DNA from: an uncultured Deinococcales bacterium
GTDB lineage: Bacteria; Deinococcota; Deinococci; Deinococcales; JAAFIG01
Direction: 5' to 3'
Assembly (NCBI GenBank): GCA_964247135.1
Contig: CAXTTL010000038.1
Coordinates: 1 to 26,852 of the forward strand
DNA: 26,852 bases
Shown: positions 1-26,852 of the stretch, one piece after another
How positions within the stretch are numbered: the first letter of the stretch is position 1
Layout: each line of letters begins with the position of its first letter
Program-made: the position numbers and the translations under genes
The notes under the pieces: model-generated
Told to the model about the DNA's origin: nothing
What the model saw: only the letters and a program-made list of their open reading frames with translations
Database searches by the model: none

Positions 1-1530
1 CGGGTGAGCCACCGCCACGTTCATGACGCCCAACATTTCGCCGCCCGCCTGAATTGGGATGGTCGCCCCAGCCCAGTTTTTGGGAATCAAGGCTCGAGAG
101 GCTTCGAGGATGTTGGGGTTGTTGTAGAGGTCTGGGATGCGCTGAGAGGTTTTGGTCTGCATGGCGATGGTCGCCACGCTGTGCCCTGGACGGTCTGAGA
201 CTTTTGGCAGTTCGCTAAGCCAGCCCAGCGAACTCGAGACCATCAGTTTGTTGTTTTCGGGGTCGAACAGCACGATGCTGCCCGCGTCGGTCTCGAGGCT
301 GAGCAGCACTTCACCGAGCAGGCTGTCGGTCAGTTGTTGAATGTCATCGGTTTCGCGCAGTCGCCAAGCGATTTTTTGGATCAGTTCCAGTTCGCGCTGG
401 TACTCTTGGGCTTCGGTCACGTCTTGTTTGATCGCAATAAAGTGCAGGGTTTCGTTCTGTTCATTTTTGACCGGCGTCACGGTCATCTCTTCGATGTATT
501 GACTGGCGTCTTTGCGTTGGTTGGTCAGCCGCCCATGCCAAACCTGACCGTTCAGAATCGTGTCCCAGAGTTCCTGGTAGGCACTTTCGGATTGCTGTTT
601 TGATTTTAAAAAATTCAGATGTTGACCCTTTGTTTCCTCCAGGCTGTAACCCGTCAGGGCATTGAACGCCGAGTTCGCCCATTCGATCAGACCAGCCTTG
701 TCGGCAATCACGATGGCATTCGCGGCAGACTCGAGGGCAACCGCTTGAAGCTTTAACTGCGCCTCTGCCAGGTAGCGCTCGGTGGTGTCGTGAACAATCG
801 AGTAGACCATCGGACGACCATCCACGGTGACCGGACCGCTGTAAATTTCGACGTTGCGAATTTCAGAATTCTTAAGCCGATGCCGAGACTGAAAGAATTC
901 GCGTTGCCCTTGAAAAGCATTTTGGACATCCTCGAGCAGGAGTTCAAATGGCAAGGTGTGAATATCAGACAGGTTAAGCTGGGTAAATTCCTCGAGCGAA
1001 TAACCGTAAAATTCGCAGGCGGCAGGGTTGGCATCGAGAATGTCCATTGTTTGGGGATCAATAAAAAGCATGAGCGCATGGTTAGAGTAAAACATCGAGC
1101 GGTAACGCCATTCGCTTTCCCGCAAGGCAACTTGGGTGCTTTGAAGGGTTTTGCGCTCGTTTTGATGGGTTAAGGCTCGGGTGACGGTGGTCGAAAGTTG
1201 TGCCAGGTGTTGCGGGGTTTTGAGGATGTAATCTTCCATGCCAGATTTCATGGCGAGCACCGCGATCTCTTCGCTGCCGGTCAAGGTAAACATGATGACC
1301 GGACAATCGGGGTACTGCGCTTTAACCCGTTTTAAAACCGCAATGCCGTCGCTAAATCCAAGGTGATAATCGGTGATCACCAGATCAAAACCGCCCCGCA
1401 ACACGGCAGTCTCGAGCGCAGAGACATTGGAGGCTTCAAACATTGAGATATCTTCAAATGACTGACGCAAACTTCGTTTGATCATGTGCAAATCGTCTGG
1501 ATTGTCGTCTACGAGCAGAATATTTGGCAA
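1..1530 (-). CDS. Hybrid signalling protein, REC-PAS-PAS-GAF (partial; 3' end runs off the window)
   Basis: Hand translation from TTG 1530 is open to position 1, so it has no stop and is missing from the ORF track. N-terminal receiver: PNILLVDDNPDD...DLVITDYHLGFSDG...PVIMFT...GMEDYILK. PAS1: ESEWRYRSMF...DANPAACEFYGYS...SIVHDTTER. PAS2: ALESAANAIVIAD...WANSAFNALTGYS...WHGRLTNQRKD...IAIKQDVTE. A GAF-like segment follows (...IPIQAGGEMLGVMNVAVAHP). An alternative in-frame TTG exists at 1572. Confidence 0.88.
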   Translation of the reverse strand, partial: MPNILLVDDNPDDLHMIKRSLRQSFEDISMFEASNVSALETAVLRGGFDLVITDYHLGFSDGIAVLKRVKAQYPDCPVIMFTLTGSEEIAVLAMKSGMEDYILKTPQHLAQLSTTVTRALTHQNERKTLQSTQVALRESEWRYRSMFYSNHALMLFIDPQTMDILDANPAACEFYGYSLEEFTQLNLSDIHTLPFELLLEDVQNAFQGQREFFQSRHRLKNSEIRNVEIYSGPVTVDGRPMVYSIVHDTTERYLAEAQLKLQAVALESAANAIVIADKAGLIEWANSAFNALTGYSLEETKGQHLNFLKSKQQSESAYQELWDTILNGQVWHGRLTNQRKDASQYIEEMTVTPVKNEQNETLHFIAIKQDVTEAQEYQRELELIQKIAWRLRETDDIQQLTDSLLGEVLLSLETDAGSIVLFDPENNKLMVSSSLGWLSELPKVSDRPGHSVATIAMQTKTSQRIPDLYNNPNILEASRALIPKNWAGATIPIQAGGEMLGVMNVAVAHP

Positions 1531-1545
1531 GTTCTCACCGATTAA

Positions 1546-1572
1546 ATTATAAGGTCTTGTTGGCGGTATCAA
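1546..1572 (-). promoter_or_regulatory. Possible sigma70-type promoter for the REC-PAS-GAF gene
   Basis: Minus-strand TTGATA (1572-1567), 15 nt, TATAAT (1551-1546), 15 nt upstream of TTG 1530. The spacer is short. Confidence 0.35.
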
Positions 1573-1575
1573 TGT

Positions 1576-1989
1576 TCAATTGACGTGCGGTAGATGGTTC
1601 CATTTGAGCCAAAAATCGCTCGAGGCTTGGGTGATGGCTTCCATGTGCTCGGGCAGGCTCGGTTTTTCCAGATAACCGTTCGCGCCCAGATCGTAGGCGC
1701 GTTGCAAATCCTTGGGTTCGGTGCTCGAGCTGAAGATCACGACCGGTACGTGTTTTAATTCTGGATGTTGTCGAATCCAGGCTAAAACCTCGAAACCCGA
1801 ACGTTTTGGAAGATTTAAATCGAGCAGCACCAGTCGCGGACGGACTTTATCGGGATTCTGAAAATATTCAATGGCAGCCTCTCCGTCGGTCACGACCTCC
1901 AAAAGATGGGCAAGCTCGAGTTTAGCGAATGCCCTTTTCAAGAGAAAAAGGTCGTCTGGCGAGTCTTCGACAATCAATATTCTGCTCAT
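1576..1989 (-). CDS. Single-domain response regulator, Rcp1/phytochrome-associated-type receiver (137 aa)
   Basis: ILIVEDSPDD, LVLLDLNLPKRSGFEVL, PVVIFSSS, AYDLGANGYLEKP and C-terminal FWL, typical of Rcp1-like receivers. ATG 1989 overlaps the kinase stop (ATGA) and has a GGGAG RBS. Confidence 0.92.
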   Translation of the reverse strand: MSRILIVEDSPDDLFLLKRAFAKLELAHLLEVVTDGEAAIEYFQNPDKVRPRLVLLDLNLPKRSGFEVLAWIRQHPELKHVPVVIFSSSTEPKDLQRAYDLGANGYLEKPSLPEHMEAITQASSDFWLKWNHLPHVN

Positions 1990-4900
1990 GATGTCTCCCT
2001 GGGTTGATTCAGCGACAACCAAAAATGGCTGCCCTTCCCCGGGATCGATGTTACACCAATTTGTCCACCCATGCGTTCCACACCACGTTTAACAAAAGCC
2101 AGACCGATGCCGCTGCCCGGGTATTCGCTGATGCCGTGCAGACGCTCGAAGGGTTGAAAAATGCGTTCCAGGTTCTGGCTATCGATACCGATGCCATTGT
2201 CCTGAATATGAAGTTTGACGGTCTTGGTCTGCGGGTCAGTTTCAGCCCAGATCGTAATTTCTGGTCGAATCCCGACAGATGAGAATTTAAGACTGTTGCC
2301 CAGCAAATTAACGATGATTTGGCGCAATACCGTTTCCCTCGCCAGAACCGTAGAAAAATGCCCTTTTAAGTGAATCGTGGCATTTCGCCGTTCCCTTTCG
2401 TCTTCAAAATCATGAATCAAATCACCCAGCAGCGGCTCGAGCGCGATTGGGGTCAGTCGGATTTCGGCTTTGCTCAGGCGGCTGTACTGAAGCAAATCGG
2501 TGATTAAAATGTCCATGCGTCCCGCCGCACCGACGATACGGTTGACAAAATCTTGTCCCTCTGGTGGCGTGCTGGTTTGGTAATCTTCCAGAAAAGCCCG
2601 TCCAAAACCCTGAATGGCATTCAGTGGACTTCGCAGATCGTGCGAGACGCTCGAGGTGAACGATTCGAGTTCGAGGTTGACTTCGTTGAGGCGCTTGGTG
2701 CGGTCTTGAACGCGCTGCTCGAGTTCGGCGTTCAGTCGCTCGAGGGCTTCCTGGGCGTTTTTGCGGCTTGTCACATCGCGCATCGTTGACTGAATCTCAC
2801 GCAACTCTTTTGTTTGCGGATCATAAATTAATTTGGAGAGTGTCTCGATCCAAACATAATTGCCGTTCTGATGCCGAATCCGAATGGTCGCGCTGAAATG
2901 GGTTTTGTGTTTTTCAACGGCATCTTGACGAATAGCTGCATAAGAAGCTTGGTCGTCGGGATGGGTGACATTAAGACTCAAGACCGTGGCTATTTCATCA
3001 GGACTGTAGCCCAAAACATTGCTTGCCGACGGTGAAACGTAGCGAATTTGTCTGTCAGTGGTCGAAACAATAATGACATCCTGGGCATTTTCGGTAATGG
3101 TACGGTATAAACGTTCACTCTCCTCGAGTTTTTTGAGGGCAGTCACCCTTTCGCTGATATCACGCACCGTTGATTGAATCTCTGTTAATACTCCAGTGTC
3201 ACTGTCTCGAATTAATTTTGAAACAGATTCAACCCAAATATAATGTCCATTTTGATGACGCACTCGAAAACTCGAATTGATATACTCACTGCGATTTTCA
3301 AGTGCCTCTTGACGGATGTTAAGATAACCATTCAGGTCGTCGGGATGGATAAAATCCATCCCAAAAACCTTATCGATTTGAGATTTGTCATAACCAAAAA
3401 CTATTGTTGCCGACGGCGATATAAAATGGATTTTGCTATCGGGGCTGGTGACAATAATGACGTCCTGAGCATTTTCGGTAAGGGTTCTATACAGCCGCTC
3501 ACTTTCCTCGAGTTTTTCTTGTGCAAGGATACGTTCAGTAATATCACGTGAAGACACTTGCAATTCTTGAACCTCGCCGTGTTCATTGCGGTTTATTTTT
3601 AAGATCGATTCGATCCAAATATATTCACCGTCTTTGCGACGCAAACGGCTTTCAGAACGAAACATGTTCAGACCTTTTTCAAGGGCTTCTCGGCGACTTG
3701 CCATGTGCTTTTGAAAGTCGTCGGGATGCAGGTAATTTATGATTGGCGTCAGCATCATTTCTTCTGGCTCGTAACCAGAAAACATTTTGACTGACGGTGA
3801 GACGTACAAAATTGTTGTATCCAAATTGGTAATAAATGTGACATCGTAAGAATTTTCGGTAATGGCGCGGTACAGCCGCTCGCTTACCTCAAGTTTTTCT
3901 TGCGCCACAACTTTTTCACTGATGTCACGTAATGTAATTTGAAGTTCTCTGGCATTTCCAGCTTCATCACGAATGACTTTAACCACAGATTCAGTCCAGA
4001 CATAGCTGCCATCGTGACGACGGGTTCTGTTCTCTGAACGAAAAACGCTATCACCTTTTTCAATCGATTTACGACGATTGATTTGGTATCGCTCGAGATC
4101 ATCGGGATGAATGTAACTAAAGGCTTGAGTCTGTTCAAGTTCTTGTGGCTCATAACCAAGTATGTTTTTCGCCGCCGGCGAAACATATTGAATCATAGAA
4201 TCCAGACCCACAATCAAGATCACATCGTGAGAATTTTCGCTGATCGTGCGGTACAGACGCTCACTGCTACGAATCGCCTCCTGAATTTTGTGGCGCTCGG
4301 TAACATCGGCATAAAAAATCAGTATCCCGTCCGGGTTTGGGTAAATCCGATTCTCGAGCCATCGCGCCGAGGTCGATGAAGGGTCATCGATCACCGAACT
4401 GATGTTTTGATCCATTGCCCTTTGGCAAGCCCGCCCAAAATCGGTATCGAGCGCGTTTGGAAACTCTTGCCAAATGTTGTGACCAATGATGCTCGAGGCG
4501 TCGCGTTCCAAAAGTTTTGCACCGTTGGTATTGATAAACGCAAAACGCCAATTGCGATCAATCACAATCAAACCCTCGGTCATGGATTCGATCATGCTTT
4601 TAAAGCGTTCGCTGCCACGGCTGCCGCTGAGGTTGCGGGTCACCACCAAATACGTGACCTGCCCAACTTGCAAACTGATCTTTTCAAAGATCACCTCACC
4701 CCAATACCGGTAACCATCCGAACGGGTCAACCAACCCAAATGGGACGCCCGACCCGTTAACTGGGCTTGTCTGAACAAATCTTCGGGATTCCAAGTTTCT
4801 TGGCTGACAAAACACTGCGCCACAGGTTTGTTTAAAACCTGATGACTCGTGAATCCATACATTCGAGCCGCATCGGCATCCCAAGAACGCACCAAACCGT

Positions 4901-5213
4901 CCGCATCCAAACCAAAGATCGCGTACTCGACACTTCCACCGACCAATCTTTGAAATTCGTTCAGATGCTCGAGTTCACGAGATGCCAGTTGATCTTGGGT
5001 ACGGCGCGAACGAAGCACAAAAAAGTAGATCAAGCCAGAACTGATGAAGCCAAAAACAATGTCCAGAATAATAGCCAAGTTCTCGAGTCCACTTTGACCA
5101 AAAAGTACCAACAAAAGCTTATCCGCGAACACAGACCAGAACATCGCAAATAAACCATATGAAAGCGCGATACGCAATTCTGGTCGTAAGGGGTTCAATG
5201 GATTTCTAGACAT
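1986..5213 (-). CDS. Membrane-anchored multi-PAS sensor histidine kinase (2 TM, about 6 PAS/PAC, HisKA, HATPase_c)
   Basis: Two N-terminal hydrophobic helices and repeated SERLYR..ENxxDV...HPDD...RDI(T/S)E PAS/PAC units. H-box [11 protein letters not shown]-box [10 protein letters not shown]1 DNGIGI, F-box [10 protein letters not shown]2 GSGIGLA. Confidence 0.95.
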
Positions 5214-5428
5214 AAAAATGAATTGAAAACACCTTTCATAAAGTGCGGCGCGTCAAAACTGAACTGGCTTTCAAAACAAAGTACTCAAACGTTATTGTCA
5301 TAATCAGCATAGTGTAGTGAGACTTAAAACTTTATTACCGCTGATTTCACCATCACTTCTGCCAAAACCTAAACGATCAATATCAACCCCAAATGAAAAA
5401 ATCGTGTCCCAATGGGGATTTTCGGTGT

Positions 5429-5546
5429 GCTATGACATTCTTGACCACTACCACCCTGCCTCGGTTTCTGAGCAAACATCAAACCCAAAACAACCAGAGG
5501 TCACAAAAAGTGTTCTCAAAACAACTTGAGATTATTCTTTAACCAT
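5429..5546 (-). pseudogene. Probable decayed third copy of the secreted-peptide gene
   Basis: Collinear blocks shared with one or both intact copies: ATGGT (5546), CTCAAGTT (5530-5523), CTTTTTGTGACC versus CTTTTCGCAACC, TTGCTCA (5475-5469) and GGTGGTAGTGGT (5455-5444). TAA at codon 5, a later frameshift and a degraded RBS. Confidence 0.5.
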
Positions 5547-5569
5547 TCCCCAAGCAGATTGTCAAAACG

Positions 5570-5603
5570 AGGATAATGTTGTGGCACTGAACAGACAATG
5601 AAC
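5570..5603 (-). promoter_or_regulatory. Promoter with 11-bp-period direct repeats (SARP-type architecture)
   Basis: Minus strand reads GTTCATTG-tct-GTTCAGTG-N9-TATCCT. It aligns without gaps to 6091-6124. Confidence 0.55.
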
Positions 5604-5607
5604 AACG

Positions 5608-5635
5608 GTCTGGACTCACTCGAGCGAATCCAGAC
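5608..5635. other. Imperfect inverted repeat downstream of the peptide genes (possible terminator or stabilising hairpin)
   Basis: GTCTGGACTCA-CTCGAG-CGAATCCAGAC, with 9/11 arm pairing around a central CTCGAG. A second inverted repeat CAAACTCG...CGAGTTTG lies at 5661-5690. No strong U-tract. Confidence 0.35.
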
Positions 5636-5707
5636 GCGCAGTTAAAATACCTTGATTGGTCAAACTCGAGTTGATTGAAGAACGAGTTTGTTGTTGCTTG
5701 GTCGGGC

Positions 5708-5827
5708 TTATGGATGTGGAGTAACGCTTCCACCACCACTACCACCACCGATTGGATCGGCATGAGCAATTGAAAGGGTTGCGAAAAGAGCGACCAGAAC
5801 CACAAAAACTTGAGCGAATTTTCTCAT
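5708..5827 (-). CDS. Small secreted peptide precursor A, 39 aa: MRKFAQVFVVLVALFATLSIAHA-DPIGGGSGGGSVTPHP
   Basis: Hand translation; not in the ORF track. AAGGAGG RBS 6 nt before ATG 5827. Classical Sec signal peptide (basic N region, hydrophobic core, A-H-A cleavage site). Paralog of 5943-6062. Confidence 0.88.
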   Translation of the reverse strand: MRKFAQVFVVLVALFATLSIAHADPIGGGSGGGSVTPHP

Positions 5828-5942
5828 GACTATCCTCCTTGGTGCTTAACAAACAGAGAACACATTTTGGCGTTGGATAGTCACTAAGCAATCAACCATC
5901 GAAACATTAGCCTGCCAGAAATGAAGCTAGACGTATCGCTGC

Positions 5943-6062
5943 TTATGGACGTGCGCTGCCGCCACCACTACCAAGACCAGTCGAATATGGATCAGCATGG
6001 GCAATCGAAAGGGTTGCGAAAAGAGCGACCAGAACCAAAAAAACTTGAGCGAATTTTTTCAT
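5943..6062 (-). CDS. Small secreted peptide precursor B, 39 aa: MKKFAQVFLVLVALFATLSIAHA-DPYSTGLGSGGGSARP
   Basis: C-terminal part of track ORF 5943..6269. The true start ATG 6062 is supported by an AAGGAGG RBS at the same 6-nt spacing as copy A. Sec signal peptide with A-H-A site. Confidence 0.88.
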   Translation of the reverse strand: MKKFAQVFLVLVALFATLSIAHADPYSTGLGSGGGSARP

Positions 6063-6090
6063 TACCATCCTCCTTGGTGCTTGCCCGTGA

Positions 6091-6136
6091 AGGATAGATT
6101 TGTGATACTGAAAAGCGGATGAGGTGTACACTGAAC
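6091..6136. promoter_or_regulatory. Divergent control region between the peptide genes and the regulator
   Basis: Minus strand: GTTCAGTG (6136-6129) ... CCTCATCC-gct-TTTCAGTA-N9-TATCCT (6096-6091). Plus strand: candidate -10 TACACT at 6127-6132 overlaps the GTTCAGTG box. Confidence 0.5.
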
Positions 6137-6157
6137 AACTCGGCGGAGGTGAAAAAC

Positions 6158-8062
6158 GTGCATCGTATTTTGGAACATGTATTGGTGGGCAATGAAGCTG
6201 GTGCATGGGCACTGTACCAGCACATTGACCTACCTTCTGCCCTCGAGGATCGTTGGGCTGGTTGGGCATTGATCAATTTAGAGCGGCATCTCGAGGCAAA
6301 AGATTTATTGCTTCGATCTGTGCAACGTGGTTGTAAAGAGGCTCGAATAGAGTTGGCTACTGTTGAACGGTTGCTCGGAGATTTCAAGGCGGCACGTTTG
6401 ACATTGGACGGACTAGAGCACTTCACTTTTCCAGAACCGTTTGATGAAGCCTTGTATTGGCGTGAAATGGGTGTGATTTATTTATCATTAAGTCAGTCAG
6501 AATTTGCACTGACAGCATTACATACTGCATGGGATATCGTTCAGCGCGAACCTAATCTTCAATACCTCTATGCGGCAGTGGCACAAAGTCTTGGTGTTTT
6601 TTTTCTGTCGCAACGTCAATACCGTCAAGCGGCACATTACTTTTCCGTAGCACTCGAAGGGATTTTGGTGCTAAACCGAGAATTGCGAATCCGTTCGCAG
6701 CGAGTAGTGTGTCATATCTACCTTGGCGCATTTTTGGAGGCAAAGAACGATCTTGATTTTCTTGAACAACACATTGCGAATCATCCTACGTTGCGAGGGC
6801 AAATGGTCTATTACCAAGGTCTGTTGTTCCGCGCCACCGAAACCTGGGCAGAATCAGAACAACATTTTCTAAACGCCGCCAAACTCGCTCGAGCCGCAGA
6901 AGAACCCGAACTTGCGTTTTATGCCGAAATCAACGCCGCCACGGTCATGGTCATGCAGAATAAACTCGAGCAGGCAAGGATTTTGCTGGTTCGAGCCAAA
7001 AGCATCGCCCACAGCCCCAGAGATCACGCCACCTGGAGTTGGCGCAAAGGCTATCATTTGCTGCACTCCAAACCCTTGGAAGCCATGCCATTGCTCGAAT
7101 CTGCGGCGGCAGCCTTTGAAGGCATGGATTTGCCTCGAGAAACCCTGGCGTGTTGGTTAAACCATGCCGAGGCTGCCAGACGTGCTGGGTTGCTCGAGCA
7201 GGCGACGCAATCCTTGCAAACGGCGGTGGATGTGACCAGCACCGCCGATGATGCGTTTGCGGCGATAGAGCTGGCGTTGTTGCCCGATTTAAAAGCTTGG
7301 TTGAGCCAGCTCGAGCCAGTTTGGCAAAACATTTTGCTGCCCAAAAACCCTGACGCTAGCGTTCAGGTGCTCGAATTGCTGACGCTTGGCAAGTCGGAAT
7401 TGCGGGTCAACGGCAGGGCAGTCAGTTTGCGCATGGCGCGTACTGTCGAAATTCTGGCGTTTTTACTGAAAAAACCGTATCGAACCAAAGCCGAAATTCT
7501 GGTGGGTTTGTTTCCAGACAGCGATCCCGAACAAGCCATCAATTATTTTCACAAAGCCAAGCAACTCTTGACCGAAGCCATCCCCAGCCTAACGATTGCC
7601 TTTGATGTAAGGCGCAAAACCTACAGCGTGAAGGCTCAATCAGATTTGCAAACCGATTTTATACACTTTCAGTCTTTGCTCAGTGGACGTCGGGATAATA
7701 ATGTTCTAGAGGTACTGAATGCCTACACGGGGGCATTTTTGCCCCATGCGAACAGCCAGTGGGCAATTGAGGAGCGCGAAGCTTTGGCTTGGAACGTGGT
7801 TAAAATTGGCTTGGAAACACTTCAAAGATGGTACGAGGCGGGCGAGGATCAAAAGTGCTTGTCCTTGGCTGTTCGGCTGCTCGACATTGAACCGTACAAT
7901 CCAGCCCTTTCCGAGTACCTGGTCACGGTCACGTTGAGGCTCGAGGGTGAGGTGGCGGCAAAACGCGAGTTGCAACGGGCGAACCAAAAATTTTTGCTCG
8001 AGGTGGGTGAAGTGCCGCTCGAGTTGCGTCAATTGGGCAAGAGGTTGCTTCATCTGAACTGA
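6158..8062 (+). CDS. TPR-repeat transcriptional regulator with C-terminal winged-helix and BTAD (SARP-like) module, 634 aa
   Basis: Likely start GTG 6158 with GGAGGT 7 nt upstream (the track starts at 6119). About 400 aa of TPR-like helical repeats (e.g. AVAQSLGVFFLSQRQYRQAAHYFSVAL, YYQGLLFRATETWAESEQHFLNAA). Then LELLTLGKSELRVNG...EILAFLL...LFPD (SARP/OmpR-type wHTH) and YTGAFLP...W...R...LLDIEPYNP (BTAD-like). Confidence 0.85.
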   Translation: MHRILEHVLVGNEAGAWALYQHIDLPSALEDRWAGWALINLERHLEAKDLLLRSVQRGCKEARIELATVERLLGDFKAARLTLDGLEHFTFPEPFDEALYWREMGVIYLSLSQSEFALTALHTAWDIVQREPNLQYLYAAVAQSLGVFFLSQRQYRQAAHYFSVALEGILVLNRELRIRSQRVVCHIYLGAFLEAKNDLDFLEQHIANHPTLRGQMVYYQGLLFRATETWAESEQHFLNAAKLARAAEEPELAFYAEINAATVMVMQNKLEQARILLVRAKSIAHSPRDHATWSWRKGYHLLHSKPLEAMPLLESAAAAFEGMDLPRETLACWLNHAEAARRAGLLEQATQSLQTAVDVTSTADDAFAAIELALLPDLKAWLSQLEPVWQNILLPKNPDASVQVLELLTLGKSELRVNGRAVSLRMARTVEILAFLLKKPYRTKAEILVGLFPDSDPEQAINYFHKAKQLLTEAIPSLTIAFDVRRKTYSVKAQSDLQTDFIHFQSLLSGRRDNNVLEVLNAYTGAFLPHANSQWAIEEREALAWNVVKIGLETLQRWYEAGEDQKCLSLAVRLLDIEPYNPALSEYLVTVTLRLEGEVAAKRELQRANQKFLLEVGEVPLELRQLGKRLLHLN

Positions 8063-8071
8063 TGGTTCAAA

Positions 8072-8090
8072 ATTCAGTGCGTGTTCAGTG
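8072..8090 (+). promoter_or_regulatory. Direct repeat ATTCAGTG-cgt-GTTCAGTG, a further copy of the putative regulator box
   Basis: Same octamer and 11-bp period as 5585-5603, immediately after the regulator stop codon. No convincing -10 at N9. Confidence 0.4.
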
Positions 8091-8153
8091 TCGTTTTTGG
8101 TTTCAAATGCGAACCTCCGTTAAAAATCGACTTGAACTTGACTGGCGCAACGC

Positions 8154-8783
8154 TCAATTGATCCGTTGAGATTGGTGTTCGGTTTGGGGGTTTTGACTGA
8201 GCACCGACCAATCGCGGGTTTGGGTTCCGAGCGCCCGCTCGAGGAACGCCTCGACAATTTGTGGGTCAAATTGGGTTCCGCTGTGACATTGCAATTCCTC
8301 GAGGGTCGAATGGATGCCCCAGGCTCGAGAGTAAGAACGTTGCGAGAGCAGGGTGTCGTAAACGTCGCAGATGGTCAAAATTCTGGCTTCGATTGGGATT
8401 GCCTGCCCTGCCAGGTTGGAGGGGTAGCCAGTGCCGTCAAAGCGTTCGTGGTGGTGCAAAATTGCTTTGAGCGCGTTTTCACGGATGCCTGGGATGGCTT
8501 TTGCCAGGGTGAAGCTCCAGTAAGAATGGGTTTTGACGATTTCCCATTCGTTGAAATCGAGTTTTCCTGGTTTGGTCAGGATTTTTTCGGGGATCACCAG
8601 TTTACCGATGTCATGAAGGTAGGCGGCTTGAGACAGGGCTTCCAGGGCATCGTCATTTAAGCCGAGCATTGTACCGATGGATTCGACCAGGGTTACCAAA
8701 CGCCGTGTATGTCCGACGGGTTCAATGCCCCGTTCCTCGAGTTCTAAACCGAAAGCACAAATCGTGTAAATATCGGGCAGCAT
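8154..8783 (-). CDS. Stand-alone HD-GYP domain protein (putative cyclic-di-GMP phosphodiesterase)
   Basis: GHTRR, LHDIGK, ILTKPGKL, HHERFDGTGYP, ARILTICDVYD and GTQFDP motifs; AGGAG RBS. Confidence 0.93.
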   Translation of the reverse strand: MLPDIYTICAFGLELEERGIEPVGHTRRLVTLVESIGTMLGLNDDALEALSQAAYLHDIGKLVIPEKILTKPGKLDFNEWEIVKTHSYWSFTLAKAIPGIRENALKAILHHHERFDGTGYPSNLAGQAIPIEARILTICDVYDTLLSQRSYSRAWGIHSTLEELQCHSGTQFDPQIVEAFLERALGTQTRDWSVLSQNPQTEHQSQRIN

Positions 8784-8949
8784 AAAATTCTCCTATTAAA
8801 ACGGTGGTTGAGGATGATCGGGTTGGTGTTTGGATGTTGCGCACTCGAGGTTGCGGGTCTTTATTCTCGAGTAAAAATTCAATAGAAACCCTGACTGGTA
8901 CGTGTACGGTTGTCTGACTGGCACTGATTTTGAAAACGAACTTCGGGTT

Positions 8950-9561
8950 TTATCGTCCCTTGGGTTGAATAAAATTGAGTTTGGCTTCGATGCGTTCACG
9001 CAGTTGATCAAAGGGTATCGGTTTGGGCAACAACAGAACGCTTTCGGGCAAGCCTCCTTTGGCTTTGATGTCTTCGGGGGTCATGCCGCTGACGGTGACA
9101 ATATCGGTGTTCTCGAGGTCGGGCATACTGCGCAGGGTGCGAATCAGGGCAAAACCGTCCATGCCTGGAATGCTGAGGTCAAGAATCAAGAAATCTGGTT
9201 TTAAGTTTCCAATCTCCATTAACGCCCGAAAACCGTCGTTGGCGATGCTGATCTCGAGCGGCAATTTCCAACTGCTGATGACCATTTGATAGAGCTTGAC
9301 CAAATCGGGGTCGTCCTCGGCAATAAAGACCCTGAAGCTGCGCCCCTGGACTTCGGTGCGGCGTTGGCTCAAGAGGCGGTCCACGGATGCCCGCACCACG
9401 CGGCGGTGTCCTCCGACGGTGCGGTAGGCTTGCAGTGCGCCCTGTTCGACCCATTGTTGTACGGTGCGCAACGAAACGCCCAGCAAATCGGCGGCTTCCC
9501 TGGTGGTGATGACCGCGTCGCGTTCCAATGATCCGACTGTTTGATCTGCTGAATGATTCAT
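8950..9561 (-). CDS. Excisionase-family (HTH_17/MerR-like) DNA-binding domain fused to a receiver domain
   Basis: N-terminal TTREAADLLGVSLRTVQQWVEQGALQAYRTVGGHRRV. C-terminal receiver with IAEDD, LILDLSIPGMDG, VTVSG and PKP. Confidence 0.9.
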   Translation of the reverse strand: MNHSADQTVGSLERDAVITTREAADLLGVSLRTVQQWVEQGALQAYRTVGGHRRVVRASVDRLLSQRRTEVQGRSFRVFIAEDDPDLVKLYQMVISSWKLPLEISIANDGFRALMEIGNLKPDFLILDLSIPGMDGFALIRTLRSMPDLENTDIVTVSGMTPEDIKAKGGLPESVLLLPKPIPFDQLRERIEAKLNFIQPKGR

Positions 9562-9568
9562 TTCTTAT

Positions 9569-9598
9569 ACTTTGAGGGTCTGGCGGAGCTTCTGTCAA
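9569..9598 (-). promoter_or_regulatory. Possible leaderless promoter of the HTH-REC gene
   Basis: TTGACA (9598-9593), 18 nt, CAAAGT (9574-9569), 7 nt, ATG 9561. No Shine-Dalgarno visible. Confidence 0.35.
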
Positions 9599-9638
9599 GG
9601 GCGAGTTGTTTGGTATCTGCCGTCTGGATCAAGAAACT

Positions 9639-10700
9639 TTAAGTGTACTGACGCCATTGCGGGTCGGCTTTGATCTGAGCCACCAGGTGTTTGATGTCTT
9701 GGCTTCGGTCTTTGCGGGCGACCAGGGTCACATCGCCGTCACGCACGATCAAAACGTCCTCCAAACCGAGGGTCACGAGCAGTCCGCTCTGGTTGTTGTT
9801 GTAGACCATTGTTCGGGTCGAATCGACATTCAGGTGCTGACCGATGGCGACGTTGTCGGTATGATCCGAGTGCAGTCTCGCCAGGGCATTCCAGTCGCCA
9901 AGGTCGTCCCAGTCAAATTCGGACGGAATCACCAGCACATTTTGGGCTGGCTCGAGAATCGCGTAATCGACCGAGGTTTTGCGCACCCAGCCGTAGGCAT
10001 CGTTCAGCCCTTGGCGGGTATTCATCAGCGCCATGCTCTCGAGAATGTCTGGGGCGTGTTCCGCGAACGCCTCGAGCATCACCGACGCCCGAAACACGAA
10101 CATGCCGGCGTTCCAGAAATAACCGCCGTCCTCGAGGTAGGTTTGCGCGGTGCCGAGGTTTGGTTTTTCGACAAAACGCTGTGCCTTCCAGACGTCCTGG
10201 TACTGCTCGAGCTGGGTTCCGGCTTGAATGTAACCGTAACCGGTGGCGGCGTGGCTGGGTTGAATGCCCAGCGTCACGATGACGTCTTGGTCGTGGGCGG
10301 CTTGAATGGCGCTCTGGACTTTGGCTTGGAAGGCGGCGTTGTTGCCGATGCGGTGATCGCTCGGGAAGATGCCGACAATCGCGTCGCTGCCGTGGGTCTG
10401 GGCGACCCGCAAGACCGCGAACAGCACGGCGGCGGCGGTGTCCTTGGCGCAGGGTTCGACCAGCAAGTGCTCGAGCGGCATGTTTGGCAGTTGGTCGAGC
10501 ACCAGGGCGCGGTGGGTTTGTCCGCAAACCACATGGATGTTGTCGGCTTCGCACAGGGCTTCGAGGCGGTCGGCGGTGGCTTGCAGCAGGCTGCGTCCGG
10601 TGTTCTCGAGGGTCAGGAATTGCTTTGGTTTGGCGTTTCGTGAGAGGGGCCAGAACCGGTCGCCACTGCCACCTGCCAGAATAACGGGAATGAATTTCAT
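9639..10700 (-). CDS. manC: Mannose-1-phosphate guanylyltransferase (GDP-mannose pyrophosphorylase)
   Basis: VILAGGSGDRFWPLSR..PKQFL, EP..KDTA, PSDH, TGYGYI, FVEKP, WNAGMF, SVDYAILE and WDDLGDW motifs; AAGGAG RBS. No C-terminal isomerase domain. Confidence 0.95.
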   Translation of the reverse strand: MKFIPVILAGGSGDRFWPLSRNAKPKQFLTLENTGRSLLQATADRLEALCEADNIHVVCGQTHRALVLDQLPNMPLEHLLVEPCAKDTAAAVLFAVLRVAQTHGSDAIVGIFPSDHRIGNNAAFQAKVQSAIQAAHDQDVIVTLGIQPSHAATGYGYIQAGTQLEQYQDVWKAQRFVEKPNLGTAQTYLEDGGYFWNAGMFVFRASVMLEAFAEHAPDILESMALMNTRQGLNDAYGWVRKTSVDYAILEPAQNVLVIPSEFDWDDLGDWNALARLHSDHTDNVAIGQHLNVDSTRTMVYNNNQSGLLVTLGLEDVLIVRDGDVTLVARKDRSQDIKHLVAQIKADPQWRQYT

Positions 10701-10750
10701 GGTGATCTCCTTTTGACCTTGGTTGATCTGACCTTGGTCGGTCTAAAAAG

Positions 10751-10794
10751 AGTATAAACACGATTTTTGAATCATTATGTTTAAATTGCACATT
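10751..10794 (-). promoter_or_regulatory. manC promoter with upstream TGTGC-N5-AAACA box
   Basis: Minus strand AATGTGCAATTTAAACATAATGATTCAAAAATCGTGTTTATACT; -10 TATACT at 10756-10751. Aligns ungapped with 19359-19402 and 24510-24553. Confidence 0.6.
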
Positions 10795-10967
10795 TGATAT
10801 TATTGAACTTAGTATAGTTTTGGCTTGACCCGAAGCAATATCGGTTTTTTGTTGTCACAGACGTAGAAAACCGAGATGGACACGGCATCGTGTATCGACT
10901 CGAGCCTTCAGAACAAAGCCGACCCTCGAGCCTTGCACCCTAAAAATTGGCATCATCAAATTCGGGT

Positions 10968-12575
10968 TTAACGATTTTTTTTGCGCCCAAGCCTGCGCCA
11001 AACCAACCAAACCACCAGCGCACCAAAACCGAGCCACAAAATATAACGCAGCGACAGCGAAACGATCTTGGCAATAATGTCTTGAATGCTTGGTGCTGGG
11101 GCAGCAGCGCCCTGCAAGACTCGAGCGGCGGGTTTTAAAGTTCCGTCGTCGCGCAGCACGCCCAGGAACCGTTCGACCTCCCGATTGGCAGGCATCGCGC
11201 CCTTGGGAAAATCGTGCAAATTCCAGACCATAAAACCCGACTTCTTGGTGCTCATCACCTCGAGTACGGCGGCGTAATACCGCGCCTGATCGTTTTCAGA
11301 ATGCGGATCGGGCAACTTGTCGAGCTGACTGTGAAAACCGAACTCCTCGAGCAACACGGGCTTGCCAAGCTTTAAAGCCTTCTCGAGCCGAGCCGTCAGC
11401 GCCGTGGATGCCCCGTAATGATGCACGGTGGTGAAATCGAGGCTGCGGCTGAGGTCTGGGTCTGGGTCGCTCAAGCCCGCCGTGATCGGCAAACCAGTCT
11501 GCATTCTTAACCACTGCGCAAAAAATCCCAGAAACAACCGAATGTGATCCCAGCCAGCCGACTTCGCATCGCGTTCGGCTTCGTTTTTCAGGTCAAGCGC
11601 CAACACCGCAGGCTGGCGCAAGATCGGAACCAACCTCGAGATCGCGGCAAATGCCCTGGGCAAATCCTCGAGTCGATACTGGGTGTAGGTGTCCAGCAGC
11701 GTCACGATGACCTGAAGGTTGTTTTTTGCCGCCGCCTTCAAAACCTCGGGCAGATGGGTGTAAACCGCGTCGGGCGTCGGAAACGGAATAAAAATGCGGA
11801 TGGTGTTGAGTTTTAATTCTCGAGCAAGTCGTAAACTCGAGCGCATTTCGCTGGCGTCAAAATTCAACCAGAATTGCCCGAACGGGTGCGAGCGTCCAAC
11901 GTAATTGACGCCGCGCACCTGCGAGAGCAAAAACGCCAGCCCTGCAATGGGTTTGTGGGTTTCGGGCAACGTTTCGCTTTGCAAGACTCGCCAGTGATGC
12001 ACCCGCCAGTTGCCGTCGTCGAGTTTGAAGACCACATCCATCGTGCGCCGTTCGATGCGCGGGTCGAGCAGCTTCAAGCCCAGGTCGATGGCTTGGGCTG
12101 ACCAATACGTATCTGTGAAAGCGACCGTCGCGCCGTCGGGGGCATAGAACCGCAAACGCAAATGATGATCCCAGCCAGCCAGACTGGTTTTCTGAGGATT
12201 CATCGAAAGCTTCGCGTCCTCGAGCGCGGGACCTTGAAAGTACGAGCGCAAACCCGTGGTGTCGCCGCTGGCGTGGGCATAGGTCAGCTCGTCAAACGCC
12301 AGCAAGTATTCGCTGCTGATCTGGTCGCGCCTGAACGGCTCGAGCGCCCTGGGGCTGGGATCATCTGGCAGCCAAGACAGCACCCCTGGTTCCGCCTGAC
12401 GCGCCTGAATCAAATTGAGGGCGGAATCGATTCGAGTGGCGCGTTGAACCCGAGCGAAGCCGTCGCCGATGATCGGCAAGCCAACATAAAAACCCAACGC
12501 GCCCAAGATTACCAGCCAAAACCAAACCAGGGACTTCAGGGAAAAACGTGAGGGGCTGCGGTTGGACTTGCTCAA
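10968..12575 (-). CDS. Membrane-anchored clan GH-A glycoside hydrolase (GH5/GH2-like TIM barrel) with an extra N-terminal domain
   Basis: RGVNY, LNTIRIF, DLKNE (acid/base), TVHHY, PVLLEEFG (nucleophile), WNLHD and GVLRDDGTLKPA motifs. Hydrophobic helices at both termini. TTG start overlaps the upstream stop. Confidence 0.8.
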   Translation of the reverse strand: MSKSNRSPSRFSLKSLVWFWLVILGALGFYVGLPIIGDGFARVQRATRIDSALNLIQARQAEPGVLSWLPDDPSPRALEPFRRDQISSEYLLAFDELTYAHASGDTTGLRSYFQGPALEDAKLSMNPQKTSLAGWDHHLRLRFYAPDGATVAFTDTYWSAQAIDLGLKLLDPRIERRTMDVVFKLDDGNWRVHHWRVLQSETLPETHKPIAGLAFLLSQVRGVNYVGRSHPFGQFWLNFDASEMRSSLRLARELKLNTIRIFIPFPTPDAVYTHLPEVLKAAAKNNLQVIVTLLDTYTQYRLEDLPRAFAAISRLVPILRQPAVLALDLKNEAERDAKSAGWDHIRLFLGFFAQWLRMQTGLPITAGLSDPDPDLSRSLDFTTVHHYGASTALTARLEKALKLGKPVLLEEFGFHSQLDKLPDPHSENDQARYYAAVLEVMSTKKSGFMVWNLHDFPKGAMPANREVERFLGVLRDDGTLKPAARVLQGAAAPAPSIQDIIAKIVSLSLRYILWLGFGALVVWLVWRRLGRKKNR

Positions 12576-13798
12576 TTTGCTCCCAACTCGAGCCGCGCAC
12601 GGAGTCCAGCCGCGCTGACCACCACAAACTTTAGGCTCTTGGGCAGCGGTGGAAACGCATACTCGAGCCTGCCGTTGGTGCTGACCAAACCGACTGTGTA
12701 GAGCGAAGCGGTATCGCTGCGAAAATCGAGTTGAATCGGCGTGCCATCGTCGAGCAGGGCACCCTGGGCATCGATCAGCGGTCCGATAAAAATTTCTGGC
12801 TGGGGTTGGGGCGCAAAACGCAGGGGCAAACCCTTCAGGCTGATGGCTGGTACGGCATGAATGTCTGTTGTGTTGCGTTGTAGGGTGTCACTACGCGCGT
12901 TCAGGCGGTAATTGCCAGGTTCAAGTGCGCCCACCGTCAAATCGGATGTCCCGCGCACGGTGGCTCGAGTTCCAAACAAGGATAAGTTGCTGTTGAAGAG
13001 TTGAATCTGAAACTCGGTCGCACTGCCATTCAGCGCCGTGTTGCCCAGCGCGTCCGTGGCGTTGGCAAAATGAATTTTCCAGACGTCTCGAGGGTTCAGG
13101 CTGATTTTTGATTGCTCGAGTTTCAGCTCGGCGCTGGCAATCACACCAGGCATGACATCGACCTCGCCGCGTTCGCCGCGAGCCGTCAAGCTGCTGGCGC
13201 TGACCCGCAACAGACCAGTTCGGCTGCCCGTGCTGAGCCAAGCCCAAGCCAGCAAGTGCTTGACCGAGAGATTCTGCACCGAACGGCTGTCGTCAGGACG
13301 CTCGAGCCGCAACGTCACGGGCGCGAGGCTGACGTTGCCCTGCGCATCGAGCGGATGAATCACGAGTGCGGGCGGTCGCTGCGTGTCCACCCGCGCCGCC
13401 CGAGCGCCAACCTCGAGTTGAAGCGGGGTGATCGGTGAGCCAGGCTGGCGGTTTAAAGTACCTTGAAAACGATATTGACCTGCGCTGACCAGATACGGCG
13501 TCAAACCCGCGCGGCGGTACGCCAGCACCAACCTCGAGGTTGGCTTGGTCAATCCCTCATTAACGACCAGACCGGCGGGCGTGAACAGGCTGACCCGCCA
13601 GGGGACATTCAATTTCAGACCTTTGAGGTCTGTCAATCTGAATTCCAGGGTGTTGGCTTGCTGCGTGATCTCGAGTTTCGGTTGACGGGAAAGCAGCAAC
13701 TCAGTTTTGGCGCTGGGCTTCAAGAAAAGCCAGCCGACCACCAGCAGCCCCGAAACCAAAGCGGCGAACACCACCGTCCAGCTTGCGAAACGCTTCAT
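12572..13798 (-). CDS. Membrane-anchored beta-rich (Ig-like) hypothetical protein
   Basis: N-terminal TM helix. Repeated D-x-x-G-(N/A) turns (LDAQGN, TDALGN, IDAQGA) resemble bacterial Ig-like folds. 4-nt overlaps with both neighbours. Confidence 0.7.
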   Translation of the reverse strand: MKRFASWTVVFAALVSGLLVVGWLFLKPSAKTELLLSRQPKLEITQQANTLEFRLTDLKGLKLNVPWRVSLFTPAGLVVNEGLTKPTSRLVLAYRRAGLTPYLVSAGQYRFQGTLNRQPGSPITPLQLEVGARAARVDTQRPPALVIHPLDAQGNVSLAPVTLRLERPDDSRSVQNLSVKHLLAWAWLSTGSRTGLLRVSASSLTARGERGEVDVMPGVIASAELKLEQSKISLNPRDVWKIHFANATDALGNTALNGSATEFQIQLFNSNLSLFGTRATVRGTSDLTVGALEPGNYRLNARSDTLQRNTTDIHAVPAISLKGLPLRFAPQPQPEIFIGPLIDAQGALLDDGTPIQLDFRSDTASLYTVGLVSTNGRLEYAFPPLPKSLKFVVVSAAGLRARLELGAN

Positions 13799-16700
13799 GG
13801 TTCGCTCTCGAACGCCTGCGCCTGCACCGCAAAACGCAATCCTTTGGTGCGGGTAAGCGCTGTGCTGAAGGTCGGCGGCGGCTTGATCCGATTCGAGTCA
13901 AACACGACACTGGCGCTGGTGGCGCGGCGCTGCATCCGCTCGAGTCGGTAGCCGAACGGCAAACCAGATTGAACCAAGCTGGAACGCTTCTGGCGCGGCG
14001 GGATGCTCTCCAAGGCAAAATCGGTCTGTAGCCAGGCGATGCCCGCCGCGTCGTAATAACTGACCAGCACCTGCGGAACCTGGCTTTCAACCGTTCCGAC
14101 GTTCATCAGGCTCAAGTCCAAATCATTGCCGCGCTGCGCGACCCAGACCGCCAACGGTCGGTCGAGGTTGCGCTGAGTCACGACGGCTTTGGCAAAAACC
14201 TCAAAATCGCTGACCTGGGCAAAATCCACGGGCGCGTTGGTGGCATCAAAATCGATCCGAAATGCCGAACGTTCGCCGGGCAGGAGCTTGTGCATCATCT
14301 CGAGACCCGCGTTGTTGCGTTGCAATTCTTTGCCAGACTTGTCGCGCAGCAGCGCCGTGACGGTCACATCGGCGGGTCGGGCATCGATGTTCCAGAGTTC
14401 GCCGATCACGCTGTAAATCCGTTGTGTGAGAAATCTTGGCGGGTCGGTCGAAAACTTTCCGGGCAACTGCACGCGCATCAAACTCGAGACCAGACGGGTT
14501 TTTGCCAGCGTCAGTTGCGGACGGTCGAGCACATCGCCCGCCGCCGAGACATCGGTGGTCAGGCGGCGCGGCGCACGGTAATACGAGACGCTCGCCTCCT
14601 CGGCAAAACGGTCTCTCGAGCGCACGAGTTGCAGCGGTCGGGTCAGAATTTTCCAACCGTCTTTGGTCAACTCGAGTTCCTGGGTCACCGTTTCATTCAA
14701 GCTTTTCAGGCTGGTCTGCCAGCCCAGTTGGGTTCGGACCAGGGCATGTTTCGCGTCCTCGGCAATCACGCTCGGTTCGATGCGGTCGAGTTTGGCATAA
14801 CCGCTGCGCAAACCACCCTGCACCGAGAGGTCGAGCAGGTAACGGGTGAAGGTCAGTCCCTCGAGCGGTTGAAGTTCGTTGTAAGCCGCCTGAAAGCGTT
14901 TGAAATCGACGTTGTCCCAGTACGCCAACACTGCACGCTCTGGGGTCAGTACGGGGTGGGTAACCCGCCACAAGCCTGAGCCTAGCAATATGGCTGCAAC
15001 GACCAGTCCCCCGACTCGCGCACCGCGCAACCACAATGGTTTGCGGCTAAAATCGAGCACGACCTCGAGCGGTCTGTTCCAGCCCCGCCAGGGTTGCCAT
15101 GCTCCAGCCGCCTGAGCCTCGAGCGCATCCTCACGCAACAGACGCAGCCACTTGCGCCCAAGTTTGGAAAGTTGATAACGCTTGATTCTCGAGGCTCGAA
15201 CCGGCACGGCAAGCGAGAAGAACGCCATCAGCATGGCGAGCGGCGGCAAGGTGCCCCACATCAGGCGTTGATAGAGCGGCATGGTCTTGCGCGGCAATCT
15301 TTCGGGCAGTGGCGGGATGTCCTCGCGCTCCCAGACGACGATGCCGTTCTCGAGGCGACTCAGACGGTGCCAGCCCGAGAAGAACAACAGCGGATCGTAA
15401 AACGCATCGTTGGAAAAAATAAATTTTAAATTGTACTTTTCGGGCACGGTGACAAATTGATGCAGGCTGCCGATGCCCGCCAGACTGGTGTACTTTGCGC
15501 CGTCCAATCGTTCGACGGGTGTGGTGGTCAATTCGATCAAACGCCGCGCCGAATGGTAATTGCCGTCCGGCGTGAGTGCCCTGGTATTTGCCGAGAGCCA
15601 CGCCATCTGATCGCCAAACCCCAGGGTCAAATAGCGGTAGCGCCAGTGCTCGTCTTTCTCGAGAAAATTGACGATGGGTTCGACCGCAATCGGTTCGGGT
15701 TGAAATTTGCGGTAGCGCGTCAGGCTGGAAACGGCTATGGCAATCACGATCAGGCTTAAACACAAACCGCCCAGCAGCAACAGGCGAATTCGCCGTCCCA
15801 GGTTTGCCTCGAGGTATTCTCGAGCGCGTCCGTAGAGCAAACTTTCAAACGCCATGCCGACAAAAGGGATCATCAGCATGGTCGCCCAGAAGGTGAATCG
15901 ATCCAGGGTGAGAATATCGAAGCTGCCGCGCAGCAACAATTTGGGAATCGGGGTGGTGCCGCCCGTGCCGAGCACAAACAAGATCAGCAAACTGAGCGCC
16001 ACGGGAAAGCGCCAAGTGCCCAAACCCTTGTAGATGGCAAAAGGCAAAAATGCAAAAGTTGAAAGCCAGGGGATTACAAAGAACATCAACCCTGCGGCGG
16101 TGTTGACCAGAAAATTATCGCGGCTGGCGTGGGGAATGCTGACCTGGGTGATTGGGTCGCTGCGGTTCCAAATCCAGAATGGAAACACCACCAGCAACAG
16201 CGCCACGCCGGTCAAGCCACCGAACAAGACCGAGCGGTAGACTCGAGGTAAAATGCGGTAGAAGCGGCGGCACACCTTTGACCTGAAATCTTCACCGGTC
16301 GGCTCGAGCGGACGCGGGCAGCGAAAAGCCTCCAAGACGCTGACCAACAAAACTGGAATCGCAAAGAACAACGTGCCGAACAGCGTGGTGACATGGTGCG
16401 CGGCGGTCGTGGCGGCGACGAAACAAACCGCCTTGAGCAATTCGGCTTTGCGCCCACCGCGCACGTAACGCACCGCGAACACCAGACCGTTCAGCAAAAA
16501 CGACAACGATAGGGTTGTGGGCAACTGACCGAAAACGTGTACCGTCTCGACAATCGAACTCGAGATGCCCAAAAAGAGCGCCGCCATGCCGGCGGCTCGG
16601 GGCGAGGTCAGCAAGCTCGAGAATCGGTACATGCCGACAGTCAAGTTTAAGAGCGCAAACAGTTGCACCAGGGCGAACGCGGGTTTTAAACCGACCAAAA

Positions 16701-16971
16701 ACGACAGCACCGCAATCAGTTGGTGCGACAGGGGTGGGTAGCTGACCGTCAAAAAACCGGTGTACCAACGCGATTCCCAGGGATCGAACCAACTGCTGGC
16801 GTAATGCGCCCCAAAAAAAATGTGAATCAGTGCGTCATAAGTCCGAACAAAACTTTGGGAAAACAGCAGCGCCCCGTGAAAAACGAGCACCAAGCCAAGG
16901 GCTGCTGCCAACCACAGCAGCCCTTGGCGATGCTCGAAGGGACCAAATTTTGTTGAGGGTGAGTCTGACAT
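13795..16971 (-). CDS. Large polytopic membrane protein, GT-C-like glycosyltransferase N-terminal half plus extracytoplasmic C-terminal domains (1058 aa)
   Basis: More than ten hydrophobic segments. First loop TYDALIH...WFDPWESRWYTGFLTVSYPPL resembles GT-C first loops ('6-pyruvoyl-tetrahydropterin synthase-related' membrane family). Soluble C-terminal ~390 aa after the last TM. Confidence 0.7.
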   Translation of the reverse strand: MSDSPSTKFGPFEHRQGLLWLAAALGLVLVFHGALLFSQSFVRTYDALIHIFFGAHYASSWFDPWESRWYTGFLTVSYPPLSHQLIAVLSFLVGLKPAFALVQLFALLNLTVGMYRFSSLLTSPRAAGMAALFLGISSSIVETVHVFGQLPTTLSLSFLLNGLVFAVRYVRGGRKAELLKAVCFVAATTAAHHVTTLFGTLFFAIPVLLVSVLEAFRCPRPLEPTGEDFRSKVCRRFYRILPRVYRSVLFGGLTGVALLLVVFPFWIWNRSDPITQVSIPHASRDNFLVNTAAGLMFFVIPWLSTFAFLPFAIYKGLGTWRFPVALSLLILFVLGTGGTTPIPKLLLRGSFDILTLDRFTFWATMLMIPFVGMAFESLLYGRAREYLEANLGRRIRLLLLGGLCLSLIVIAIAVSSLTRYRKFQPEPIAVEPIVNFLEKDEHWRYRYLTLGFGDQMAWLSANTRALTPDGNYHSARRLIELTTTPVERLDGAKYTSLAGIGSLHQFVTVPEKYNLKFIFSNDAFYDPLLFFSGWHRLSRLENGIVVWEREDIPPLPERLPRKTMPLYQRLMWGTLPPLAMLMAFFSLAVPVRASRIKRYQLSKLGRKWLRLLREDALEAQAAGAWQPWRGWNRPLEVVLDFSRKPLWLRGARVGGLVVAAILLGSGLWRVTHPVLTPERAVLAYWDNVDFKRFQAAYNELQPLEGLTFTRYLLDLSVQGGLRSGYAKLDRIEPSVIAEDAKHALVRTQLGWQTSLKSLNETVTQELELTKDGWKILTRPLQLVRSRDRFAEEASVSYYRAPRRLTTDVSAAGDVLDRPQLTLAKTRLVSSLMRVQLPGKFSTDPPRFLTQRIYSVIGELWNIDARPADVTVTALLRDKSGKELQRNNAGLEMMHKLLPGERSAFRIDFDATNAPVDFAQVSDFEVFAKAVVTQRNLDRPLAVWVAQRGNDLDLSLMNVGTVESQVPQVLVSYYDAAGIAWLQTDFALESIPPRQKRSSLVQSGLPFGYRLERMQRRATSASVVFDSNRIKPPPTFSTALTRTKGLRFAVQAQAFESEP

Positions 16972-17027
16972 GAACGCGATTTTTAGTTTAAGCGCTTTAA
17001 CGCCTGATGACAGGTCACCGCAAGCTT

Positions 17028-19283
17028 TTATTGCACCGGAAAAAGCTTGGAAGTGTCACGGTAATTGGGCAGGTCGCGGAACCAATCTTTGCTCGAGGCG
17101 CCCTTGCTCGAGACCCAAGGGTTAAATTGCAGGTAGGCGTCGCGCAGGTCCAGACCCAGACTGACCGATCCGCCTGCTTGGTCGAGAACTTCATTGAGGT
17201 AGGTGAATTTGGTGGGTAAGTTCATCGCCCAAGGACGGTCGTTGGCGTCCATGTAATAGCGTGCAATGGCGCTGTTGGAGGTGTCTTGTTGGGTGTTGAA
17301 GAAGCCTGGGTCAACTTTGTCGGTGGGTGCCATGCCAGGCAAATGAATCTCGAGGGCGCGACCCCAGTACAAACCATTGGCGATCAAAAATGGATTGAAC
17401 GGTGCAGCGCCGATGGCACTTACGCTGAGGGGTTGGGTCAATTTCAGGCTGACGGTGACTCGACCTGGGCTGTGTTGCGGTTCGCTGGGGACAACGTTGG
17501 CATAGTAGGGGCGGCTGGTCAGGGACGGCGTCAGCAGGTCGTATCCGTCGTCAAACATGATCACCACGGCTTTGGACTGGTTCGCCTCGAGTCCGTTCGC
17601 CAGTCGGTCGGTGGTGTAATGAATCGGTGGCGCTCCAGTTTGCACGACACCGTCTTTTTCCCAGGCATAACTGACGCTGGCGACTTGGCTTGGGCTTAAC
17701 TGGGTCGAGAAGCCAAAACCGCTGTGAAAACCGCCACCCAAAGCCCGCACCACATATTCGGCTTGGATTTCGACGACTTGATTGCTGGCATTGGTGATTT
17801 GCTTGATGTTGTAATCAAAAACGTCGTCGTTGAAGTCGTAATCGCCGAGTTTGGGCCACAGGTCTTCAAACACCAGCGTGCCGTAATCGCCGACGGCTGG
17901 AAAGCTGCTGACAAAAGCTCGAGTTGGATCGTTCGGGAAAGCGTCAAATGGGTCGGTCACGCCATCCGAATCCGAGTCTTGGGCTTGTGGGTCATCGACC
18001 GGTTTGATCGTGCTGGTGTGGGTGGTGGCGGGATCGACGGGATCGCGGGTCACGATGCCGCTGGTTTGCACGGCGCTGAAGGGGGTGACATCGACCAACA
18101 TGACGGCATCGTTAAAGTCCTGATCGCTGCTGTGGTGGCGCAAAATGTCTTCCATGCCCAAGACCAGGGTTTGATTGACGGGGTCGATCAAGAGTACCGT
18201 CTGGGCGCTTTTTGCCACGGTCATGCCTTGGGACTTGTAGGTCTGGTAGTTCAAGACTGGGTCGGAGAAAACGGTTTGTTCATAGCTGCGTTCCTGAACG
18301 CCCGTGCTCGAGCCGCGCCAGCCGTTGGCTGCCAGGAACCAGCCGACGCCCGTGCCCGCCGGAAAGGTGTTGCTCCAGGTGTTGTTGCTGGCGTTGTAGT
18401 ATTTGAGTTGCAATCGGTTGCCGCTCTGCATGGCTCCGCCGCTGTTCTGATACGAAAAGTTTGGGTACGCCATGACCATGCGGCTGCTGATGTCGCTGAC
18501 CGAGGTTGGTGGGTTTGCGGCATCGTAAATGTAATAGCCCACGCTGTTCAGGTAACCTGCACCCTCGTGGACAAAGGTCAAGAAAATTTCGCCCGCCTGG
18601 TTCAAGACCAAATTGGCGCTCGAGTCCTGGGTGATGTAGTGCTGATGAACTGGGTGCGTTGGGACGGGTTGACCCTCGGGCAGGGTGGCATTGATGGTCG
18701 AGAGCAATGATGTCGTGACCTTGCTCGAGTTGCTGAGCAGGGTGTTGGGTTTGCCCAGGCTGTTCCAGTTGCCAAAGCCGTTCAGGTATTGGTAGGTGTA
18801 ATTGATGGTTCTGGTGCTGGTTCTGAGCGGTGTGACGGTGTTTGGGGTCACCACATTTAAAGCCTGGGCGCTTTGGTCATCGAATCTGGCTTTGGCGCTG
18901 CCGTTTTTGATCTCGACCTTGATCGGCTCGCTGATGATGCCGATGTAGTTGACTTTGACCACAATGCTGCTGAGGTCGGCAGGCAGCACCAGGCTTGCGC
19001 GGTAGAAACCGTTTTTGTCGGTGATGCCTTTTTGAAGCAGGCTGTTTTCTTGAATCGTGCCGTCGGGGTTAAAACTTTGAAACACCGAAATGGGTGCGTT
19101 TTCGACGGCGCTGCCCTGAACCGAGGCGCTGATCTCGAGTTGGACGTTTTGGGTGTTCTGGTAGTTGAACACTGGCGTGGGGACTGGGGTGGGGTCGGGG
19201 CTGGTGTTGGTGTTGCAGGCAATCAGGCTGAGTGCCAGACTGGTCAGCAAAACGGCGGCGATGGGTTTGGTGTTGTGTTGCAT
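17028..19283 (-). CDS. LruC-domain lipoprotein (DUF4114/DUF4842-like, with a thrombospondin-3-like Ca-binding motif), 751 aa
   Basis: Start ATG 19283 with AAGGAG RBS (the track extends to 19442). Lipobox LIA-C and PT-rich linker. Motifs TFVHEGAGYLNSVGYY, LGMED...DQDFND, DSDSDGVTDPFDAFPNDP, GTLVFEDLWP..GDYDFND, PFNPFL and EIHLPG..PT. Confidence 0.85.
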   Translation of the reverse strand: MQHNTKPIAAVLLTSLALSLIACNTNTSPDPTPVPTPVFNYQNTQNVQLEISASVQGSAVENAPISVFQSFNPDGTIQENSLLQKGITDKNGFYRASLVLPADLSSIVVKVNYIGIISEPIKVEIKNGSAKARFDDQSAQALNVVTPNTVTPLRTSTRTINYTYQYLNGFGNWNSLGKPNTLLSNSSKVTTSLLSTINATLPEGQPVPTHPVHQHYITQDSSANLVLNQAGEIFLTFVHEGAGYLNSVGYYIYDAANPPTSVSDISSRMVMAYPNFSYQNSGGAMQSGNRLQLKYYNASNNTWSNTFPAGTGVGWFLAANGWRGSSTGVQERSYEQTVFSDPVLNYQTYKSQGMTVAKSAQTVLLIDPVNQTLVLGMEDILRHHSSDQDFNDAVMLVDVTPFSAVQTSGIVTRDPVDPATTHTSTIKPVDDPQAQDSDSDGVTDPFDAFPNDPTRAFVSSFPAVGDYGTLVFEDLWPKLGDYDFNDDVFDYNIKQITNASNQVVEIQAEYVVRALGGGFHSGFGFSTQLSPSQVASVSYAWEKDGVVQTGAPPIHYTTDRLANGLEANQSKAVVIMFDDGYDLLTPSLTSRPYYANVVPSEPQHSPGRVTVSLKLTQPLSVSAIGAAPFNPFLIANGLYWGRALEIHLPGMAPTDKVDPGFFNTQQDTSNSAIARYYMDANDRPWAMNLPTKFTYLNEVLDQAGGSVSLGLDLRDAYLQFNPWVSSKGASSKDWFRDLPNYRDTSKLFPVQ

Positions 19284-19358
19284 GAATAGGACTCCTTTGG
19301 GTGTATGAGATGGCGGGTTATGGTGGCGAAGGCTCGAGAAATGAAAATCTCTAAAAAA

Positions 19359-19402
19359 AGAATAAACTGATAAATTTGAAACTTGTGTGATTTTTGCACA
19401 TT
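19359..19402 (-). promoter_or_regulatory. Promoter of the lipoprotein operon with TGTGC-N5-TCACA box
   Basis: Minus strand AATGTGCAAAAATCACACAAGTTTCAAATTTATCAGTTTATTCT; -10 TATTCT at 19364-19359. 32/52 ungapped identity (19351-19402 versus 10743-10794). Confidence 0.6.
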
Positions 19403-19440
19403 GCAAATTGAATCGCGGTGGCATGATGGATTTAGAAATC

Positions 19441-20583
19441 ATGAACTACCTCCTGACCCTCATCACCCTGATCCTGCTCAATCTTGGAATTGAGGCGCTG
19501 ACGGCACCAGCCAGCAGCCGTCACAGCCAAAAGATTGCCCTCTATGAACCCTTTGAACGCCCCCAACTCGATTGGAATACCTTGCAGGGCAACTGGGTCA
19601 TCAAAGACGGCTGGCTCGAGGGGCGCGACCCCAACAACATCAGCCTGTCCCCGATCAACGCCCCAATCCAGCCGTATCACCTCGAGACCAAACTCGAAAT
19701 TCAGCCCAAGGCAAAAATGGGCTTGATCTTCAACGCCCAGTTCCCCGAGCGCCTGGCGGCGGCACAAGCCGTTCAACTCGAGCAACTCGGGCAGGGTTTG
19801 ATGGTGCGCTGCGGGTTTTATGATCGAAACGGAAACTGGCAGTTGCAAGACGAGGTCAAGCTTCGCTTCACAACCACCCAGTACAAGCTACTCGTCAGCG
19901 TTGACGCGTTTGATTACAGTGTTTCACTGAACGGCGCGACGGTCTTAAAACAGCAACCCCTGCGTTACCGTGGTGGTTTGCCAGGCTTGATGGCAACCGC
20001 CAAAAGCCGTTTTGACAACCTTCAACTCGAGCCGAGTAACGCGCAAACCAGCGTGGTGGCTGGCGACTCGAGCCTCTGGACGACGGTGGGCGGAGCCTGG
20101 CAAATCGAAAGGGCGCTGATTCGCCAGCAATACCCGCAAGGTTACGACCGCAGCCTGATGTTCAACCCGCAACCTTTTGCGCCCAAACGCCTTGTCTTGC
20201 GACTTCGTCACACCCAGGGCAGCGGCGCGGGACTGATTTTCAATGCCAGCAACGACTTTAACCTCGGTGATGCCCAGATGGTGCGTTTTGATGAAACCGG
20301 CAAACGCCTTTTTTGGGGGTATTTCCCAACCGACGGCGAGTTTGTCGGTCAAGGTGCCGCCAGTGTTTCATCGGTCGGCATGACCCCGCACCAGATTCAA
20401 ATTGAGCTGGAGCATGATAGCTATAGCGTTTGGCTCGATGACAGACTGCTGGCTCGAGACATCAAACTTCATTCTAGCCAGGGTTATCTCGGCGTGACCA
20501 CCTCCAAGAGCGCCGCACAGTTCAGTGTTCTGGATGTCAGCACCAGCCAGGGCATCAAGCATTTGATCGGGGCAACACCGTGA
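19441..20583 (+). CDS. Secreted protein with two tandem beta-jelly-roll (DUF1080/concanavalin-like) domains
   Basis: Signal-like N-terminus from ATG 19441 (exact start uncertain). Internal duplication: WNTLQGNWVI/WTTVGGAWQI, MGLIFNA/AGLIFNA, YSVSLNG/YSVWLDD, GGLPGL/QGYLGV. Confidence 0.7.
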   Translation: MNYLLTLITLILLNLGIEALTAPASSRHSQKIALYEPFERPQLDWNTLQGNWVIKDGWLEGRDPNNISLSPINAPIQPYHLETKLEIQPKAKMGLIFNAQFPERLAAAQAVQLEQLGQGLMVRCGFYDRNGNWQLQDEVKLRFTTTQYKLLVSVDAFDYSVSLNGATVLKQQPLRYRGGLPGLMATAKSRFDNLQLEPSNAQTSVVAGDSSLWTTVGGAWQIERALIRQQYPQGYDRSLMFNPQPFAPKRLVLRLRHTQGSGAGLIFNASNDFNLGDAQMVRFDETGKRLFWGYFPTDGEFVGQGAASVSSVGMTPHQIQIELEHDSYSVWLDDRLLARDIKLHSSQGYLGVTTSKSAAQFSVLDVSTSQGIKHLIGATP

Positions 20584-21686
20584 CCGCCAGCCATTCCAAA
20601 CCAAGTTTCAACCTCTGGCAACTCAGCTCTTTTCGGGTGCCCGTGCTCGCCTGGTTGACCAGCCGTCTGCTGATCGCTGCCGTCATGTTCGTCAGCCTGC
20701 AACTCAACCCAAAACGCCATTGGCTCGAGGTTTTCACGCAGTGGGACAGCAATTTTTACCTCGAGATCGCCCGTCAGGGTTACACCTGGACGCTCGGCGA
20801 GGCTTCGAGCGTGGCTTTTTTTCCGTTGTATCCGGTGCTGATGGCAGTGCTGCATTTGCTGATTCCAGATTTGCTGGTCTGCGGTATGGTGCTCAGTTTG
20901 GGGTTTTTTCTGGCGGCATTGATCGTGCTTCACAAACTCTGCACCCACGAATTTGGCGCGGTGGCTGCGGATCGCACCATCTGGCTGCTGGCATTTTTTC
21001 CGAGCGCCCTGTTCTTTGGCGCGATCTACACCGAAAGCCTGTTCTTGTTCTTGACCGTCAGCGCCTTTTACTTTGCCCGGACAAGACAATGGGCTTGGGC
21101 GGGTTTGGTGGGTCTGCTCGCCTCGAGCACCCGCATCAACGGCGCGACCCTGCTGGTGCCACTCATGATTCAATTTTTGGTCGATGTCTTTTCCAAGAAA
21201 ACCCGAGCCGTTAACGCGCTCTGGTTGTTGCTCGTGCCGCTCGGTCTAGTCTCGCACATACTGTTTCTCGAGCGTCATTTTTCTGATCCAATCGCCTTCT
21301 GGACGGTTCAAAGCACCTTCGGACGCATGGGTTGGAATCCCTTTGAAGCCATCTCTCGAGACCTGGCACCTATTGTCGCCGGTCACTGGCAGAGCGCCTG
21401 GAATGTCCCCGTGGATTTGAGTGCCTTGGGGCTGGCTGTTGTAACAGGTTTGATGGCGCTGCGCTTTCTGGGCGTCGCTTACGGCGTCTGGGCTTTGCTC
21501 GGCGTCTTGATTCCGGTTTTGAGTGGCACGGGCAGTTTGTTGCGTTATGCCAGCGTTTTGTTTCCAATCTTTATGGTGCTTGCCCTCAAATTAAACGCCT
21601 GGTTTTATCATTTGTTTAAAATTCTATTTGGTTTCGCATTGATTGCGGTTGCTTTTTTATTTGCCTCGGGAATATTTATCGGTTAA
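20580..21686 (+). CDS. PIG-V-like (Mannosyl_trans2, GT-C) mannosyltransferase family membrane protein
   Basis: QWDSNFYLEIARQGY, AFFPLYP, FFGAIYTESLFL, TRING and RY motifs; multiple TM helices. GTG start overlaps the upstream TGA. Confidence 0.88.
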   Translation: MTASHSKPSFNLWQLSSFRVPVLAWLTSRLLIAAVMFVSLQLNPKRHWLEVFTQWDSNFYLEIARQGYTWTLGEASSVAFFPLYPVLMAVLHLLIPDLLVCGMVLSLGFFLAALIVLHKLCTHEFGAVAADRTIWLLAFFPSALFFGAIYTESLFLFLTVSAFYFARTRQWAWAGLVGLLASSTRINGATLLVPLMIQFLVDVFSKKTRAVNALWLLLVPLGLVSHILFLERHFSDPIAFWTVQSTFGRMGWNPFEAISRDLAPIVAGHWQSAWNVPVDLSALGLAVVTGLMALRFLGVAYGVWALLGVLIPVLSGTGSLLRYASVLFPIFMVLALKLNAWFYHLFKILFGFALIAVAFLFASGIFIG

Positions 21687-21731
21687 TTCAACAATCAAAC
21701 TTTAAAATCTTGATATACGAGGAAAAATACA

Positions 21732-23792
21732 TTGTCTTATCAACTCAAATTGACAACAATACCGATTATTTTATCAGCCATTGCTTTGATAGGGCTTTTT
21801 TCTGCCGTATTGCTTGCGTTTTCTCAACCTTCAAATGATGCTGCGCTCGAGAAAACCGATCAATTTTTGCGACAATCAATGCTGATCAATCATTTGGTTG
21901 GCGAACAATCCCAACCCAAACTCGAGGCGGCGCTGGCAGAATTGCAATCGATTGCCAAGACCCTGTCCGATCTCAAAATGGAATCTCCAGACCTCGAGGC
22001 GGCGCTCGGTCAAGCCCAGCAATTGACGGTTGCGGCGTTGTTGAATGGCTCAGGTCGAGCAAGGTTACAGGCAGTCTCCCAAGAAGCGTTGGTTGCATCT
22101 CATGCCCTTTCAGTGGCGAGCGCCAGAGACCTGAATCGCCTTAAAATTGAGGTTTTGATCATTGTGGCAATCTCGATTGGTTTGATGGTGTTTTTTTGGG
22201 CGTCGCTCGGACAAAACCAGGGCAGGCAACAAGCGCTCTCGCCAGCGCTCGAGCTTGAAACGGACATCACCCAAGTTGACGCCACCCGCGTCGAACTCGA
22301 GAGGGTTGCCGTGGCGCTGCGCGAAAGCAAAGCCCGCAACCTGGCGATCACCCGTGCGGCGCTCGACGCGATCATCACGGTCGATCAGTTCAATTTGATC
22401 ACCGAATTTAACCCTGCGGCGGAGCAAATCTTTGACATTCCCTCCGATCTGGTGCTGGGTCGCAAGCTCAGCGAAGTGATCTTTCCAGAACAACTGCGTG
22501 CGACCTACGAGCACCGAATTGCGGGGCTGATCCGAGACTCCAAAACGCTGGTCTCGGGTGAGCGGCTCGAGATGACGGCGGCACAGGTCGGCGGCAAGGA
22601 GTTTCCGGTCGAATTTTCAATCGTTCAACTCGGCGATGACCCGCCAACCTTTGCCAGTTTTATTCGTGACATCACCGAGCGCAAAGCCGCCGAGGAAGGC
22701 TTAAAAGAGCGCACCAGCCAACTGGACTCGGTGTTTAACGTCTCGCCGGACGGTTTTTTGATTTTTGATGCCAAAGGCAAAGCCATCGATGTCAACCCCG
22801 CCTTTCTCGCCATGACCGGACTCGAGCGCAACCTGGTGATTGGCAACAACGAGTACATGATCAGCGACGAGCATGAGATCAATTCGGTGCTCGAGCACCT
22901 CAGCGATCCGAACCTGCCGTTTTTGAGCAGCCTGGATGCCAGCGAATCGCAGACCGACACCCTGACCTTGATCCGCCCGAATTTGCGGGTGCTGAAACGA
23001 ACCTTGCGGGTCATGCGCAACCAAGAAGAATCGCCCATCGGGCGGGTGATGTACCTGCGCGATGTCACGCACGAAACCGAGGTCAGCCGCATGAAATCCG
23101 AATTCCTGGCGACCGCCGCCCACGAATTGCGCACGCCGATGGCGAGCATTTACGGTTTTGCCGAATTGCTGATGATGCAAGACTTCGACGAATCGACCCG
23201 CAAAGACCTGATCCAAACCATTCACCGTCAGGCGAACCGTTTGGTCAATTTGCTGAACGAGCTGCTCGACCTGGCACGAATTGAAGCTCGGACGGGCAAA
23301 GATTTCAAGATCATGGCGCAACCCATCGCCCCACTGATCGAAGCGACCGCTACAGCCTTCAGTCCGGCGGACCAGCGCCACCGGCTCGAGATTGTGCTGC
23401 CGCCAGAGTTGCCGAGCATGGCGGTTGACGGGGCAAAATTTCAACAGGCGCTGGGCAATGTGATTTCCAACGCCTTCAAGTACTCGCCGGGCGGCGGCGC
23501 GATCAAACTCAGCATTCTCGAGCCGCAGGCATCAAACGATGCTCCGAGTCCGTTCCAATTGGGTATTTCTGTGCGCGATCACGGTTTGGGATTGACACCT
23601 GAGCAGCTATCACGCGTTTTCGAGCGCTTTTACCGAGCCGATGATTCTGGAAACATTCCAGGCACGGGTTTGGGACTCAATTTGGTCAAGGAAATCATTG
23701 AACGCCACGGCGGGCAGGTCGAAATTCAGAGCCAATTCGGTGAGGGCAGCGAAGTGATTCTGTGGTTTCCCAGGCTTGCGGTGAAGGCTTAA
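21732..23792 (+). CDS. Membrane sensor histidine kinase (2 TM, 2 PAS, HisKA, HATPase_c)
   Basis: AALDAIITVD..FNPAAEQIF..IRDITERK and SPDGFLIFD..VNPAF..LRDVT PAS domains. H-box AAHELRTPM, NVISNAFKYS, DHGLG, FERFYR and GTGLGL. TTG start with GAGG upstream. Confidence 0.93.
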   Translation: MSYQLKLTTIPIILSAIALIGLFSAVLLAFSQPSNDAALEKTDQFLRQSMLINHLVGEQSQPKLEAALAELQSIAKTLSDLKMESPDLEAALGQAQQLTVAALLNGSGRARLQAVSQEALVASHALSVASARDLNRLKIEVLIIVAISIGLMVFFWASLGQNQGRQQALSPALELETDITQVDATRVELERVAVALRESKARNLAITRAALDAIITVDQFNLITEFNPAAEQIFDIPSDLVLGRKLSEVIFPEQLRATYEHRIAGLIRDSKTLVSGERLEMTAAQVGGKEFPVEFSIVQLGDDPPTFASFIRDITERKAAEEGLKERTSQLDSVFNVSPDGFLIFDAKGKAIDVNPAFLAMTGLERNLVIGNNEYMISDEHEINSVLEHLSDPNLPFLSSLDASESQTDTLTLIRPNLRVLKRTLRVMRNQEESPIGRVMYLRDVTHETEVSRMKSEFLATAAHELRTPMASIYGFAELLMMQDFDESTRKDLIQTIHRQANRLVNLLNELLDLARIEARTGKDFKIMAQPIAPLIEATATAFSPADQRHRLEIVLPPELPSMAVDGAKFQQALGNVISNAFKYSPGGGAIKLSILEPQASNDAPSPFQLGISVRDHGLGLTPEQLSRVFERFYRADDSGNIPGTGLGLNLVKEIIERHGGQVEIQSQFGEGSEVILWFPRLAVKA

Positions 23793-23815
23793 CCCAGCCA
23801 GACTCGAGGAAGAAG

Positions 23816-24187
23816 ATGCAGAATTCCATTTTGATTGTTGATGACAATGCCGACCTTCGCAAGTTGGTGCGCATGACCTTGCTGCGTTCGCCATTTCAAT
23901 TGCTCGAAGCCGCCAGCGGCGATGAAGCCCTGAGCATGATTCGTGAAATAAAACCACAGATTGTGGTCTTGGATGTCATGATGCCCGGTCAACACGACGG
24001 TTACGACGTGTGCCGCATCGTCAAAAGTGACCCTGAGCTTGCCAGCATCAAAATCGTGTTGCTGACCGCCAGGGGGCAAGAGGCGGACCTCGAGATGGGA
24101 CGTCAGGTTGGGGCGGACGAGTATCTGGTCAAGCCGTTCAGCCCCGCAGAGTTGCTGCGTAAAATCAACTTGTTTGAAATTGCATGA
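23816..24187 (+). CDS. Single-domain response regulator (123 aa)
   Basis: ILIVDDN, VVLDVMMPG..DG, LLTARG and GADEYLVKPFSP motifs; ATG 23816 with GAGGA RBS. Confidence 0.93.
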   Translation: MQNSILIVDDNADLRKLVRMTLLRSPFQLLEAASGDEALSMIREIKPQIVVLDVMMPGQHDGYDVCRIVKSDPELASIKIVLLTARGQEADLEMGRQVGADEYLVKPFSPAELLRKINLFEIA

Positions 24188-24257
24188 GCAGGGCAACCGC
24201 AAAGCAATTCAATGCACTAAGGAATTGGGAATCAATAAATTCCCGATTTGGTGGGAA

Positions 24258-24321
24258 GGGTGAACACAAGGTTCACCCCTACACCACATTGTTTCTCGTA
24301 GGGGCGCTGCTTGCTGCGCCC
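24258..24321. repeat. Pair of oppositely oriented GTAG-type REP elements
   Basis: Minus strand 24282-24258 GTAG-GGGTGAAC-cttgt-GTTCACCC; plus strand 24298-24321 GTAG-GGGCGC-tgcttgct-GCGCCC. Each is a GTAG tetranucleotide followed by a hairpin, in intergenic DNA. Confidence 0.75.
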
Positions 24322-24509
24322 GCCAAAATACGAGTGCTTTTGTAAAAAACAGGGAATATTCGGACTTTGAGGTTATTTTGGAAGATGAGCCTGAACAAAA
24401 ACCCAAATCATTGGTTAAAGTTAAATTAAAGCGTTCGGCTCGAGCTTGGCAATGAATTTCTGTTGTTTGAGGTTGAAGCTCGAGTCTTCCAAAAGTGTAT
24501 AAATTGATA

Positions 24510-24553
24510 CATGTGATAAAAAAACATCTTTTATCAAAAACGTGTTTTATATT
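24510..24553 (+). promoter_or_regulatory. Leaderless-type flippase promoter with TGTGA-N5-AAACA box
   Basis: CATGTGATAAAAAAACATCTTTTATCAAAAACGTGTTTTATATT; -10 TATATT at 24548-24553 lies 6 nt before ATG 24560, with no SD. Confidence 0.6.
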
Positions 24554-24559
24554 AAATAC

Positions 24560-25786
24560 ATGACCGCTCGAGCAAGCCTCAAAACGCACCCGATCCGCAG
24601 CATCAGCACGCTCTTTATCGCCATGCTGCTGGTCAACGGACTCAATTACGCCAACAACCTGATCCTCGGACGGATGCTCGAGCCAGGCGCTTACGGAACG
24701 TATGCAACCTTCACCGCCGTGTTTCTGGTCATCAGCCTGTTGCCCAGCGCCATGCAACAACTCGCGGCTCGAGACAGCCAAATTGGTCATGCCGATGCCA
24801 GTTACCGCCTTGCGCTGAAGCTTGGTTTGATTGCCGCCGTGTTGCTCGGTATTCTCGGTCAACTCAGCGCCAGCACCTTTCAACTGCCAAGCCCCTGGCT
24901 GCTGGCGCTGGCAGCCCTGATGCCCGGCTATGCCCTGTTGGGGGCGCTGCGCGGTCAACATCAAGCCAAGGGCAGCACCTTGCTCAGCCTCAACCTGATT
25001 CTCGAGCACGGCAGCAAAATCCTCATCACGCTTTGCTTGTGGTGGCTGATCCCAGGTCTCAGCGCCGCCGTGTTCGGTTTGCTCGGGTCGCTCTTGGTCG
25101 CGCTGGTCTTCGCCTGGTGGCAACTCGGCAAACCCCAGTTTCAAACCATTGTTCAAACCAACAAAACCCATTCCCTCGAGTTGCAACGTTTTGCCCTGGC
25201 TGCCATGCTCGGGATGTTGGCGCAGGCGCTGATCAACAACAGCGATATTCTTTTGGTGCGGGCGCTACTGCCCCCTAACATTGGAGGACAGTACGCCGCC
25301 ATCGCCATGATCGGACGGGTGATCTTTTTTGCCTCGTGGGCGGTCACGGCGACCCTGTTCCCAATGGTTGCCAAACGCCACCAAGCCGGTCAAGAACACG
25401 CGTCCTTGCTGAAATTTGGGGTGATTGCCGTCGCCGCCCTGAGCCTTGGCATGGTGCTGGTTTGCAGCCTTTACGGTCCAGTGGTGGTTCAGTTGCTGTT
25501 CGGCAACGCCTATCTGGGTGGCGCGTCCTGGTTGCCGTGGTACGCGCTGGCGAGCGGTTTGTATGCCACGGGCAATGTCATGGTCAGCCATGCCCTGGCG
25601 AGCGGAAACAAGTCGATCACTTGGCTGGTTTTTGCCGCCGCAATTTTGCAGATCGTTTTGATTTTGCTGCTGCACCGTTCGGCACTCGAAGTGATTTACG
25701 CGCAAGTCATCGCCATGAGCGTTTTACTGTCCGCCCTCGGTTTCGCCGCCTTCAAATTCCCGTTCAGATTCTCAGTCAAAAAGTAG
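24560..25786 (+). CDS. Oligosaccharide flippase family (Wzx/MOP-like) transporter
   Basis: About 12 hydrophobic helices. NYANNLILGRMLEPGAYG, DILLVRALL...GQYAA...GR and LFPMV patterns are typical of polysaccharide-biosynthesis transporters. Confidence 0.85.
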   Translation: MTARASLKTHPIRSISTLFIAMLLVNGLNYANNLILGRMLEPGAYGTYATFTAVFLVISLLPSAMQQLAARDSQIGHADASYRLALKLGLIAAVLLGILGQLSASTFQLPSPWLLALAALMPGYALLGALRGQHQAKGSTLLSLNLILEHGSKILITLCLWWLIPGLSAAVFGLLGSLLVALVFAWWQLGKPQFQTIVQTNKTHSLELQRFALAAMLGMLAQALINNSDILLVRALLPPNIGGQYAAIAMIGRVIFFASWAVTATLFPMVAKRHQAGQEHASLLKFGVIAVAALSLGMVLVCSLYGPVVVQLLFGNAYLGGASWLPWYALASGLYATGNVMVSHALASGNKSITWLVFAAAILQIVLILLLHRSALEVIYAQVIAMSVLLSALGFAAFKFPFRFSVKK

Positions 25787-25806
25787 TTTTAACAAAGGAG
25801 TTCAAC

Positions 25807-26592
25807 ATGTCCTACCTGGATTTTCAAGAATGGAACACCCACCCAAGCCAAAAACCCGTCCTCTCCATCGTCATCCCCGCCTACAACGAAGCCCAGCGCA
25901 TCCTGCCGACCCTCGCCGCCATGGCGGTCTCGGTCTCGAGCCTGACGCTGAACTGGGAATTGATTGTCTCCGATGATGGCAGCCGCGATGAAACCGTCGC
26001 CCTCGCCGAGAGCCTGGGCTGGCAAAACCTGCGGGTGTTGCGTCACGCCAACACCGGCAAGGGCGGTGCGGTCAAACGTGGCGTGCTGGCAGCCAGGGGC
26101 GACATGATCCTGTTCGCCGACGCCGACAACAGCACCCCCATCGAGGAGGTTGCACGTTTGATGGACGAACTCGGGCGCGGTCATGCCATCGCCATCGGCT
26201 CGAGGGCTGCCGAGGGCGCGGTCGAGGAGAACAAAAGCCGGCTGCGTCACCTCGTCTCGAGCGTTCTGCGCACCGTTGTGCGCGTCGTCAGCGGCGTGCA
26301 GGTCAAGGACACGCAATGCGGTTTTAAGCTCTTCAGCCGTCAAGCCGCGCTCGAGCTGTTCTCCAAACAACAGGTGTCGGGGTTCTCGTTCGACCTCGAG
26401 TTGCTGTATTTGGCTCGCAAATTCAATTTAAAAGTTGCCGAAGTCCCCGTGCGCTGGTACGACGCGCCAGGTTCCAAGGTCAATCCCGTGTCTGACAGCA
26501 TCAAGTTCCTGCGCGATCTGGTACGGATTCGGCGCGATGACCTGCTGGGGGTTTACAACCGTCCACCTTACGGTCACGTCACCATGAACTGA
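25807..26592 (+). CDS. GT2 dolichyl-phosphate beta-glucosyltransferase-like (polyprenyl-phosphate sugar synthase), 261 aa
   Basis: LSIVIPAYNEA.RI, DDGSRDET, NTGKGGAV..G, FADAD, IGSR, DTQCGFKLF, FSFDLELL and EVPV.W motifs. ATG 25807 with AAAGGAG RBS (the track's 25336 start is spurious). Confidence 0.93.
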   Translation: MSYLDFQEWNTHPSQKPVLSIVIPAYNEAQRILPTLAAMAVSVSSLTLNWELIVSDDGSRDETVALAESLGWQNLRVLRHANTGKGGAVKRGVLAARGDMILFADADNSTPIEEVARLMDELGRGHAIAIGSRAAEGAVEENKSRLRHLVSSVLRTVVRVVSGVQVKDTQCGFKLFSRQAALELFSKQQVSGFSFDLELLYLARKFNLKVAEVPVRWYDAPGSKVNPVSDSIKFLRDLVRIRRDDLLGVYNRPPYGHVTMN

Positions 26593-26756
26593 TTTTGATG
26601 CCAGCAGATTTGGGCAAACTCGAGCTGTAAACACGAACAAAATTTAATTCGGGATTTCAGACAATAATTCCAAGTTTTCAAACATCGATGCAAGATTTGA
26701 TGTGGATTTCAAATACAAAACTGTATACTGACAAACAAAAGAGAAATCAGATCGTT

Positions 26757-26772
26757 ACCAGTTGCAACTGGT
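26757..26772. promoter_or_regulatory. Perfect 16-bp palindrome ACCAGTTGCAACTGGT (possible operator)
   Basis: Exact dyad in intergenic DNA, 27 nt downstream of a TATACT at 26724-26729. Confidence 0.4.
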
Positions 26773-26799
26773 GTTCGCTGCGAACCTAAAATGGTTATG

Positions 26800-26852
26800 A
26801 TACGGAATTAACGAGAACACTCCGTTATTCCGCTTCGCTCCACAACTCCGTT
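26800..26852. repeat. Structured intergenic element, possibly a dispersed repeat (truncated)
   Basis: Hairpin CGGAA-t-TAACG...CGTTA-TTCCG (26803-26832), followed by CTTCGCTC; ACTCCGTT occurs twice. Confidence 0.3.

Follow-up and report, generated by a model that had tools for sequence, protein, structure and literature searches.

The 11-bp-period direct repeats lying around, and in one case inside, the gene of a TPR-SARP regulator in the window (the whole stretch of DNA that was analysed, 26,852 nucleotides) are, going by the sequence, very probably binding sites of that neighbouring regulator. The best overall explanation of the locus, to which we assign a probability of roughly 0.7, is that the repeats would serve as the operator from which the adjacent regulator activates two promoters, P1 and P2, in a putatively peptide-gated manner. 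The family of the regulator, a large and uncharacterised one in Deinococcota whose members adjoin genes of small secreted peptides, has the look of a novel type of peptide signalling switch. The original prediction had already placed the operator of this regulator at the repeats, in a SARP-like position, and the modelled fold of the protein, an afs-box-like geometry and conservation among relatives now lend support to that assignment. The coordinates of the features are compiled in Table 1.

Table 1 Features of the regulator and peptide locus, with positions counted from the first letter of the window
Feature	Position	Strand	Details
PAS-rich histidine kinase	1986..5213	minus	1075 aa; 2 transmembrane helices; Pfam PAS, HisKA, HATPase_c
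P1 promoter	5570..5603	minus	upstream repeat (DRup) GTTCATTG 5603-5596; downstream repeat (DRdown) GTTCAGTG 5592-5585; N9; -10 TATCCT 5575-5570
Repeat site at P1	5603-5570	minus	GTTCATTG-TCT-GTTCAGTG-CCACAACAT-TATCCT; coordinates checked twice
Intrinsic-terminator-like hairpin	5608..5635	minus	12 pairs; tail CGTTGTTCAT; ends peptide operon, directly upstream of P1
Peptide gene B	5708..5827	minus	MRKFAQVFVVLVALFATLSIAHA, then DPIGGGSGGGSVTPHP; tandem duplicate of A
Peptide gene A	5943..6062	minus	signal peptide MKKFAQVFLVLVALFATLSIAHA, then 16-aa Gly-rich DPYSTGLGSGGGSARP; divergent from regulator
P2 (peptide promoter)	6091..6136	minus	distal GTTCAGTG 6136-6129; middle CCTCATCC 6124-6117; proximal TTTCAGTA 6113-6106; N9; -10 TATCCT 6096-6091
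Repeat site at P2	6124-6091	minus	CCTCATCC-GCT-TTTCAGTA-TCACAAATC-TATCCT; coordinates checked twice
Lone repeat	6136-6129	minus	GTTCAGTG; coordinates checked twice
Candidate -10 of regulator's promoter (TACACT)	6127..6132	plus	overlaps P2 distal repeat by 4 bp
Regulator gene	6158..8062	plus	634 aa; GTG start; SD GGAGG at 6145-6149
Intragenic box	7667..7685	plus	TTTCAGTC-TTT-GCTCAGTG; inside regulator CDS (codons FQSLLSG), wHTH/BTAD junction
3' box	8072-8090	plus	ATTCAGTG-CGT-GTTCAGTG; 10 bp past regulator stop codon, convergent gap

All four repeat sites reported earlier are present in the sequence as described, with the consensus GTTCAGTG, the core TCAG and a period of 11 bp, and the intragenic box adds a fifth site to them. 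Taken singly, the 8-mer shows no clear enrichment in the window: with at most one mismatch allowed it matches 32 times, the expectation being 23.1 +/- 4.5, and a count of 32 was reached by 4 of 100 shuffles. The tandem form at the locus is not a product of chance, as the pattern TTCAKTG-N3-KTTCAGTR with up to two mismatches gave 4 matches in the window for 0.33 expected, a number attained in none of the 100 shuffles. A scan of the 5.09 Mb genome with the tandem pattern TTCA[GT]TG-N4-TTCAGT[GA] returned two matches in 5,091,702 bases, both of them flanking the regulator gene. When up to 4 mismatches in 16 to a doubled GTTCAGTG are allowed, the genome has 250 tandem sites; just two of these have one mismatch or fewer, both here, namely the site at P1 and the 3' box.

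P1 is the strongest of the repeat sites and faces the PAS histidine kinase gene, no peptide gene; it is not a peptide promoter because it is situated downstream of the terminator of the peptide genes and upstream of the kinase. Its layout runs 11 + 11 + 6 bp and then TATCCT, and with two 11-bp units followed by 6 bp and TAnnnT the repeats come to cover the -35 and spacer region. A -35-like TTGTCT can be read from the sequence within the repeat box, 17 bp upstream of the -10; this hexamer and the -10 box each agree at 4/6 positions, and with so fair a -35 P1 may fire in an activator-free state as well. Over the three orthologues, the 20 columns of GTTGTTCATTGTCTGTTCAG at P1 are invariant amid diverged flanks (across the whole region, 81 of 207 columns show no change). 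The kinase gene is the likely target of P1, by way of a 357-nt leader, and in the related loci L001 and L002 orthologous kinase genes also lie downstream of P1 and the terminator hairpin is kept. Candidate small ORFs in the interval from P1 to the kinase gene (MVKE, MFAQKPRQ... and, on the plus strand, MKKSC...) were discarded, their frames not being conserved between the window and L002. The kinase itself was considered as the sensor of the peptide and is unlikely in that role, since it has just two transmembrane helices, with a loop of 7 aa between them.

Peptide genes A and B probably share one transcript from P2, the -10 box of which starts 34 nt before the peptide ATG. P2 carries no -35, TCCGCT standing at that place, and no canonical -35/-10 promoter was found anywhere in 5100-8300, which fits activator dependence. 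Its middle and proximal units share 3/8 bases, the background level, and the distal-to-middle distance is 12 bp instead of 11 bp; the 6124-6106 pair is a poor repeat by itself, so that support for it is drawn from position and from the orthologues. In the three orthologues TTCAGTGTAC, CTCAT, TCAG and TAT.CT are invariant at P2, as is the distal repeat plus TAC, and the loci L017-L019 have the P2 layout of the window. Upstream of peptide gene B no good box was found (best 2/8).

The expected placement of a -10 box holds at P1 and P2 (N9-TATCCT) and fails at the 3' site, which has none. The overlap of the lone repeat with TACACT, the candidate -10 of the regulator, was likewise recovered, with the correction that the hexamer lies at 6127-6132 and has 4 bp in common with the repeat; TACACT is kept in L001, L002, L017, L018 and L019.

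Relatives have the intragenic box at the matching place in the alignment, where its sequence changes along with that of their promoter repeats; TAnnnT at N9 is absent from it. TAnnnT at N9 of the 3' box is absent in all three orthologues; this box faces a convergent gene, and the exact GTTCAGTG after the stop codon is kept in L001 and L002. Its equivalents elsewhere consist of a box plus -10 before a PAS-HisKA kinase gene (L017, L018) or before a GAF protein gene (L032), and in L019 the box precedes a kinase gene with TAnnnT at N9 absent. The segments 5585-5603 and 8072-8090 are mutually inverted, with 15/19 bases matching. Folding of the 3' gap was no better than that of shuffles (z 0.03), and an Rfam search of 5000-8400 gave no match.

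The GTG start of the regulator is backed by homologues that are also of 634 aa. Residues 1 to about 395 form a TPR array (Pfam TPR_12, E 1.5e-9), and the C-terminal 235 aa (residues ~400-634) are predicted to fold as an OmpR-type winged HTH followed by a BTAD, which is the SARP fold. The structure models reached a pLDDT of 86.9 and 91.6, the latter for the C-terminal model (residues 400-634). With the C-terminal model, Foldseek retrieved AfsR (8k60_J, E 1.1e-9, TMq 0.69) and EmbR (E 2.3e-8), and VIA gave Z 17.4 for AfsR (229 residues aligned) and 15.3 for EmbR, its top matches standing at Z 17.4, 16.6, 15.3 and 15.2 over 227-232 aligned residues. Whole-domain structural matches were confined to AfsR and EmbR, the next being generic TPR proteins at Z <=12.9 over ~89 residues. 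In the ESM Atlas the closest cluster, at a score of 0.99, bears the name of a BTAD regulator, with Pfam BTAD on 75% of its members. The wHTH-BTAD portion that had been attributed to the regulator is, by model and structure comparison, a C-terminal SARP fold.

Sequence searches gave the domain no name. Pfam BTAD (PF03704) stayed below its cut-off of 22.1 bits, with a score of 13.5 bits and E 0.097, Trans_reg_C did not match, and PDB sequence searches with the regulator matched no SARP; among Pfam, NCBIfam, PDB sequence searches and structure comparison, it was structure comparison alone that named SARP for the C-terminal domain. Pfam returned no receiver domain (Response_reg) in the regulator. 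Structure comparison of the TPR half yielded generic TPR superhelices and no specific RRNPP match, and a profile search with the regulator met RapF weakly, at E 0.18. Among the 17 other large ORFs scanned in the window, none carries a winged HTH (Trans_reg_C).

The architecture invites comparison with the SARP activators (AfsR, ActII-ORF4, DnrI and RedD of Streptomyces; EmbR of Mycobacterium), in which an OmpR-type winged HTH is followed by a BTAD as in the regulator, and which use 11-bp-period direct repeats over the -35 and spacer, as at this locus, with the first 8 bp of the unit conserved; SARP targets may also have no -35, as is the case at P2. According to PMC10936776, SARP repeats stand at a distance of 11 or 22 bp from each other, and the one on the 3' side is 8 bp away from the -10 box. 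For AfsR, the afs box occupies -40 to -19, every protomer touches the leading 8 bp of an 11-bp repeat, and TTCAGC is the -35 element of afsS. The 3' unit of P1 ends 6 bp before the -10, equal to 8 bp from a heptamer, in likeness to that afs box, and the repeat core here resembles that -35 element. PMC10936776 also describes the SARP module as N-terminal, with any extra domains C-terminal to it, whereas here the module is C-terminal, behind a putative sensor; the N-terminal placement is taken as the usual architecture and not as the definition of the fold family. The regulator further differs in having no NOD/NB-ARC ATPase between its SARP and TPR parts, in belonging to Deinococcota rather than Actinomycetota, in the predicted targets, which are a secreted mini-peptide and signalling genes instead of antibiotic clusters, and in a sequence similarity that lies under the Pfam cut-off.

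In the RRNPP receptors of Bacillota (Rap, Rgg, NprR, PlcR, PrgX), as here, a cytoplasmic TPR protein is itself the transcription factor. Their receptor gene adjoins a small gene for a signal-peptide propeptide, of which the window has two, several paralogous receptor-peptide pairs occur per genome, and the candidate receptor box in the peptide promoter corresponds to the wiring of an autoinduction loop. In contrast, the output here is a C-terminal SARP where theirs is an N-terminal XRE-type HTH or, in Rap, a 3-helix bundle, the predicted operators take the form of direct repeats where theirs are palindromes, the TPR part has no specific structural match, and the family lies outside Bacillota. 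With the OmpR/PhoB response regulators the class of DNA-binding fold is common to both, and in the pho box used by regulators of this type tandem 11-bp direct repeats take the place of the -35. Unlike them, the regulator has no receiver domain and carries a BTAD after its winged HTH, and its control would be exerted by the TPR sensor and not by phosphorylation.

Conservation of the motif beside orthologous regulators, a point on which the original prediction could have failed, was found next to both close orthologues (79-83% identity), and among distant members the plan recurs with co-varying repeat sequences. Relatives at 30-40% identity have the same site plan with lineage-specific repeats (GTTCAGTG, CGTCAGCA, CCAATACG, GCTAAGTG, CCTAAACG and ACTACACG among the lineages), the plan being an 8-mer, N3, an 8-mer, N9 and TAnnnT, about 34 nt ahead of a divergent secreted-peptide gene. 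It scored at least 6/8 in 15 of the 36 upstream regions of peptide genes in relatives, in 10 of 20 clades, against 0.9% of shuffles, 2.3% of 1358 natural upstream regions and 0.3% of random windows, counts that are not independent across loci because the loci are related; the fixed-geometry search found no good repeat pair in 10 of the 20 clades. A divergent signal-peptide mini-ORF accompanies 35 of 51 family loci, compared with 33 of 600 random 1400-bp windows. The recognition helix tracks the repeats, with NYFH[KQ]A[KR] going with the TCAG class, NYFHQVRYD with the CCAATACG class and YFHTARYE with the T[AG]CACG class.

Of 364 Deinococcota genomes, 178 have a match to the regulator family, and 127 clusters at 50% identity reach E 1e-30 or better. 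Its size was exposed by an exhaustive profile search and a genome scan, the word-indexed homologue search having returned 8 proteins including the window's own, a strong undercount. This genome holds three family paralogues, and the paralogue on C35 has different repeats. Metagenome scans gave 0 loci at the first and 4 distant or partial loci at the second. In the literature outside subscription journals, no TPR-SARP regulator paired with peptides in Deinococcota was found described.

It is improbable that the repeats are real operators read by some other regulator, whether an OmpR/PhoB-type protein, the C35 or C165 paralogue or a COG3947-type REC-SARP, with the adjacency being incidental. An 11-bp direct repeat in place of the -35 is the pho-box plan too, the three paralogues are available as readers, a second TTCAG-type promoter class (TTCAGACC-CATTT..TAnnnT) is found before lipoprotein genes, and the same plan in 2.3% of ordinary upstream regions of the genome means that other regulators of such type exist here; REC-SARP regulators are carried by Deinococcus according to PMC3564903. 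However, the box has stayed with the regulator gene where the locus was rearranged, before the peptide gene and before the kinase gene on either side, its repeat sequence changes with the recognition helix of the adjacent regulator, a copy sits within the regulator's own CDS, and the C35 paralogue goes with repeats of another sequence. Little probability is likewise given to the regulator acting on the repeats mainly as a repressor or roadblock, at P1, at its own promoter and on elongation at the intragenic and 3' sites, with relief by the peptide or another ligand. The want of a -35 at P2 (TCCGCT) and of any canonical promoter in the region fits activator dependence instead, -40 to -19 is the position from which AfsR activates, and the characterised SARPs named in the cited passages of PMC10936776 are all activators; in favour of repression, P1 has its own 4/6 TTGTCT at 17 bp and a 4/6 -10 with the box covering -35 and spacer, the distal repeat of P2 overlaps the regulator's TACACT, and neither the intragenic nor the 3' box has TAnnnT at N9.

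Repeats devoid of any regulatory role, as leftovers of the peptide-gene duplication, of the T-rich terminator tail or of the inverted ends of a former mobile cassette, are hardly credible. The fixed N9 to TAnnnT in 10 of 20 clades despite different repeat sequences speaks against such an origin, as do the 20-nt invariant run amid diverged flanks and the L001 cassette, which has one peptide gene and still keeps all sites, even though the upstream repeat of P1 starts within the terminator tail, the outer sites make an imperfect inverted pair bracketing the cassette and the region ahead of peptide gene B resembles a degenerate P2. For the inverted outer sites, an origin as ends of a mobile cassette was rejected, the cassette containing no transposase or integrase.

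If the adjacent TPR-SARP regulator does have its operator in these repeats, two or three SARP domains would bind side by side on them and could recruit RNA polymerase with sigma adaptation as described for AfsR. The regulator would in this manner switch on P2, which has no -35 and would serve both secreted-peptide genes, and also P1, ahead of the PAS histidine-kinase operon. Since the distal repeat of P2, oriented the opposite way, shares bases with the -10 and the start region of the regulator's promoter, its occupancy would probably damp transcription of the regulator, and the intragenic and 3' boxes would provide extra predicted binding sites. The TPR half would most likely gate DNA binding on the re-imported mature peptide, and the cassette could then operate as an autoinducing RRNPP-like peptide switch feeding two-component and c-di-GMP signalling.

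A broader proposition, which we advance tentatively and hold at somewhat under even odds, is that Deinococcota possess a phylum-wide, previously undescribed form of peptide quorum sensing. A cytoplasmic TPR receptor fused to a C-terminal SARP activator would sense its own re-imported Gly-rich peptide, exported by a signal peptide, bind lineage-specific 11-bp direct repeats and turn on the peptide gene together with a signalling gene (PAS kinase, GAF or HD-GYP protein), and in about half of the clades a co-evolving operator copy in its own CDS would act as a feedback element. Such a system would be analogous to RRNPP, with another DNA-binding module and outside Bacillota.

Overall, the prediction points to peptide-based cell-cell signalling in Deinococcota, for which no description was found in the literature outside subscription journals. 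The sites offer a direct handle on the regulons and on the design of peptide-responsive reporters for cultivable Deinococcus species. Should the prediction hold, the site plan and the tracking of repeats by the recognition helix would amount to an operator code for a large family that has carried generic annotation only, and, if true, the SARP type of activation by sigma adaptation would reach beyond the antibiotic clusters of actinomycetes.

The four repeat elements of the original prediction were re-checked in the window sequence and all of them are in place, in two predicted promoters read from the minus strand and in a box past the stop codon of the TPR-SARP regulator gene. P1 faces a PAS histidine kinase gene; P2, divergent from the regulator, serves the small peptide genes A and B, which end at a hairpin (5635-5608) whose tail runs into P1. 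Taken singly, the 8-mer shows no clear enrichment in the window (with at most one mismatch, 32 matches against 23.1 +/- 4.5 expected, a count attained by 4 of 100 shuffles). In tandem it is enriched, with 4 matches against 0.33 expected and none of 100 shuffles reaching 4. Across the genome (5.09 Mb, 386 contigs, of which the window is one entire contig), TTCA[GT]TG-N4-TTCAGT[GA] has two occurrences, one at 5602(-) and one at 8073(+), and among the 250 tandem sites within 4/16 mismatches of the consensus pair only these two have one mismatch or fewer. Considered alone, the two promoter-proximal repeats of P2 make a weak pair, with 3/8 bases in common. Further exact copies of GTTCAGTG at 19925-19932 (-) and 20520-20527 (+) are single, lie within coding region without a tandem partner and are probably due to chance.

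Repeat sites, associated boxes and C-terminal peptide parts of the window, with relaxed promoter matches elsewhere in the genome
Feature	Coordinates	Strand	Sequence or remark
P1 repeats	5603-5570	minus	GTTCATTG-TCT-GTTCAGTG-N9-TATCCT
P2 pair	6124-6091	minus	CCTCATCC-GCT-TTTCAGTA-N9-TATCCT
Lone (distal P2) repeat	6136-6129	minus	GTTCAGTG
Candidate -10 box of regulator	6127-6132		TACACT
Intragenic box	7667-7685	plus	TTTCAGTC-TTT-GCTCAGTG; codons FQSLLSG, wHTH/BTAD junction
3' box	8072-8090	plus	ATTCAGTG-CGT-GTTCAGTG
Window peptides, C-terminal part			DPYSTGLGSGGGSARP, DPIGGGSGGGSVTPHP
Relaxed match, contig C63	4115	plus	outside locus
Relaxed match, contig C173	425	plus	outside locus
Relaxed match, contig C181	7720	minus	outside locus
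Relaxed match, contig C181	3223	minus	outside locus
Relaxed match, contig C222	7774	minus	outside locus

As set out in PMC10936776, the direct repeats of SARP targets follow one another at 11 or 22 bp, 8 bp separate the 3' repeat and the -10 box, and every protomer touches the first 8 bp of its repeat; the paper also places the two 11-bp repeats of the AfsR afs box at -40 to -19 and gives TTCAGC as the afsS -35 element within the upstream repeat. P1 can be parsed as GTTCATTGTCT, GTTCAGTGCCA, CAACAT and TATCCT, that is, 11 + 11 + 6 bp and the -10 box, and its box spans -40 to -19 if the hexamer is set at -12 to -7. The SARP-like spacing that had been proposed holds, N9 after an 8-mer being the same distance as the published 8 bp after a heptamer, and the repeat-site plan is that of known SARP systems. 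The -35 element of P1 is moderate (TTGTCT); P2 has N9-TATCCT as in P1 but lacks a -35 element (TCCGCT), and a consensus scanner reported no canonical promoter in 5100-8300.

The regulator ORF extends over 6119-8062 and most likely starts at GTG 6158, with GGAGG ahead at 6145-6149; 634 aa is the length of its close homologues. Pfam recognized TPR repeats alone, BTAD (E 0.097) falling under the cut-off, no SARP was found among its PDB sequence matches and no NCBIfam family covers it. The confidently predicted structure (pLDDT 86.9 for the whole regulator, 91.6 for residues 400-634) has a C-terminal four-strand sheet, three helices and a beta-hairpin wing, followed by a bundle of helices. Over its full length this C-terminal domain matches only the AfsR SARP domain, in the RNA-polymerase complexes 8k60 and 8hvr (Foldseek E ~1e-9, TMq 0.69; VIA Z 17.4 and 16.6, 229-232 residues aligned), and EmbR (Z 15.3 and 15.2), which bears out the predicted wHTH-BTAD identity; generic TPR proteins rank next and cover only ~89 residues. 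For the N-terminal ~395 residues, generic TPR superhelices were the sole structural matches. The nearest ESM Atlas cluster is from Deinococcota (637 aa, "BTAD domain-containing putative transcriptional regulator"), with Pfam BTAD on 75% of its members. Compared with described SARPs the domain order is reversed, the module being C-terminal and without an ATPase domain.

Systematic profile search with the C-terminal domain was exhaustive and returned 3887 cluster representatives at E <=0.001, including 127 at E <=1e-30; nearly all of the best 150 matches measure 580-680 aa and carry the domain at ~405-640. Family matches at E <=1e-20 are present in 178 of 364 Deinococcota genomes, often several in each and three in the window's genome, or roughly 300 family loci in the 178 genomes. 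From Deinococcota genomes and metagenomes, 51 non-redundant loci were taken (L003, which is truncated, and the duplicates L005, L007, L008 and L024 being left out); the loci are related, so counts across them are not independent. A small ORF lies beside the regulator in 35 of the 51, nearly always divergent; of 600 random 1400-bp windows from this genome, the same detector was positive in 33. The ORF product has a signal peptide, an A-x-A cleavage-like site, (D/E/N/G)P, then a stretch rich in Gly and a short tail (e.g. ...GNGITSRP, ...PTVCTRC), the tail types being ITxRP, Pro/Thr-rich and C-terminal CxxC, among others.

The promoter plan was scored in 36 peptide-gene upstream regions by the number of bases shared between two 8-mers at an 11-bp interval, placed exactly 9 bp before any TAnnnT. 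Scores of at least 6/8 were obtained in 15 of the 36 and 8/8 in three, against 0.9% of shuffles, 2.3% of 1358 natural Shine-Dalgarno-preceded upstream regions and 0.3% of random windows. The -10 box usually starts 26-37 nt ahead of the peptide ATG, and the plan is present in 10 of 20 clades (55% identity). The repeat itself varies with lineage (GTTCAGTG, CGTCAGCA, CCAATACG, GCTAAGTG, CCTAAACG, ACTACACG), loci of Deinococcus species including CCAATACG-type and GCTCAGCG-type ones, and its number reaches three in L012 and five in L013. Separately, the 1358 regions come from the window's genome, and at 2.3% against 0.3% of random windows, direct-repeat promoters at the SARP position seem, from sequence, to be common in this organism.

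Two close-orthologue loci, L001 and L002 (records "MAG: Deinococcales bacterium"), carry regulators 83% and 79% identical to that of the window, and every site recurs in both; the motif is conserved beside these orthologous regulators. In three-way alignment, 81 of 207 columns of the P1 region are invariant, with GTTGTTCATTGTCTGTTCAG as an unbroken run of 20; P2 keeps TTCAGTGTAC, CTCAT, TCAG and AAAT.TAT.CT; and the 3' gap keeps 24 of 108 columns, TTCAG among them, with an exact GTTCAGTG in each genome. L001 has a single peptide gene against two in the window, yet P2, terminator and P1 are retained. That the repeats are non-functional relics or mobile-element ends thus appears hardly credible. 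In L002 the second peptide gene (~5545-5670, minus) is frameshifted at a T run of 6 T against 7 in the window, so that it is a pseudogene or else the result of an assembly error in a homopolymer.

On computational evidence we favor, with a probability of roughly 70%, the reading that the repeats are the operator of the regulator, which would activate P2 and P1 from the SARP position. In a further step, occupation of the distal P2 repeat may damp the regulator's own expression, and the TPR half may sense the peptide. A mainly repressive action is unlikely, the repeats of both P1 and P2 lying at the activator distance from TATCCT. That another direct-repeat-binding regulator reads the sites is likewise improbable; across the family the predicted recognition helix changes along with the repeat class, in a qualitative comparison that is not tree-corrected.

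Beyond the peptide genes, activation from P1 would reach the gene of a membrane-anchored PAS histidine kinase of 1075 aa, behind which lie response-regulator genes. The 357-nt leader up to the kinase start codon (5214-5569, minus) gave no Rfam match and is partly shared with L002 (e.g. TTGGGGAATGGTTAAAGA, GACACGATTTTTTCATT), without a conserved reading frame. Kinase orthologues lie downstream of P1 in L001 and L002; in a sister genus the kinase gene is on the opposite side, directly after the regulator. A box with TAnnnT precedes the kinase gene in L017 and L018 (e.g. TCTCAGTG-AAG-TTTCAGTG-N9-TAGCTT), a box without TAnnnT at N9 in L019, and in L032 a GAF protein gene has a box with a -10 box ahead of it. 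An HD_5 (HD-GYP-like) gene adjoins the regulator in the window (8154-8783, minus, convergent) and in L003 (857-1966, plus, after a distant homologue of only 34% identity), which hints at a conserved c-di-GMP turnover link. Because boxes or neighbors recur in L017, L018, L019, L032 and L003, control of an adjoining signalling gene looks like a conserved second output.

The 3' box occupies the location of the sister-genus kinase promoter; TAnnnT at its N9 was found in none of the three orthologues and the box faces the convergent gene, and we regard it as a retained candidate binding site. Taken over its full extent, the 3' gap does not outdo shuffled sequences in folding. The convergent HD-GYP-type gene ends in a short hairpin (window ~8150-8185, L001 ~6320-6345, L002 ~7990-8015) that reads CTCAA...TTGAG in the window and CTCAG...CTGAG in L001 and L002, its pairing kept despite changes on both sides, and that is likely a terminator common to both convergent genes.

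Across the whole genome, 41 tandem sites gave 6 matches to TTCA[GT]-N6-TTCAG-N11-TAnnnT, against 1 at N10 and 0 at N12. Among the five outside the locus, three have TTCAGACC-CATTT in common and three precede lipoprotein-like genes; they may be targets of this regulator or of a paralogue.

A fifth, intragenic box recurs at the equal alignment position in L001, L002, L013, L017-L019, L029, L032, L041-L043, L048, L053 and L056, and is visible in about half of the clades. In relatives, 8-mer pairs at an 11-bp interval there look like the promoter repeats of the respective locus and co-vary with them across clades: L029 has GTTAAGCG-GCT-GCTAAGTG, its promoter repeats being GCTAAGTG and ATTAAGTG, with a synonymous switch of the leucine codon to CTA where TCAG-class genes have CTC; L056 has ACTACACG in both; and L041 has GTTGCACG against GTTGCAGG. 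For 20 clade representatives the mean best match was 5.05/8 within the own locus and 4.25/8 across loci (permutation p 0.00125). The box may serve as a roadblock, as a looping site or as an internal promoter.

Overall, no description of TPR-first SARP regulators with a secreted mini-peptide in this phylum was found in the literature searched, and passages of PMC1274311 and PMC3564903 mention unrelated or REC-SARP proteins. What is new is the architecture, in which a TPR sensor precedes a terminal SARP module and an ATPase is absent, together with the occurrence of a SARP-type regulator in Deinococcota and its pairing with a secreted mini-peptide, a wiring similar to that of RRNPP systems with a different output domain.

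Follow-up and report, generated by a model that had tools for sequence, protein, structure and literature searches.

A divergent gene pair for putatively secreted small peptides and a TPR-SARP regulator in Deinococcales suggests an RRNPP-like signalling cassette

Results

Organization of the locus

The window is the whole stretch of DNA analysed here, 26,852 nt of contig CAXTTL010000038.1 from an uncultured Deinococcales bacterium (assembly GCA_964247135.1), an origin that agrees with the original prediction's placement in Deinococcota. Two short genes on its minus strand lie head-to-head with a regulator gene, and the features in and around them are as follows.

5608-5635, minus strand: terminator-like hairpin, 73 nt 3' of the distal peptide stop (consensus match only)
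5708-5827, minus strand: distal propeptide gene, from the ORF list, 39 aa (stop included in coordinates), MRKF..SIAHA then DPIGGGSGGGSVTPHP
5753-5847: tandem duplication copy 1, spanning signal-peptide codons, ribosome-binding site and 20 nt upstream
5834-5840, minus strand: distal peptide Shine-Dalgarno AAGGAGG, read from the sequence, 6 nt 5' of the ATG
5943-6062, minus strand: proximal propeptide gene, 39 aa (stop included in coordinates), MKKF..SIAHA then DPYSTGLGSGGGSARP
5988-6082: tandem duplication copy 2, 93% identical to copy 1 over 95 nt
6063-6157: divergent control region, the 95-nt gap between proximal peptide and regulator, conserved with L011 and L018
6069-6075, minus strand: proximal peptide Shine-Dalgarno AAGGAGG, read from the sequence, 6 nt 5' of the ATG
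6108, 6119 and 6131 (6108-6134), plus strand: three weak (C/A)TGA-core boxes, candidate SARP repeats, spaced 11-12 nt
6145-6149, plus strand: regulator ribosome-binding site GGAGG, 8 nt 5' of GTG 6158, kept in L011
6158-8062, plus strand: regulator gene, 634 aa from GTG 6158 (full ORF 6119-8062)
6158-7342, plus strand: sensor domain, residues 1-395, about 20 helices in a 9-repeat-like TPR solenoid of Rap/NprR type
7364-8059, plus strand: output domain, residues 403-634, a SARP module of OmpR-type winged helix plus BTAD
8154-8783, minus strand: HD-GYP-type (HD_5) gene, convergent with the regulator (HD_5 8.9e-33)

Peptide genes

The two 120-nt genes, their AAGGAGG ribosome-binding sites, the A-H-A ending, the 16-aa tail and the 95 nt to the regulator start (given GTG 6158) were all found where the original prediction had placed them. 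The proximal ATG is an internal start in a 5943-6269 ORF and was recovered again by the genome search. Both 39-aa ORFs have a signal-peptide-like N-terminus ending in A-H-A, followed by a Gly-rich 16-aa tail. Judged by charge, hydrophobic core and the -3/-1 rule (a heuristic, not SignalP), the basic n-region, hydrophobic core and small -3/-1 residues are those of a putative Sec (type I) signal peptide; neither window peptide has a lipobox or a twin-arginine motif. A predicted 5'UTR hairpin (-13.7 kcal/mol, z -2.5) pairs the proximal AAGGAGG with CUAUCCUUC, and L011 carries a compensatory change in it. The search for terminator-like hairpins found 1 against 1.1 expected in shuffles, and none was predicted between the two peptide genes.

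That such peptides fall below gene-calling thresholds proved only partly right. Their exact sequences are present in the public protein collection, which also holds a relative annotated as a hypothetical protein of Deinococcus betulae (WP_224576266.1), but the peptides are absent from the PLSDB gene tables, themselves incomplete, at two Deinococcus plasmid loci. Among public sequencing runs, none of RNA was listed as containing the sequence, and one DNA run contained a small share (0.07).

The distal peptide has orthologous peptides in L011 and L018, and the proximal peptide aligns with 45 related peptides. Among these 46 sequences, Ala occupies position -1 in 45 and position -3 in 33, Asp stands at +1 in 24 and Pro at +2 in 31, and one Gly column is kept in 45; the rule by which peptides were selected included K/R and a hydrophobic core, so the Ala, Asp, Pro and Gly columns lie outside it. 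The exported pieces of the related peptides are Gly-rich, low-complexity and 10-30 residues long, and ten of the 46 tails contain two Cys, some with a C-terminal CxxC. Signal-peptide codons compared between orthologs give pN 0.08 versus pS 0.46-0.68, which argues that the ORF is translated; by codon changes, the peptide ORF is under purifying selection. Between the tandem copies, the parts encoding the mature peptide are only 73% identical (pN 0.41 versus pS 0.37).

Regulator

Translation of the regulator could begin at GTG 6158 or at the upstream in-frame ATG 6119, and the GTG is the likelier start because GGAGG lies 8 nt 5' of it and the orthologs L011 and L018 begin VHPIL and VHGIL. An AF2 model of the protein has a pLDDT of 92.9. 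The regulator contains no hydrophobic segment (top 19-aa Kyte-Doolittle mean 1.05), and Pfam matched it to TPR_12 only (1.5e-9), with no HTH family at the N-terminus.

The predicted TPR sensor is borne out by residues 1-395, whose modelled fold is closest to RapJ, RapF, phage Rap proteins and NprR; the best matches are peptide-bound Rap forms. Structural alignments to Rap/NprR-type receptors show 8-13% identity. With the family profile, NprR is matched at E 1.7e-9 to 3e-9 and RapJ at 1.4e-6, with designed and eukaryotic TPR proteins scoring better. Complex prediction of the TPR domain with the 39-aa prepeptide gave scores of 0.02 and 0.01, where the mark is 0.32; these values concern the prepeptide, not the mature 16-mer (shorter than the tool's advised chain length), give no verdict and count neither way.

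The original prediction also proposed a C-terminal SARP-type wHTH+BTAD output, and here family and fold agree with it; in the window's own protein, BTAD stays below the Pfam threshold (E 0.098) and no family matches the output segment at E 0.01. Pfam detects BTAD in 48 of 60 members of the regulator family, and the family profile matches AfsR at 8.8e-6 over 230 columns and EmbR at 9.7e-4. In Foldseek the top six matches to the output domain are all AfsR or EmbR (TM 0.64-0.72), with AfsR 8hvr and 8k60 at 0.70-0.72 and EmbR at 0.64. Since the regulator's own BTAD match is sub-threshold, we base its SARP assignment on the family profile and the fold.

Divergent control region

SARPs bind direct repeats phased at about 11 nt over the -35 region. 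In a set of 39 related intergenic regions, the commonest spacing of direct 7-mers is 11 nt, with 67 observed versus 5.8 expected (z 17, 15 of the 39 loci), a figure that is calculated from mononucleotide shuffles and a set that includes close orthologs. In L028, five CTGAACAAG-like boxes form an array that ends 4 nt before TATACT. We regard the 11-nt boxes in these divergent promoters as candidate SARP binding repeats.

Conservation of the pairing

The original prediction would lose its footing if homologous regulators had no adjoining small secreted ORFs, and a scan of homologs found many. A divergent signal-peptide ORF of 30-55 aa lies upstream in 40 of 58 homologous Deinococcales loci, where about 0.6 would be expected by chance; these loci are non-redundant and full-length, each has 320 nt or more of DNA upstream, and the strict rule called for K/R, a hydrophobic core, a Shine-Dalgarno sequence and a distance of 40-300 nt from the regulator start. 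On both strands, the background of the heuristic was 23 ORFs in 294,316 nt of locus flanks (0.078 per kb) and 262 ORFs in the 5.09 Mb genome (0.051 per kb). The strict rule fails in 18 of the 58 loci, of which 6 have a candidate on a relaxed look and 12 have nothing. Peptide-less loci include whole clades, such as the C165 type of the window's own genome (represented by its ortholog L013); the regulator can therefore occur with no peptide gene beside it.

The genome itself carries at least four pairs, on C38 (with two peptides), C311, C35 and C294. Peptide type tracks clade in the regulator tree. In 53 of 59 relatives, identity is higher over the SARP part than over the TPR part (means 37% versus 29%), indicating faster divergence of the sensor half than of the output half. 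The relatives are found in Deinococcales MAGs and on Deinococcus plasmids; 102 of 201 genomes sampled from the order match, and a full HMMER scan yielded 703 family representatives at E 1e-30 or better. A word-based homolog search returned only 8 proteins. In the Atlas, BTAD+TPR clusters resembling this family are indicated, as leads only, in Chloroflexota, Actinomycetota and Pseudomonadota.

Among cultured strains, the strict rule finds the module in D. taeanensis TS293 (plasmid p_TS293_2) and D. betulae, and D. gobiensis I-0 (plasmid P2) has a candidate peptide on the relaxed look only. Applied to shorter regulators of about 570 aa from another family of the order (L075-L083), the strict rule found no peptide (0 of 13 loci with shorter matches). 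A conserved 33-aa ORF lies about 520 nt upstream of the L075-L083 regulators. A 375-aa contig-end ORF beside the C109 peptide pair was considered as a relative of the regulator and rejected (hhalign probability 5.8%, not significant).

Neighbouring genes

HD_5 genes lie directly downstream of 9 of 58 related regulators, and the 5.09 Mb genome holds about 20 genes of this type. The adjoining HD-GYP gene is a candidate part of the regulator output, and the repeated presence of HD-GYP and GGDEF genes nearby suggests a tie to behaviour under c-di-GMP control. A Pfam scan of 57 neighbours on the upstream side and 58 on the downstream side revealed no recurring modifying enzyme, exporter or immunity gene, including cyclodehydratases, radical SAM enzymes and ABC exporters; it took from each side the longest ORF lying, in most loci, no more than about 1.2-1.5 kb from the regulator match (3 kb in L011-L013). 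Opp/Dpp-type binding proteins account for 26 matches in the genome.

Discussion

A peptide gene and a regulator gene that recur as a pair across Deinococcus relatives suggest peptide signalling in a group where none is known. We consider it fairly probable that the locus encodes RRNPP-like peptide-receptor signalling, with a SARP module as output and a construction different from that of the Bacillota systems; by architecture and taxon, the cassette is outside RRNPP. A more far-reaching version is one we hold only tentatively, as somewhat less than an even prospect: that this is true pheromone-receptor quorum sensing, with a sensor homologous to Rap/NprR, and hence the first RRNPP-type family outside Bacillota, rewired to SARP, often coupled to c-di-GMP and an outgroup for RRNPPA.

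In the mechanism we propose, transcription of the two peptide genes would run in the direction opposite to the regulator, probably in a single unit that stops at the 5608-5635 hairpin. Sec would export each prepeptide and signal peptidase I would cut after A-H-A, releasing a 16-residue Gly-rich peptide that starts with Asp-Pro and may be trimmed further. Export and cleavage are read from sequence rules; from here on we infer the re-import, the binding to the TPR domain, whether regulation is positive or negative, and which genes it reaches. The mature peptide would build up outside the cytoplasm, be taken back in by an oligopeptide permease and dock on the concave face of the Rap/NprR-like TPR solenoid. 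Binding may then switch the C-terminal SARP module on the 11-nt-phased repeats, with recruitment of RNA polymerase. The outcome would be autoinduction of the peptide and/or regulator genes along with control of further targets, for which c-di-GMP turnover genes, such as the adjoining HD-GYP gene, are candidates.

We favour signalling because the pairing is conserved far above chance and the AxA-DP-G features were no part of the selection rule, because several pairs occur per genome with clade-specific peptide types, and because the sensor half evolves faster while tandem copies differ in the mature part and keep the signal peptide. The lack of a recurring modifying enzyme or exporter among the flanking ORFs, the presence of Opp/Dpp-type proteins and the 11-nt repeats point the same way. 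Counting against signalling are the 18 strict-rule failures (12 of them without any candidate), the Gly-rich make-up and 10-30-residue length of the peptides, which are unlike RRNPP pheromones, and the weakness of the window's own boxes. Deinococcales have an outer membrane, which an intercellular signal would have to cross twice, and this also counts against it. Moreover, SARPs are known to activate genes next to their own, and the peptide gene may be no more than such a target.

That last point is the core of a different account, which we consider unlikely without dismissing it: the TPR domain would sense a small molecule, as MalT domain III does, or a protein, and SARP would activate a small gene whose peptide acts in the periplasm or outside the cell, for instance in metal binding, in the envelope or in antagonism, with no feedback on the regulator. 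A plain activator-target pair fits the SARP fold and the phased repeats by the peptide promoter, and accommodates the 12 of 58 regulators that have no detectable peptide; it also has a parallel in AfsR, which activates afsS. A mere target, however, has no need of clade-specific peptide diversification or a faster-evolving sensor half, and the several paralogous pairs per genome resemble pheromone-receptor families. The best fold matches being peptide-bound Rap forms, and the lack of a recurring immunity, modification or export gene in the flanks, likewise speak for a signal rather than a target. Chance reading frames in a promoter region could also be short and Gly-rich, but this idea is refuted by the comparative data and retains next to no probability: 40 of 58 loci stand against about 0.6 expected, pN is well under pS between orthologs, the Shine-Dalgarno sequences are strong and properly spaced, and the AxA-DP-G motif is conserved.

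Improbable, in our judgement, is secretion-coupled or membrane-tethered control, in which an uncleaved or anchored prepeptide would bind the TPR domain in the cytoplasm and the regulator would read export or occupancy. Such control would need neither outer-membrane crossing nor re-import, TPR domains do bind extended peptides, and no part is better conserved between the tandem copies than the signal peptide; there is also a loose likeness to type III secretion TPR chaperones, which turn co-activator once their secreted partner leaves. Yet Ala at -3/-1 and the Asp-Pro right after it speak for cleavage, with selection acting on the N-terminus that cleavage creates, and the conserved Gly motif sits in the exported part. 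We give very little credence to the reading in which the small genes encode the precursor of a Gly/Ser/Cys-rich bacteriocin or ribosomally synthesised and modified peptide, together with its pathway regulator. The two Cys in 10 of 46 tails and a Gly/Ser/Cys-rich make-up recall some modified peptides, and biosynthetic clusters are often under SARP control, as far as the accessible portions of the sources go; the N-terminus here, however, is a Sec-type signal and not a leader, and Pfam shows no recurring modifying enzyme, ABC exporter or immunity gene in the 57 and 58 longest flanking ORFs.

Signalling through a re-imported peptide, the reading we prefer, has its nearest counterparts in Rap-Phr and NprR-NprX of RRNPP(A). 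Shared with these are a predicted cytoplasmic receptor with a TPR solenoid of roughly nine repeats, an adjoining small gene for a putative Sec-type exported propeptide (in the window, at 40 of 58 loci and in the own-genome paralogs) and several paralogous receptor-peptide pairs in one genome. RRNPP(A) receptors carry their effector at the N-terminus, either an XRE-type HTH or, in Rap, a helical bundle that acts on a response regulator, whereas the family described here has a C-terminal SARP output, and its hosts are outer-membrane-bearing Deinococcales rather than Bacillota and their mobile elements. The conserved part is the N-terminal Asp-Pro of the exported piece instead of a C-terminal penta- to heptapeptide, the peptides are Gly-rich and low-complexity where RRNPP pheromones are short and charged or hydrophobic, and peptide and regulator genes are divergent. 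Extra tandem propeptide genes are a further likeness to some Rap systems, according to the accessible part of a paper in mBio (2022).

The output half invites a second comparison. As in AfsR of Streptomyces and EmbR of Mycobacterium, a wHTH+BTAD module and a TPR domain are joined in one protein, and as in AfsR-afsS, tandem direct repeats with a phase of about 11 nt lie near the -10 of a neighbouring small gene. SARPs have the module N-terminal, whereas here it follows the TPR domain (403-634 of 634); unlike the AfsR/EmbR group, the window regulator has no NB-ARC/ATPase domain. AfsS is cytoplasmic, in contrast to the putatively Sec-exported neighbour here, and, by the Pfam scan of the longest flanking ORFs, the window-type regulators do not sit in an antibiotic cluster, unlike the AfsR/SARP setting. 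Sensor domain III of MalT is likewise a SUPR/TPR-like solenoid that binds a small inducer, but MalT differs in its ATPase core, LuxR-type output and sugar ligand, and has no paired propeptide gene.

To our knowledge, peptide signalling via cytoplasmic TPR receptors is regarded as a trait of Bacillota, their phages and plasmids. A conserved, multi-copy receptor-propeptide family in Deinococcales would carry peptide communication to another phylum and to outer-membrane cells, and would join TPR peptide signalling to a different transcription module, SARP. We found no published description of a TPR-SARP plus secreted-peptide module in the main texts covered by full-text literature searches. In the portions of these sources available to us, the Deinococcus SARP protein of PMC3564903 is a REC-SARP response regulator, 'SARP' in PMC1274311 is an unrelated eukaryotic name, and the RRNPP_detector survey of PMC10075063 covered Firmicutes and viruses only. 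A structural phylogeny of RRNPPA (Nat Struct Mol Biol 2025) states, in its accessible part, that an outgroup drawn from remote structural homologs would aid in rooting the family and in fixing its ancestral repeat number. The Deinococcales regulator family is a candidate for that outgroup and, if truly one, could decide between nine and five TPRs for the RRNPPA ancestor. The idea is directly testable: cultured Deinococcus strains carry the module, and the predicted ligands are short, unmodified peptides that are easily synthesised.

Peptide genes in the window

The two 39-aa ORFs of the original prediction were read from the sequence with the coordinates and features it described, namely an AAGGAGG motif, A-H-A and a 16-residue tail, 95 nt from the regulator. 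Each ORF encodes a basic N-terminus and a hydrophobic core of ~15 residues before A-H-A, and the tail is Gly-rich.

5708-5827, minus strand: distal peptide ORF, 39 codons, MRKFAQVFVVLVALFATLSIAHADPIGGGSGGGSVTPHP
5834-5840, minus strand: AAGGAGG of the distal peptide, 6 nt before the ATG
5943-6062, minus strand: proximal peptide ORF, 39 codons, MKKFAQVFLVLVALFATLSIAHADPYSTGLGSGGGSARP, starting at an internal ATG of a longer open frame
6069-6075, minus strand: AAGGAGG of the proximal peptide, 6 nt before the ATG
5608-5635: 12-bp hairpin, a consensus match only, 73 nt past the distal stop

The sequence marks the two genes as a tandem duplication: identity is 93% between segments 5753-5847 and 5988-6082 (95 nt comprising signal-peptide codons, the ribosome-binding site and 20 nt upstream) and only 73% across the mature-peptide codons. 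Between the mature parts of the two copies pN was 0.41 versus pS 0.37 (small counts, ungapped alignment). No terminator was predicted between the two genes.

In the minus-strand mRNA, the proximal peptide leader (6063-6100) has a predicted hairpin, CUAUCCUUC x GGAGGAUGG, that pairs the Shine-Dalgarno sequence (-13.7 kcal/mol, z -2.5), and the leader hairpin of the orthologous locus L011 carries a compensatory UUCUC/GAGAA change. The Shine-Dalgarno was at least 80% paired in 20/39 peptide leaders, with z < -2 in 9/39 (predicted folds of peptide leaders only). At L011 (79% ortholog; 2500-2800), the second, distal peptide copy carries a frameshift inside the signal peptide; by its mature part, DPYSTGLGSGGASARP, it corresponds to the window's proximal peptide, and the intact proximal copy corresponds to the window's distal peptide, indicating that the order of the two peptide types is swapped between the genomes.

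Conservation of the pair

The window's own genome (5.09 Mb, 386 contigs, 84% complete, 52.7% G+C) contains three more full-length regulator paralogs at ~29% identity, on contigs C311, C35 and C165. Each of the first two is preceded at 99-120 nt by a divergent ORF of 39-40 aa, with a signal-peptide-like N-terminus and the tail HGGGASGGGGLPGG; the C165 paralog reaches the end of its contig. C294 carries a fifth, truncated homolog, whose candidate peptide MKNLRALIVIVSLLILGGVVVAGPGSMGGGTVPTTHTP, encoded 105 nt upstream on the opposite strand, was recovered at E 5.8e-6 by a profile built without it. Regulator matches (E ≤1e-10) occurred in 102 of 201 genomes sampled from the order, with 18/18 for the window's own family and 39/51 for the genus including Deinococcus betulae; publicly named relatives were 'MAG: Deinococcales bacterium' and seven Deinococcus plasmids.

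We collected 70 further loci and applied one fixed peptide-ORF rule to all: 30-55 aa, a Shine-Dalgarno-like motif, one or more K/R among residues 1-10, a hydrophobic stretch of 10 residues with a Kyte-Doolittle mean ≥2.0, and a location 40-300 nt from the regulator start, on the other strand. Nine duplicates, four weak partial paralogs and two full-length loci without upstream DNA were left out of the count. The original prediction depended on homologous regulators having adjacent small secreted ORFs, and ORFs passing the rule were found at 40 of 58 full-length loci (and at 0/13 loci with shorter matches) against a chance expectation of ~0.6 among the 58, or ~0.01 per interval searched. This expectation derives from the rest of the same loci, where the rule gave 23 matches in 294,316 nt (0.078 per kb, both strands); genome-wide, there were 262 (0.051 per kb). 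Six of the 18 misses have a candidate ORF beyond the rule:

L024: candidate at 469 nt
L049: candidate at ~330 nt
L061: candidate with a weaker hydrophobic core
L039: candidate downstream, same strand
L035, L040: candidates are longer ORFs

The other 12 had no candidate peptide and belong mostly to high-G+C Deinococcus clades, together with L013 (ortholog of the C165 paralog). Tandem second peptide copies also occur at L034 and L038 and, frameshifted, at L011.

Peptide features and selection

Features outside the selection rule were counted in an alignment of 46 peptides. Ala occupies -1 in 45/46 and -3 in 33/46 (the remainder Val, Gly, Ser or Thr save one Pro), Asp is at +1 in 24/46 (Asn in 7, Glu in 4) and Pro at +2 in 31/46, one Gly column is conserved in 45/46, and 10/46 carry two Cys in the tail. 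Such conservation is in keeping with predicted signal peptidase I processing and with selection acting on the N-terminus so exposed. Among orthologs, pN was 0.08 versus pS 0.46-0.68 in signal-peptide codons and 0.06-0.14 versus 0.16-0.48 in the mature part (small counts, ungapped alignment), which shows that the peptide ORFs are translated. In a quick maximum-likelihood tree, peptide types track regulator clades:

DPxxxGSGGGSxxPxP (window, L011, L018)
[DN]PxSHLGGxSGxGIxSR
DPxxGAGTGxGNGITxxP
EGxxxGGGGW
CxxC-ending group
NGLPSxxGGK
xIGPxGG
HGGGAxGGGGLPGG

These clade-specific types show co-inheritance of the pair and, since kin share labels, are no proof of co-evolution.

Domains of the regulator

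The regulator frame is open from 6119, and its start is most likely GTG 6158, judging by a GGAGG 8 nt upstream and by orthologs L011 and L018 (79% and 83% identity), which start at the same Val-His. This start gives 634 aa and a 95-nt divergent region (6063-6157). Pfam matched the window regulator with TPR_12 only (E 1.5e-9; BTAD sub-threshold, E 0.098), and an NCBIfam scan gave no specific match. We aligned 60 family members and modelled the window protein with AlphaFold2 (pLDDT 92.9, pTM 0.65). In the model, ~20 helices span residues 3-360 and short capping helices continue to 393; a unit of strands and helices (405-499) and a helical domain (500-632) follow.

When the C-terminal 237 residues were modelled separately (pLDDT 92.9, pTM 0.84), the best six Foldseek matches in the PDB were the SARP modules of AfsR and EmbR (E 7e-10 to 2.5e-8; TM 0.70-0.72 for AfsR 8k60 and 8hvr, 0.64-0.65 for EmbR 2ff4 and 2fez); the seventh stood at 1.6e-3. 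The C-terminal sequence profile matched AfsR (8.8e-6, 230 columns) and EmbR (9.7e-4), and Pfam BTAD (E ≤0.01) was found in 48/60 members, the window's own segment not among them. By model and profile the C-terminal part is a SARP module, upholding the SARP-type output originally predicted. The highest 19-residue Kyte-Doolittle mean in the regulator is 1.05; with no hydrophobic segment, the protein should be cytoplasmic.

With the N-terminal part, Foldseek ranked generic TPR proteins only. A fold comparison scored RapF-PhrF at 29.0, phi105 Rap at 28.3, RapI at 27.2 and NprR at 27.2 (apo) and 25.1 (with NprX); next came MalT domain III (27.1), APPBP2 (26), LGN (~25), pLS20 Rap (24.7) and AimR (22-23). 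A Foldseek-independent search of 48,161 representative chains ranked two Rap proteins first (27.9, 27.2), followed by APPBP2 (25.6), LGN (25.1), pLS20 Rap (24.2) and NprR-NprX (24.0). The whole-family profile matched NprR (E 1.7e-9 to 3e-9) and RapJ (1.4e-6), and designed and eukaryotic TPR proteins scored better. The modelled fold of the sensor half belongs to the nine-repeat Rap/NprR type, with a lead of only 2-5 Z units over unrelated TPR scaffolds, and fold alone is no proof of common descent with Rap/NprR or of a peptide ligand. SARP identity exceeds TPR identity in 53/59 relatives (means 37% versus 29%): the sensor half evolves apart faster than the output half.

Divergent control region

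Across 39 intergenic regions, direct 7-mers (≤1 mismatch) at 11-nt spacing numbered 67 versus 5.8 ± 3.6 expected (z 17, 15/39 loci; mononucleotide shuffles, with counts inflated by close orthologs), with further spacing peaks at 12, 21-23 and 32-33 nt. L028 has five in-phase CTGAACAAG-like boxes, followed after 4 nt by a TATACT, itself 8 nt from the regulator start, and similar arrays of different words occur at L032, L021-L023, L054, L055 and L041. The window has weak candidate boxes:

6108: (C/A)TGA
6119: (C/A)TGA
6131: (C/A)TGA

Phased direct repeats near a promoter are the known layout of SARP sites. By analogy, the regulator would act at its own divergent promoter, with the boxes as candidate sites.

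Genomic neighbourhood

An HD-GYP-type HD_5 gene lies directly downstream of 9/58 regulators, on the same strand at operon-close spacing in eight (L004, L026, L040, L056, L059, L064, L065, L066) and convergent in the ninth (L018); the apparent operons fall within one clade. PAS-GGDEF genes adjoin L021-L023, and PAS histidine kinases adjoin the window cassette, L011, L018, L030, L031 and L037. The cassette is itself surrounded by signalling genes (1-5213, 8950-9561), its PAS kinase neighbour being retained in L011 and L018:

1-1572, minus strand: receiver protein with PAS
1576-2022, minus strand: receiver protein
1986-5213, minus strand: 1075-aa histidine kinase with at least four PAS domains
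8154-8783, minus strand: HD-GYP-type HD_5 gene, convergent with the regulator
8950-9561, minus strand: HTH_17/MerR-like receiver protein

Given shared ancestry, the signalling neighbours represent perhaps two or three independent associations. HD_5 and GGDEF neighbours may link the regulator family to c-di-GMP signalling, and we treat the recurrence as a regulon lead, not a result; the genome holds ~20 HD_5 genes in 5.09 Mb. Opp/Dpp-type binding proteins gave 26 matches in the genome, making peptide import possible, as in most bacteria.

Mechanism and class

The reading we favour, with moderate confidence, is an RRNPP-like signalling loop with SARP output. Sec would export the prepeptide, cleavage would follow, and the cleaved peptide would accumulate, be re-imported and bind the Rap/NprR-like solenoid, switching the SARP module on the phased boxes. 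The chief alternative, in which the peptide gene is a mere target of the regulator and the TPR domain senses something else, has a parallel in afsS, a target of AfsR. It draws on MalT domain III, almost as near in fold as Rap/NprR, and on the 12 of 58 regulators with no detectable peptide; the Rap proteins heading both fold rankings point to the signalling loop, and we consider the target-only explanation rather unlikely. A secretion-coupled or tethered prepeptide is improbable, and a modified-peptide precursor a shade more so; Pfam searches of the longest flanking ORF per side (57 peptide-side, 58 downstream) found neither a modifying enzyme nor an exporter or immunity gene that recurs. Chance ORFs, of negligible probability, are refuted by the comparative data.

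The module lacks two defining features of RRNPP systems, the N-terminal effector and the taxon, and one of the SARP family, the position of the SARP module, and we therefore assign the cassette to neither; it probably operates like the former while carrying the output of the latter. Among 1.84 billion proteins, the regulator family comprises 703 representatives (50% clusters, E ≤1e-30), the best 150 of which are all colinear, as full-length proteins or fragments; members are named 'BTAD domain-containing putative transcriptional regulator', 'TPR repeat protein' or 'hypothetical protein'. The expectation that gene callers miss the peptides was borne out in part: they are absent from two plasmid gene tables, both incomplete, and wherever called elsewhere are annotated 'hypothetical protein'. 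In full-text literature we found no description of the pair, nor of peptide signalling of any kind in Deinococcota. To specialists, a Rap-like receptor paired with a propeptide outside Bacillota would come as a surprise, and the RRNPPA outgroup question, raised in print, would become testable.

Related architectures and other observations

A second related architecture occurs in the window's genome at C1:16744-18673 (L086) and C9:9509-11312 (L087), where signal-peptide ORFs of 51 and 43 aa (tails ..ADDGAKPAGGGG and ..ADDPKTGAGGG) lie 50-60 nt upstream, on the same strand, of 570- and 539-aa TPR proteins. Of these, the one on C1 can be aligned to the regulator family across TPR and winged helix and terminates shortly into BTAD (hhalign probability 95.5%, E 1.4e-8). 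At C109:9121-15694 (L089), a tandem pair of small signal-peptide ORFs (minus strand, 14256-14381 and 14013-14198), their tails rich in Gly and Cys, adjoins an Opp-like ABC importer (SBP_bac_5 and two permeases) and an HD_5 gene; a 375-aa contig-end ORF upstream of the peptide ORFs was rejected as a family regulator, its likeness to the family being not significant. In another family of the order, loci L075-L081 encode shorter regulators of ~570 aa, matched over profile positions 3-557, with a conserved 33-aa ORF (MKNTGKRIFA...SAG....SQR) ~520 nt upstream on the other strand.

Elsewhere in the window, at 10968-19442 (minus strand), three large ORFs in a row (535, 408 and 1058 aa) had no Pfam match at E 1e-5; an 804-aa DUF4114/DUF4842 protein adjoins them, and sugar-nucleotide and glycosyltransferase genes flank the group. 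The palindrome CTCGAG occurs 132 times in the 26,852 nt (for example at 5619-5624, 5665-5670 and 6242-6247) versus 5.6 ± 2.5 in dinucleotide shuffles. Genome-wide it outnumbers every other hexamer (33,925 copies, 6.7 per kb, ~25x the base-composition expectation), an abundance that recalls the HIP1 palindrome of cyanobacteria.

Follow-up and report, generated by a model that had tools for sequence, protein, structure and literature searches.

Tandem propeptide genes beside a TPR-SARP regulator: a candidate peptide-signalling cassette in an uncultured Deinococcales bacterium

Two short genes in a contig of an uncultured Deinococcales bacterium (26,852 nt, the whole stretch analysed, here called the window) were found to encode 39-residue products with closely similar signal-peptide-like halves and differing glycine-rich tails, next to a divergently transcribed regulator. 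The two genes, A and B, are probably tandem propeptide genes of a signalling cassette that resembles the RRNPP systems, with a new receptor architecture and outside the Bacillota. The elements of the cassette, including a hairpin that is kept in the two same-genus genomes (G001 and G005) that hold orthologues at the same place, are as follows.

5608 to 5635, minus strand: terminator-like hairpin past gene A, 12-bp stem, kept in G005 and G001
5708 to 5827, minus strand: propeptide gene A, distal to the regulator, 39 codons, MRKFAQVFVVLVALFATLSIAHADPIGGGSGGGSVTPHP
5832 to 5847, minus strand: identical copy of the 16-nt leader, in front of gene A, AAGCACCAAGGAGGAT, containing GGAGG
5943 to 6062, minus strand: propeptide gene B, proximal to the regulator, 39 codons, MKKFAQVFLVLVALFATLSIAHADPYSTGLGSGGGSARP
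6067 to 6082, minus strand: 16-nt leader of gene B with the Shine-Dalgarno sequence, AAGCACCAAGGAGGAT
6119 to 8062, plus strand: receptor-regulator, divergent from the peptide genes, with TPR, winged helix and BTAD helices

The propeptide genes and their mosaic history

Residues 1-23 of both products consist of a basic N-terminal end and a 15-residue hydrophobic stretch, with A-H-A at positions 21-23, and are followed by a tail of 16 residues. By a crude hydrophobicity rule combined with the A-x-A motif, these 23 residues were predicted, and are likely, to be a Sec signal peptide. The signal peptides of A and B differ at 2 residues, and the tails are unlike. The original prediction had described a conserved first half and a diversified mature half, and a recount of both ORFs bore this out: the first 25 codons (75 nt) show 5 nucleotide differences, of which three are synonymous (TCA/TCG, GCT/GCC and GCC/GCT) and two give R/K and V/L, and the 16-nt leaders at 5832-5847 and 6067-6082 are identical, as claimed. 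The description of the tails proved equally accurate. In both, the 16 residues at 24-39 open with D-P, include G-x-GSGGGS and close with Pro, next to the stop codon TAA; their alignment requires indels, with the length of 16 aa kept. The likeness between the two genes ends about 20 nt 5′ of the ATG and directly past the stop codon, beyond which the sequences are unrelated. For gene B, position 6068 offers a further in-frame ATG; the start at 6062 was favoured because it has GGAGG at a distance of 7-8 nt on its upstream side.

No further copy of the gene was found in the 5.09-Mb assembly (386 contigs, 84% complete), and both types are again present in another genome of the same genus; the pair therefore exceeds chance. 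Comparison of A-type orthologues from three genomes, a check that the original prediction had called for, gave NG86 dN/dS ratios of 0.16, 0.11 and 0.19 (0.072/0.444, 0.112/1.008 and 0.111/0.576, respectively). Between the window's genome (G000) and G005, the B-type tail has changed synonymously at 4 codons and non-synonymously at 1, with 15 of 16 residues kept. The low A-type ratios and the mostly synonymous changes in the B tail indicate that both peptide types are conserved coding sequence. The claim that both are real genes under selection is thus supported by A-type ratios of 0.11-0.19 and by the B tail (4 synonymous, 1 non-synonymous); the argument from which it was originally drawn, a synonymous bias between the two copies, does not hold as proof, since 3 versus 2 changes are too few alone.

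Genes B and A may form one transcript, since no terminator-like hairpin was found between them. A sigma-70 consensus scan of positions 5150-6250, which covered this promoter type and not others, returned 0 promoter-like sites, and an Rfam search of positions 4800-6400 with E values up to 1 returned 0 matches. A Protein Atlas search with peptide A as query gave a top score of 0.80, an uninformative result.

Of the two same-genus genomes, G001 holds a single copy, of the A-type. In G005 the A-type copy is proximal to the regulator and the B-type copy distal, the reverse of the arrangement in the window. The B-type copy of G005 (L011 1268-1386, minus strand) lacks 1 nt of a T run within the signal-peptide part, by which the frame is broken, and its mature part is only one residue off the window's B. 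Either the copy became a pseudogene recently or the deletion is a variant in the assembly or the population; B may have been lost in this lineage. The single-copy state of G001 and the frameshifted copy of G005 would show that one peptide type is dispensable.

The two halves of the gene were found to have different histories. Within a genome, the signal-peptide-coding parts are identical at 64/69 positions (G000) or 63/69 (G005), compared with 53-60/69 between genomes, whichever copies are paired, and the signal-peptide dS is 0.20 within G000 versus 0.46-1.77 between genomes. The mature halves group by type across genomes (A with A, 47/51 nt; B with B, 44/51 nt; counted from the alignment). 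Because the signal-peptide halves group by genome, their likeness appears to be mainly the product of concerted evolution, with the tails maintained as two types, and this would explain it better than purifying selection alone. The order of A and B is swapped between G000 (5708-6062) and G005 (L011 1268-1617), and the spacers that separate the two genes are homologous. As the source of the swap, unequal crossing-over at the signal-peptide repeats was considered and rejected, since it yields duplications or single hybrid genes and not an exchange of positions.

The search for variants in the source genome and its relatives that had been proposed recovered both types in G005 and several mosaics in close relatives. 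In a protein collection, whose peptide relatives carry no product names, one close relative joins the proximal-copy signal peptide to an A tail; such a mosaic would be the expected remnant of pop-out recombination between signal-peptide repeats. In two other relatives the N-terminal part of the tail is unlike that of the window's B and the C-terminal end is B-like, and in one of these two the N-terminal part matches the start of the A-type of G001. The mosaics and the swapped order in G005 point to diversification between A and B. The shared core versus differing flanks, the presence of both types in two species and the mosaics favour a functional distinction between the two peptides, which may differ in specificity or act as agonist and antagonist, as the original prediction had suggested. 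The pair constitutes a compact case of concerted evolution that is limited to one half of a 120-nt gene.

Architecture of the regulator and comparison with known systems

The regulator probably starts at the GTG at 6158, since GGAGG lies 8 nt upstream, most homologue matches begin at or about residue 14, and gene calls give 634 aa. Its length is 634-647 aa, and the gap to gene B is 95 nt. A Pfam search returned TPR_12 only (E 1.5e-9), with BTAD below threshold (13.5 vs 22.1 bits, E 0.093). The AlphaFold model, built on 90 homologues, has a pLDDT of 94.8 and consists of TPR helices (residues 3-393), a winged helix (405-499) and a BTAD-like helical domain (500-632). A Foldseek search ranked by E-value returned generic TPR proteins and the SARP AfsR (TM 0.68). 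The top structural matches of the TPR domain were Rap and NprR, with matches to AfsR and EmbR as well, and a sequence profile compared with the PDB matched NprR (E 4e-9), AfsR (E 1.4e-8) and the winged helix of EmbR (E 1.9e-6). Generic eukaryotic TPR scaffolds scored about 2 Z units below the Rap matches (APPBP2 25.3, LGN 25.0). Because this margin is small, the modelled fold is described as "Rap/NprR-like", a statement of likeness rather than of proven homology. The output part, an OmpR-type winged helix followed by a BTAD helical domain, is the SARP module, and by this module the regulator is a SARP of unusual domain order. Metagenome contigs were scanned with the regulator sequence as well as an alignment of close relatives, and 0 relatives were returned.

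Members of the RRNPP family typically carry an N-terminal effector domain, either an XRE-type helix-turn-helix or the Rap 3-helix bundle. Rap has the N-terminal 3-helix bundle and no known DNA-binding domain, and acts on response regulators; phr lies downstream of rap in the same operon. In NprR, PlcR and AimR, a helix-turn-helix of the XRE type stands at the N-terminus, and the boxes bound by these receptors are palindromic. The regulator described here has no such N-terminal domain in the model, which opens straight with the TPR helices and places the DNA-binding module at the C-terminus (405-632 of 634). Compared with the Rap-Phr systems of Bacillus, its phages and plasmids, the cassette differs by the C-terminal SARP output, the divergent genes, the Gly-rich tail and the Deinococcales host. 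Compared with NprR, PlcR and AimR, it differs by the C-terminal OmpR-type winged helix and BTAD domain and by direct repeats in the promoters.

In known SARPs the module is N-terminal, and in AfsR an NB-ARC ATPase stands between the SARP and TPR parts. The regulator shares with SARP activators the OmpR-type winged helix, the BTAD domain and 11-bp-phased promoter repeats, whereas its module is not N-terminal; the TPR domain precedes the SARP module and, in contrast to AfsR, no ATPase is present. Domain III of MalT was also listed among the closest known systems. MalT is a STAND ATPase that senses maltotriose and is not known to have a peptide partner, and to our knowledge no secreted peptide partner of a SARP has been described.

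The RRNPP signature, as set out in PMC10075063, comprises a propeptide of 10-100 aa, Sec export, a receptor of about 250-500 aa with peptide-binding TPRs, and genes that are direct neighbours. The propeptides described here are of this size (39 aa in both copies; median 41 aa among 48 family ORFs), the receptor contains TPRs (TPR_12, with Rap and NprR as top structural matches) for which peptide binding is predicted, and the receptor and propeptide genes are adjacent and divergent across 95 nt. The receptor is longer, at 634-647 aa, than the range of 250-500 aa that the same source gives and that covers NprR-NprX, PlcR-PapR and AimR-AimP, and the excess corresponds to the C-terminal SARP module. 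Among RRNPP receptors, none of 634-647 aa with a C-terminal SARP domain has been described. The cassette would work like an RRNPP system by analogy, and it is not filed as a member of the family.

Recurrence of the cassette and phased repeats in its promoters

The regulator family is small: a search of 1.84 billion representatives gave 125 clusters at E<=1e-30. In the taxonomic family of the window's genome, genomes carry several regulator paralogues, about 650 aa in length, and a match was obtained in 19/19. Across the order, 70/201 genomes have a match at E<=1e-15, and one small-genome family has none (0/23). In the window's own genome, a divergent ORF with a signal peptide lies beside all four testable regulator copies (C38, C35, C311 and C294), a fifth copy, which ends at a contig edge, being outside this count. 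Elsewhere in the same family, a divergent ORF encoding a signal peptide and a short tail was detected within about 500 nt of 30/34 homologues, 3 of the 34 having first been found via the peptide. The corresponding counts are 15/20 for two other families, one of which includes a large genus that we take to be Deinococcus, and 9/10 for a fourth family, with homologues of about 570 aa. In total, such an ORF is present at 54/64 fetched homologue loci and 4/4 own copies, in four families. No peptide ORF was detected at 4/34, 5/20 and 1/10 homologues, respectively, and a looser inspection of nine homologues without one revealed nothing convincing. As a control, any divergent small ORF resembling a signal peptide was found at 136/988 long ORFs of the own genome, and one with a Gly-rich tail at 5/988, of which 3 were regulator copies; the same Gly-rich filter was passed by 24/34 same-family cassettes (own count).

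A GGAG-type motif precedes 38/48 family ORFs, whose last 14 residues contain 24% Gly and 13% Pro. In many other cassettes the tail is 8-16 residues long. The shortest class was observed in the fourth family, where the propeptides (L137-L146) have 6-7 residues past the signal-peptide-like part and mostly end in S-Q-R. Tandem gene duplicates were found in three cassettes, the window's and two further ones. Two own-genome cassettes, C35 (19060-19179) and C311 (2045-2167), share an identical 14-residue tail, their signal peptides are much alike, and the two regulators stand as close sisters in the regulator tree; this likeness reflects either a recent duplication or two strains in one bin. The downstream genes differ between cassettes, with no third gene conserved beside the pair, and the conserved unit thus consists of two genes.

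Four propeptides (L046, L050, L065 and L145) contain internal repeats, with 2-3 copies of a 6-10-residue unit. Duplication of the pheromone inside propeptides is known in RRNPPA systems (PMC11343458), and the internal tail repeats resemble the multi-pheromone propeptides that have been described in phage Rap-Phr systems.

The tail classes were compared with a tree of the regulators (51 rows, quick IQ-TREE with SH-aLRT support). Each supported regulator clade was found to have one tail class. In the nine-row clade of the window (support 100), the tails begin with D-P, are Gly-rich and end in R-P, H-P or K-P, with three tails ending in Arg. The tails of other clades end in LPGG, a GPIGG-like sequence, P-P-x-x-C-x-x-C or G-G-K, or contain internal repeats, and the three fetched cassettes without a detectable peptide fall in one clade. 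Tails in which C-x-x-C is preceded by P-P were seen in L052, L055, L056, L057 and L060, which belong to one regulator clade, and also in L036 and L040; this class suggests a disulfide or metal site in the secreted peptide. The match between class and clade fits ligand-receptor co-evolution and is no proof of it, since linked genes diverge together.

Direct repeats that may serve as binding sites of the regulator were found at two places in the window.

6105 to 6137, minus strand: candidate SARP site in the peptide promoter, 10-nt direct repeats TGTTCAGTGT (6137-6128) and TTTTCAGTAT (6114-6105)
5585 to 5605, minus strand: candidate second operator, direct repeats TTGTTCATTG and CTGTTCAGTG, 11 nt apart

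The first pair is imperfect, has a spacing of 23 nt and lies inside the 95 nt that separate gene B from the regulator. Counted from the ATG, the motif TCAG occurs at -72/-73 and -49/-50 in the three genomes G000, G001 and G005 (-72 and -49 in the window). The six remaining cassettes in the clade of the window's regulator have it in steps of 11, 12 or 22 nt, and so it sits at fixed phased positions in 9/9; one clade cassette has it at -94, -83, -72, -61 and -50. At the second site, the block 5585-5605 is invariant in G000, G005 and G001 and contains the only exact occurrence of TGTTCA-N5-TGTTCA in the window. It is located just past the hairpin and upstream of a histidine kinase operon.

Direct repeats of 7-mers (>=6/7 matching) were counted in the -130 to -15 region of 51 peptide promoters, with shuffles and 1,897 upstream regions of the own genome, scaled per 51, as controls.

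Spacing 11 nt: observed 75; shuffles 7.6 +/- 4.2; genomic 19.4
Spacing 12 nt: observed 47; shuffles 8.1 +/- 4.4; genomic 21.5
Spacings 21, 22 and 23 nt: observed 38, 36 and 36; shuffles about 7; genomic 19.2, 14.4 and 12.2

A repeat at a spacing of 11 or 12 nt is present in 24/51 promoters. The corresponding number was 13.1 for the genomic control and 8.5 for the shuffles, none of which exceeded 14; related cassettes are not independent of one another. Tandem Repeats Finder reported 11-nt arrays at 2 of the 3 loci tried. The repeats in the peptide promoters appear to have the geometry of the classical SARP site, which PMC5930380 describes as an 11-bp unit on one helix face.

A proposed signalling route and its alternatives

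The region past the peptide genes contains the second candidate operator and, downstream of it, a group of signalling genes.

1 to 5213, minus strand: possible regulated operon (Pfam), of putative membership
1 to 1572, minus strand: receiver-PAS-GAF protein (Pfam), continuing beyond the window
1576 to 2022, minus strand: receiver protein (Pfam)
1986 to 5213, minus strand: multi-PAS histidine kinase (Pfam)

These three genes also follow the peptide genes in G005 and are not conserved beside other cassettes. Positions 8154-9561, downstream of the regulator, encode an HD-GYP-type HD_5 protein and a fusion of a MerR-like HTH with a receiver, and the PAS kinase and receiver-PAS-GAF(-HD) genes lie on the other side. 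The cassette stands in a dense signalling neighbourhood, which is possibly related to c-di-GMP. The own assembly contains 26 SBP_bac_5 matches (binding proteins of the Opp/Dpp type), judged to be a large set for a 5-Mb genome, which make re-import of a peptide possible and are not specific for it.

In the proposed route, the 39-residue precursors would be exported by Sec and cleaved past A-H-A at residue 23, which would release a Gly-rich 16-mer with X-Pro at its N-terminus and Pro at its C-terminus. Peptide ends protected by Pro in this manner withstand exopeptidases. The 16-mer, whole or trimmed, would then be re-imported, uptake of a peptide of this length being assumed, and would bind to the regulator, a cytoplasmic protein encoded divergently, on the concave side of its Rap/NprR-like TPR domain. 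The C-terminal SARP domain would act on the helically phased TCAG/TGTTCA repeats in the peptide promoter, providing feedback, and also upstream of the PAS kinase operon. Recombination between the signal-peptide repeats would homogenise those halves within each genome, and the mature halves would persist as two types. Of this scheme, the analysis establishes that the genes are real, that the pairing is conserved, that the receptor has the modelled fold and that the repeats are phased; export, cleavage site, import, binding and feedback are inferred. The interpretation of the peptides as signals, first advanced in the original prediction, gains strong context from the Rap/NprR-like receptor next door and from the recurrence of the same cassette across the order.

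The main rival, which we consider unlikely, is control of a secreted effector by the regulator and nothing more: the peptides would be metal-binding, surface-active or antimicrobial, the SARP would switch them on, and the TPR domain would sense another thing. The phased promoter repeats are at most evidence for control of the peptide gene by the regulator and none for feedback from the peptide, linkage alone gives adjacency and co-divergence, and some tails contain His or C-x-x-C motifs. However, tails of 6-7 residues (one family) or 8-16 residues are ill-suited to a structural or antimicrobial role, several distinct cassettes occur per genome, the best structural matches of the TPR domain are receptors of peptide pheromones, and the internal repeats of short units are reminiscent of multi-pheromone propeptides.

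It is considerably less probable that the multi-PAS histidine kinase, and not the TPR regulator, perceives the peptides as extracellular signals at the membrane, by a two-component route of the AIP or CSP type. The kinase, receiver and receiver-PAS-GAF genes do stand downstream of the peptide genes in G000 as well as G005, and the N-terminus of the kinase looks hydrophobic in our own reading of the translation, but the genes downstream of other cassettes are unrelated, the visible sensor domains are PAS folds, and no sizeable segment was seen by eye between the N-terminal hydrophobic stretches of the translation. The short Gly/Ser/Thr/Cys-rich cores, one class of which has a C-x-x-C end, could also be those of RiPP-like precursors, with a Gly/Ser/Cys-rich core tailored by enzymes encoded elsewhere; this is improbable in view of leaders that resemble a Sec signal peptide and not a RiPP recognition leader, and of the finding that no modifying enzyme is conserved beside the cassettes. 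That one or both ORFs are chance frames or decaying duplicates without function, as the 1-nt deletion in the B copy of G005 and the single copy of G001 might suggest, is scarcely credible against dN/dS ratios of 0.11-0.19, a conserved RBS and the same kind of ORF at 54/64 fetched homologues and 4/4 own copies in four families.

In PMC10075063 and PMC11343458, re-imported, genetically encoded peptide signals with TPR receptors are presented as a trait of Bacillota, their phages and plasmids. The literature covered, with subscription journals outside its scope, describes no such system in Deinococcus or outside the Bacillota. We give about an even chance to the wider proposal that Deinococcales, including cultured Deinococcus, run RRNPP-type cassettes in which the receptor has the Rap/NprR fold and carries a fused SARP output, with several orthogonal pairs per genome, as the first such systems outside the Bacillota, and that the two types in the window are kept apart by selection while recombination between signal peptides shuffles, duplicates and deletes them.

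If this proposal is true, the known range of peptide quorum sensing would be widened to a distant phylum, a TPR sensor could be said to be open to re-wiring to a SARP output, and the cassettes would supply sets of probably orthogonal peptide-regulator-operator parts. The presence of cassettes in a sister family taken to be that of cultured Deinococcus means that the idea may be directly testable. For the window's own cassette, signal-peptide recombination would constitute a built-in route to pherotype change.
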